Position numbers and translations under genes: made by a program. 35,993 nt of DNA, from the IMG/VR virus record IMGVR_UViG_2585427748_000014, positions 1-35,993 of that record, one strand, 5' to 3'. The stretch is from a virus. Its lineage: Duplodnaviria > Heunggongvirae > Uroviricota > Caudoviricetes. The notes below the pieces were generated by a model, which was not told the DNA's origin, made no database searches, and worked only from the letters and a program-made list of their open reading frames with translations. Numbering within the stretch: position 1 is the first letter of the stretch; every line of letters begins with the position of its first letter. This document shows positions 1-35,993 of the stretch, piece after piece.

Positions 1-366
1 CAGAGCAGAGAACGGTGCTGTCTTTTTCAGTTTGAGTGTGGCGGTGTTATCTGCGTGACCTGGTTCACCAATAGTACCCAGGTTAAGCACACTGACGGCA
101 CGCATATTATCGGCATCGATAAAGCAGCGGGTGCCTTCATCTGCAAGATCTTTAGAATAACGGGTAAAGTCATCGATGCTGGCAGTGGAAAGCGCACCAC
201 GGAAACGGAAGCGATTTAAATTAAATTTTTCCAGATCATGAATGCGGAAATTCTCAGGCAATGCCACAGCATCGGCACCAATCTTACTGATAATTTCATT
301 AACACCCTGAGCAGAAATAAGGGCATGGATTTGATTAATTGCGGTTGCGTCTAAGTTCTGAGACAT
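1..366 (-). CDS. YfdQ-like prophage protein (DUF2303-like), N-terminal part; C-terminus lies beyond the window edge
   Basis: Minus-strand ORF starting at ATG 364-366 ([12 protein letters not shown]...) with GAGGA 6 nt upstream; resembles CPS-53 YfdQ-type proteins from memory. Confidence 0.5.
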
Positions 367-431
367 AATAAGTCCTCACTATATAAAGATATTCAGTGAT
401 GAGATAAATAATCGGTTAATTAAGAACGATA

Positions 432-794
432 TTAATGACCTGCTGCGCGGAGTTTTCCGTCAGGTTCACCGGCAAGAGTCAGTAATTGTCCCTGGTCTTC
501 CTGCAGAATAGTCAGGCGACCACCGCGATTGACATACATCGGCGTTTCGGTGGTGTCTTCTTCGGAAATTTTCCCGCGGTTAGTCGGGCGAACATATGAG
601 AGTTTGTGTTTGATTTTCACACGGTTCTCATCAAATGGTTCGATTTCCAGGTTGAGTGAGACCTTACCTTTGGTTTTCGTGTTCATCACACCGGAAGCGA
701 CTTCACTGAGAACTGCGCCGATTTTGGTTTCAAATACGCCGCCGTCCAGCTCCCCAATAAATGCCTGCACATCAGTACTGCGTTCGCTAGCCAT
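432..794 (-). CDS. YfdP-like prophage protein (about 120 aa)
   Basis: ATG at 792-794 preceded by AGGAG with a 7-nt spacer; the longer ORF-track N-terminal extension looks like non-coding translation. Confidence 0.5.
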   Translation of the reverse strand: MASERSTDVQAFIGELDGGVFETKIGAVLSEVASGVMNTKTKGKVSLNLEIEPFDENRVKIKHKLSYVRPTNRGKISEEDTTETPMYVNRGGRLTILQEDQGQLLTLAGEPDGKLRAAGH

Positions 795-1232
795 TTTTCT
801 GCTCCTAATCATATCGACCCTGCAAGGTCGGTTGGTTTCTCCACAAAACAGAGAAGAACACCTGCGGTGGCAGCCGCCCGGATGGATTGGGTTATGAGCC
901 CGTCGTCCGGTGATGTTCTTCTCTGTTTTGTAAAAAGAGCGGTACCAGCCGGAAGCAAGTGTACAAACTGGTACCGCGAGGACTACACACAGCATAAAGT
1001 TGTGGTGCCGGGTGCCTCCCGGTGCCTGGCGAAAGTTGCACACCAGGCGGGTGGGTATCCACAGAAGGTCGACTGTCAGCCTCAACCTTAACCCGCGTGC
1101 GCTGAGCCGCATTCACCACAACGCTAAGGATTCTCTCTGGTTGAAAATACTTAGCTGTTATGTGCCTGTCTTTTCACCACTTCAGGCTCGGTGGTATCTT
1201 GGTGTTTTCATATAGCCAAGAAGGAAATAGTT

Positions 1233-1424
1233 ATGACCAAAGAAGAAAAAATTCTTTATTTATTCCAACTATCGGTTAAGACTCACACTGCATATCAGAC
1301 TGCTGCCATGACATCAGATAAAAATTACAGTACGTCAGAAAACCCGATAGACGACATAAGCAAGCTTTACGATAAGTTCGAAGCACTACTCGATAAAAAG
1401 TTTGCTGAGGCTGGGCTTGAGTGA
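1233..1424 (+). CDS. Small hypothetical protein (63 aa), A+T-rich
   Basis: ATG at 1233 with AAGGA 7 nt upstream; its 3' end overlaps a convergent small ORF. Confidence 0.3.
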   Translation: MTKEEKILYLFQLSVKTHTAYQTAAMTSDKNYSTSENPIDDISKLYDKFEALLDKKFAEAGLE

Positions 1425-1562
1425 TTGTTGAATAATCGACAAAACCCAACTTAAATTTTCGTCAGTGGGCTCGATGCCATGTGCGGTGAGCTCACTTTTC
1501 AAAACTCCAAGCAATTCAGAGCTGATTTTCAATATATCTGCTTGATTTCTAACTATTCCCAC
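1386..1562 (-). CDS. Small hypothetical protein (about 59 aa from GTG 1562; 68 aa if from ATG 1592), same strand as cI
   Basis: AGGGAGGA sits 5 nt upstream of GTG 1560-1562; N-terminus has basic residues (MTARRPREEK). Confidence 0.3.
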   Translation of the reverse strand: MGIVRNQADILKISSELLGVLKSELTAHGIEPTDENLSWVLSIIQQSLKPSLSKLFIE

Positions 1563-1775
1563 TTTTTCCTCCCTTGGTCTACGCGCGGTCATGTTTTACG
1601 CCCAAACGACTTCACAGTTATTGTTTAAAATCTGGACTTTCATTTCATACACCTGCTTTAACATGAGTGCCTAGTGGCACAACATGACTCAACGAATCAT
1701 CCTGGACTTCATATGCCCCAGGCGGCTACTTCGTGGGCGTCCTGCCTGTTCGTTATCTTTGATATAAAATCTAAC

Positions 1776-1839
1776 TTAACTTAGTTATTATGGCAAGAGA
1801 AAACACCAAACTTTTCTTAGTTCGGTGCCTTAGTTAGAG
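1776..1839. promoter_or_regulatory. OL-like operator cluster: three CTTAGTT motifs (1780-1786, 1816-1822, 1829-1835) just beyond the cI stop
   Basis: Same 7-mer as in the cI-cro intergenic sites, clustered on the other side of cI. Confidence 0.45.
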
Positions 1840-1849
1840 AAGAGAGGTC

Positions 1850-2476
1850 TTAGAGTTCGTATTGAACTCCTTTGACTACACCAATGATAAGGCAATTACC
1901 ATTGATAGGGATGTTGGGATACCGAGGATTTAATGGCACTAAAAACTTTTGAGGGCCATCGATGACTAATTTTTTTACTGTAGCTTCGTTTGTTCCATCA
2001 AGTCGAGCGATGACTATTTTTCCATGACGAGGTTCTGCATCTGGATCTACAATCACTGTTGCGCCTTCTGGTATTGTTGGGAGGCCATTAGGGTTAGTCA
2101 TGGAGTCACCTTTAACCTCTAATGCAAATGAGTTATCACCAATCTTTAATGATGTATCTACCCACTTGTCCACTTCACTAAACACTTCTGCTGCCCTGCA
2201 CTCAGTAAACTGCCCAGCCTGAACCCACGATATTACAGGAACTCTGCGCATGTTTGTGACGAGTTTGCCTTCAAACTCAGCACCATAAAGAATGTAATCT
2301 ATTGACGTATTGAAGAACTTCGCTAATTTCGAAAGTGCCTCCCCACCAGGGGTATTGATGTCTTTCTCCCAGTACCCCACAGCAACGTCGCTTACTCCAC
2401 AAAATTTACCCAATTCTTTCTGGGACGTTCCGGTAACTCTTCTCAGAGCTTTTATACGCTGACCAACCGTTTCCAT
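1850..2476 (-). CDS. cI: Prophage repressor, cI/LexA-like (N-terminal XRE-type HTH plus C-terminal S24 peptidase domain)
   Basis: 208-aa ORF; HTH segment QKELGKFCGVSDVAVGYWEK; C-terminal GDSM...KKLV consistent with a Ser-Lys autocleavage dyad; divergent from the Cro-like gene; no Shine-Dalgarno, consistent with a leaderless message. Confidence 0.9.
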   Translation of the reverse strand: METVGQRIKALRRVTGTSQKELGKFCGVSDVAVGYWEKDINTPGGEALSKLAKFFNTSIDYILYGAEFEGKLVTNMRRVPVISWVQAGQFTECRAAEVFSEVDKWVDTSLKIGDNSFALEVKGDSMTNPNGLPTIPEGATVIVDPDAEPRHGKIVIARLDGTNEATVKKLVIDGPQKFLVPLNPRYPNIPINGNCLIIGVVKGVQYEL

Positions 2477-2498
2477 AGGAGCACCATTTCTTGAATTG

Positions 2499-2562
2499 CT
2501 AAGTAATCTTAGTTTTTATTGACCAAAGATAGATTTGTAATTAGCATCTAATAAAACTTAGT
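2499..2562. promoter_or_regulatory. OR-like operator/promoter region between cI and cro: two 14-bp sites (2499-2512 CTAAGTAATCTTAG; 2548-2561 CTAATAAAACTTAG) and a candidate PR (-35 TTGACC 2519-2524, 17-bp spacer, -10 TAGCAT 2542-2547)
   Basis: Inverted-repeat sites carrying the shared CTTAGTT motif flank a sigma70-like promoter in the divergent intergenic region. Confidence 0.55.
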
Positions 2563-2573
2563 TTGGAGGGCGT

Positions 2574-2774
2574 ATGACAACTGACGATATCGAAAGCTAC
2601 TTCGGCAGTATTGAGAAAGTTGCTGCTTTTTTCGGCATAACAACTGAAGCCGTTTATCAGTGGCGAAACCGTCCGGGCCAGTTAATTCCAAAAGGACGTG
2701 CAGCAGAAGCTGCATATAGAACTTGCGGACGGTTGCCATTTAAACCTGAGCTTTATGAAAAATCTAATGGATAA
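2574..2774 (+). CDS. cro: Cro-like DNA-binding regulator (Cro/YdaS-type HTH)
   Basis: 66-aa ORF divergent from cI; GGAGG 4 nt upstream; HTH-like segment VAAFFGITTEAVYQWRNR. Confidence 0.75.
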   Translation: MTTDDIESYFGSIEKVAAFFGITTEAVYQWRNRPGQLIPKGRAAEAAYRTCGRLPFKPELYEKSNG

Positions 2775-3363
2775 ATCGATTAACAGAAACCACAGAACGA
2801 TGAGGCTAACCGTGGGTAAGCATCACTGGAAAGTAGAAAAACAGCCTGAGTGGTACGTGAAAGCTGTCAGAAAAACTATCGCAGCGTTGCCGGGTGGTTA
2901 CGCTGAAGCAGCTGACTGGCTGGATGTAACAGAAAACGCATTATTTAACCGTCTTCGTGCCGATGGCGATCAGATTTTCCCGCTGGGATGGGCAATGATT
3001 TTGCAACGTGCTGGTGGAACTCACTTCATTGCTGACGCTGTGGCGCAGTCTGCAAATGGCGTCTTTGTGTCTCTTCCTGACGTCGAGGATGTGGACAACG
3101 CCGATATTAACCAGCGCCTGCTGGAAGTCATTGAACAGATTGGCAGTTATTCCAGACAGATTCGTTCGGCAATCGAAGACGGTGTGGTGGAACCGCATGA
3201 GAAGACAGCAATTAACGACGAGCTGTATCTCTCAATTTCGAAGCTGCAGGAGCATGCAGCACTGGTCTACAAAATCTTTTGCATTTCAGAAAGTAATGAC
3301 GCCCGCGAGTGTGCAGCTCCGGGCGCCGTGGCGTGTCGTGACTGTGGAGAAACTAACGCATGA
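2755..3363 (+). CDS. Hypothetical early regulatory protein (possibly YdaT/CII-like); start uncertain (2755, 2767 or 2800)
   Basis: Long ORF immediately after cro; no strong Shine-Dalgarno, so translational coupling is possible. Confidence 0.45.
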
Positions 3364-3698
3364 ACAGTTTAACAACACACTACCGTCGCTCGCAACTGAT
3401 TGCGCTTCCTGTACCGGGTGGAAAAGCGAAGGTGGAGTATTGCTATGCAGTTAATGTACCAGGTGACAGGGAAATTGTAACCCACAGCTTTGCTGAGTGG
3501 GCTGTGGGTGATTTCAACCGGCAGAAGGAGACAGTCCTTTGCGACAAGTTAACCGCTGGTTCAAAGATCACTACGGAGTGCCCGTCAGAGTCATTCGTTG
3601 GGAGCCGGAAACACAACGAGTTATCTACCTCCGCGAAGGCTATGAGCATGAGTGCTTCAGCCCGCTCGAACAGTTTCGTCGTAAATTCAGGGAAATAG
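3360..3698 (+). CDS. Hypothetical protein; its 3' half may be mis-framed (see finding on the alternative frame 3539..3718)
   Basis: ATG overlaps the upstream stop (ATGA); the C-terminal half is Ser-rich and low-complexity, while an overlapping frame encodes a more protein-like sequence. Confidence 0.35.
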
Positions 3699-3707
3699 AG
3701 GTCGGTC

Positions 3708-4649
3708 ATGAGCACTAAATTAACCGGCTATGTATGGGATGGTTGCGCTGCATCAGGCATGAAATTATCCAGCGTGGCAATTATGGCCCGCCTGGCTGAT
3801 TTCAGTAATGACGAAGGTGTGTGCTGGCCATCAATTGAAACTATTGCCCGTCAGATTGGCGCGGGGATGAGTACCGTCAGGACGGCTATCGCACGGCTGG
3901 AAGCAGAAGGCTGGTTAACACGTAAGGCGCGTCGCCAGGGTAACCGCAATGCGTCGAATGTTTATCAGCTTAACGTTGCGAAGCTTCAGGCAGCGGCATT
4001 TTCTCAACTGTCAGATTCTGACCCGTCAAAATCTGACGCATCAAAATCTGACCCGTCAAAATTTGATGCGTCGAAATCTGGCAAAAAAGCGGGTTTTCAC
4101 CCGTCAGAATCTGGCGGGGATCCGTCAGTAAAATCAAAACATGATCCGTCAGATAAAAAACCTTCTCGTCCGGACGCTTCGCAACCGGACACGCAGACGG
4201 ATGAACAGGATTTTTTAACTCGCCATCCTGATGCGGTTGTATTCAGCCCTAAAAAGCGCCAGTGGGGAACGCAGGATGATTTGACCTGCGCACAGTGGCT
4301 CTGGAAAAAAATCATCGCCCTGTACGAGCAAGCCGCCGAATGTGACGGCGAGGTGGTTCGTCCCAAAGAACCGAACTGGACAGCCTGGGCAAACGAAATT
4401 CGCCTGATGTGTGTGCAGGATGGTCGTACTCACAAACAAATCTGCGAGATGTACAGCCGCGTCAGCCGCGATCCGTTCTGGTGCCGTAACGTGCTCAGCC
4501 CGTCGAAGTTGCGGGAAAAATGGGATGAGCTTTCCCTGCGCTTATCACCGTCCGTCAGCACGTACACCGAAAAACGCGAAGACCCGTACTTCAAAGCCAG
4601 TTACGACAACGTGGACTACAGCCAGATCCCGGCAGGATTCAGGGGGTGA
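3708..4649 (+). CDS. Replication initiation protein, O-like (N-terminal wHTH; internal linker encoded by iterons)
   Basis: AGAGG 6 nt upstream of ATG; N-terminal HTH segment; tandem 15-bp repeats inside the gene, as for lambda O/ori. Confidence 0.7.
   Translation: MSTKLTGYVWDGCAASGMKLSSVAIMARLADFSNDEGVCWPSIETIARQIGAGMSTVRTAIARLEAEGWLTRKARRQGNRNASNVYQLNVAKLQAAAFSQLSDSDPSKSDASKSDPSKFDASKSGKKAGFHPSESGGDPSVKSKHDPSDKKPSRPDASQPDTQTDEQDFLTRHPDAVVFSPKKRQWGTQDDLTCAQWLWKKIIALYEQAAECDGEVVRPKEPNWTAWANEIRLMCVQDGRTHKQICEMYSRVSRDPFWCRNVLSPSKLREKWDELSLRLSPSVSTYTEKREDPYFKASYDNVDYSQIPAGFRG
4009..4160. repeat. Iteron array (candidate ori): five tandem 15-bp repeats (consensus about CCGTCAAAATCTGAC, 4009-4082) plus three degenerate copies (4101-4115, 4122-4136, 4146-4160), ending in an A-rich tract
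   Basis: Direct tandem repeats read from the sequence; they lie inside the O-like gene. Confidence 0.75.
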
Positions 4650-4651
4650 TC

Positions 4652-5140
4652 ATGAGTCTTTTGAATGACGTTCAGAAATTCATTGAAGCCCATCCGGGGT
4701 GTACTTCCGGAGACATTGCAGATGCTTTTGCTGGTTACTCACGGCAGCGCGTTCTGCAGTCAGCAAGCAAGTTACGTCAGAGTGGGCGTGTGGCTCACCG
4801 TTGTGAAGGGGATACACGCAGACATTTCCCGCGCCTGACTGAGAGAGCGCAGGAGCCGGAACCACAACCAGTTCGTGAAACCAGACCTGTGCGCAATTTC
4901 TATGTCGGCACTAACGACCCCCGGGTGATTTTGTGCCTGACCCGCCAGGCTGAAGAACTGGAGTCCAGGGGCTTATTCCGTCGAGCTGCAACGGTGTGGA
5001 TGGAGGCATTCCGTGAAAGCCACTCCCAGCCAGAACGAAACAATTTTCTGGCGCATCGTGAGCGGTGCTTACGGAAAAGCAGCAAGCGCGCTGCATCGGG
5101 TGAAGAGTGGTATCTGTCAGGGAATTACGTGGGGGCTTAA
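4652..5140 (+). CDS. PerC-family-like transcriptional regulator (C-terminal PerC/Pch-like motif)
   Basis: AGGGGG 5 nt upstream of ATG 4652; C-terminal motif EELESRGLFRRAATVWMEAF resembles the PerC/Pch signature. Confidence 0.45.
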   Translation: MSLLNDVQKFIEAHPGCTSGDIADAFAGYSRQRVLQSASKLRQSGRVAHRCEGDTRRHFPRLTERAQEPEPQPVRETRPVRNFYVGTNDPRVILCLTRQAEELESRGLFRRAATVWMEAFRESHSQPERNNFLAHRERCLRKSSKRAASGEEWYLSGNYVGA

Positions 5141-5793
5141 TGAGTAATAAATATTGCCAGGCGCTGGTGGAGCTGCGAAACAAACCAGCCCATGAACTGA
5201 AGGAAGTGGGCGATCAGTGGCGCACGCCGGACAACATTTTCTGGGGAATTAACACCCTGTTTGGCCCGTTTGTTCTGGATCTGTTCACTGATGGTGATAA
5301 CGCCAAATGTGCCGCTTATTACACTGCGGAAGACAACGCGCTGGCGCATGACTGGTCTGAACGTCTTGCGGAGCTTAAAGGTGCTGCCTTTGGTAATCCC
5401 CCGTACAGCCGCGCCAGTCAGCATGAGGGGCAATACATCACCGGCATGCGTTACATCATGAAACATGCCAGTGCTATGCGTGATAAAGGCGGGCGCTATG
5501 TTTTCCTGATCAAAGCTGCCACCAGCGAAGTTTGGTGGCCGGAAGATGCAGACCATATTGCTTTTATTCGCGGGCGTATTGGTTTTGAACTGCCAGCCTG
5601 GTTTATCCCGAAGGATGAGAAGCAGGTTCCGACAGGAGCTTTCTTCGCTGGTGCTATTGCTGTTTTCGACAAGACCTGGAAGGGACCGGCAATCAGCTAC
5701 ATCGGGCGCGATGAACTTGAGGCATGTGGTGAGGCCTTTCTGGCGCAGGTTCGCCAGCAGGCAGAAAAACTGGTCAGGGAGATGGTGGCATGA
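5140..5793 (+). CDS. Phage DNA N-6-adenine methyltransferase (Dam-like)
   Basis: NPPY motif (GNPPYS); start overlaps the upstream stop (TAATG); GGGGG Shine-Dalgarno. Confidence 0.8.
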   Translation: MSNKYCQALVELRNKPAHELKEVGDQWRTPDNIFWGINTLFGPFVLDLFTDGDNAKCAAYYTAEDNALAHDWSERLAELKGAAFGNPPYSRASQHEGQYITGMRYIMKHASAMRDKGGRYVFLIKAATSEVWWPEDADHIAFIRGRIGFELPAWFIPKDEKQVPTGAFFAGAIAVFDKTWKGPAISYIGRDELEACGEAFLAQVRQQAEKLVREMVA

Positions 5794-6116
5794 CGACGTT
5801 AACTCAATGCCAGCAGCAGGTGCTGGATATGCTGATTTCTTATCAGAAAGAACGTGGCTTCCCGCCAACCAATCAGGAGGTGGCAACCATGCTGGGATAC
5901 CGTTCAGTGAATGCAGCGGTAGAACATCTTCGCGCACTGGAGAAAAAAGGCGTCATCACGATAAAGCGTGGCGTGGCCCGGGGCATCACGCTTCATACCG
6001 CGGTGAAGGACGACGACAGCGAGGCGGTCGGGATTATCCGCTCACTGCTTGTCGGTGAGGAAAACGCCAGGCTGCGTGCAGCCCACTGGTTACATGAGAG
6101 GGGCCTGAAAGTATGA
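5790..6116 (+). CDS. LexA DNA-binding-domain-like protein (no peptidase domain)
   Basis: 108 aa resembling the LexA N-terminal wHTH (QQQVLDMLISYQKERGFPPTNQEVATMLGYRSVNAAVEHLRALEKKGVI); ATGA overlap with Dam. Confidence 0.6.
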   Translation: MTTLTQCQQQVLDMLISYQKERGFPPTNQEVATMLGYRSVNAAVEHLRALEKKGVITIKRGVARGITLHTAVKDDDSEAVGIIRSLLVGEENARLRAAHWLHERGLKV

Positions 6117-6502
6117 AGCTGATCCTGCCTTTCCCGCCCAGCGTGAACACGTACTGGCGACACCCCAACAAAGGGGCGTTTGCAGGTAAGAGCCTGATAA
6201 GCGCGGCGGGGCGCAAATTCCAGAGCGCGGCGTGTGCAGCAATAGTTGAGCAGTTACGTCGTCTGCCAAAACCAACGTCGGCACCTGCTTCAGTGGAGAT
6301 CGTGTTGTTTCCTCCGGATAACCGGATCCGCGATCTGGACAACTATAACAAGGCGCTGTTTGACGCCCTGACCCACGCGGGTGTGTGGGAAGACGACAGT
6401 CAGGTGAAAAGAATGCTGGTTGAGTGGGGATCGGTTATCCCGGGAGGGAAGGTCGAGATCACTATCAGTAAGTACGAGAAAACGGCGGGTGCAGCCGCCT
6501 GA
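6113..6502 (+). CDS. rusA: RusA Holliday-junction resolvase
   Basis: 129 aa; motifs PPSVNTYWR and RDLDNYNKALFDALTHAGVWEDDSQV match the RusA family. Confidence 0.85.
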   Translation: MKLILPFPPSVNTYWRHPNKGAFAGKSLISAAGRKFQSAACAAIVEQLRRLPKPTSAPASVEIVLFPPDNRIRDLDNYNKALFDALTHAGVWEDDSQVKRMLVEWGSVIPGGKVEITISKYEKTAGAAA

Positions 6503-6521
6503 TTAAGAGGAGAAACGAAGT

Positions 6522-7331
6522 ATGAATAATCTGATGGTCATTGATGGTATTGAAGTTCGTCGTGATGCTTATGGGCGTTACAGCCTGAACGATCTGCACA
6601 GGGCAGCCGGGGGAGAACAAAAAAACCGCCCGAAATACTGGCTCTCCAATAAGCAAACCTGTGAATTGATTGAACAACTTTTCACCGAGGGTGGAATTCC
6701 GCCTCTGGAACAAAATCAACCAGTTAGCGTCATTAATGGCGGAAATAACCAGGGGACGTATGTCTGCAAAGAACTGGTGTATGCCTATGCAATGTGGATC
6801 AGCCCGTCATTCCATCTGAAGGTGATCCGTACTTTCGATATGGTAACCAGCGCACCGGAAAAATTATCCGGGCAGGCTGCTGACAAGATGCAGGCTGGAG
6901 TGATTCTGCTGGACTTTATGCGCAGGGAGTTAAACCTGTCTAACTCTTCAGTGCTTGGGGCCTGTCAGAAACTCCAGGAGGCTGTTGGCTTACCGAATCT
7001 GGCACCGCGCTATGCCATTGATGCTCCTGCTGACGCGCCTGATGGCTCAAGCCGCCCCACGCTGTCACTGAGTGCACTGCTGAAGCAGTATGGTATCCGC
7101 CTGACAGCTAATCAGGCATATCATCAGATGGTGAAGCTGGGGATCGTCGAGCAGCGCGAACGATACAGCCGTACCGCGATTAACAACATCAAAAAATTCT
7201 GGTCGCTGACGGCGAAAGGCTGCATGTTCGGCAAGAACATCACCAGTCCTGCAAATCCGCGCGAGACGCAGCCGCATTTCTTCGAATCCCGATTCCCTGA
7301 GCTGTTAAAGCTGCTCGATACCGTTCATTGA
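6522..7331 (+). CDS. KilA-N domain protein (antirepressor-like)
   Basis: GAGGAG Shine-Dalgarno; N-terminal KilA-N-like segment (VIDGIEVRRDAYGRYSLNDLHRAAG). Confidence 0.7.
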   Translation: MNNLMVIDGIEVRRDAYGRYSLNDLHRAAGGEQKNRPKYWLSNKQTCELIEQLFTEGGIPPLEQNQPVSVINGGNNQGTYVCKELVYAYAMWISPSFHLKVIRTFDMVTSAPEKLSGQAADKMQAGVILLDFMRRELNLSNSSVLGACQKLQEAVGLPNLAPRYAIDAPADAPDGSSRPTLSLSALLKQYGIRLTANQAYHQMVKLGIVEQRERYSRTAINNIKKFWSLTAKGCMFGKNITSPANPRETQPHFFESRFPELLKLLDTVH

Positions 7332-7332
7332 G

Positions 7333-8328
7333 GTGACCGTGAGAGCACTACTGACCCCTGAAATTGCCCCGCGTATGGGGATCGTATTGTTCAGGCCAGG
7401 TTCAGAGCTGATGCCCCTGTTTATGCAGGGGCGTGTCCTGCTGGAGCCTGAGCCGGAACGTTATTCATCTTTCGCCAGTGGTGCCGTTCCGGCGGCATCA
7501 CAACCGCTGGCGGATGATCCTGCCGTTCGGGCCGTGTTCCGCAATGAGGCAGTGATCCGTCGTGCTGGTGGCGTGGAATGTCTTGAAAGCTGGTTACTTC
7601 GTGAAAAAGGCTGCCAGTGGCCTCATTCCGACTGGCACAGCGAGAACATGACCACAATGCGACACGCGCCGGGCGCAATCCGTCTGTGCTGGCACTGCGA
7701 TAACCAGCTGCGCGATCAGTTCACGGAACGGCTGGAATCAATGGCAACGGATAACTGTGTCCGGTGGGTGTTATCTGTCGTGCGTCGGGATCTCGGTTTT
7801 GATGACAGTCACGTTGTGACAATGCCGGAACTGTGCTGGTGGCTGATTCGTAATGATCTGGCGGATGCCTTACCGGAAAGTGCAGCCCGTAAGGCACTGA
7901 GATTACCGAAGCCTGTTGTGCCGTCTGTTACCCGGGAAAGTGACCTTGTGCCTTCGGTTCCTGCCACCAGCATCATCCAGGATAAGGCGAAAAAGGTGCT
8001 GGCGCTGAAAGTGGATCCGGAGTCGCCGGAGTCTTTTATGTTACGCCCAAAACGTCGCCGCTGGGTTAATGAAAAGTACACGCGCTGGGTTAAGACACAG
8101 CCGTGTGCATGTTGTGGAAAGCCTGCTGATGATCCCCACCACCTGATAGGCCACGGTCAGGGGGGAATGGGTACAAAAGCGCATGACCTCTTCGTGCTGC
8201 CTTTGTGCAGAAAGCATCACGACGAGCTGCATGCGGGTACCGTGGCATTTGAAGAGATGTATGGCTCCCAGTTGGAGCTGATATTTCGTTTTATCGATCG
8301 TGCGCTGGCAATAGGCGTACTGGCGTAA
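7333..8328 (+). CDS. DUF968-family protein (Ref/HNH-like C-terminal Cys/His cluster); start uncertain (GTG 7333 or 7339, or ATG 7375)
   Basis: C-terminal CACCGK...HHLIGHGQGGMGTKAHD...CRKHHDELH motif typical of DUF968 Nin-region proteins. Confidence 0.65.
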   Translation: MTVRALLTPEIAPRMGIVLFRPGSELMPLFMQGRVLLEPEPERYSSFASGAVPAASQPLADDPAVRAVFRNEAVIRRAGGVECLESWLLREKGCQWPHSDWHSENMTTMRHAPGAIRLCWHCDNQLRDQFTERLESMATDNCVRWVLSVVRRDLGFDDSHVVTMPELCWWLIRNDLADALPESAARKALRLPKPVVPSVTRESDLVPSVPATSIIQDKAKKVLALKVDPESPESFMLRPKRRRWVNEKYTRWVKTQPCACCGKPADDPHHLIGHGQGGMGTKAHDLFVLPLCRKHHDELHAGTVAFEEMYGSQLELIFRFIDRALAIGVLA

Positions 8329-8341
8329 GTGGAGAACGAGC

Positions 8342-9094
8342 ATGAACCTTGAAGCCTTACCAAAATATTACTCCCCAAAATCTCCAAAATTGAGTGATGA
8401 CGCACCGGCGACAGGCTCGGGTGGTTTAACAATTACAGATGTGATGGCTGCGCAGGGGATGGTGCAGTCGAAAGCACCGCTTGGGTTTTCCTTATTCCTG
8501 GCAAAAGTTGGTGTTCAGGATCCTCAGTTTGCGATTGAAGGTCTGCTCAATTACGCGATGGCACTGGATAACCCGACATTGAACAAATTGAGTGAAGAAA
8601 CCCGGCTACAGATCATTCCTTACCTTGTGAATTTTGCCTTTGCTGATTATTCCAGGTCTGCGGCAAGTAAGGCTCGCTGTGAGCATTGTGCTGGTACTGG
8701 ATTTCATAATGTATTGCGCGAAGTGGTGAAACACTCCAGAAGCGGGGAGTCTGTTATCAAGGAAGAGTGGGTGAAGGAACTATGTCAGCATTGTCATGGT
8801 AAGGGAGAAGTCAGCACAGCGTGCAGAGGGTGTAAGGGTAAAGGTATTGTCCTGGATGAAAAAAGAACCCGGCTTCATGGCACGCCTGTTTATAAGATTT
8901 GTGGGCGTTGCAATGGAAACCGGTTTAGCCGTTTACCAACCACACTGGCGCGGCTTCATGTCCAGAAGCTGGTACCAGACCTGACGGATTATCAGTGGTA
9001 CAAAGGATATGCAGATGTCATTGATAAACTGGTTACAAAGTGCTGGCAGGAGGAAGCTTACGCTGAAGCACAATTGAGAAGGGTGACGAGATAA
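8342..9094 (+). CDS. Q: Late-gene antitermination protein Q
   Basis: 250 aa with CxxC zinc-binding pairs (CEHCAGTG, CQHCHGKG, CRGCKGKG, CGRC); positioned before the lysis genes. Confidence 0.8.
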   Translation: MNLEALPKYYSPKSPKLSDDAPATGSGGLTITDVMAAQGMVQSKAPLGFSLFLAKVGVQDPQFAIEGLLNYAMALDNPTLNKLSEETRLQIIPYLVNFAFADYSRSAASKARCEHCAGTGFHNVLREVVKHSRSGESVIKEEWVKELCQHCHGKGEVSTACRGCKGKGIVLDEKRTRLHGTPVYKICGRCNGNRFSRLPTTLARLHVQKLVPDLTDYQWYKGYADVIDKLVTKCWQEEAYAEAQLRRVTR

Positions 9095-9180
9095 GCGATT
9101 TTCGCCGAAGATAACGACATAATGCTTGTGTTTCTCAAAAAATATGGATAAGATTTTCTCAACGATGGGGCTTGTGTATC

Positions 9181-9226
9181 TATCGTTGAACGATTTTTAC
9201 GACCTCGCTATTGCGAGGTTTTTTTA
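9181..9226 (+). terminator. Tandem rho-independent terminators downstream of Q (tR'-like): hairpin 9203-9218 CCTCGCTATTGCGAGG plus T-run, preceded by a smaller hairpin plus T-run
   Basis: GC-rich stems followed by U tracts on the + strand. Confidence 0.7.
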
Positions 9227-9262
9227 TGGTTTTTTTCTATTCAATCTACATCAAAATCAATG

Positions 9263-9271
9263 TGTTATAAT
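9263..9271 (+). promoter_or_regulatory. Extended -10 promoter (TGtTATAAT) upstream of the moron gene at 9309
   Basis: Perfect TATAAT at 9266-9271 with TG at 9263-9264. Confidence 0.5.
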
Positions 9272-9308
9272 GTTTTCTGTAAAACAACATTAAAAACAGG
9301 AGAACATT

Positions 9309-9578
9309 ATGAAACTGACCTCTATCCATCTTGAAATACTACGTCGAGTGAATGAATTGCAGCCAAAGGATTCTAGAATTCAGGCTGCATCATTACCTCA
9401 TCTCTCAGCAAAAGAGGTTAATTTTGCTATTTCAGATCTTGCTGATATAGGTTTTATCGATGTTATACGAAGCAAATCTGCCGAAGGTGGATTGATTGCT
9501 AATGAGATAACGTCAAAAGGTTTTGCTTTTTTGAGTGAGATTGGCGCTGAAAAAAATTCATCGATGAGCACTCATTGA
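9309..9578 (+). CDS. Small winged-helix-like protein (89 aa), A+T-rich moron gene
   Basis: AGGAG Shine-Dalgarno; wHTH-like features (LEILRRVNELQ...ISDLADIGFIDVIRS); A+T-rich relative to neighbours. Confidence 0.5.
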   Translation: MKLTSIHLEILRRVNELQPKDSRIQAASLPHLSAKEVNFAISDLADIGFIDVIRSKSAEGGLIANEITSKGFAFLSEIGAEKNSSMSTH

Positions 9579-9592
9579 TTTCTGCTTCAATC

Positions 9593-9610
9593 GGCTGCCA
9601 ATTGGCAGCC
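9593..9610. promoter_or_regulatory. Perfect 18-bp palindrome GGCTGCCAATTGGCAGCC (hairpin or dimeric-regulator site)
   Basis: Perfect inverted repeat read from the sequence; a related copy lies at 10616-10633. Confidence 0.5.
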
Positions 9611-9775
9611 TAAACTGTAAAGTGAATTTAAAATCGCCTACAATTGATGCTTAAATTTTGTTCTGTATCATCTGCAGGTTTAGGGATATCACAGTAGCTT
9701 TCTGACAAGAAGAGTTCTTTTCTTCTACCAATGAAGTGGTTATGTTAACCTGCGCTAAATCGAGACTGGTGCGGA

Positions 9776-10582
9776 GTGGAATCGAAAGTGTCATATTTTT
9801 ACAGAAGCAAGAATATTTCAGGTGTTTCTATAAATGAAGATAGCTTGATTAGCTTAAGCACGGCAATTGTCGAACGCTGCGTTAAAATGAATGAGCAAGC
9901 TCAAAAGGAAAGTAGGGAAGTTTGTGCCCAATGTGTTTTTTTTATTTTGTTCGATGGTAAGGGATATAAAGTTGATTCTATCGGTGAGCTTGTGAAATAC
10001 TTTAGACAGGCCACTAGGATTGATCAAATAATTTTTACTATTGAAACTTATCAAAGTCGACAGTCTAACAGGATGAATGGATCTTGGATGGAGCTACGAA
10101 TTGATGAGAGGAATTCAAATAGCAGCACAATGATTGTAGCATCGGAAGATAATGAGTGGGTTGACTCGTTATGGATTACGATTCAGGATTTACTTAACAA
10201 GTGCAAAAATAAATTTAGATTTTTTAGAACAGCTTGGACTATGTTAAGTATCCAGATTTCAGGTGTGACAGTTGGCTTTTTGCTTAGCTTATGGACAGCC
10301 TCAAAACTGGCGCCAAAACTATCAATCGATGGTGCATTTGCTTTATCATTTATTTGTATCTTTATTTTGTTTTCGAACTTATGGAGCTTTGCTATTCCAT
10401 TAATAATTAAGCTTATCGACTTTTTGTTTCCTAGTGTTAAGTTTGTTATTAATGGTAAAAATTACTTTCACTGGAGTGTCCAGGCTATAATTGGAGCGAT
10501 TGCCAGTGCGGTTATATTATATTTTATTAGCTCCATGTTGCTTTTTGCATTAGAAATGTTAAATAGCATCATTAAGAAATAG
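9776..10582 (+). CDS. Hypothetical membrane protein: soluble N-terminal domain plus three C-terminal transmembrane helices (A+T-rich moron); start uncertain (GTG 9776 or a downstream start)
   Basis: Three hydrophobic segments in the C-terminal third; A+T-rich; flanked by related hairpins. Confidence 0.5.
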   Translation: MESKVSYFYRSKNISGVSINEDSLISLSTAIVERCVKMNEQAQKESREVCAQCVFFILFDGKGYKVDSIGELVKYFRQATRIDQIIFTIETYQSRQSNRMNGSWMELRIDERNSNSSTMIVASEDNEWVDSLWITIQDLLNKCKNKFRFFRTAWTMLSIQISGVTVGFLLSLWTASKLAPKLSIDGAFALSFICIFILFSNLWSFAIPLIIKLIDFLFPSVKFVINGKNYFHWSVQAIIGAIASAVILYFISSMLLFALEMLNSIIKK

Positions 10583-10615
10583 TTAATGAATTAGTTATAA
10601 TTACATCAATTCTAT

Positions 10616-10640
10616 GGCTGCCAAATGGTGGCCTTTTTTA
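10616..10640 (+). terminator. Rho-independent terminator after the moron membrane gene (GGCTGCCAAATGGTGGCC plus T-run)
   Basis: 7-bp stem (including G-U pairs) followed by TTTTTT. Confidence 0.6.
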
Positions 10641-10690
10641 TTCCTCTCATTTCTATTTCTGAGAGGACTCACTGCAATAAGAGGTGGCTA

Positions 10691-11077
10691 ATGTCCGATC
10701 CGATTTCCGGCACAGGGTTAGCTGGTGGAGCCCTAACGGGCGCTAGTATTTATGGACTGCTGACCGGAACTGATTACGGCGTTGTATTTGGCGCATTTGC
10801 AGGGGCTGTATTCTATATAGCAACAGCAGCAGATCTGAGTGCATCGCGTCGACTGGCATATTTTATCGTGTCATATATTGCTGGGATCCTTTGCTCTGGG
10901 TTGGTTGGCTCCAAGCTGGCAAACTTGACCGGATACAGTGATAAACCTCTGGATGCTATTGGTGCCGTAATCGTCTCTGCTTTAGCCGTTAAAATCCTGA
11001 CGTTCCTGAATAATCAGGATATCGGCTCCCTGGGGGGGCTCATAACGCGCCGGGGAGGTTCAGGTGGAGCTAAATGA
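10691..11077 (+). CDS. Putative holin (multi-TM small membrane protein)
   Basis: AAGAGG Shine-Dalgarno; Gly/Ala-rich hydrophobic segments; first gene of the lysis cassette after Q. Confidence 0.6.
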   Translation: MSDPISGTGLAGGALTGASIYGLLTGTDYGVVFGAFAGAVFYIATAADLSASRRLAYFIVSYIAGILCSGLVGSKLANLTGYSDKPLDAIGAVIVSALAVKILTFLNNQDIGSLGGLITRRGGSGGAK

Positions 11078-11345
11078 CCCGACAGCAACTATTAATGCGC
11101 TGTTATGTGCTTGTGTTGTTATTACTCTGATGTTTTATCGTCGTGGTGATTCGCGGCATCGTCCTTGGGTTTCACGTTTAGCCTGGCTGATTACTGTTAC
11201 ATACAGTGCTGTTCCGTTGGCCTATCTCTGTGGGATTTATCCTCACTCCTCATGGCTCATTATCGTGGCGAATACTATTTTTCTTTCCGTGCTGGTGGCC
11301 GTCAGAGGCAACGTTGCACGTCTGGTTGATCATCTGAGGCACTAA
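11064..11345 (+). CDS. Second lysis-cassette membrane protein (holin/antiholin-like, 3 TM), GTG start
   Basis: GGGGAGG 5 nt upstream of GTG 11064; overlaps the holin 3' end; three hydrophobic helices. Confidence 0.45.
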   Translation: MELNDPTATINALLCACVVITLMFYRRGDSRHRPWVSRLAWLITVTYSAVPLAYLCGIYPHSSWLIIVANTIFLSVLVAVRGNVARLVDHLRH

Positions 11346-11962
11346 TGAACCAACAATTATTTCAAAAGGCGGCTGGTATTAGCGCCGGGCTGGCTGCGCG
11401 CTGGTTTCCGCACATTGATGCTGCAATGAAAGAGTTTGGAATCACAGCAGTTAACGATCAGGCCATGTTCATTGCACAAGTTGGGCATGAATCTGCTGGT
11501 TTTACCTCGCTGGTGGAAAGCTTCAACTACTCGGTAGACGGGCTGAAGAAAACCTTTAGTAAACGCCTGACGCCTTATCAGTGTGAAATGCTGGGGCGTG
11601 TCGATGGTAAGCAGGTAGCCCACCAGCCGCAAATAGCCAATCTGGTATATGGTGACCGCATGGGGAATAACAGCCAGGGTGACGGCTGGAAATATCGCGG
11701 TCGTGGCCTGCTTCAAATCACCGGCCGCGAGAACTACGCCAAATGCGGTGCGGCGCTGAAGTTGGATCTGATCAGCACACCAGAGTTGCTGACACAGGAG
11801 AAACATGCAGCCCGTTCTGCTGCATGGTATTTCACATTACGTGGTTGTCTGATGTATTCAGGTGATGTTGTCCGTGTAACGCAGATCATCAACGGTGGCC
11901 AGAATGGACTGGCTGACAGAAATAGTCGTTATAACAAAGCGCGGGCGGCGTTGCTGGTATGA
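11345..11962 (+). CDS. Endolysin, glycoside hydrolase family 19 (chitinase-like lysozyme)
   Basis: Motifs [12 protein letters not shown] and [13 protein letters not shown] typical of GH19 phage endolysins. Confidence 0.85.
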
Positions 11963-12495
11963 CAGCGGTCTTTGCTTTTGTTCAGGCGCGGTGGAAAACA
12001 ATCATTGTTTTGCTGATGTTGGCTGGTGCATTTCTTGCCGGGAACATCTGGAGTGAGCGGGGCTGGCAAAAGAAGTGGGCTGACCACAATAGCATGGAAT
12101 CTTCACAGGAAGCGAACGCGCAGACTGCCGCACGCTGGATTGAACAAGGGCGCATAATTGCCCGTGATGAGGCTGTAAAAGATGCACAAGCACAAGCCGC
12201 TAAATCTGCTGCCACTGCTGCTGGCCTGTCTGCCACTGTTAGCCAGTTGCGTACCGAAGCAACAAAGCTTGCCGCACGCCTGGACGCCGCAAAGCACACC
12301 GCTGATCTTGCCGCTGCCGTCCGAAGCAAAACAACCGACGCTGACGCCGGAATGTTCGCCGACATGCTCGGAGATATTGCAGCAGAAGCTAAACGTTATG
12401 CTGGAATCGCTGACGAACGCTACACCGCCGGGATGACGTGTGAACGTATTTACGACTCGTTGAGAGAGTCAAATAACGCTATCCCCCACAATTGA
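11959..12495 (+). CDS. i-spanin (Rz-like)
   Basis: N-terminal TM helix followed by an Ala/Gln-rich coiled-coil-like region; follows the endolysin with ATGA overlap. Confidence 0.75.
12182..12436 (+). CDS. o-spanin (Rz1-like lipoprotein) embedded in the +1 frame of Rz
   Basis: Signal peptide with lipobox LLASC; Pro-rich mature region; wholly inside the Rz gene. Confidence 0.65.
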
Positions 12496-12561
12496 TTTTT
12501 TATCATATTCGAACGACTATGAAGGGTGTAAACAATTATAATCCAGTGATGAATTTTTCAA

Positions 12562-12837
12562 ATGTCAAAGCAAGGATATGCAGTGAGTGGTCATAGTGAT
12601 GGTTTAGCAGATATTTTGAGCATTGTAATTGTATTAGCAGTGGAACATTGGATTATCGCATCTCTCATAGTTGGTTTGATTATGTATCTAGTGGGGGCGA
12701 GCATAAACGAAAATGCTCAGACAAATGCCGGTGCCATTGCATCGGGAATCATAGGGGTATGTGGTCAATTTATTTTTGGTTTTGGCGTTCTGGCTAGCAT
12801 TATTGGGATTGTTAAATTCATTTGGACCCACACCTGA
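12562..12837 (+). CDS. Small hypothetical membrane protein (91 aa, 2 TM), A+T-rich moron
   Basis: Two hydrophobic helices; A+T-rich; TATAAT-like element upstream and a strong terminator downstream. Confidence 0.45.
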   Translation: MSKQGYAVSGHSDGLADILSIVIVLAVEHWIIASLIVGLIMYLVGASINENAQTNAGAIASGIIGVCGQFIFGFGVLASIIGIVKFIWTHT

Positions 12838-12859
12838 CAGCATCACTTTAGTCAATCAT

Positions 12860-12886
12860 AGCCTCGCAATAGCGGGGCTTTTTAAC
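12860..12886 (+). terminator. Rho-independent terminator (AGCCTCGC-AATA-GCGGGGCT plus T-run)
   Basis: 8-bp stem followed by a U tract. Confidence 0.65.
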
Positions 12887-12901
12887 AACTGAGGTATGAG
12901 C

Positions 12902-13099
12902 ATGACAGTAGTTCTTACAGCTAAGCAGATTGAAGACCTAGCAGCATTCGCGAAAGAAGATGGTCAGCCCCAATACACCATCACCACTGGTACAATCCCG
13001 GAATTCGAAGCGGATGATGGCGAGATTATCCCTGAATACACAGGGCTGATCGCTTACTCAGAGTCACTTGAGCACGGTGTATTGCAACTCGACGATTAG
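12902..13099 (+). CDS. Small acidic hypothetical protein
   Basis: ORF with GAGG upstream; start could be ATG 12896 or 12902. Confidence 0.4.
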   Translation: MTVVLTAKQIEDLAAFAKEDGQPQYTITTGTIPEFEADDGEIIPEYTGLIAYSESLEHGVLQLDD

Positions 13100-13162
13100 T
13101 GGCATTCAGCAGGCATTCATTAAGTGTCTGCGATAATGCTATACGTTTTTTAGGGAGTGAAT

Positions 13163-13513
13163 ATGCCACCGCGCACACCAAAGGCTTGCCGTGTTCGCGG
13201 CTGTCGCAACACCACAACAGACCCATCTGGCTACTGTGAAAATCACAAAGGTGAAGGCTGGAAGTCCTACAAGCCTGGTCAATCACGGCAGCAGCGAGGA
13301 TACGGAACAAAGTGGGAAGTCATCCGGGAGCGGATACTTAAGCGCGACAAAGGGCTGTGTCAGAACCATCTACGGCAGGCGATAGTGAAGCAGGCGTCCT
13401 GCGTGGACCACATCAAGGCGAAGGCCCACGGCGGTACTGATGAAGACAGCAACCTTGAAAGCCTGTGCTGGTCGTGTCACGCAGCGAAGACCGCGCGTGA
13501 GCGGCTCAAGTGA
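13163..13513 (+). CDS. HNH endonuclease (packaging-associated)
   Basis: AGGGAG Shine-Dalgarno; Cys/His motifs (CRVRGCRN...CENH, CQNH...CVDH...HGGTDEDSNLESLCWSCH); immediately upstream of the terminase genes. Confidence 0.85.
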   Translation: MPPRTPKACRVRGCRNTTTDPSGYCENHKGEGWKSYKPGQSRQQRGYGTKWEVIRERILKRDKGLCQNHLRQAIVKQASCVDHIKAKAHGGTDEDSNLESLCWSCHAAKTARERLK

Positions 13514-13639
13514 TAATTAATGTCATCATCAGACTGGGGAGGGGGAGGTCAAATCTCTGCGACCGCGCGCCTTCCGGACTGCCCGCCCCATCGTTTTTTT
13601 ATACCCGCGAAAAATGAAATTTAACCAGGAGTGCCGCAT
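13514..13639. other. Candidate cos/packaging site region between HNH and TerS
   Basis: GC-rich non-coding segment (GGGGAGGGGGAGG...) at the position where HK97-type phages carry cos. Confidence 0.35.
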
Positions 13640-14134
13640 ATGGCTGGAACGGCGGGGGGTTCCGGGCGTCGCCCCAAGCCAACGGCGCGCAAGGCGCTGG
13701 CCGGAAACCCCGGCAAGCGAGCCCTGAATAAAGATGAACCTGTTTTTACGCCCATCAAAGGTGTTGAGCCACCGGAGTGGTTCGCTGAAGAAGATCTCCC
13801 TCTCGCTACGATCATGTGGCAACTGACAACTAAAGAACTCTGCGGTCAGGGCCTGCTGTGCGTGACTGACCTTGCGGTGCTTGAGCGGTGGTGCGTGGCC
13901 TACGAGTTCTGGCGACGTGCCGTGAAAAATATTGCCAGACAGGGCAACACCATCACCGGTGCAATGGGCGGTATGGTCAAAAATCCGGAGCTGACTGCCA
14001 AAAAAGAACAGGAGTCCGAGATGAGCAGTACGGGGGCAATGCTCGGACTCGACCCCAGCAGCCGCCAGCGTCTGATTGGCCTGGCGGGGAAGAAGAAAGC
14101 CACTAACCCGTTTCTGAAAATCATCGAATCATGA
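13640..14134 (+). CDS. Terminase small subunit
   Basis: AGGAG Shine-Dalgarno; basic N-terminus; directly precedes TerL with ATGA overlap. Confidence 0.8.
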
Positions 14135-15864
14135 GCCGGAAATCTTACCCCAACGTAAATGCTGCAAATCAGTATGCCCGGGATGTCGTGCGCGGAAAGA
14201 TTGTTGCCTGCCAGTTTGTGATTCAGGCCTGCCAGCGCCATCTTGATGACCTGATGGCGGAAAAAAGTAAGTCGTTTCGTTACCGCTTCGACAAGGACCT
14301 GGCTGAACGGGCCGCGAAATTTATTCAGCTGTTGCCGCACACCAAGGGGGAGTGGGCATTCAAACGGATGCCCATCACGCTGGAGCCGTGGCAGCTATTT
14401 GTGATCTGCTGTGCGTTTGGCTGGGTCAATAAAGGCACCCGGTTGCGCCGCTTCCGGGAGGTGTACACCGAAATCCCCCGTAAGAACGGCAAATCAGCAA
14501 TCTCTGCCGGTGTTGCCCTGTATTGTTTTGCCTGTGATAACGAGTTTGGCGCGGAAGTGTATTCCGGTGCCACGACAGAGAAACAGGCGTGGGAAGTCTT
14601 TCGCCCGGCGCGACTGATGTGTAAACGCACACCCATGCTGACGGAAGCGTTCGGGATTGAGGTTAACGCCTCAAACATGAACCGTCCGGAGGATGGCGCG
14701 CGGTTTGAACCGCTGATCGGCAACCCAGGTGATGGTTCATCACCCCACTGTGCCGTGGTTGATGAATATCACGAGCATGCCACCGATGCGCTTTATACCA
14801 CAATGCTTACCGGGATGGGGGCGCGACGTCAGCCACTGATGTGGGCCATCACCACCGCCGGGTACAACATTGAGGGGCCGTGCTACGACAAGCGGCGGGA
14901 AGTCATCGAGATGCTCAACGGCTCGGTGCCTAACGATGAACTGTTCGGGATCATCTATACCGTTGATGAAGGTGACGACTGGACCGACCCGCAGGTGCTG
15001 GAAAAAGCCAATCCAAATATTGGCGTGTCGGTTTATCGCGAATTTTTGTTAAGTCAGCAGCAGCGTGCGAAAAATAACGCCCGTCTGGCAAACGTCTTTA
15101 AAACAAAACACCTCAATATCTGGGTGTCGGCGCGTTCGGCGTATTTCAACCTGGTGAGCTGGCAGAGCTGCGAGGATAAATCACTGACTCTTGAGCAGTT
15201 CGAGGGGCAGCCGTGCATTCTGGCCTTTGACCTGGCGCGTAAGCTGGATATGAACAGCATGGCGCGACTTTATACCCGCGAGATTGACGGTAAAACGCAT
15301 TACTACAGTGTGGCCCCGCGTTTCTGGGTACCGTATGACACGGTGTACAGCGTCGAGAAAAATGAAGATCGCCGGACAGCCGAACGCTTTCAGAAATGGG
15401 TGGAAATGGGCGTTCTGACCGTTACCGATGGTGCAGAGGTGGATTATCGCTACATCCTCGAAGAGGCCAAAGCGGCGAACAAAATCAGCCCGGTCAGTGA
15501 GTCACCCATCGACCCTTTCGGAGCGACCGGGCTGTCACATGACCTTGCTGATGAAGACCTGAATCCCGTTACTATCGTCCAGAACTTCGCCAATATGTCC
15601 GACCCGATGAAAGAGCTGGAGGCAGCGATTGAATCGGGACGCTTTCATCATGACGGCAATCCCATCATGACCTGGTGTATCGGCAATGTGGTCGGCAAAA
15701 ACATGCCAGGTAACGATGATTTAGTGAAGCCCGTCAAAGAGCAGGCGGAAAACAAAATCGATGGTGCAGTTGCGCTGATTATGGCGGTTGGCAGAGCCAT
15801 GCTGTACGAGAAAGAAGACACGCTGTCTGACCACATTGAGTCCTATGGGATCCGCTCGCTTTAA
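14131..15864 (+). CDS. Terminase large subunit
   Basis: 577 aa with ATPase and nuclease features typical of TerL; classic position. Confidence 0.9.
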
Positions 15865-15875
15865 CTGAGGTAATT

Positions 15876-16058
15876 ATGATCATGCTGATTCTCGCGCCTC
15901 TGGTGGGCGTGCTGGGGGCGCTTTTGCTGGCGTATGGTGCCTGGCTGATTTATCCCCCGGCGGGGTTTGTTGTTGCCGGGGCGTTGTGTCTGTTCTGGTC
16001 GTGGCTGGTGGCGCGATATCTCGACCGTACACAGTCGGCTGTCGGCGGAGGTAAATAG
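15876..16058 (+). CDS. Small hypothetical membrane protein (60 aa)
   Basis: GAGG Shine-Dalgarno; two hydrophobic helices. Confidence 0.35.
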
Positions 16059-17299
16059 TGTTCTTTTCGGGATTATTTCAACGAAAAAGTGACGCACCGG
16101 TGACCACGCCAGCAGAGCTGGCGGATGCTATCGGGTTGTCCTACGACACCTATACCGGAAAGCAGATCAGCAGTCAGCGGGCCATGCGACTGACGGCGGT
16201 TTTTTCCTGCGTCAGGGTGCTGGCGGAGTCGGTCGGGATGTTGCCCTGCAACCTGTATCACCTGAACGGCAGCCTGAAGCAGAGAGCCACTGGCGAACGT
16301 CTGCATAAGCTGATCTCCACGCATCCCAATGGCTATATGACGCCGCAGGAGTTCTGGGAGCTGGTGGTCACCTGTCTGTGCCTGCGGGGAAACTTTTACG
16401 CCTACAAAGTGAAAGCATTTGGCGAAGTGGCTGAACTGCTGCCCGTCGATCCCGGCTGTGTGGTACCGAAGCTTAACAGTAGCTGGGAGCCGGTCTATCA
16501 GGTCACATTCCCGGATGGCTCCACGGATGTACTGAGCCAGGAGGATATCTGGCATGTGCGCACGCTGACGCTGGACGGACTGGTGGGGCTGAATCCCATC
16601 GCCTATGCCCGCGAGGCAATATCGCTGGCGGCAGCGACCGAAGAGCACGGGGCCAGACTGTTCAGCAATGGCGCGGTGACGTCGGGTGTGTTGCGTACAG
16701 AGCAGACGCTGTCAGATCAGGCTTACGAGCGCCTGAAGAAAGATTTTGAGGAGCGTCACACCGGGCTTGGCAATGCTCACCGCCCGATGATCCTTGAGAT
16801 GGGGCTGGACTGGAAGTCGATGGCGCTGAACGCCGAGGACAGCCAGTTCCTGGAAACCCGCAAGTTTCAGCTTGAAGAAATCTGTCGTCTGTTCCGGGTG
16901 CCGTTGCACATGGTGCAGAACACCGATCGCGCCACCTTCAACAATATCGAAGAGCTGGGGCTGGGATTTATCAACTATTCACTGGTGCCGTATCTGACCC
17001 GCATCGAGCAGCGGATCAACACCGGACTGGTTCGAAAAAGTAAGCAGGGCGTTTATTACGCCAAATTTAACGCCGGGGCGTTACTGCGCGGGGATATGAA
17101 GTCCCGTTTTGAAGCCTACGCCACCGGGATCAACTGGGGAATTTACTCTCCCAATGACTGCCGCGACCTGGAAGATATGAATCCGCGTCCCGGTGGGGAT
17201 GTCTATCTCACACCGATGAATATGACCACGAAACCCTCCGATGGCAGTAAAGCCGGTAAGCAGAAGGATAACGCCAATGCAGACGAAACAACGTCTTGA
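16058..17299 (+). CDS. Portal protein (HK97 family), GTG start
   Basis: GGAGG 7 nt upstream of GTG; 413 aa; position and sequence typical of HK97-type portals. Confidence 0.9.
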   Translation: MFFSGLFQRKSDAPVTTPAELADAIGLSYDTYTGKQISSQRAMRLTAVFSCVRVLAESVGMLPCNLYHLNGSLKQRATGERLHKLISTHPNGYMTPQEFWELVVTCLCLRGNFYAYKVKAFGEVAELLPVDPGCVVPKLNSSWEPVYQVTFPDGSTDVLSQEDIWHVRTLTLDGLVGLNPIAYAREAISLAAATEEHGARLFSNGAVTSGVLRTEQTLSDQAYERLKKDFEERHTGLGNAHRPMILEMGLDWKSMALNAEDSQFLETRKFQLEEICRLFRVPLHMVQNTDRATFNNIEELGLGFINYSLVPYLTRIEQRINTGLVRKSKQGVYYAKFNAGALLRGDMKSRFEAYATGINWGIYSPNDCRDLEDMNPRPGGDVYLTPMNMTTKPSDGSKAGKQKDNANADETTS

Positions 17300-17927
17300 T
17301 GTACCGCTGAGTCTGAAATCTGTCAGTGACTCCGGTGAGTTTGAAGGATATGGCTCCGTCTTTGGTGTAAAGGACAGCCACGATGATGTGGTGATGTCCG
17401 GGGCATTTGCTGCTTCCCTGCGGGCGTGGAGTGACAGAAAAGCGTTACCTGCGCTGCTCTGGCAGCACCGCATGGATGAGCCCATCGGTGTTTACACCGA
17501 AATGAAGGAAGACGATGTCGGGCTTTACGTCAGGGGGCGGTTGCTTATTGATGATGATCCCCTCGCAAAACGCGCACATGCACACATGAAGGCCGGTTCG
17601 TTAACCGGCCTTTCTATTGGGTACGTCCTGAAAGACTGGGAATACGACCGGAGCAAAGAAGCCTTTCTGCTGAAAGAAATCGACCTCTGGGAAGTCAGTC
17701 TGGTGACGTTCCCGTCTAACGACGAGGCGCGGATCAGCGACGTCAAGAACGCGCTGGCCCGCGGTGAAATCCCCGAACAGAAAAAAATCGAAAGAGTCCT
17801 GCGTGATGTCGGACTCTCCCGTACCCAGGCCAAAGCATTCATGGCCGGGGGCTATGGCGCACTGTCCCTGCGCGACGCTGAGGATGTGGGCTCTGCACTG
17901 AATGCACTGAAAAATCTGAACTTCTAA
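17277..17927 (+). CDS. Prohead protease (HK97 family)
   Basis: AAGGA Shine-Dalgarno; motifs GYGSVFG..DSHDD and LWEVSLVTFPSNDEAR. Confidence 0.9.
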   Translation: MQTKQRLDVPLSLKSVSDSGEFEGYGSVFGVKDSHDDVVMSGAFAASLRAWSDRKALPALLWQHRMDEPIGVYTEMKEDDVGLYVRGRLLIDDDPLAKRAHAHMKAGSLTGLSIGYVLKDWEYDRSKEAFLLKEIDLWEVSLVTFPSNDEARISDVKNALARGEIPEQKKIERVLRDVGLSRTQAKAFMAGGYGALSLRDAEDVGSALNALKNLNF

Positions 17928-17941
17928 TCAGGAGAAATACG

Positions 17942-19147
17942 ATGGCGGTTGATATTAAAGATGTGGAACAGGTCGCGCAGGAGCTGCAGCAGAAGTTTGA
18001 CGACTTCAAAGCAAAGAACGACAAGCGCGTGGATGCGATTGAGCAGGAAAAAGGCAAACTTGCCGGGCAGGTGGAAACCCTGAACGGGAAACTCAGCGAG
18101 CTGGAAAATCTCAAAAGCGACCTTGAAAAAGAGCTGCTTGAGCTGAAACGTCCGGCAGGTGGTGTGCAAAATAAACTGGCCACTGAGCATAAAGAGGCTT
18201 TTGTGGGCTTCCTGCGTAAAGGCCGTGAAGACGGTCTGCGCGATCTGGAGCGTAAGGCATTGCAGGTGGGCACCGATGAAGACGGTGGCTACGCCGTGCC
18301 GGAAGAACTGGATCGCAACATTCTCAACCTGCTGAAAGATGAAGTGGTGATGCGTCAGGAAGCCACGGTGATCACCGTTGGCGGTTCCGACTACAAAAAA
18401 CTGGTGAATCTGGGCGGCACGGCTTCCGGATGGGTGGGGGAAACGGATACGCGATCCCAGACTGCCACCTCCAGACTGGAGCTGATTGAACCTCTCATGG
18501 GGGAAATCTACGGCAACCCGCAGGCTACCCAGAAAATGCTGGACGATGCCTTCTTCAACGTGGAGGCCTGGATCAACAGCGAGCTGGCAACCGAATTTGC
18601 TGAACAGGAAGAAATTGCCTTTACCTCCGGCGATGGCATCAAGAAGCCGAAAGGGTTCCTGGCGTATGAATCCACGGATGAAACCGATAAGGTCCGGGCG
18701 TTCGGCAAACTTCAGCATATTGTATCCGGCGAAGCGACTGCGGTGACCGCAGACGCCATTATCAAACTGATTTACACGCTGCGTAAGGCACACCGCACTG
18801 GCGCGAAGTTCATGATGAACAACAACAGCCTGTTTGCCATCCGTCTGCTTAAAGACAGCGAGGGTAACTATCTGTGGCGTCCGGGGCTGGAACTGGGGCA
18901 GCCGTCCTCTCTGGCGGGTTACGGTATCGCTGAAAACGAACAGATGCCGGATATCGCCGCTGATGCGAAAGCCATTGCATTTGGTAACTTCAAACGGGGT
19001 TACACCATCGTTGACCGTATCGGCACCCGCATTCTGCGTGACCCGTACACCAATAAACCGTTTGTCGGTTTTTATACCACCAAGCGCACCGGCGGGATGC
19101 TGGTCGATTCGCAGGCCATCAAACTGCTGAAGATTGCAGCGGCGTAA
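17942..19147 (+). CDS. Major capsid protein (HK97 fold) with N-terminal coiled-coil delta domain
   Basis: AGGAG Shine-Dalgarno; 401 aa; N-terminal coiled-coil then a capsid domain. Confidence 0.9.
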   Translation: MAVDIKDVEQVAQELQQKFDDFKAKNDKRVDAIEQEKGKLAGQVETLNGKLSELENLKSDLEKELLELKRPAGGVQNKLATEHKEAFVGFLRKGREDGLRDLERKALQVGTDEDGGYAVPEELDRNILNLLKDEVVMRQEATVITVGGSDYKKLVNLGGTASGWVGETDTRSQTATSRLELIEPLMGEIYGNPQATQKMLDDAFFNVEAWINSELATEFAEQEEIAFTSGDGIKKPKGFLAYESTDETDKVRAFGKLQHIVSGEATAVTADAIIKLIYTLRKAHRTGAKFMMNNNSLFAIRLLKDSEGNYLWRPGLELGQPSSLAGYGIAENEQMPDIAADAKAIAFGNFKRGYTIVDRIGTRILRDPYTNKPFVGFYTTKRTGGMLVDSQAIKLLKIAAA

Positions 19148-19151
19148 TCAC

Positions 19152-19175
19152 TCAGGGGCGCGGAACCGCGCCCCC
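19152..19175 (+). terminator. GC-rich hairpin downstream of the capsid gene (GGGGCGCG-GAAC-CGCGCCCC); weak U-tract
   Basis: Perfect 8-bp stem immediately after the capsid stop. Confidence 0.4.
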
Positions 19176-19196
19176 TGTTCTGACGGGTGAAGAATC

Positions 19197-19397
19197 ATGA
19201 TCCTGAAACAAGATCTGAAATGGTCACCGGACGGTATGCGTGTTGAGGTCATTCTGGCCGGTGAGTATGACGACGGGGCGCTTCCTGCCCGTGTGCAGGA
19301 GATTGCACTTCAGGCCGGGTTAGCAGAGCGCGGAATCAGTGCAAAAAGCAGTAAAGCGGCAAAAGAGAAAAAAGCCACGACCAGTAAAGAGGGCTGA
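19197..19397 (+). CDS. Small hypothetical head-module protein
   Basis: 66-aa ORF in the head-to-tail joining region. Confidence 0.4.
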   Translation: MILKQDLKWSPDGMRVEVILAGEYDDGALPARVQEIALQAGLAERGISAKSSKAAKEKKATTSKEG

Positions 19398-19399
19398 GC

Positions 19400-19723
19400 A
19401 TGCTTCTGACAATGGAAGAGATTAAAGCCCAACTCCGGCTGGATGAGGATTTCGATACTGATGACCGCCATCTGCAACTGCTGGCCTGTGCGGCACAAAA
19501 GCGGACGGAAACGTATCTGAACCGGACGCTCTATGCACCGGATGAAACCATTCCGGACAGCGATCCGGACGGGCTGCACCTGCCGGATGATATTCGTCTG
19601 GGGATGCTGATGCTTATCAGCCATTTTTACGAAAATCGCTCGTCGGTTACAGACGTTGAGAAAATGGAGTTGCCAATGAGCTTTAACTGGCTTGTCGGCC
19701 CGTACAGGTATTTCCCGCAATGA
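19400..19723 (+). CDS. Head-tail connector protein (gp6-like)
   Basis: AAGAGGG Shine-Dalgarno; N-terminus MLLTMEEIKAQLRLDEDFD typical of the family. Confidence 0.7.
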   Translation: MLLTMEEIKAQLRLDEDFDTDDRHLQLLACAAQKRTETYLNRTLYAPDETIPDSDPDGLHLPDDIRLGMLMLISHFYENRSSVTDVEKMELPMSFNWLVGPYRYFPQ

Positions 19724-20130
19724 AAATTCGTCAGGCGCAGACCAGCGCAACCTACATTCTGCCGGACCCCGGTGAACTGAATAAACGCGTCCTGATCCGC
19801 CAGCGGGTGGATATGCCCGCGGATAACTTTGGCGTGGAGCCTCAATACCCGGTTGCGTTCCGGACATGGGCGAAGGTTGTCCAGACCAGTGCCACCACTT
19901 GGCAGGAAACCGCGCAGACCGGGGACGCCATCACCCATTACATCACCATTCGTTACCGCCGGGGGATCACCGCTGATTATGAGGTGGTCTGCGGTGACAG
20001 TGTGTACCGGGTGAAACGTCAGCGCGATCTGAACGGGGCGCGGCGCTTTCTGCTGCTGGAGTGTACGGAGCTGGGCGAATGTAGGCAGAGTCACGGAGGC
20101 AACAATGACGACTTCCTTTTTGCACGTTGA
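19720..20130 (+). CDS. Head closure / head-tail adaptor protein
   Basis: ATGA overlap with the upstream gene; size and position. Confidence 0.6.
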   Translation: MKIRQAQTSATYILPDPGELNKRVLIRQRVDMPADNFGVEPQYPVAFRTWAKVVQTSATTWQETAQTGDAITHYITIRYRRGITADYEVVCGDSVYRVKRQRDLNGARRFLLLECTELGECRQSHGGNNDDFLFAR

Positions 20131-20611
20131 TTTTCAGCAGCCCGCGGAGATGCGCTTTAACCGCGCCCGTGTCCGGCGGGCGTTTGTCACGATTGGTCAG
20201 CGTCATATGCGTGATGCCCGTCGGCTGGTGATGCGCCGTGCGCGGTCGGCACCGGGTGAAAACCCCGGTTATCAGACCGGACGCCTGGCACGTTCGATTG
20301 GTTACATGGTACCCAGAGCCAGTAAACATCGCCCTGGTTTTATGGCACGTATAGCCCCTAACCAGCGTAATGGAGAGGGAAACCGCCGTATCACCGGTGA
20401 TTTTTATCCGGCTTTTTTGTTCTATGGCGTGAGGCGAGGGGCAAAGCGTCGTCGCAGCCATCATCGTGGTGCATCCGGTGGCAGCGGCTGGCGACTGGCT
20501 CCACGTAATAACTTCATGGTGGAAACGCTTGAAAAGAACCGCAGCTGGACACGCTATTTTCTGGCGCGGGAATTGCGTAAATCACTGAAGCCGGAGCGAC
20601 GACGCAGATGA
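20105..20611 (+). CDS. HK97 gp10-family tail-completion protein
   Basis: GGAGG Shine-Dalgarno; basic protein at the conserved position. Confidence 0.6.
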   Translation: MTTSFLHVDFQQPAEMRFNRARVRRAFVTIGQRHMRDARRLVMRRARSAPGENPGYQTGRLARSIGYMVPRASKHRPGFMARIAPNQRNGEGNRRITGDFYPAFLFYGVRRGAKRRRSHHRGASGGSGWRLAPRNNFMVETLEKNRSWTRYFLARELRKSLKPERRRR

Positions 20612-21168
20612 AACTGACGCCTGTTATTGCTGCGCTGCGTGCCCGCTGCCCGTATTTTGAAAACCGGGTGGCAGGCGCGGCACAGTTCAAAAATCTGCCG
20701 GAGGTCGGAAAGTTGAGACTCCCGGCGGCGTATGTGGTACCGGGTGATGACTCTCCGGGAGAAAACAAAAGCCAGACCGACTACTGGCAGGAGCTGAAAG
20801 AGGGCTTCTCCGTGGTTGTCATACTGAGTAACGGGCGTGATGAGCGCGGTCAGTTTGCCTCGTATGATGTGGTGGACGATGTCCGGCAGATGCTCTTTAA
20901 GGCCCTGCTGGGCTGGAACCCGGAAGCGTGCGGTAACCCGATTACCTATGACGGCGGCACGCTGCTGGATCTGAATCGTCATGAGCTGATTTATCAGTTC
21001 GATTTTTCGGTCATCAGCGAGCTGACCGAAGACGATACCCGCCAGCAGGATGAGCTGAACAATCTGGATGAACTGCGAACGCTGGCGATTGATGTTGATT
21101 ATCTCGATCCCGGTAACGGGCCTGACGGCGATATCGAACATCACACCGAAATAACCCTTCCTTCCTGA
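20608..21168 (+). CDS. Tail terminator / neck protein (Mu gp37-like)
   Basis: ATGA overlap; precedes the sheath gene. Confidence 0.5.
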   Translation: MKLTPVIAALRARCPYFENRVAGAAQFKNLPEVGKLRLPAAYVVPGDDSPGENKSQTDYWQELKEGFSVVVILSNGRDERGQFASYDVVDDVRQMLFKALLGWNPEACGNPITYDGGTLLDLNRHELIYQFDFSVISELTEDDTRQQDELNNLDELRTLAIDVDYLDPGNGPDGDIEHHTEITLPS

Positions 21169-21176
21169 GAATCTTC

Positions 21177-21347
21177 ATGTTTGTGAAACCTGTTAAAGGG
21201 CGGTCAGTGCCTGACCCTGCCCGCGGTGACCTTTTGCCCGCCGAAGGGCGAAATGTTGACGAGAACAACTACTGGCTGCGCCGTGAAGCAGCGGGTGATA
21301 TCCGGCGCGTGAATAAAAAGGTGAACACCGATGACGATAAGCTTTAA
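21177..21347 (+). CDS. Small conserved protein upstream of the sheath gene (DUF2635-like, 56 aa)
   Basis: ORF MFVKPVKGRSVPDPARGDLLPAEG... (below the ORF-track length cutoff); overlaps the sheath start. Confidence 0.45.
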   Translation: MFVKPVKGRSVPDPARGDLLPAEGRNVDENNYWLRREAAGDIRRVNKKVNTDDDKL

Positions 21348-22827
21348 CACCATTCCGTCGAATACGCTGGTTCCGCTGTTTTATGCGGAAATGGATAACT
21401 CGGCGGCGAATACTGCACAGGACAGCGGGGCATCGTTGCTGATTGGTCACGCCAATAACGGTGCAGAGATTGTTGCCAACAGTCTGGTGCTGATGCCGTC
21501 GGCAGACTATGCACGCCAGATTTGTGGTGCGGGAAGTCAGCTGGCGCGTATGGTCGAGGCTTATCGCCAGACCGACCCGTTTGGCGAGCTGTATGTGATT
21601 GCCGTTCCGGAAGCCACAGGCGCGGCGGCAACGGTTACGCTGACGGTGACCGGAGCAGCAACCGAAACCGGCACGGTGAATGTGTATGTGGGACGTACCC
21701 GCGTGCAGGCACCGGTGACCAACGGCGATAACGTCACGACGATTGCCAGCAGTATCAAAGATGCCATCAATGCCGTTCCGGCCCTGCCGTTTACGGCCTC
21801 ATCTTCGGCAGGCGTGGTCACACTGACCGCGCGTCATAAGGGGCTTTGCGGGAATGAAATTCCTGTCAGCCTCAATTACTACGGCTTTGGTGGGGGCGAA
21901 GTGCTGCCAGCGGGTGTACAGATTGCCGTGGCGACGGGGACCGCCGGAACGGGCGCTCCGGTTCTCACCGGTGCGGTGGCTGCAATGGCGGATGAGCCGT
22001 TTGATTATATCGGTCTGCCGTTCAACGACACGGCCTCCGTTAACACGCTGGTGACCGAGATGAACGATACCAGCGGTCGCTGGAGCTATGCGCGTCAGCT
22101 GTATGGTCATGTGTATACGGCAAAGATCGGCACGCTGTCAGAACTGGTGACCGCAGGTGACCAGTTTAACCAGCAGCACATCACCCTGGCGGGGTACGAA
22201 AAAGAGACCCAGACGCCTGCCGACGAGCTGGCGGCAAGCCGTACCGCCCGCGCAGCGGTGTTTATCCGCAACGATCCGGCACGTCCCACGCAGACCGGTG
22301 AGCTGGTGGGTATGCTGCCTGCGCCGAAGGGGAAACGGTTCACGATGACCGAGCAGCAGACCCTGCTGTCTCATGGCGTGGCAACGGCGTATGTCGAAAG
22401 CGGGGTGCTGCGCATTCAGCGTGATGTCACCACGTACAGGAAAAATGCTTACGGGGTTGCGGATAACAGCTACCTCGACAGCGAGACGCTGCATACCAGT
22501 GCGTATGTACTGCGCAAACTGAAATCCGTCATTACCAGTAAGTACGGGCGTCACAAGCTTGCCTGTGACGGTACCCGCTTTGGTCCCGGTCAGGCGATTG
22601 TCACCCCGGCGGTGATCAAAGGGGAACTGCTGGCAACCTACCGTCAGCTCGAGCGTGCGGGGATCGTGGAAAACTACGAACTGTTCAAGCAGTACCTGGT
22701 TGTGGAGCGTGATGCCAGCGATCCGAACCGCCTGAACACGCTGTTCCCGCCTGACTATGTTAACCAGTTGCGTGTCTTTGCCGTGGTTAACCAGTTCCGT
22801 CTTCAGTATTCAGAGGAGTCTGCATAA
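21331..22827 (+). CDS. Tail sheath protein (Mu gpL-like)
   Basis: 498 aa; followed by the tube gene with TAATG overlap. Confidence 0.85.
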   Translation: MTISFNTIPSNTLVPLFYAEMDNSAANTAQDSGASLLIGHANNGAEIVANSLVLMPSADYARQICGAGSQLARMVEAYRQTDPFGELYVIAVPEATGAAATVTLTVTGAATETGTVNVYVGRTRVQAPVTNGDNVTTIASSIKDAINAVPALPFTASSSAGVVTLTARHKGLCGNEIPVSLNYYGFGGGEVLPAGVQIAVATGTAGTGAPVLTGAVAAMADEPFDYIGLPFNDTASVNTLVTEMNDTSGRWSYARQLYGHVYTAKIGTLSELVTAGDQFNQQHITLAGYEKETQTPADELAASRTARAAVFIRNDPARPTQTGELVGMLPAPKGKRFTMTEQQTLLSHGVATAYVESGVLRIQRDVTTYRKNAYGVADNSYLDSETLHTSAYVLRKLKSVITSKYGRHKLACDGTRFGPGQAIVTPAVIKGELLATYRQLERAGIVENYELFKQYLVVERDASDPNRLNTLFPPDYVNQLRVFAVVNQFRLQYSEESA

Positions 22828-23183
22828 TGGCCCGTATCGGGGGAACCTGTTATTTCAAAATTGACGGTCAGCAGCTATCGCTGACCGGCGGCATTGAGGT
22901 GCCCATGAACAGGACGGTCAATGATGACATCATCGGCCTGGACGGTTCAGTGGACCGCAAGGAAACTCACCGTGCGCCTTATGTCAAAGGGACCTTCAAG
23001 GTGCCGAAGAATTTTCCGGTGAGCAAAATCACCTCGTCTGATGAGATGACCATCACTGCCGAGCTGGCGAACGGTCAGGTCTATGTACTGTCGTCTGCCT
23101 GGCTGCACGGCGAAGCGAACCATAATGCCGAAGAAGGCACGGTCGATCTTGAGTTCCACGGTGAAGAAGGGGATTACCAGTAA
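22827..23183 (+). CDS. Tail tube protein (Mu gpM-like)
   Basis: GAGGAG Shine-Dalgarno; 118 aa. Confidence 0.8.
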   Translation: MARIGGTCYFKIDGQQLSLTGGIEVPMNRTVNDDIIGLDGSVDRKETHRAPYVKGTFKVPKNFPVSKITSSDEMTITAELANGQVYVLSSAWLHGEANHNAEEGTVDLEFHGEEGDYQ

Positions 23184-23452
23184 TGAAAGAGCTTGAGTTA
23201 AAGAAACCGATTACCGCTCATGGCGAGACACTCTCCGTACTGGAGTTTGATGAGCCCACCGGGAAAGATGTCCGCGAGCTGGGGTATCCCTACCAGATGA
23301 ATCAGGATGAGTCCGTCAGACTTCTGGCGCATGTGGTATCGAAATATATTGTGCGGCTGGCGAAAGTGCCGCAAAGCTCTGTCGACCAGATGTCTCCGGC
23401 AGACCTGAATGCAGCGGCGTGGCTTGTGGCTGGGTTTTTCCTCCAGGCCTGA
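23183..23452 (+). CDS. Tail assembly chaperone (upstream frame)
   Basis: Small ORF between the tube and tape-measure genes. Confidence 0.6.
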   Translation: MKELELKKPITAHGETLSVLEFDEPTGKDVRELGYPYQMNQDESVRLLAHVVSKYIVRLAKVPQSSVDQMSPADLNAAAWLVAGFFLQA

Positions 23453-23601
23453 CGGCTGAATACCTTACTGATCGCTTCTTTGATTGCGCCAGCTACTGGC
23501 GCATTAATCCCTTCGAATTGCTGAATATGCCGATCAGTGAAATTCCCTTGCTGGTCAGTCAGGCAAACAGGATAGAGCAGGAGAAACGCACACATGGCTG
23601 A
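23419..23601 (+). CDS. Tail assembly chaperone -1 frameshift extension (probably expressed as a fusion with 23183..23452)
   Basis: Overlapping ORF in the -1 frame running into the tape-measure start; T-run GGGTTTTTC at 23432-23440. Confidence 0.45.
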   Translation: MACGWVFPPGLTAEYLTDRFFDCASYWRINPFELLNMPISEIPLLVSQANRIEQEKRTHG

Positions 23602-25426
23602 ATTTGAGCTTAAGGCGTTGATCACCGGTGTCGACAGGCTTTCTCCCGCGCTGTCGAAAATGCAAAAGAAAATCCGGGGATTTAAACGCCAGGCGGAAGA
23701 AGCGTCACAGGGTGGGCTGGCGCTTGGTGGCGGACTGGCAGCGGGTCTGACGCTTTCCCTGAAATCTTATGCCGATCAGGAAAACGCCGCCACCGGGCTG
23801 AAAGTCGCCATGATGGATGCGAATGGCGAGGTTGGAAAGAGCTTTCAGGACATCAATAAACTGGCTATTGGCCTGGGTAACCAGCTACCCGGTACAACGG
23901 CTGATTTCCAGAACATGATGCAGATGCTGGTGCGTCAGGGGATCCCGGCAGAAAACATTCTTGGCGGTGTGGGTAAAGCGACAGCTTATCTTGCGGTACA
24001 ACTGAAAAAAACACCGGAAGCGGCTGCTGAGTTTGCTGCAAAGATGCAGGATGCTACCGGAACGGCGTCAGAAGACATGATGGGGCTGTTCGACACTATC
24101 CAGAAGGCGTTTTATCTGGGCGTTGACGATACCAACATGTTGTCCTTCTTCACTAAAACCAGTTCTGTTCTGAAGATGGTGAACAAGGACGGTCTTCAGG
24201 CTGCACAGAGCCTTGCCCCCATCAGCGTCATGATGGATCAGATGGGGATGAACGGGGAGTCGGCAGGTAATGCCCTGCGAAAAGTTATCCAGTCCGGATT
24301 AAGCGTTAAGAAAATCAGGGACGTCAATAAAATCATGGCCCGCCAGAAACTCGGGGTACAGCTCGATTTTACTGACGGCAAAGGAAGTTTTGGCGGTCTT
24401 GATAACATGTTCAGGCAACTGGCAAAGCTGCGAAAACTGACCGACGTTAAGCGAACAGGTGTACTTAAGGCAATATTTGGTGATGATGCCGAAACCCTTC
24501 AGGTGGTCAATGCACTAATCGATAAAGGAAAGGATGGCTACGATCAGATCCAGCAGAAGATGAATAAACAGGCCAGCCTGAATAAACGTGTTCAGGCCCA
24601 GCTTGGTACGCTGTCCAACCTGTGGGAGGCAATGACGGGGACCGCAACTAACGGCCTTGCGGCTATTGGCGGCGCATTTTCTGGTGACGCCAAAAATATC
24701 ACGCAATGGCTGGGGGAGTTGGGGGAGAAATTCACGAAGTTTGCGGATGAAAATCCCCGGGTTATTCGCGGCGTCGTCGGGCTTGCTGCCGGTCTTGCGA
24801 TTCTGAAACTGGGATTGATGGGCGTGGGCAGTGCCATCAGTATCGTCAGCAGGATCATGTCGATGACGCCGATTGGCATGATTGCGACGGCGATTGCCCT
24901 GGCTGCGGGATTAATTATCACTAACTGGGATGTTGTCGGACCTTATTTTAAGAAACTCTGGGAAACCATTAGTCCTTATTTTGAGGCTGGCTGGGAACTT
25001 CTGAAGAAGGTTTTTGCCTGGTCGCCGCTGGGGATGGTGATCAATAACTGGGGACCGGTTGTTAAGTGGTTTCAGGATATGTGGGATAAGCTGAAGCCGA
25101 TTATTGAATGGTTTACCGACAGTTCCGGTGACACGGTCGATGCCATTAACTCGGCGCAGTGGGGCGCGGGTGCTTATGATGCTTATGGGACGGGAATACC
25201 GGCACGGGGATACACGCCTTATCCGGCGGTGGATCCGGCTCAGGCAAACAACGCCTCCGATGCCACAGGCTCGAATCCCTTCATGATTAATAAAGCTACC
25301 GCGCCAAAAGTTGATGGTGAGATCAAGGTATCATTTATAAATATGCCACCAGATATGCGGGTTACGGAAACACGCTCCAGTGGCATTGATATAAATCACG
25401 ATGTTGGCTATACCCGATTTTGGTAG
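23594..25426 (+). CDS. Tail tape measure protein
   Basis: 610 aa; Ala/Gly/Gln-rich helical repeats and a central hydrophobic segment. Confidence 0.85.
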   Translation: MAEFELKALITGVDRLSPALSKMQKKIRGFKRQAEEASQGGLALGGGLAAGLTLSLKSYADQENAATGLKVAMMDANGEVGKSFQDINKLAIGLGNQLPGTTADFQNMMQMLVRQGIPAENILGGVGKATAYLAVQLKKTPEAAAEFAAKMQDATGTASEDMMGLFDTIQKAFYLGVDDTNMLSFFTKTSSVLKMVNKDGLQAAQSLAPISVMMDQMGMNGESAGNALRKVIQSGLSVKKIRDVNKIMARQKLGVQLDFTDGKGSFGGLDNMFRQLAKLRKLTDVKRTGVLKAIFGDDAETLQVVNALIDKGKDGYDQIQQKMNKQASLNKRVQAQLGTLSNLWEAMTGTATNGLAAIGGAFSGDAKNITQWLGELGEKFTKFADENPRVIRGVVGLAAGLAILKLGLMGVGSAISIVSRIMSMTPIGMIATAIALAAGLIITNWDVVGPYFKKLWETISPYFEAGWELLKKVFAWSPLGMVINNWGPVVKWFQDMWDKLKPIIEWFTDSSGDTVDAINSAQWGAGAYDAYGTGIPARGYTPYPAVDPAQANNASDATGSNPFMINKATAPKVDGEIKVSFINMPPDMRVTETRSSGIDINHDVGYTRFW

Positions 25427-25454
25427 CCAGGATTCCCCTCACAGGTATTGCTGG

Positions 25455-25482
25455 TTGTAAGTCATAAATAGAGTGATAGAAT
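25455..25482 (+). promoter_or_regulatory. Candidate sigma70 promoter for the tail-module moron (-35 TTGTAA, 16-bp spacer, -10 TAGAAT)
   Basis: Hexamers read from the sequence upstream of the gene at 25518. Confidence 0.4.
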
Positions 25483-25517
25483 TAATGCACATTTAGAAAA
25501 ATGTTAATAGGCGAAAA

Positions 25518-26048
25518 ATGAAAGGCTATATCACAGCAAGTGTAATTCTTGGAGCAGCGGCTATTTTTTCATCTCTCATAATCTCTGGCAACATCTCCTT
25601 TAAAGATGAACATATTATTCAGTTATCTGGAGGAGCCATAAAACTTGGTGATGTTTATAAAGAAAATAAATTGATAAGTGCAAAGATTATTTTTCCAGAT
25701 AATCAGGGTGAACAGATTCTTGTTGTCGACGGCAATCCTGAAAACTTTAAGGAGGATTTTCAGGAGAAATTAAATAAAGTAATAAAAACTTTAAATGCGT
25801 CAAAGAAAAAAGATGAAGAGAAAGTTAGCCTGGATAATTTAAGTGTTATTGAAGAGTCTAAACTAGAGCTCGTTTCTGCGGTGCGTTACTCTGCTCAGTA
25901 TGTTCCTATGTTTACTCTGACGCTGGACAAAAAAGAAATTACCATGCCTAAAAATACGGTAATATTTCCATTTGCCAGCGATGAAACAGCTAAGTATTTA
26001 AATGAACAACAGCAAAAGTATAAAGATTCGTTGTTTCTGACTCGCTAA
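25518..26048 (+). CDS. Hypothetical signal-anchored or secreted protein (176 aa), A+T-rich moron inside the tail module
   Basis: N-terminal hydrophobic signal/anchor; Lys/Glu-rich body; A+T-rich; own promoter-like element and terminator. Confidence 0.55.
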   Translation: MKGYITASVILGAAAIFSSLIISGNISFKDEHIIQLSGGAIKLGDVYKENKLISAKIIFPDNQGEQILVVDGNPENFKEDFQEKLNKVIKTLNASKKKDEEKVSLDNLSVIEESKLELVSAVRYSAQYVPMFTLTLDKKEITMPKNTVIFPFASDETAKYLNEQQQKYKDSLFLTR

Positions 26049-26066
26049 TTAATAAAATTCATTACA

Positions 26067-26100
26067 AGGCCACCTTCTAATAGGTGGCTTTTTTATTTTC
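26067..26100 (+). terminator. Rho-independent terminator (AGGCCACC...GGTGGCTT plus T-run)
   Basis: Stem-loop followed by TTTTTTATTTT. Confidence 0.65.
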
Positions 26101-26109
26101 GGAGTGTAT

Positions 26110-27438
26110 ATGACGTGGAAAGACAGGCTTCAGGATGCGTCATTTCGAGGTGTGCCGTTTAAGGTTGAAGAAGAAAGTGCGGGAACCGGTCGCCGTGTGG
26201 AAACACATGAATACCCGAACCGCGACAAGCCCTATACCGAAGATCTGGGAAAAGTCACTTTCCGCCCGTCCATCACAGCTTATGTGGTGGGAGATGACTG
26301 CTTTGACCAGCGCGATCGCCTGATTGAAGCGCTGAATAAACCCGGTCCCGGCAAGCTTGTCCACCCGACATATGGTGAGCTGAAAGTCTGTGTTGACGGG
26401 GAAGTTCGGGTCAGCACATCGAAAAGTGAAGGGCGTATTGTCCGCTTTGACCTGAAGTTTGTCGAAGCAGGAGAACTCTCTTACCCCACATCAGGTGCGG
26501 CGACGGCGCAGACGCTGATGTCATCCTGTTCTGCACTGGATGACTGCATCAGTGACAGTTTCAGTGGTTTCAGTATCGATGGCGTGGCGGATTTTGTGCA
26601 GAACGACGTCGTCGGTAATGCCAGCACAATGCTTGGGTATGTTTCTGATGCGATGAAAGTGGTGGATTCTGCCGTATCGGATGCCGCCAGACTGTTGCAG
26701 GGGGATATCTCGGTACTTCTGCCGCCGCCATCGTCAGGCAAAAATTTCGTTGAGCAGGTGCAGAAAATGTGGCGTACCGGGAAGCGCCTTTATGGTAACG
26801 CCAGCGACCTGGTCACCATGATCAAAACGCTTTCCGGTGTCAGCCTCGGCAGCGATCTGCAACCGCGCGGCGTCTGGAAAACGGACAGTAAAACCACCGC
26901 CACGGCTACGCAGCAGCGTAACGTGGTTGCCAGCACCCTTCGTACGACCGCAATCAGCGAAGCGGCGTATGCCGTCACCCGATTGCCTGCGCCAACAACT
27001 TCCGCGGTGATGCAGAATGCCGCAGTGGGGCAGGCAACAACACCTGCGCAGAGCACTGGCTGGCCTTCCGTCACGCATCCGGCACTGAACAATGCACCGG
27101 CGGTGAAAAACACAGTTGACCTGCCGACGTGGGAAGAACTGACTGACATTCGCGACACACTGAATACGGCAATTGATAAGGAGTTGTCCCGTACAACCAG
27201 TGATGCGCTGTTTCTGGCGCTGCGCCGGGTGAAAGCAGATCTGAATGCGGATATCAACACGCGCCTTGAACAGTCTGCACGGATCATTCAGCGCACGCCG
27301 GATGAGGTTTTACCCGCGCTGGTGCTGGCGGCGACCTGGTTTGATAACGCGGCGCGTGACGCGGACATTATCCGGCGTAATGCCATTACGCATCCCGGCT
27401 TTGTGCCGGTGATCCCTCTGAAGGTGCCAGTGCAATGA
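26110..27438 (+). CDS. DNA circularization protein (Mu gpN-like)
   Basis: GGAG Shine-Dalgarno; position after the tape measure gene. Confidence 0.75.
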   Translation: MTWKDRLQDASFRGVPFKVEEESAGTGRRVETHEYPNRDKPYTEDLGKVTFRPSITAYVVGDDCFDQRDRLIEALNKPGPGKLVHPTYGELKVCVDGEVRVSTSKSEGRIVRFDLKFVEAGELSYPTSGAATAQTLMSSCSALDDCISDSFSGFSIDGVADFVQNDVVGNASTMLGYVSDAMKVVDSAVSDAARLLQGDISVLLPPPSSGKNFVEQVQKMWRTGKRLYGNASDLVTMIKTLSGVSLGSDLQPRGVWKTDSKTTATATQQRNVVASTLRTTAISEAAYAVTRLPAPTTSAVMQNAAVGQATTPAQSTGWPSVTHPALNNAPAVKNTVDLPTWEELTDIRDTLNTAIDKELSRTTSDALFLALRRVKADLNADINTRLEQSARIIQRTPDEVLPALVLAATWFDNAARDADIIRRNAITHPGFVPVIPLKVPVQ

Positions 27439-28514
27439 ACGATAACGTCACGCTACGGGTAAATGGCCGGGAGTGGAATGGCTGGACATCGGTGCGCATC
27501 GGTGCCGGTGTTGAACGACTGGCGCGGGATTTCAGTGTGGAGATCCCCCGCCAGTGGCCGGGAGATGATGGTATCACCACGCTTCAGCCGCGCATTAAAA
27601 ATGGTTCAAAAGTGGAAGTGCTGATTGGTGATGAGCTGGTGATCACCGGCTGGGTGGAGGCGACCCCCGTTCGTTACGATGCCCGTTCGGTCAGCACCGG
27701 TATTGCCGGACGTAGTCTGACCGCTGACCTGATTGACTGTGCAGCCGAACCGACACAGTTTAACGGACGATCGCTGGTACAGATTGCGCAGGCGCTTGCT
27801 GCGCCTTTCGGCATTGAGGTGGTGAACAGCGATGCGCCGTCGGGTGTTATTCCGGATGTCCAGCCTGATCACGGTGAAACGGTGATCGAGGTGATCAACA
27901 AAATACTCGGTCAGCAGCAGGCGCTGGCTTATGACGACCCGCACGGCAGGCTGGTGATTGGTGGTATTGGCTCAACGCGGGCACATACCGCGCTGGTACT
28001 TGGGGAAAACATCCTTTCCTGTGATACGGAGAAGAGTATCCGGGAGCGGTTTTCAGTTTACCAGGTGGCGGGGCAGCGTGCCGGAAACGACGATGATTTC
28101 GGTGAGGCCACCACCACCGCGCTGCGGGCCCGCACAGAGGATGCATTTATTGCCCGTTACCGTCCGATGTATATCAGGCAGACAGGGCAGGCTACGGGGG
28201 CAGGCTGTATTGCGCGTGCTGACTTTGAAGCCCGACAACGGGCGGCGCGGACGGATGAAACCACCTATGTGGTGCAGGGCTGGCGACAGGGTAACGGTAC
28301 GCTGTGGCAGCCCAACCAGCGGGTGATTGTCTTCGATCCGGTCTGTGGTTTCGACAATACCGAACTGCTTGTCTCGGAAGTCACGTTTACTCAGGACCAG
28401 AATGGCACCCTGACGGAAATCCGTGTCGGCCCGCCTGATGCTTATCTGCCTGAACCCGAAGATCCCGGCGCGCGGAAAAAGAAAAAAGCCAGAGTACAGG
28501 AGGACCCGTTCTGA
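27435..28514 (+). CDS. Baseplate hub / tail protein (Mu gpP-like)
   Basis: 359 aa; ATGA overlap; conserved Mu-like order. Confidence 0.75.
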   Translation: MNDNVTLRVNGREWNGWTSVRIGAGVERLARDFSVEIPRQWPGDDGITTLQPRIKNGSKVEVLIGDELVITGWVEATPVRYDARSVSTGIAGRSLTADLIDCAAEPTQFNGRSLVQIAQALAAPFGIEVVNSDAPSGVIPDVQPDHGETVIEVINKILGQQQALAYDDPHGRLVIGGIGSTRAHTALVLGENILSCDTEKSIRERFSVYQVAGQRAGNDDDFGEATTTALRARTEDAFIARYRPMYIRQTGQATGAGCIARADFEARQRAARTDETTYVVQGWRQGNGTLWQPNQRVIVFDPVCGFDNTELLVSEVTFTQDQNGTLTEIRVGPPDAYLPEPEDPGARKKKKARVQEDPF

Positions 28515-29062
28515 TGAGGACGATTGAAGCAATGCAGCGACAACTTCTCGGCCTGATTGGGCGGGCAGTGGTGAAAAGCATCAGTGCCGCCACGAAATGT
28601 CAGACCGTGGATGTGTCCCTGATTGCCGGTGAACCCAAAGCCGGGGTTGAACATCTTGAACCCTACGGTTTTACCGCAAGGGCAAACAGCGGTGCGGAAG
28701 CGGTGGTGTTGTTTCCGGATGGCGACCGTTCTCACGCGGTGGTTGTTACGGTGTCGGACCGTCGCTACCGCCTGAAAGGGCTGCAGACGGGTGAGGTGGC
28801 TGTCTATGACGATCAGGGGCAGTCCGTGACGCTGACCCGGGAGGGGATCGTGGTGGACGGTGCAGGTAAAACGATCACGTTTCGCAATTCACCTAAAGCA
28901 CGTTTTGAAATGGACCTTGAAGTGACCGGACAGGTGAAAGACCTGTGCGACTCCGGCGGTACCACCATGTCAGCGATGCAGCTTGCCTATAACGGGCATC
29001 GTCACAGAGAGAACGGTCAGGGCAGTAACACCGACAAACCTGATAAAGCGATGGAGGCATGA
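28514..29062 (+). CDS. Baseplate spike/assembly protein (gpV / Mu gp45-like)
   Basis: 182 aa at the conserved position. Confidence 0.7.
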   Translation: MRTIEAMQRQLLGLIGRAVVKSISAATKCQTVDVSLIAGEPKAGVEHLEPYGFTARANSGAEAVVLFPDGDRSHAVVVTVSDRRYRLKGLQTGEVAVYDDQGQSVTLTREGIVVDGAGKTITFRNSPKARFEMDLEVTGQVKDLCDSGGTTMSAMQLAYNGHRHRENGQGSNTDKPDKAMEA

Positions 29063-29487
29063 TGGAACTGTGGCTGACGGTGAACGGTAAACGCACCTGC
29101 GCCAGCGCACAGCTGGATCCGCTGACCCGCGCCGTGGTGATTTCCCTGTTTACCTGGCGGCGGGCGGAGCCTGATGACAACGCCGACGTCCCGATGGGAT
29201 GGTGGGGGGATACCTGGCCTGCGGTACAGAATGACCGTTACGGCTCCCGACTGTGGCTGCTTCAGCGCAGCAAACTGACCAATCAGCTGGTGCAGACGGT
29301 AAGGGGGTATATCCGCGAATGCCTGCAATGGATGATTGATGACGGCGTGGTGTCCCGTATTGATCTGGATATCCGCCGCACCGGGATTAATGAACTGGGT
29401 AACAGTATCACTCTCTGGCGTCGTGACGGACCGGTAATGATTTCTTTTGATGATCTGTGGAGTGCGATAACGCATGGCGGACAGTGA
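29059..29487 (+). CDS. Baseplate protein (Mu gp46-like)
   Basis: 142 aa; ATGA overlap. Confidence 0.65.
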   Translation: MMELWLTVNGKRTCASAQLDPLTRAVVISLFTWRRAEPDDNADVPMGWWGDTWPAVQNDRYGSRLWLLQRSKLTNQLVQTVRGYIRECLQWMIDDGVVSRIDLDIRRTGINELGNSITLWRRDGPVMISFDDLWSAITHGGQ

Positions 29488-30532
29488 ATTTCAGCGCCCG
29501 ACGCTGGCAGAAAATATCAGTATGCTCCGTAACGATTTATTCGCCAGGCTGGACGTCAGCAACACGCTCCGGCGCATGGATGAAGACGTGCGGGCAAAGG
29601 TGTATGCGGCGGCGCTGCATACGGTTTACGGGTACATCGATTATCTGGCAATGAACATGCTGCCTGACCTGTGCGATGAGTCCTGGCTGGCGCGACATGC
29701 TGCGATGAAACGGTGTCCGCGCAAGGGGGCCACGGCTGCCAGCGGGTATATGCGCTGGGAAGGTGTCAGCGATGGCCTGAAGGTGACCGCCGGGAGTGTT
29801 ATTCAGCGCGATGACCTGGTGCAGTACACGGCAACTGCCGATGCAACCAGCTCCGGTGGTGTCCTGCGCGTGCCGATCGCCTGCTCAAGTGCAGGCGCGG
29901 TCGGTAACGCTGACGACGGTACGTCATTAATCCTGGTCACGCCGGTGAATGGTCTGCCGTCTTCCGGCGTGGCAGATACACTGACAGGTGGATTTGATAC
30001 TGAAGAGCTGGAAACGTGGCGCGCCCGCGTCATTGAGCGGTATTACTGGACGCCTCAGGGCGGGGCTGACGGGGACTATGTCGTCTGGGCTAAAGAAGTG
30101 CCCGGCATTACCCGCGCATGGACATACCGACACTGGATGGGAACGGGGACTGTCGGTGTGATGATTGCCAGCAGTGACCTGATTAATCCCATTCCGGAAG
30201 AATCAACGGAAATGGCGGCAAGACAACATATCGGGCCACTGGCCCCGGTGGCAGGCTCTGATTTGTATGTGTTCAGGCCGGTGGCGCATACGGTGGATTT
30301 TCATATCCGTGTGACGCCGGATACACCAGAAATACGGGCTGCCATCACCGCCGAGTTGCGTTCGTTCCTGCTGCGTGATGGTTATCCGCAGGGAGAACTG
30401 AAGGTGTCGCGTATCAGTGAAGCGATTTCCGGTGCGAACGGGGAATACAGCCATCAGTTGCTTGCACCGGCAGACAATATCTCCATTGCAAAAAATGAAC
30501 TGGCGGTACTGGGGACGATTTCATGGACGTGA
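29474..30532 (+). CDS. Baseplate J-like protein (Mu gp47-like)
   Basis: 352 aa at the conserved position. Confidence 0.8.
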
Positions 30533-31107
30533 CAAACGATGATTACATCCGTCTGTTGTCGGCACTGTTGCCCCCCGGTCCGGCGTGGTCAGCCAGCGAT
30601 CCGGCGATTGCCGGTGCGGCACCGTCATTAACCCGCGTTCATCAGCGTGCGGATGCCCTGATGCGGGAGCTGGATCCGCGCACCACCACTGAACTGATAA
30701 ACCGCTGGGAGCGTCTGTGCGGCCTGCCGGATGAATGTATTCCTACAGGGACACAGACCCTTCGCCAGCGTCAGCAACGGCTGGATGCGAAGATTAATCT
30801 GGCGGGCGGCATTAATGAGGATTTTTACCTTGCACAGCTTGCTGCCCTGGGCAGACCAGACGCCACCATCACGCGATACGATAAAAGCACGTTCACCTGC
30901 TCATCTGCCTGTACTGACGCGGTGAATGCGCCGGAATGGCGGTATTACTGGCAGGTCAACATGCCAGCCGCCACCAACACCACCTGGATGACATGTGGCG
31001 ATCCCTGTGATTCCGCACTGCGTATCTGGGGCGACACCGTTGTCGAGTGTGTGCTTAACAAACTCTGCCCTTCGCATACCTACGTAATTTTTAAATATCC
31101 GGAGTAA
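30523..31107 (+). CDS. Tail protein (Mu gp48-like, YmfQ/DUF2313 family)
   Basis: 194 aa between baseplate J and the tail fibre. Confidence 0.7.
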
Positions 31108-31110
31108 TCC

Positions 31111-32211
31111 ATGCATCGTATAGACACGAAAACCGCGCAGAAGGATAAGTTCGGCGCGGGTAAGAACGGTTTTACCCGTGGTAACCCCCAGACCGGCACG
31201 CCTGCCACCGATCTGGATGATGACTACTTTGACATGTTGCAGGAAGAACTCTGCAGCGTGGTGGAGGCATCCGGTGCCAGCCTGGAGAAGGGGCGGCACG
31301 ATCAGCTTCTTACCGCGCTTCGTGCGCTGCTGTTAAGCCGCAAGAATCCGTTTGGCGATATCAAATCGGATGGCACTGTGCAAACGGCTCTCGAAAACCT
31401 GGGAATGACAGACATTCTGAATGATAAACAGGATAAAAATGATAATCTGACATCATTGTCGAGCTTAACAGGAATACCGGATGGGCTGGCATTTTTTACA
31501 GGTGCTGGAACAATGGATATGACAGCGCTGACTCAAAATGGTAGGGAAATTTTAAGTAAAAAAAACGTATCGGAAACTCTACAATATTTAACACTTGGTG
31601 ATGGAACAGGAAGGCTTTTGGGGGTTCAGGTATTTGGATCATCTGGGACTTATCACAAATCACCTGGTGTAACGAAAATTATAGTGGAAGCCGTTGGCGG
31701 TGGTGGTGCCAGTGGCAATTTATCAGCAACAGCCTCAAATAACTGTGGTGTAAGTGCTGCCGGTTCCAACGGGGCATATGCTAAAGCATTTTTTTATCAG
31801 TCTATACCTGAATCCGTGCAAGTAACTATTGGAAGCGGTGGTGTAGCAGGAACAGGACCAGGAGGCTCTGGAGGTGACGGCGGGAATACAAGCTTTGGTG
31901 ATTTGCTTGTATGCCCGGGAGGAAGGGGATCAACTCAAGTTCAGCAGGTACCTCCATTTTCAGGGGGAAGTGCAACAGAAGCACCAATTCCTACAGGGCA
32001 AGGGATTCTGTTCCATTCAGTTTCACGATCAAATTTATGTGGGGCACTTGGACTTGGTGATGATCAGGCGATTGGCGTTGAAAGTATAACCACTACTATG
32101 CTTGGGACATACGGTATTGGCGGGACAGGGAAATACAATAAGGCGTCATCAGGCCCAGCGACAGGAAATAATGGAAATCAGGGATATATTCTTGTGTGGG
32201 AGTATCAGTAA
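31111..32211 (+). CDS. Tail fibre protein (conserved N-terminus, divergent Gly-rich A+T-rich C-terminal domain)
   Basis: N-terminus [47 protein letters not shown] typical of fibre N-termini; composition changes at about 31380. Confidence 0.8.
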
Positions 32212-32390
32212 TGAGCGATATTTATGCAGTCGTACAAAATGGTGTCGTTACAAATCTTGTTGTATGGGATGGTAAGTCAGAGTTTAAGCCAGAAAAAGCG
32301 GATATAGTTAAATGTGTTGGAGATGTTGGTATTGGCTGGTCATATGACGGTAAAAAATTCATCAAGCCTGAAGATAAAACCGCGCAATAG
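32211..32390 (+). CDS. Small hypothetical protein downstream of the fibre (possible fibre chaperone)
   Basis: TAATG overlap with the fibre stop; GGGAG upstream; A+T-rich like the fibre C-terminus. Confidence 0.35.
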   Translation: MSDIYAVVQNGVVTNLVVWDGKSEFKPEKADIVKCVGDVGIGWSYDGKKFIKPEDKTAQ

Positions 32391-32410
32391 CGCGGTTTTA
32401 TTTATTTTAC
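32376..32410. terminator. Bidirectional rho-independent terminator between convergent genes (ACCGCGC-AATA-GCGCGGT flanked by A- and T-runs)
   Basis: Perfect 7-bp GC stem with an A tract upstream and a T tract downstream. Confidence 0.75.
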
Positions 32411-33421
32411 TGCTAAAATTCGTTTTCTTAGCATCAGCTCTAAAGGCTCCTCAACTAATTTATAAAGTATGATTGAGACTATGGTTATTATAACAAGGAG
32501 CGCTATTAAATAGAGTGGTCCGGGGTTATGTCCAAAGATTTTAAAGCAAAATAATATAATGGGTTGATGAATTAAATAAAAAATAAATGATGATTTCCCT
32601 AATAGCTCTAGGGTTTTTGAACTGAGGATAGTATGAATGACTCCATTTCTTAGATAGATGCATGAAGTAAAGAATATTACCATGGGGAGTAAATAATATA
32701 ACGAATAACGTAGACTATTATTTATGTTGTTGCTATAATATATAGCTATTAGCAGAGGTAATAGTGAAATTAAAAACAAAAGGCTGTCGACTGTCTGCTG
32801 TCGGCTGTTTTTCCAGCAAGCGTAAATAATCATGCCGCAAATAAATTCTACCAAGCGGCTTACTGGGAATATATAATATAACCAGTGATTAAGTTCTTCT
32901 GTTTGTATAATTTTTAAAAAATATATAGTTAATAGTAGAGTTATAATTGATATTGCAGTGATTACTTTCTTTGTAATTGATGTATAAATCAACGGAATAA
33001 ACATTAAATAAAAAAACAGCTCATCAGACAAAGACCATGATACACCATTTAATGAGAAGTAGTAATCCTCCTTTGGTATCCAACTTTGCATTAATAAAAT
33101 ATTTGTTAAGGTTTTTGAAAAATCAAAGTTCTTTAAGTGAATGGTTAGTAAAATAAATGGCATGGCTAATAATAGATGCATTGGAACAATTCTTGCCAAT
33201 CTTAAAAGAATAAACTGTCTTTTACTTGTTACTTCATTTTTTAGCTTGTCTTCATATGAATATGAAAGAATGAAGCCAGATAAAATAAAGAAAAAGGAAA
33301 CGCCAATAAATCCCTGGGAAAACATTTCTTTTACAAAAACACCAAAATAGTCTGTATTTAAATGGCATAAATAAACCATTAATGCAGCTATAAATCTGAG
33401 TCCTGTTAAGTGGCGAAGCAT
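32402..33421 (-). CDS. Acyltransferase family 3 membrane protein (O-antigen acetyltransferase-like conversion gene)
   Basis: ATG at 33421 with AGAGG Shine-Dalgarno; N-terminal motif RHLTGLRFIAALMVYLCH typical of acyltransferase-3; about 10 predicted TM helices; A+T-rich. Confidence 0.8.
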   Translation of the reverse strand: MLRHLTGLRFIAALMVYLCHLNTDYFGVFVKEMFSQGFIGVSFFFILSGFILSYSYEDKLKNEVTSKRQFILLRLARIVPMHLLLAMPFILLTIHLKNFDFSKTLTNILLMQSWIPKEDYYFSLNGVSWSLSDELFFYLMFIPLIYTSITKKVITAISIITLLLTIYFLKIIQTEELNHWLYYIFPVSRLVEFICGMIIYACWKNSRQQTVDSLLFLISLLPLLIAIYYSNNINNSLRYSLYYLLPMVIFFTSCIYLRNGVIHTILSSKTLELLGKSSFIFYLIHQPIILFCFKIFGHNPGPLYLIALLVIITIVSIILYKLVEEPLELMLRKRILAVK

Positions 33422-34156
33422 CAATAACCTCTTGTTATGAAGATAAAGCAATTCAAAAGAGGCATTTTATGACTGTAGGGGATTGGTGTCTATATGAATG
33501 AGTAATCTGGTTTTTAAAATCTTCTTTAATTACAAAATAAACCTTTCTTAGGCTATAGATTTGTGGCTGTAACACTGTGTGTCCACGACATTGAGACATC
33601 CTTCCGCTTTGCTATAGATGTGGAATTCAGGATCAAGCGATATCGGACTCATCCTCAGCACCACCCGGTTAATCTGGATAACGGGAGAAGGGAAGCGCTG
33701 CCAGAAGATGATGATGGTTACAGTTCTGCACTGGCTATTCTGCACTGGCTATATTCGTGGTGATCACTTACATAATTAATGACGCCAGGAATACGGAGTT
33801 TGATGATTGCCTGGTGATGTGAGAAAAAACTCATACACACAAAGCTTTGCACTGGATTGCAAGGCTTTGTGCTATTCGATAGCACGAGTTTGAATGAAAA
33901 TCAGCCGTTATCGATTTTACGTATTTTTGTATGAGAGGATTTTTACCTCCTCCCACCGATCCTCCATAACTTTACGACACTGTCTCTAGGACTGCTATGT
34001 GCCAAGAGCGGAATTTTCTAATATTATGCTGCATTCGTTTAAGGGGAGCAGATCAGCTAACGACTCCTACGTCCTGGGGAAAGGTCACATATGCTAAACA
34101 GCAGCTCAGCAAAGAGAAGAGCGAATTTGGTAACGGGAAACCGTTATGATATGAAT

Positions 34157-34185
34157 AAGGCTCCCAATGGGAGCCTTATTTTTTG
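34157..34185. terminator. Hairpin plus T-run terminator (AAGGCTCCC-AAT-GGGAGCCTT, then TTTTTT), possibly bidirectional
   Basis: Perfect stem followed by U tract on the + strand; lies just 3' of the minus-strand small gene. Confidence 0.6.
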
Positions 34186-34201
34186 ATAGGGATGATGAAT
34201 A

Positions 34202-34375
34202 TTATCCGAGGCTTACTGGCTTTACACCTTTCTTCGGCCCGACCATATCCATGTCTTTTTCCTTCTGACCAACTTTGGCAAGTTTGTTGCCGTCGATGGA
34301 AGCCCAGAAGTCGAGAGAGCGTCTTGCACTAGCCATAGCTTTATCAGAAGTGATTTTTTTATGTTGTTTGATCAT
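34202..34375 (-). CDS. Small Lys-rich hypothetical protein (57 aa)
   Basis: AAGAGG upstream of ATG 34373-34375; below the ORF-track length cutoff; downstream of the 190-aa gene on the same strand. Confidence 0.4.
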   Translation of the reverse strand: MIKQHKKITSDKAMASARRSLDFWASIDGNKLAKVGQKEKDMDMVGPKKGVKPVSLG

Positions 34376-34465
34376 GGTTAACCTCTTTGGCTATAGACTT
34401 TACGGATAATTTTATAACAAATGCGTTCATTAAACAAACAGCCCATCGACTGCTGATTGAGATTG

Positions 34466-35038
34466 TCATTCTTCAACTGGGTCAATGCCATTCACTTTCC
34501 GTCGTATGGTGTCGAGGATGTCGTGCACATCTGCAGACATCTTACTGTGGTCATGCCATACTTGGGCAAATCCGTAGCTCCTGTAACGCGGTTGTGCATC
34601 TTCAGTAGGATCTTGAATATAAACGTCGTCAAGCTCCGCGATCTGGCAGAAGGTAGTCGCGTAAATAAGTGCGATGATCAACACATTGCCTGTTAGGTCG
34701 GTATCCTCATCTGAAATGAAGTTTTCTAACATGCAAATTGAGAATTGCTCACGGCGCCAGTCGTATTTACAAATGATAACCGCATGAAGCTGTTCGGGCT
34801 CATCACGGTCGATCAGCTTTAACGTTATATCCAGTATTCCATCTACAGCGTCACCGCGATAGGTCTGCATCGCCCATCGCCAGTCCAAGTGGCTTTGTAA
34901 ACTTGCATCTTCAAGCTGGCGTCTCTCTTCATCGCTCAAAACGCCTACAGAGATATTAGTCCATCCAAGTGATTCAATAGCTTTTTGTGTTGTTGCTAGA
35001 CATTGATCATGTATTTGCTGAGTAGATAGGAAGCTCAC
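34466..35038 (-). CDS. Hypothetical acidic protein (190 aa), GTG start, att-proximal cargo
   Basis: AAGGA 9 nt upstream of GTG; no recognisable family. Confidence 0.45.
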   Translation of the reverse strand: MSFLSTQQIHDQCLATTQKAIESLGWTNISVGVLSDEERRQLEDASLQSHLDWRWAMQTYRGDAVDGILDITLKLIDRDEPEQLHAVIICKYDWRREQFSICMLENFISDEDTDLTGNVLIIALIYATTFCQIAELDDVYIQDPTEDAQPRYRSYGFAQVWHDHSKMSADVHDILDTIRRKVNGIDPVEE

Positions 35039-35410
35039 TTCATGTCATCCTTTATCTTTTGTCCCACAGCAATTATATCGTTCAAGTGTGAAAGTAGGCG
35101 AGTTATTCTGACCTACGCCTCTCGCTATACGTGGTTTTAGAGGGCTGACATGACTGTTCCCAGCTGATTGCCACACGGCATTGTTCGCAAGATTTATGTC
35201 GACTCAATTATGAACGTCTGCTGATCGCTCATAACAGGCATTCACTACATTTATCTTCATTGGCTATGCAAGTCGTAATACAAGTTGGGACAAAACTGAG
35301 ACACATAAGGCCTCACAATGGCTTGCAAGGCTTTACATGTTTTGATGTGATGGGACGTGTGAGCGCAGTGTTGATGGGGTAATGCTTTGAATTAGAAACG
35401 GATTCTTATA

Positions 35411-35456
35411 ATTCGTAATGCGAAGGTCGTAGGTTCGACTCCTATTATCGGCACCA
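35411..35456 (+). other. attR core: 3' fragment of a tRNA-Thr gene (anticodon loop through CCA), not a complete tRNA
   Basis: ATTCGTAATGCGAAGGTCGTAGGTTCGACTCCTATTATCGGCACCA contains a T-arm (GGTTCGACTCC), acceptor 3' strand and CCA; the 5' half of the tRNA is absent. Confidence 0.75.
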
Positions 35457-35582
35457 TTAAAATCAAAGAGTTACCCCATATTTAAATACACCACGTTTCC
35501 TCCTGTGCCGTATTTGTGCCATTGTAACCTTGGCAATTCATCAAAATACTGTTCTGACATCAGGCAGTGCAGGTGCAGACAT

Positions 35583-35993
35583 TTAAGCCAATTGCTGCCG
35601 CCATTCTTTGACGTAGTCAATCAGGGCGCGGAGCTTTGGTGCAATATTGCGACGCTGTGGGAAATACAGATAGAAGCCCGGAAATTGTGGAAGAAAGTCA
35701 TCAAGCAGCGATACAAGCTTACCGCTTTCAATATATGGCCTGAAAGTTTCCTGAGTGGCAATTGTTATTCCTCCGCCGGCAAGAGCCAGCCTCAACATCA
35801 GACGCAGATCATTAGTCGTAATCTGCGGTTCAATCGCAAGGTCGAAAGTTCTCCCGTTTTCTTCAAATGGCCAGCGATAAGGCGCAACCTCCGGGGACTG
35901 ACGCCAGCCGATACACTTATGGGTATTTCCCCCGGAGGCGAGAAAGCGCTCTCCACGCCCGGCCGCAAGGATCAGGACGACGGGGGCAGGCAT
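35583..35993 (-). CDS. LysR-family transcriptional regulator, C-terminal substrate-binding part (host flank; N-terminus beyond the window edge)
   Basis: C-terminal pattern ...LRLALAGGGITIA...FPGFYLYFPQRR... typical of LysR effector domains. Confidence 0.65.
   Translation of the reverse strand: MPAPVVLILAAGRGERFLASGGNTHKCIGWRQSPEVAPYRWPFEENGRTFDLAIEPQITTNDLRLMLRLALAGGGITIATQETFRPYIESGKLVSLLDDFLPQFPGFYLYFPQRRNIAPKLRALIDYVKEWRQQLA

Follow-up and report, generated by a model that had tools for sequence, protein, structure and literature searches.

A putative O128 O-antigen O-acetyltransferase gene that shares an exchangeable cassette with a tail-fibre tip in the serotype-conversion slot of an SfV-family prophage

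The prophage described here carries, convergent with its tail fibre gene, an intact gene for a stand-alone acyltransferase-3 (AT3) protein which probably acts as an O-acetyltransferase of the O128 O-antigen, serving lysogenic conversion and receptor masking. The whole stretch of DNA analysed, referred to below as the window, is 35,993 nucleotides long and corresponds to the IMG/VR virus record IMGVR_UViG_2585427748_000014 (Caudoviricetes). An O-antigen-modifying role had been proposed for the gene in an earlier note made from the letters of the window; this reading is supported by the present comparison of sequences, predicted structures and genomes, and the restriction of the gene to serogroup O128 adds independent support to it.

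The early, lysis, head and tail genes of the prophage share approximately 97% DNA identity with the Shigella flexneri phages SfV, SfII, SfI and SfIV, and the element is integrated at thrW. Homology to the attP arm of SfV and SfII surrounds the right att core (35286-35474), and past this core lie the host genes yagP (a LysR fragment) and paoD. The thrW att core followed by these host genes confirms attR. Homology to SfV ends at position 31400, about 96 codons into the fibre gene, and picks up again at 35286 in the attP arm. Since the segment between these points replaces the gtrV-gtrB-gtrA genes of SfV, the AT3 gene occupies the serotype-conversion slot of this phage family, and it is transcribed towards the fibre, like gtr in SfV. 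The earlier note had described this as the place where serotype-converting phages carry their O-antigen modification genes, and the description holds, as the positions of gtr in SfV and of oacD in SfII match and the geometry in Sf6 is alike. Its placement of the gene between the fibre and attR needs a qualification: attR is confirmed, but AT3 is not adjacent to it, because about 2 kb of other cargo (the UmuD-like fragment, a 57-aa ORF and a 190-aa ORF) intervenes. By its position, AT3 would be a lysogenic-conversion cargo gene (a "moron") of an SfV-family prophage, lying in a temperate-phage cargo slot beside a receptor-binding gene and an att site, with transcription that is predicted to be independent of the late genes.

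Table 1. Coordinates of the cargo region and of other features in the window (+ and - denote the strand).
Feature	Position	Strand	Description
268-aa ORF	9776..10582	+	island of 36-39% GC
176-aa ORF	25518..26048	+	dip to 41% GC
Tail fibre gene	31111..32211	+	366 aa; N-terminal ~96 aa SfV orf21-like; C-terminal Gly_rich_2 domain
Mobile cassette	31336..33882		2.5 kb; fibre from codon 76, 59-aa ORF, AT3 gene, UmuD-like fragment
Variable cargo segment	31401..35285		3.9 kb; replaces SfV orf21 C-terminus, orf22 (tail-fibre assembly) and gtrV-gtrB-gtrA
59-aa ORF	32211..32390	+	start overlaps the fibre stop (TAATG; translational coupling); PHROG 14370 of unknown function
Bidirectional intrinsic terminator	32372..32403	both	common to the fibre operon and the AT3 gene
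AT3 gene	32402..33421	-	stand-alone; 339 aa; 29.8% GC; intact
Shine-Dalgarno sequence AAGAGG	33428..33433	-	6-nt spacer to the AT3 ATG at 33421; read from the sequence
Promoter-like site TAGACA-17-TAAAAT	33464..33492	-	10/12 consensus positions; ~42 nt upstream of the AT3 ATG
UmuD/S24-peptidase C-terminal fragment	33563..33763	+	pseudogene; inside the cassette
GC-rich hairpin	34154..34180		perfect; beside the 190-aa and 57-aa ORFs
Cargo ORFs of 190 aa and 57 aa	34202..35038	-	190-aa ORF: PHROG 4350, function unknown
attR core	35411..35456	+	46-bp 3' part of tRNA-Thr thrW; SfV/P22-type att core

The longest frame at the locus in the ORF list runs from a TTG (32402-33451, minus strand; 349 aa). 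The start was taken as the downstream ATG, which is preceded by a Shine-Dalgarno sequence and gives a 1020-nt coding sequence; RefSeq calls the identical sequence WP_000943925.1, "acyltransferase family protein". A bidirectional terminator shared by the convergent fibre-side and AT3 genes had been claimed before, and this proved correct. A perfect stem-loop (ACCGCGC-AATA-GCGCGGT), with an A-run on one side and a T-run on the other, separates the end of the 59-aa ORF (32390) from the AT3 stop codon (32402-32404). It folds on both strands, at -20.5 kcal/mol on the plus strand (z -6.8) and -18.9 on the minus strand (z -4.6), and none of the shuffles folds equally well. A hairpin between two convergent stops with U-runs in both directions is therefore a shared bidirectional terminator. 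With its own promoter-like site and this terminator as insulation from late transcription, AT3 would be expected to be expressed in the lysogen. The promoter-like site is a consensus match, in an AT-rich region that has fewer such sites than shuffled sequence, which counts against the O128-acetylase reading. The GC content of the gene (GC3 28%) lies far below the 54.8% of the structural genes of the prophage (the prophage as a whole is at about 55%). Phase-variation signals of the kind present at Salmonella gtr and oafB were sought in the gene and its upstream region, where there is no GATC and a single A7 run.

The cargo segment and the rest of the window contain other low-GC or unassigned genes. 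The 190-aa and 57-aa ORFs gave no Pfam, NCBIfam or PADLOC match; they are present in the cassette carriers KSC1031, E41 and L016, and absent in TW10590 and LHM10-1. The 268-aa ORF stands between antiterminator Q (8342-9094) and holin (10625-11077), a classical late-promoter cargo slot, and has no Pfam or PADLOC match. The 176-aa ORF, between the tape-measure and DNA-circularisation genes, likewise has no Pfam or PADLOC match and is annotated as hypothetical in SfV-like relatives.

The AT3 gene appears to travel with the tip of the fibre as one exchangeable cassette. The left joint of this cassette lies at codon 76 of the fibre gene, in a conserved ten-residue motif, and the cassette is more than 99% identical across six genomic contexts, which are spread over four or five sites in the chromosome. 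It is found in an SfV-like phage at thrW (KSC1031 and the present window), in an SfV-like phage beside bioA-ybhB (LHM10-1, CP52E), in myoviruses with a different baseplate, of the DUF2612/Wedge1 type, at argW (TW10590, EH08-18-36), in a phage of the DUF2612 type adjoining a thrW-type att site and a second integrase element (E41), and in a rearranged prophage near pinE-pphA (strain 300709). Citrobacter keeps the same three genes adjacent to each other, and there the three have diverged as a set, with identities of 65% for the C-terminus of the fibre, 63% for the small ORF and 83% for AT3. The UmuD-like fragment is also conserved, at about 85%, beside the Citrobacter ortholog, and thus marks an older context of the cassette. 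The C-terminal part of the fibre is presumed to bind the receptor, and the 59-aa ORF stands at the position expected for a fibre chaperone. RefSeq labels the fibre "StfP, incomplete" in several genomes (e.g., L001, L029 and L032), where only the first ~99 codons are annotated and the remainder is unannotated; since the 366 codons are uninterrupted, the label is an artefact of annotation and the fibre gene is whole.

The AT3 protein matches Pfam Acyl_transf_3 (PF01757) with an E-value of 2.2e-30 and 106.3 bits, against a cut-off of 31, and the match is nearly full length (profile positions 4-325 of 326). It also matches PHROG 3333, "O-acetyltransferase", at 6e-51, while NCBIfam and PADLOC returned no match for it or its neighbours. 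Conservation was assessed in an alignment of 33 homologues with 32-83% identity. The R-X10-H motif of helix 1 is present, with R9 and H20 invariant in all 34 sequences; in the same alignment the RXXR motif of helix 3 (R74-L-A-R77) has an invariant R74 and an R77 that is at least 90% conserved. Both motifs are essential in OafB, OafA, Oac and OacB (PMC9833829; PMC12423673). An AlphaFold model built on this alignment (pLDDT 89.4, pTM 0.89) has about ten long helices and shows the core ten-transmembrane-helix fold of the AT3/TmAT superfamily; HGSNAT and GWT1 are its only strong matches among solved structures. The earlier description of the product as an acyltransferase-3 protein of roughly ten transmembrane segments is thus borne out by both the profile match and the model. 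There is no SGNH or other domain and no further Pfam match, and the chain ends after helix 10. The protein is therefore predicted to be a stand-alone AT3 enzyme of the Oac/OacB/WecH type.

Searching Oac/OafA-family proteins for relatives, a check the earlier note had suggested, confirmed membership of the AT3 family through PF01757 and the motifs, and found no ortholog of a characterised enzyme; in particular, comparison with Oac and OacD revealed no orthology to a characterised O-antigen acetylase, a point that weighs against the O128-acetylase reading. Identity with OacD was rejected on sequence (BLASTP E 0.16), as was identity with NeaT (E 0.004 over 56 aa, covering the N-terminal motif only). 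In a search of 5.8 billion proteins, an identical E. coli sequence was followed by an 83% identical protein of Citrobacter portucalensis, after which matches fall to 45% or less in assorted Proteobacteria. No relative was found in the GTDB species-representative genomes that were scanned, and the matches in IMG/VR are near-identical prophage copies only. Judged by sequence, the protein represents an AT3 lineage separate from Oac, OacB, OacC and OacD. One homologue, with 37% identity, is encoded in Morganella, where its gene closes a wzx/wzy O-antigen cluster.

The host distribution provides the link to a particular O-antigen. The AT3 gene is carried by seven of 5426 complete E. coli genomes, the O128-specific wzy-wzx segment is found in 23, and all seven carriers fall among these 23 (hypergeometric p 9e-18; p about 1e-12 when the carriers are counted conservatively as five independent acquisitions). 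KSC1031 has the O128 O-antigen cluster, and CP52E has been typed as O128:H12 (PMC10060365). Among public assemblies at large, about 1000 encode the identical protein. Carriers occur in both allele groups of the O128 wzy-wzx segment (at least 99.8%, and 99.4-99.5%) and in at least two sequence types, so clonal hitch-hiking does not explain the pattern. The remaining 16 of the 23 O128 genomes have no AT3 gene; consequently, the O128 antigen as such does not require it. O128 strains without AT3 include AW1.7 and 90-9281. It is also unlikely to define O128ab as opposed to O128ac, given carriers in both allele groups, whose assignment to the two subtypes is inferred from a single labelled strain.

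The fibre tip has a similar distribution. Together with the 59-aa ORF (31400-32369) it is found in 12 of the 5426 genomes, ten of which are O128; the other two, the O111:H2 strain 12A and FDAARGOS_1059, both lack AT3. The host range conferred by the tip could therefore contribute to the O128 association, and part of the restriction of AT3 to one O-antigen type may come from the fibre, a share that is not fully separable from the specificity of the enzyme. This again counts against the O128-acetylase reading, since the tip alone could produce the restriction. Enzyme specificity is nevertheless also favoured, firstly because the LHM10-1/CP52E pair combines a 99.8% identical AT3 with a fibre tip that is only 84.5% identical and is still O128, and secondly because the fibre tip occurs in O111 genomes that lack AT3.

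The same observations bear on the main alternative, namely that AT3 modifies a different glycan of the envelope (enterobacterial common antigen, LPS core, peptidoglycan, osmoregulated glucans, colanic acid or capsule), in which case it would be a fitness or immune-evasion factor like NeaT and the O128 link would reflect the host range of the fibre tip. We regard this as unlikely, though it deserves serious weight. AT3-only proteins have many acceptors (PMC9558356), the fibre tip by itself is enriched in O128, and none of the characterised O-antigen acetylases is a near relative. NeaT (c0970, in a P2-like prophage of CFT073) offers a precedent: it shares the signature, PF01757, a GC content of about 30%, rarity in E. 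coli and a location behind the tail-fibre assembly gene of its prophage, in the reverse orientation. Its effects are on virulence and aggregation, with no O-antigen role reported (PMC3573123). However, its similarity to the present protein is marginal, confined to the 56-aa match given above, and it has no known serogroup link. The slot used by AT3 is the one that holds gtr or oacD in other members of its phage family, the behaviour of the LHM10-1/CP52E pair and of the O111 genomes does not follow the fibre tip, and the Morganella homologue lies inside an O-antigen cluster. These points favour the O128 O-antigen as the acceptor.

Variation in O-acetylation is on record for O128. According to a 2026 preprint, O128 strains do not all carry equally many O-acetyl groups: GTC 14291, for instance, has two, on a hexose, and GTC 13255 has one. 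This difference tracks serological reactivity, and the preprint gives no genetic basis for it. The O128 cluster of KSC1031 encodes a CatB-related hexapeptide-type O-acetyltransferase beside wzx (L027:17974-18531). This enzyme could account for the O-acetyl groups independently of the prophage, and its presence is a point against the O128-acetylase reading; alternatively, it could supply one acetyl group and AT3 the second. In the O128 strains WS4437A-1 and AW1.7 (O128ac:H12), a GDSL/SGNH esterase gene stands in the place of AT3 behind the same fibre tip and small ORF, the fibre C-terminal domain and small ORF being 97-99% identical to the window at the nucleotide level. The esterase gene runs in the direction of the fibre gene, and its product lacks a signal peptide; the frame is intact in WS4437A-1 (L033:7298-7894; 198 aa, with GDS and DGTH motifs) and split in AW1.7 (L031:7347-7942; 83 + 114 aa). 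The product may remove O-acetyl groups from this same receptor, and an esterase in the AT3 slot suggests that acetylation of the receptor is contested. It is tempting to speculate that the cassette is a portable O128 unit that binds the receptor and then masks it, that it is the genetic cause of the O-acetyl and serological heterogeneity of O128, and that the esterase is a counter-move, but this wider proposal is put forward tentatively and is less likely than not. If it is true, O-acetylation of O128 would be contested in an arms race between phages and between phage and host.

By analogy with AT3 proteins that have been studied, the enzyme would take acetyl-CoA at the cytoplasmic face of the membrane, move its acyl group along a pore whose lining includes R9, H20, R74 and R77, and O-acetylate a sugar exposed to the periplasm. 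This acceptor would most likely be the O128 repeat unit (Fuc, Gal, GalNAc). The fibre would recognise the O128 surface and AT3 would then mask this receptor. As with Oac for Sf6, masking would be expected to exclude related phages with the same fibre, and it would alter the antigen seen by antibodies. We infer the acetyl group, the O128 acceptor, the expression in the lysogen and the superinfection exclusion from these parallels.

It is improbable that AT3 transfers another acyl group, such as succinyl or a longer chain, or that it requires a periplasmic partner such as an SGNH protein in place of acting as a lone O-acetylase. Some family members do transfer succinyl groups (PMC12423673), the way in which AT3-only proteins finish the transfer without SGNH is an open question (PMC9558356), and an SGNH/GDSL esterase sits in the same cargo slot of related prophages. 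On the other side, the AT3-only enzymes Oac, OacB and WecH acetylate without a known partner (PMC9833829; PMC9558356), and the cargo segment of the window contains no SGNH gene.

Every copy of AT3 that was examined is full length with an intact frame. Of the seven copies in complete genomes, six are identical to one another and one carries the substitution G7E. Comparison with the Citrobacter ortholog gives a dS of 0.70 and a dN of 0.095 (dN/dS 0.14), with all motif residues retained, and the gene is still intact in the rearranged prophage of strain 300709 and in the Citrobacter prophage remnant. Sequence divergence of this kind points to purifying selection. The prospect that an alignment would expose the gene as a pseudogene, which the earlier note had raised, is excluded by the frame, the motifs and the dN/dS value. 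AT-rich foreign genes are often silenced. It is nonetheless very improbable that AT3 is a silent or decaying passenger, unexpressed or non-functional, for although it is as poor in GC as DNA silenced by H-NS typically is, its promoter is a consensus match of a kind more frequent in shuffles, and a UmuD-like pseudogene adjoins it, the frame is kept in every copy examined, even in rearranged or remnant prophages, all catalytic motifs are retained, and dN/dS is low.

Serogroup O128 is classically associated with enterotoxigenic, enteropathogenic and Shiga-toxin-producing E. coli, and O-typing, as well as O-antigen vaccines and diagnostics, assumes one structure per serogroup. If the proposed function is correct, an O-acetyl group would be added in about a third of O128 genomes, which would explain differences in antiserum reactivity and in glycotypes seen by mass spectrometry, and AT3 would affect which phages infect O128 strains. 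More broadly, the SfV-type serotype-conversion slot is employed beyond Shigella flexneri, here by an enzyme of another lineage, and a modifying gene and a fibre tip can be inherited as a single exchangeable unit. In a literature search, no paper was found that links O128 to a prophage acyltransferase, and none that mentions WP_000943925.

Several known systems resemble the present one in part. One of them comes from the same phage family: SfII, which matches 46-52% of the two halves of the window at 97-98% nucleotide identity. Its OacD is an AT3 protein of 349 aa that 6-O-acetylates GlcNAc of the S. flexneri O-antigen; it has the same Pfam domain, and its gene lies in the equivalent slot behind the fibre genes, in reverse orientation to them and with a 3' terminator. 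However, it has no detectable pairwise similarity to the present protein, SfII retains gtrA-gtrB-gtrII whereas the present prophage has no gtr genes, and the host antigen is the S. flexneri backbone rather than O128. The exact positional counterpart of AT3 is the GtrA-GtrB-GtrV set of SfV, a 97% identical phage, which lies between the fibre genes and attP. Its role is likewise periplasmic modification of the O-antigen, but by glucosylation with three proteins of unrelated families, where AT3 would acylate with one.

Oac (OacA) of Sf6, the model for receptor masking and superinfection immunity, is also a stand-alone AT3 protein with ten transmembrane helices, convergent with the tailspike gene across a terminator and with a promoter of its own. 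Its similarity to the present protein is limited to 28% identity over the N-terminal 155 aa (E 1e-4), and Sf6 differs in being a P22-like podovirus at argW whose Oac acts on rhamnose. The closest phage homologue, gp49 of Escherichia phage TL-2011b (O103:H25 host), is 36% identical in an end-to-end alignment (E 1e-58), and its gene comes after one for a large tail protein; it differs in being uncharacterised, in lying on the same strand as its neighbours, and in its phage type and host serogroup. OafA and OafB of Salmonella and OatA share the AT3 membrane domain, its motifs and the proposed acetyl-CoA pore mechanism, but they continue into an 11th helix and an SGNH domain in the periplasm, whereas the present protein stops at residue 339. 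AT3 acetylases of the O-antigen that are carried by phages are well known, among them Oac, OacB-D and the Oac of PhiV10 (PMC9558356), and SfII oacD belongs to the present phage family and slot; what is new here is the distinct AT3 lineage, its association with O128, and the cassette that combines the enzyme with the fibre tip.

Follow-up and report, generated by a model that had tools for sequence, protein, structure and literature searches.

Organization of the locus

The window analysed here, a whole stretch of 35,993 nucleotides, contains an SfII-like prophage of E. coli at thrW, and near one end of it lie two co-oriented minus-strand genes, one for a 190-aa acidic protein and one for a 57-aa Lys-rich protein. 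Both ORFs had been called in a first-pass annotation, and both were found where it had placed them, the larger with its GTG start. The features referred to below are:

32402-33451, minus strand: gene for an Acyl_transf_3 O-acetyltransferase (O-antigen acyltransferase), neighbour of the pair
33875-34012, unstranded: spacer conserved at the ends of thrW prophages, between two cargo positions that vary
33994-35244, minus strand: transferable module, 1251 bp, 96.9% identical by blastn to a chromosomal islet of Klebsiella that is not part of a prophage
34154-34180, unstranded: stem-loop terminator, AUAAGGCUCCCA-UUG-UGGGAGCCUUAU, with a 12-bp stem (-18.9 kcal/mol, z -4.6)
34202-34375, minus strand: gene for the 57-aa Lys-rich partner (RefSeq hypothetical protein WP_165453616.1)
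34376-34465, minus strand: spacer between the two genes, 90 nt, with a conserved promoter-like element
34409-34414, minus strand: -10-like TAAAAT, with a 17-nt gap to the -35-like TTGTTT, predicted from conservation
34432-34437, minus strand: -35-like TTGTTT, from the alignment of 21 spacers, predicted from conservation
34466-35038, minus strand: gene for the 190-aa acidic protein with a predicted GNAT fold, GTG start (RefSeq hypothetical protein WP_024244021.1)
35072-35077, minus strand: perfect TATAAT hexamer 34 nt 5' of the GTG start, lacking a good -35; a candidate read from the sequence
35154-35244, minus strand: conserved upstream element of ~85-90 bp, at a distance of 116-206 bp from the start codon of the GNAT gene
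35247-35458, unstranded: phage-side attR arm plus att core, a flank conserved in other thrW prophages
35411-35458, unstranded: att core, 48 nt, matching the 3' part of tRNA-Thr thrW at 48/48 positions

The pair lies between a lysogenic conversion gene and attR, as the first-pass annotation had proposed, with the O-acetyltransferase gene on one side and the att core on the other; ~370 bp of the interval that had been assigned to the pair, up to 35400, is non-coding DNA 5' of the 190-aa gene. In strain KSC1031 the opposite end of the prophage has an intact thrW beside the integrase, and in strain E41 identity to the window stops at 35462, past the core, where an integrase-led element (int, HTH regulator) begins.

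The suggestion that this end of the prophage is a hotspot for cargo is borne out by comparison with related elements. The cassette (~34013-35246) is a discrete unit between two flanks, 33875-34012 and 35247-35458, that are common to loci L053 and L054; the first of these flanks is 85-86% identical to both and 77% identical to a third locus, L046. Other cargo occupies this slot in sister thrW prophages, either a RelA/SpoT-like gene or flxA with a 4-fold beta-flower gene, and their adjacent cargo position carries validated anti-phage defence genes: PD-T4-3 (a PADLOC system; E 2e-140) or a type IV restriction enzyme of full length. In addition, the GC content is 44% in the cassette versus 53-58% in the structural genes, and the cassette is on the minus strand while the tail genes are on the plus strand. 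The cassette thus combines the properties of a moron or hotspot cargo: conserved flanks, replaced cargo, its own terminator, deviant GC and opposite orientation.

Regulatory elements

The GTG start of the 190-aa ORF directly follows an in-frame TGA, with AAGGA as its Shine-Dalgarno sequence; the aligned start position in relatives is ATG or GTG, and GTG in most. The TATAAT hexamer ahead of the gene is kept in the close group only. Database versions of the protein that are 134 aa long are as long as translation from the ATG of Met57 would make them (190 - 56 = 134), a match in length only, which suggests that they were annotated from this ATG instead of the GTG rather than being truncated.

The two genes had been described as an operon ending at a hairpin plus T-run, and both descriptions hold in part. 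The genes are indeed co-oriented on the minus strand, but a single transcription unit is uncertain, given the conserved promoter-like -35/-10 pair in the spacer ahead of the small gene. This predicted pair is conserved across genera and was unflagged in a consensus promoter scan. The spacer also conserves the motif CTGTTTGTT(A/T)AATGAAC, which forms a dyad in several relatives and in some lineages overlaps the -35-like site; in an inverted-repeat scan the dyad was missing from the window's own lineage, and the spacer RNA folds no better than its shuffles (z -0.28). The hairpin is real by its folding score, but its clean T6 run is on the plus strand; in gene sense there is A6 and a weaker U tail, only UUAUUCAUAU. 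A AAGGCTCC...GGAGCCTT stem after the 57-aa gene is kept in most relatives, with U-rich tails there, and the terminator looks bidirectional from its sequence. A consensus scan listed this hairpin on neither strand, and Rfam gave just a sub-threshold chance match, on the terminator.

In other hotspots of E. coli, the 85-bp element that lies upstream of the pair precedes unrelated cargo genes, none of which matches Pfam or PADLOC, and in a P2-like prophage it is located between the tail-fibre-assembly and tail-sheath genes. It has no match in the phage collection or in Rfam. SOS control was considered and rejected, as none of 21 loci has a LexA box (CTGT-N8-ACAG) in the 300 nt upstream.

Distribution and selection

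The module is not specific to prophages and occurs on plasmids, phage-plasmids and chromosomal islets too. In Klebsiella a 19-bp direct repeat, TCCGCTCCTGGCACAGAGC, lies on either side of the islet, and one copy of it remains in the window (33994-34012). Elsewhere the pair adjoins a Cre-like recombinase on P1/P7-like phage-plasmids, the integrase in mEp460, a tRNA att site in locus L041 and a BrxR + E2/ThiF/JAB system in Pectobacterium; it is also present on lambdoid phages, on Enterobacter and Leclercia plasmids, in an ICE-like region, and in plasmid regions near umuDC, SRAP, RdgC and Dam. Judging by these genomic contexts, the pair is a self-contained, horizontally mobile cassette that is exchanged among prophages, phage-plasmids, plasmids and chromosomal islets. 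Three genera, Kluyvera, Pantoea and Ewingella, each have the pair at one fixed chromosomal site, and the Pantoea site is stable and lies among stress genes (Mn catalase, YciE/F-like, KGG, MsrA, umuC). Such fixed sites also fit an ordinary physiological role. The family range so far is Enterobacterales and Vibrio only, and the family is small and carries no annotation in the libraries searched.

A separate observation is that the pair recurs near umuD, umuC or SRAP genes, an association that may reflect shared cargo of mobile elements.

Both genes are strongly conserved. In distant pairs dN/dS is 0.08-0.26 for the two genes and 0.08-0.16 for the 57-aa gene, which differs from the Klebsiella copy by three synonymous and no non-synonymous changes. 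The ORF lengths are held over 48-97% identity, full-length conservation extends over more than 60 clusters, and the exact proteins of the pair are present on 632 and 995 contigs. By these measures of sequence conservation, both ORFs are real, translated genes under purifying selection.

Predicted fold and family membership

Neither protein had been assigned to a family in the first-pass annotation, and our searches of Pfam, NCBIfam, PADLOC and PDB sequences likewise returned no named family; the sole profile match of the pair is PHROG 4350, annotated as 'unknown function'. Neither protein matches any model of PADLOC-DB v2 at E <= 1, and single-sequence and profile searches of PDB sequences gave nothing for either. 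The 190-aa protein and ten remote homologues have no Pfam or NCBIfam match at E <= 1, GNAT profiles (Acetyltransf_1 and related) included, Pfam domains are absent from all 82 profile matches of the 190-aa family, and the protein matches no resistance or SpeG-type profile. The 57-aa protein has no match in Pfam, NCBIfam or PDB, nor to any HTH family. A profile was searched exhaustively against 1.8 billion representatives, and a second profile search made use of remote members; all relatives recovered were unannotated and lacked a Pfam domain. The 190-aa family is very narrow, with 28 representative clusters among these 1.8 billion proteins. Homology to housekeeping phage proteins was not found in these searches, and a literature search found nothing on this family of pairs.

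The GNAT fold of the 190-aa protein is visible by structure prediction only. The model is a mixed alpha/beta fold (b1-a1-a2-b2-b3-b4-a3-b5-a4-b6-b7), for which the best Foldseek matches in the PDB are the GNAT toxins of GNAT/DUF1778 toxin-antitoxin (TA) systems of type II; SpeG and aminoglycoside acetyltransferases are also among the structural matches. Across 29 sequences, down to 18% identity, four residues (Y152, F157, W53 and L51) never vary and two more (E105 and G156) hardly do. Y152 sits in the motif Y-x-x-x-G-F and E105 at the end of strand 4, and we infer from motif position, rather than from superposition, that they may be the equivalents of the catalytic GNAT residues, a Tyr in helix 4 and a Glu near strands 4/5. 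The acetyl-CoA motif A (Q/R-x-x-G-x-G/A, strand 4/helix 3), where the pyrophosphate is bound through backbone amides, is degenerate and reads D-L-T-G-N-V. Within the close family this region has an invariant L115 and G117, and remote members have K, H, D or R for the Gly. Because motif A is degenerate and the Gly is not kept in the wider family, acetyl-CoA binding by the 190-aa protein is only putative.

Pairing and charge co-variation

The two proteins are oppositely charged. The 190-aa protein has a net charge of -19 and a pI of 4.46, and nearly all of its relatives are acidic too. The 57-aa protein, in contrast, contains 13 K+R among its 57 residues, with a pI of 10.1 and a net charge of +6.6; its AF2 model (pLDDT 68) is a helical hairpin (residues 11-26 and 29-41) with a basic tail and no N-terminal strand. 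Homologues of the small protein form 31 clusters, nearly all 55-57 aa in length, and its conservation is at least that of the enzyme, which is unusual for antitoxins.

In 21/21 full-length genome loci the GNAT gene is followed, 62-119 nt downstream, by the small gene, which was never found alone; in both look-ups that started from the small gene, the 190-aa gene was upstream. Every remote homologue examined, in distant Enterobacterales and phage, is followed by an ORF of 52-61 aa, and some of these ORFs share FW..D or GPKK motifs. When all flanking ORFs in 26 loci were clustered, no constant third gene emerged.

The two net charges are negatively correlated across 31 distinct pairs (Spearman -0.63, p 1e-4, uncorrected for phylogeny). 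In four separate deep lineages a near-neutral enzyme goes with a non-basic partner; the remote partners reach net charges of -7.5 (L041) and -3.4 (L047), and most of their lysines are missing. This anticorrelation suggests that the enzyme and its small partner touch directly.

Proposed function and alternatives

The reading that we favour, while regarding it as somewhat short of probable, is that the pair is a lysogen-expressed enzyme-partner module of a TA-like or defence-like kind. The enzyme and its partner would form an electrostatically matched complex, in which the small basic helical protein would fill an acidic acceptor groove and keep the acyltransferase silent. The partner would be made in excess from its own promoter, as an antitoxin is, in a layout like that of the toxin-first mqsRA or higBA. 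Loss or titration of the partner, as when a plasmid or prophage is lost or another phage infects, would free the enzyme, which might then acylate an amine, probably that of a protein lysine or N-terminus, on some cellular or viral target of positive charge, so that growth or phage development would stop. In a lysogen the pair would thus serve as an addiction module or as an abortive-infection/exclusion module. Counting against a TA-like or defence-like role are the blank PADLOC result, the degenerate motif A, the high conservation of the small protein, the fixed chromosomal sites, the differences from known GNAT toxins described below, the missing phylogenetic correction of the charge correlation and the lack of the spacer dyad in the window's own lineage. 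More doubtful is the further proposal that this pair founds a new kind of two-component system, in which a cryptic acidic GNAT and a ~57-aa basic protein would form a charge-matched complex. The system would be either a toxin-first GNAT TA or abortive-infection module, with an antitoxin of an entirely new type and a non-tRNA (protein) target, or a type VII-like one whose enzyme neutralises the small partner by acetylation; in both cases its prophage, phage-plasmid or plasmid carriers would gain addiction or anti-phage protection.

The roles of the two proteins might also be reversed. An acidic 'antitoxin' encoded upstream of a basic 'toxin' is the canonical TA gene order, and the 57-aa Lys-rich protein could be an effector, which may bind nucleic acid, the ribosome or a protein, that the acidic GNAT neutralises by acetylation of lysine or the N-terminus, in the manner of a type VII-like enzyme-substrate pair or a regulatory switch. 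We consider this unlikely, as the partner is non-basic in several remote lineages (L041 and L047 among them), a separate promoter boosting the 'toxin' would be odd, and the small protein, modelled at medium confidence, resembles no known toxin or DNA-binding fold.

Acidic GNATs commonly act on cationic small molecules, and a resistance or detoxification function acquired by lysogenic conversion is a slightly weaker candidate still. The GNAT would acetylate a polyamine, an aminoglycoside-like antibiotic, a peptide or a microcin, with the small protein as an accessory or regulator. The SpeG and aminoglycoside acetyltransferases among the structural matches, the adjoining O-antigen acyltransferase (another lysogenic-conversion enzyme) and the stable Pantoea position among stress genes are consistent with such a function. 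However, it leaves an obligate small partner of co-varying charge unexplained, and the narrowness of the family and the blank resistance and SpeG-type profiles also argue against it.

An anti-defence or host-takeover factor, in which the GNAT would acetylate a host or rival immune protein and the small gene would encode an Aca-like repressor, appears improbable. In its favour are the strongly acidic protein, the carriage on mobile elements (phage-plasmids, an ICE-like region and plasmid regions near umuDC, SRAP, RdgC and Dam) and the conserved, partly dyad-symmetric promoter region ahead of the small downstream gene; but the cassette faces against the late operon at the att end, with its own terminator, as lysogen-expressed morons do, it is fixed outside any mobile element in the chromosomes of several genera, and the small protein has only two predicted helices and no HTH family match. 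Finally, that the ORFs are decaying, non-functional remnants beside the att site, as the first-pass annotation had allowed, is extremely improbable and is rejected as far as sequence analysis can do so: the adjoining S24 (UmuD-like) pseudogene indicates that debris builds up in the slot, and the GTG start and weak U tail of the window's copy could suggest decay, but the GTG is common to most relatives, and dN/dS far below 1 in both reading frames, full-length conservation across clusters and exact copies on many contigs all speak against it.

Returning to the favoured reading, if the pair is a working TA or defence module, the GNAT-toxin theme would be extended by an enzyme that is acidic, a partner with a new fold and a new order of the genes, and probably by a new non-tRNA target. 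A working module would also provide a validated type of cargo for a newly delineated hotspot, the two att-end cargo positions in SfII-like thrW prophages. The pair is found on hundreds of contigs, and on clinically relevant Klebsiella and Enterobacter replicons. Even if the enzyme is an ordinary acetyltransferase, PHROG 4350 gains a usable structural annotation.

Comparison with known systems

The GNAT/DUF1778 TA systems (TacAT, AtaRT, KacAT, ItaRT, GmvAT) resemble the pair in being carried on mobile elements as two small genes, of which the larger encodes a GNAT-fold product, and the Tyr of Y-x-x-x-G-F lies where the catalytic Tyr of the toxins sits, as inferred from the motif and without superposition. 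Known GNAT toxins, however, are basic and bind tRNA, and the gene for their DUF1778/RHH antitoxin lies upstream and abuts the toxin gene, whereas the enzyme described here is acidic and outside their sequence profiles, the gene order is reversed, with the small gene downstream across a spacer, and the partner is a basic two-helix protein without RHH/DUF1778. Membership of the TacAT type was therefore rejected on the acidic enzyme, the reversed order and the lack of DUF1778.

Protein N-terminal and lysine acetyltransferases (NatD/Naa40, RimI, RimJ; PA3270, BH2621) are only 10-11% identical to the 190-aa protein, which differs from them in lacking a Pfam GNAT match, in its degenerate motif A, in having one more helix at the N-terminus and an acidic SDEDTD insert located between strand 4 and helix 3, and in its dedicated small partner gene. 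AcrVA5 is a GNAT that inactivates Cas12a by lysine acetylation, and an anti-CRISPR acetyltransferase of this type with an Aca regulator would likewise be a GNAT enzyme on a mobile element followed by a small gene; the small protein here has two predicted helices and no HTH profile match, and the module is fixed in several chromosomes.

Prophages P2 and P4 reportedly carry defence hotspots. The phage carrying the pair is instead SfII-like and located at thrW, and the pair matches no PADLOC model, but the slot is similar in its variable cargo, conserved phage flanks and proximity to tail-fibre genes and att. Type II TA loci in which the toxin gene comes first include mqsRA, higBA, hicAB and rnlAB. 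Although the pair has no homology to them, it shares their layout, with the larger enzyme gene first, the small partner gene second and the latter possibly under a promoter of its own, predicted here from conservation.

The gene pair and its prophage setting

From sequence comparison and structure modelling, the two genes at the att-proximal end of this prophage are an unannotated, conserved and mobile module that encodes a cryptic GNAT enzyme. This supports and sharpens the first-pass annotation, which had described an operon of unrecognised function in a presumed cargo hotspot. The main features are as follows:

32402-33451, minus strand: O-antigen acetyltransferase gene (Acyl_transf_3)
34154-34180: hairpin after the 57-residue gene (12-bp stem, -18.9 kcal/mol, z -4.6)
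34202-34375, minus strand: 57-residue ORF
34409-34414: -10-like TAAAAT in the spacer ahead of the 57-residue gene
34432-34437: -35-like TTGTTT in the same spacer
34466-35038, minus strand: 190-residue ORF, GTG start
35072-35077: perfect TATAAT upstream of the enzyme gene, without a good -35
35154-35244: conserved ~85-bp element upstream of the GNAT gene, GCTATGAGCGATCAGCAGACGTTCGTAATTGAGTCGACATAAATCTTGC...CTGGGAACAG

Both ORFs were found exactly as first claimed, and so were their properties: the 190-residue protein (WP_024244021.1) is acidic (pI 4.46, net charge -19) and the 57-residue protein (WP_165453616.1) is lysine-rich and basic (pI 10.1, 13 of 57 residues K or R). Two E. coli strains from pigs, KSC1031 and E41, carry DNA with 99.8% identity to the window, and in both RefSeq labels the proteins hypothetical. 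The GTG is preceded by an in-frame TGA and by a Shine-Dalgarno sequence (AAGGA); at the aligned codon, relatives have either GTG or ATG as their start. The dN/dS ratio is 0.08-0.26 for both genes in distant pairs, indicating purifying selection, and the small gene shows three synonymous and no non-synonymous differences between the window and Klebsiella. By these measures both ORFs are translated genes, neither chance ORFs nor debris; the purifying selection on both essentially excludes the explanation that they are untranslated, decayed remnants.

Window positions 10000-33500 match the Shigella serotype-converting myoviruses SfII, SfI and SfIV at 97-98% over the structural genes. In KSC1031 the prophage begins after proA with an intact tRNA-Thr gene (thrW) and an integrase, and the last 48 nt of thrW are repeated exactly at window 35411-35458, which is therefore attR. 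Given this location and the identity of the acyltransferase, the original placement of the pair between the conversion gene and attR is correct. In E41, identity to the window stops at 35462, a few bases past the att core, and an integrase-led element (integrase and HTH regulator; 5223-8067 of the E41 locus L002) directly follows the thrW-derived core, which shows that the thrW att site is reused in tandem. Further into the prophage, a 366-residue ORF (31111-32211, plus strand) has an StfP-like amino terminus and a carboxy-terminal half rich in Gly, Ser and Ala; the RefSeq annotation, a truncated stfP pseudogene, stops after ~100 codons. The ORF may encode a chimeric or novel tail-fibre tip.

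A predicted GNAT enzyme and its small partner

The first pass recognised no family for either protein and proposed HMM and structure-based searches. Neither protein has a match in Pfam, NCBIfam, PADLOC or PDB sequences, and the sole profile match is to PHROG 4350 ('unknown function', 3e-14). The 190-residue family is narrow, with 68 clusters at 90% identity, all of ~190 residues and in Enterobacterales; among 1.8 billion proteins it accounts for only 28 representative clusters, none with a Pfam domain, and remote members occur in Vibrio and phage mEp460. The AlphaFold2 model is confident (pLDDT 90, pTM 0.88, 32-sequence alignment), and its order of strands and helices is that of the GNAT acyltransferase fold with an added amino-terminal helix. 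Across 29 members, down to 18% identity, L51, W53, Y152 and F157 are invariant and E105, L115 and G156 nearly so. Y152 falls in a Y-x-x-x-G-F motif, the site of the catalytic tyrosine in many GNATs, and E105 ends strand 4; from motif position we infer that both are equivalent to GNAT catalytic residues. At the acetyl-CoA motif A the sequence, D-L-T-G-N-V, is degenerate, and remote members do not keep the glycine; cofactor use by the predicted enzyme is therefore no more than likely.

For the 57-residue protein, a medium-confidence model (pLDDT 68) shows residues 11-26 and 29-41 forming a helical hairpin, and a tail that is basic and disordered. The invariant core of this protein comprises L21, F23, W24, D28, G29, K31, L32, A33, V35, E39, K40, M42, D43, G46, P47 and K49. 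Retrieval with the large protein gave 21 full-length genome loci, and in every one the small gene lies 62-119 nt downstream of the large one; look-ups from small-protein clusters place the 190-residue gene 90 nt upstream in both cases. Remote enzyme relatives also have a 52-61-residue ORF just downstream, some with FW..D or GPKK motifs in common, whether beside a tRNA att site (P0101), in an ICE-like region (P0102), after lambdoid tail-fibre genes (P0110) or after bcsG (P0113); in mEp460, gp23/gp24 adjoin the integrase. No other gene is constant among the clustered neighbours. The GNAT-fold enzyme and its obligate small partner are thus one unit. Their net charges anticorrelate across 31 distinct pairs (Spearman -0.63, Pearson -0.72, statistics that ignore phylogeny), which argues for direct electrostatic contact, and a near-neutral enzyme goes with a neutral or acidic partner in four separate deep lineages.

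Mobility and the cargo hotspot

The pair adjoins a Cre-like recombinase in P1/P7-like phage-plasmids, lies near umuDC, SRAP, RdgC and Dam in plasmids of Enterobacter, Leclercia and Chimaeribacter, and adjoins BrxR and an E2/ThiF/JAB system in Pectobacterium. Fixed chromosomal sites are occupied in Kluyvera (after pspF) and Pantoea (adjoining umuC). Comparison of these neighborhoods shows a pair that evidently moves between replicons as a unit. Despite the umuC, umuDC and SRAP neighbours, the search for a LexA box upstream of the pair was negative at every locus examined.

Over 1251 bp (window 33994-35244) the DNA is 96.9% identical to an islet in the Klebsiella chromosome, located between genes for a glutamine amidotransferase and an AraC-type regulator and without phage genes in its vicinity. 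There the islet is bracketed by direct copies of a 19-bp sequence, TCCGCTCCTGGCACAGAGC, which is itself a small hairpin (7759-7777 and 9027-9045 of locus L003). The window has a single copy, at 33994-34012 where the module ends, a pattern that suggests site-specific or microhomology-mediated insertion. Among 5426 complete E. coli genomes, just 2 carry the module. Its flanks, 33875-34012 and 35247-35993, are shared with other thrW prophages of E. coli, but the cargo between them differs: a RelA/SpoT-like 'GTP pyrophosphokinase' in one sister (L053) and flxA with a 4-fold beta-flower protein in another (L054). The proposed att-proximal hotspot is borne out by this comparison. In the window and these sisters, the att end has two adjacent variable positions separated by a ~138-bp conserved spacer (33875-34012). 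The first (32402-33822) is occupied in the window by the O-antigen acyltransferase gene together with an S24 pseudogene; its occupant in sister prophages is either PD-T4-3 (PADLOC E 2e-140) or a type IV methyl-directed restriction enzyme of full length. The pair behaves as a cassette, at a hotspot that in other prophages carries defence genes.

The S24 (UmuD/LexA-like) peptidase remnant (~33611-33822, plus strand), between the acyltransferase gene and the module, is frameshifted and truncated at its amino terminus. GC content, 53-58% in the structural genes, falls to 35-36% over 32000-34000 (acyltransferase and S24 remnant); the GNAT module has 44%. The two cargo positions therefore seem to be of different foreign origin. 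At the module's downstream end, 33999-34057 has a ~91% match in L045, where the matching stretch is intergenic, with a DJ-1/PfpI gene on one side and the yhhC peptide-modification cluster on the other. By their best match, about 45 E. coli genomes fall in the 90-95% identity band, and in most of those listed the match covers this segment, which may be a small repeated or terminator-bearing sequence.

Expression signals

The spacer between the genes (90 nt, conserved in length) carries the conserved motif CTGTTTGTT(A/T)AATGAAC followed 17 nt on by TAnAAT. The motif forms a dyad in several genera (TTTGTT-N5-AACAAA or TGTTTG-N5-CAAACA) and none in the window's own lineage. A simple promoter scan did not flag this element; it is conservation that suggests a promoter of its own for the small gene. 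RNA folding of the spacer is not significant, and an Rfam search of the region gave no match. Of the hairpin and T-run said to end the genes, the hairpin stands; the clean T-run lies on the plus strand, and the gene-sense tail is U-poor in the window copy. In most relatives this stem (AAGGCTCC/GGAGCCTT) recurs 3' of the small gene, there with a U-rich tail.

Upstream of the module, the phage-side att arm has two overlapping terminator-like hairpins on the minus strand (35297-35331), which could shield the module from read-through out of the bacterial flank. The ~85-bp element, which matches nothing in Rfam or the phage collection, recurs at two places (L044 2501-2578 and L046 2501-2601), in each case ~85 nt ahead of an unrelated cargo gene annotated as hypothetical. 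One copy separates the tail-fibre-assembly and tail-sheath genes of a P2-like prophage; the other adjoins an integrase gene and one for a retron-type reverse transcriptase. The element might serve these loci as a common promoter or regulatory piece, or be a recombination-prone cassette border.

Possible function and relation to known systems

Our preferred, though tentative, reading is that the module resembles a toxin-first toxin-antitoxin or abortive-infection pair. The two proteins would bind each other, and the small one, made from its own promoter, would hold the acyltransferase off a positively charged, probably protein, target. An arrangement like type VII, in which the enzyme acetylates its own partner, is unlikely; a conversion gene for small-molecule detoxification is somewhat less probable again, and an AcrVA5-like anti-defence enzyme with an Aca-like regulator is improbable. 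Our literature search found no paper that mentions the family. The module as a whole is a solid candidate for a new form of toxin-antitoxin or defence system built on a GNAT enzyme. Membership in the TacAT/AtaRT/KacAT family was considered and rejected: unlike in those systems, the partner is without RHH/DUF1778, the enzyme is acidic, and the genes are in reversed order and spaced apart.

Follow-up and report, generated by a model that had tools for sequence, protein, structure and literature searches.

A displaced thrW 3' fragment as the likely attR of an SfV/SfI/SfII-like prophage in E. coli

What does a 46-base piece of a tRNA gene mark when it lies close to the right end of a viral sequence record? 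The window, by which we mean the whole analysed stretch of 35,993 nucleotides, carries such a piece at positions 35411-35456. The initial annotation, made from the letters alone, read it as the right junction of a prophage inserted in a tRNA-Thr gene and took the LysR-family gene fragment that follows for host DNA. Our analysis indicates that 35411-35456 is almost certainly the attR of a ~38.6-kb SfV/SfI/SfII-like temperate myovirus integrated in E. coli thrW. Core, site and mechanism are already published for SfI, SfII, SfIV, SfV, SfX and P22; the element is a common and well-described one at a well-described site, and it brings no new biology. The reconstruction does define the right-hand limit of the prophage with single-base precision, with phage DNA stopping at 35410, or at 35456 if the core is included, and it identifies the integration module as a P22/SfV-type Int acting at thrW. 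These results are of use for annotation, for the design of attL, attR, attP and attB PCR, and for telling cargo from chromosome.

Identity and extent of the att core

The core and its probable strand-exchange segment were located as follows.

35411..35456, + strand: att core, read as attR; displaced 3' fragment of thrW, exact single match, identical to the published Sf/P22 core
35412..35418, + strand: anticodon-loop bases TTCGTAA, likely the 7-bp strand-exchange (overlap) segment

The 46 bases of 35411-35456 on the + strand, ATTCGTAATGCGAAGGTCGTAGGTTCGACTCCTATTATCGGCACCA, were identical at 46 of 46 positions to residues 31-76 of the 76-nt thrW gene for tRNA-Thr(CGU) in the E. coli strains KSC1031 and K-12. 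They comprise the last base of the 5' anticodon-stem strand, the anticodon loop with CGT, the variable loop, the T arm, the 3' acceptor strand and CCA. The initial description of a tRNA-Thr 3' part running from the anticodon loop to CCA, lacking the 5' half, was therefore exact in both coordinates and content. The core occurred once in the window, even with three mismatches allowed, and its string was matched in none of 100 dinucleotide-preserving shuffles of the window. A second thrW fragment, of the kind tandem elements would leave, was sought in the window at the same tolerance of up to three mismatches and was not found.

A complete tRNA on extended alignment was also looked for, and none emerged. 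The 30 bases left of the core bore no resemblance to a tRNA 5' half, ARAGORN reported no tRNA in the whole window, and Rfam gave no tRNA at its gathering score in the window nor at E<=1 in 35250-35600. By itself, the 46-bp thrW fragment gives no tRNA score.

The core string corresponded letter for letter to the published att core of SfI, SfII, SfIV, SfV, SfX and P22, and the same 46 bases are annotated as the attP core in the SfI record. In the SfI paper, exactly these 46 bases are given as the core of attP, attL and attR; the paper describes them as common to SfII, SfV, SfX and P22, and demonstrates by PCR that attP is split to both prophage ends (PMC3636060); a 46-bp att was likewise reported at both prophage ends for SfIV (PMC3851460). 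In a seven-way alignment of the window attR, the KSC1031 attL, the attP of SfI, SfII, SfV and P22, and the CP4-6 attR of K-12, the core was invariant at 7/7 att sites.

The left end in a sister genome

Over its full length, the window was collinear with, and 99.956% identical to, the E. coli KSC1031 chromosome. The left end of the source contig lies beyond the window, and intact thrW, int and xis were observed in the near-identical KSC1031. Gene order there runs proB, proA, an intact tRNA-Thr, a tyrosine integrase, an excisionase-like HTH gene, early genes, lysis genes, an HK97-type head, a Mu-like contractile tail, an acyltransferase with small ORFs, the 46-bp fragment, a LysR pseudogene, paoD and paoC. 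The relevant KSC1031 features (coordinates of locus L003) are:

8909-8984, + strand: intact thrW, attL side
8999-10162, - strand: int, intact ORF of 387 aa
47581-47626, + strand: second core copy, attR side

Intact thrW in KSC1031 thus lies 3.2 kb left of the window start. The initial annotation had predicted an intact tRNA-Thr and an integrase at the other prophage end, outside the window, and both were located in this 99.956%-identical genome. Between proA and paoD, KSC1031 holds the core exactly twice, as direct repeats separated by 38,642 bp, so that the matching tRNA-Thr copy looked for at the far end is present and correctly oriented. The KSC1031 integrase matched Phage_integrase (Pfam PF00589, E = 1e-47) and was 99% identical to the SfI Int and 89% identical to that of P22. 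An HTH_17 protein overlaps the start of int in KSC1031, as xis does in the SfII and SfV records, and int and xis form an intact pair in this genome. In the source strain, attL would be expected to comprise xis, int and then an intact thrW whose 3' 46 bp abut TTTAAATCAATAAGTTACACATC.

The identity between the two ends extends beyond the tRNA. Over the 18 bp past CCA, the phage sequence TTTAAATCAATAAGTTAC (KSC1031 attL, L003 8985-9002) and the chromosomal sequence TTAAAATCAAAGAGTTAC (window 35457-35474) agreed at 15 of 18 positions. The attL/attR repeat consequently looks longer (64 bp, 95%) than the 46-bp core, because both flanks derive from related integrase genes, each being an int 3' end with its spacer.

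Reconstructed attB and attP have natural counterparts

An attB was constructed by joining proA-thrW of KSC1031 to the window from 35457 onward. ATCC 8739 and numerous further strains carry this sequence with 100% identity over 800 bp, and a single match spans the junction in 948 of the 5426 complete E. coli genomes. The ATCC 8739 annotation lists proA, tRNA-Thr, the LysR pseudogene and paoD with no insertion between them. The attP, constructed by joining window 35057-35456 to the int side of the KSC1031 attL, was contiguous from 35286 in the free phages SfIV, SfI, SfV and SfII (97.5-98.9%) and P22 (80%). Natural attB and attP counterparts therefore exist for both reconstructed junctions, which bears out the claim that the fragment is the attR of a prophage in a tRNA gene.

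In the seven-way alignment, the window tracked phage attP to the left of the core and tracked K-12 and empty-site DNA to its right; attL showed the reverse pattern in the flank comparison. Similarity to SfII, SfI, SfIV and SfV stopped exactly at 35456, and the fragment indeed sets the prophage boundary as had been proposed. The same attR junction, consisting of P arm, core and yagP flank, was present in 465 of the 5426 complete E. coli genomes. The Islander algorithm is built on a pattern in which the tRNA gene is restored at one end of the element and a displaced piece of it marks the opposite end; the sites of lambda-type heterobivalent tyrosine integrases and the Islander islands likewise show a regenerated target gene with a displaced 3' fragment (PMC4383910).

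The P arm and the integrase classes at thrW

The phage side of attR contains three features:

35286..35410, + strand: phage-derived arm of attR (P arm of attP), 125 bp, defined by similarity to free Sf phages and P22
35286..35302, + strand: putative arm-type Int-binding doublet TGGGACAAAACTGAGAC, a repeated conserved motif
35301..35340, - strand: hairpin within the P arm; this strand is sense for int in the free phage

Phage similarity begins at 35286, exactly at the first doublet, and passes through the core to the int side. In the P arm, TGGGAC occurs once more at 35351-35356. The attP of SfII and that of P22 each carry a matching doublet on the int side, at a distance of 219 bp. The motif is kept across diverged class-1 arms from IMG/VR (see below). 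From these repeats, the TGGGAC doublets are probably arm-type Int sites, and they are treated here as putative. Lambda-type att sites also consist of a core plus arms with repeated arm-type motifs, as here; the present site is anticodon-centred in a tRNA gene ('A' class), whereas lambda attB is intergenic.

A scan of IMG/VR for the 46-bp core returned more than 120 loci (L010-L129), in which at least three unrelated arm/integrase classes were joined to the same core:

class 1: TGGGAC doublets; P22/Sf
class 2: TGTGCC doublets; HK75/SfX
class 3: resembles the CP4-6/intF arm

In classes 1 and 2, the int ORF stops 14 nt past the tRNA CCA and one arm doublet falls within the int coding region.

Among known systems, the closest are SfI, SfII, SfIV and SfV at thrW, with an identical core, P arms of 97.5-98.9% identity and an Int that is 99% identical to that of KSC1031. 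After integration of Sf phages, int and the O-antigen modification genes come to lie at opposite prophage ends (PMC3306764), and the same layout is seen here, where int is next to thrW and the putative surface-modification cargo is on the attR side. The host differs, being E. coli with yagP-paoD downstream rather than Shigella with yaiC downstream (PMC3306764). The attP and attB of P22, also at thrW, have the same core, TGGGACA...TGGGACA doublets at the same spacing (219 bp apart) and an int that stops 14 nt past the tRNA CCA. The P22 Int is 89% identical; its arms, however, are only ~80% identical, and P22, a podovirus, has a different virion module.

The hairpin at 35301-35340 folded as RNA at -18.9 kcal/mol (z = -4.07), and none of 200 shuffles was as stable. 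Its G-U pairs favour the int-sense strand, and a putative rho-independent terminator is annotated at this site in the SfII record. In the free phage, the hairpin lies downstream of int across the core, and in the prophage the two are parted, an arrangement that recalls lambda sib/tI. Covariation lends weak support to a conserved RNA structure, with compensatory changes in 3 of 14 pairs, a consensus energy of -5.9 kcal/mol and diverged members that break the fold.

Proposed route of integration and point of crossover

In the route that we propose, a P22-type tyrosine Int together with host IHF would have brought attP into synapsis with the 3' portion of thrW, to which its core is identical, and strand exchange would have occurred inside the 48-bp exact identity at 35411-35458. 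The phage copy of the core would now complete thrW at attL, beside int and beyond the window. The original 3' part of the chromosomal thrW would have been displaced 38.6 kb downstream, where it forms 35411-35456, with the P arm (35286-35410) on its left and, on its right, chromosomal DNA that starts at 35457 and leads into yagP and paoD. Recombination of attL with attR by Int and Xis would undo the integration, and the prophage may still be competent for excision today.

The sequence data confine the crossover to the 48-bp identity 35411-35458 only. Within it, we infer that the crossover most likely fell in the anticodon-loop segment 35412-35418, since the block of identity starts just one base ahead of the loop. 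This is the pattern of the anticodon-centred att sites that Islander defines as its 'A' class (PMC4383910).

Prophage body, cargo and competence

The prophage interior and its cargo comprise the following features:

1..35410, + strand: body of an SfV/SfI/SfII-like myovirus prophage, collinear with KSC1031; the int-xis-proximal 3.2 kb and attL lie beyond the window
32402-33451, - strand: Acyl_transf_3 O-acetyltransferase-like gene (PF01757, 2e-30; phrog_3333 'O-acetyltransferase', 7.5e-51)
33563-33763, + strand: UmuD/S24-like fragment
34466-35038, - strand: 190-aa protein, phrog_4350

The body is arranged in modules, with early and regulatory genes followed by lysis genes, an HK97-type head, a Mu-like contractile tail and then cargo. 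Over 55-71% of 11000-35456, it was 97-98% identical to SfII, SfI, SfIV and SfV.

The cargo at 32212-35285, between the tail fibre and attR, is unlike that of the Sf phages. Their gtrABC glucosylation cassette is absent, and in its place stand the Acyl_transf_3 O-acetyltransferase-like gene, which sits 2 kb from the core, and uncharacterised genes, including a 57-aa ORF. The stretch 34800-35247 was found in only one of the 5426 complete E. coli genomes. PADLOC gave no defence-system match on the cargo ORFs. When the acyltransferase was compared with known phage Oac proteins, the best phage match was only 35% identical (TL-2011b), and Sf6 gave no match. At the other end of the window, in the early-left region of the prophage, Rfam matched the STnc100 sRNA (RF02076) at 930-1152 on the - strand with 48.5 bits, against a gathering score of 47; the match overlaps a hypothetical gene annotated as frameshifted in KSC1031.

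Whether attR still serves a functional prophage is a separate matter. The tail-fibre ORF at 31111-32211 (+) encodes 366 aa with a fibre N-terminus and a glycine-rich domain, and PGAP calls the corresponding gene partial (stfP, KSC1031). Virion competence is uncertain, because this ORF is called partial and no tail-fibre assembly gene is evident after it. The prophage may thus be defective even if its att sites are intact. Taken further, 35411-35456 could be a genuine attR that survives as the fossil boundary of a decayed prophage and has no role in excision. The partial tail-fibre gene, the missing assembly gene, the tape-measure gene frameshifted in KSC1031 and the S24/UmuD-like fragment in the cargo would all suit such decay. 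They are set against an intact int and xis in KSC1031, att arms on both sides that are 97-99% identical to those of inducible phages, a tape-measure ORF (23594-25426, +, 610 aa) that is intact in the window, and complete head, tail and lysis modules that are 97-98% identical to those of viable Sf phages. On balance, we regard a fossil boundary as unlikely, while still worth serious consideration.

The chromosomal flank and an older element at thrW

To the right of the core, the attR of the SfV-like prophage is followed by two features:

35457..35524, - strand: fossil of a second thrW-targeting element, consisting of a 14-nt spacer, a stop codon and the last 18 int codons
35583..35993, - strand: yagP, LysR-family pseudogene fragment (Pfam PF03466)

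The ORF at 35583-35993 covers only the C-terminal half of the LysR substrate-binding domain (PF03466, profile positions 103-207 of 209). It corresponds to K-12 yagP, and PGAP calls it a LysR pseudogene with a missing N-terminus; the LysR-family gene fragment noted after the tRNA piece was thus recognised correctly. In KSC1031, FDAARGOS_1277, K-12 and ATCC 8739, yagP adjoins paoDCBA, of which paoD lies beyond the window. The view that the flank is host DNA needs a qualification. It holds for the yagP/paoD backbone, and the same flank occurs at empty sites; the first 68 bp (35457-35524), however, are the fossil of a phage integrase and are host DNA only in the practical sense of being fixed in E. 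coli.

The stop codon of the fossil is at 35471-35473, and a 1-nt deletion lies near 35497. Read on the minus strand, it gives NGTNTAQEE, the 1-nt deletion and NVVYLNMG*, for which the class-2 Int C-terminus reads NGTNTAQEENVVYLNVR*. Its nucleotide identity to the int 3' ends of IMG/VR loci L036, L057 and L072 was 91% over 46 nt, and it keeps an intact arm-type doublet, TGTGCCGTATTTGTGCCAT, at 35504-35522, the same as in the class-2 int family. The class-2 Int is 99% identical to the Ints of HK446, HK542, HK75, mEp043, mEp213, mEpX2 and ECP1, and 96.7% identical to that of SfX.

Since this fossil is present at empty sites and in K-12 as well, the resident attB of E. coli is an old attL scar of an HK75/SfX-type element. 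The remainder of that element has been deleted up to the middle of a LysR gene, now yagP. In a search with one genome per species, an exact 24-mer over the deletion joint returned E. coli and Shigella records only, which is suggestive of a scar limited to the E. coli/Shigella lineage, as far as an exact-match search that could miss diverged copies can tell. A literature search on a fossil integrase at thrW/yagP found no paper describing the scar. Mildly new and descriptive is the observation that the 'empty' attB flank found species-wide is a scar left by an earlier phage with an integrase of another class; it serves as a reminder that DNA taken for 'host' flank at a tRNA hotspot may derive from an element. 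It is rather doubtful that the retained doublet TGTGCCGTATTTGTGCCAT still binds an HK75/SfX-type Int. If it did, it could bias integration, tandem lysogeny or excision at the thrW hotspot, for example by giving the HK75/SfX family an attB with a built-in arm site or by hindering the excision of abutting Sf-type prophages.

Earlier occupants of thrW raise the question of which element the fragment belongs to. At the right end of CP4-6 in K-12, the same thrW fragment and chromosomal flank occur with 99.8% identity over 35411-35993; the annotated end of CP4-6 abuts the thrW fragment, and the order is intF, thrW fragment, yagP. CP4-6 differs in being another element with another integrase, in having intF beside the fragment rather than beside the intact tRNA, and in its unrelated arm. 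The fragment could then be the attR of an older resident element, either CP4-6-like or a fossil of HK75/SfX type, which the SfV-like prophage merely adjoins while ending elsewhere. Such a history would accommodate the shared CP4-6 end, the fossil at 35457-35524 and the use of thrW by at least three arm/integrase classes. It is very improbable, however, in view of the 125 bp left of the fragment, which are the SfV/SfI attP arm and are contiguous with core and int in free phages. Moreover, CP4-6 shares nothing left of 35411, no second thrW fragment occurs in the window, KSC1031 has only two cores between proA and paoD, and the fossil is found on the right of the core, where the remnant of an older attL would be expected, and not on its left. 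Given the two junction tests and the absence of CP4-6 similarity left of 35411, the 46-bp fragment is best read as the boundary of the SfV-like prophage and not as a CP4-6 relic. A CP4-6 origin was also considered for the 164 bp left of the fragment and was rejected, as K-12 similarity begins exactly at 35411.

That the fragment is a phage-borne tRNA gene or pseudogene carried as cargo can practically be dismissed: tRNA genes do occur in related phages (two in SfI; PMC3636060), and a P22-like attP was once wrongly annotated, as a 'false tRNA' (bioRxiv 10.1101/2020.10.05.325894), but the piece here has no 5' half, draws no ARAGORN or Rfam call even at E<=1, and is 100% identical to the 3' part of the host thrW, abutting the chromosomal DNA of empty sites.

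As a separate observation on yagP, the first 23 residues of its ORF (MPAPVVLILAAGRGERF...), which by eye may recall the N-terminus of a MobA-like nucleotidyltransferase, matched no Pfam family at E<=10. The ORF looks like a deletion chimera in which residues 24-131 are LysR and the first 23 are unrelated to it and overlap the end of paoD.
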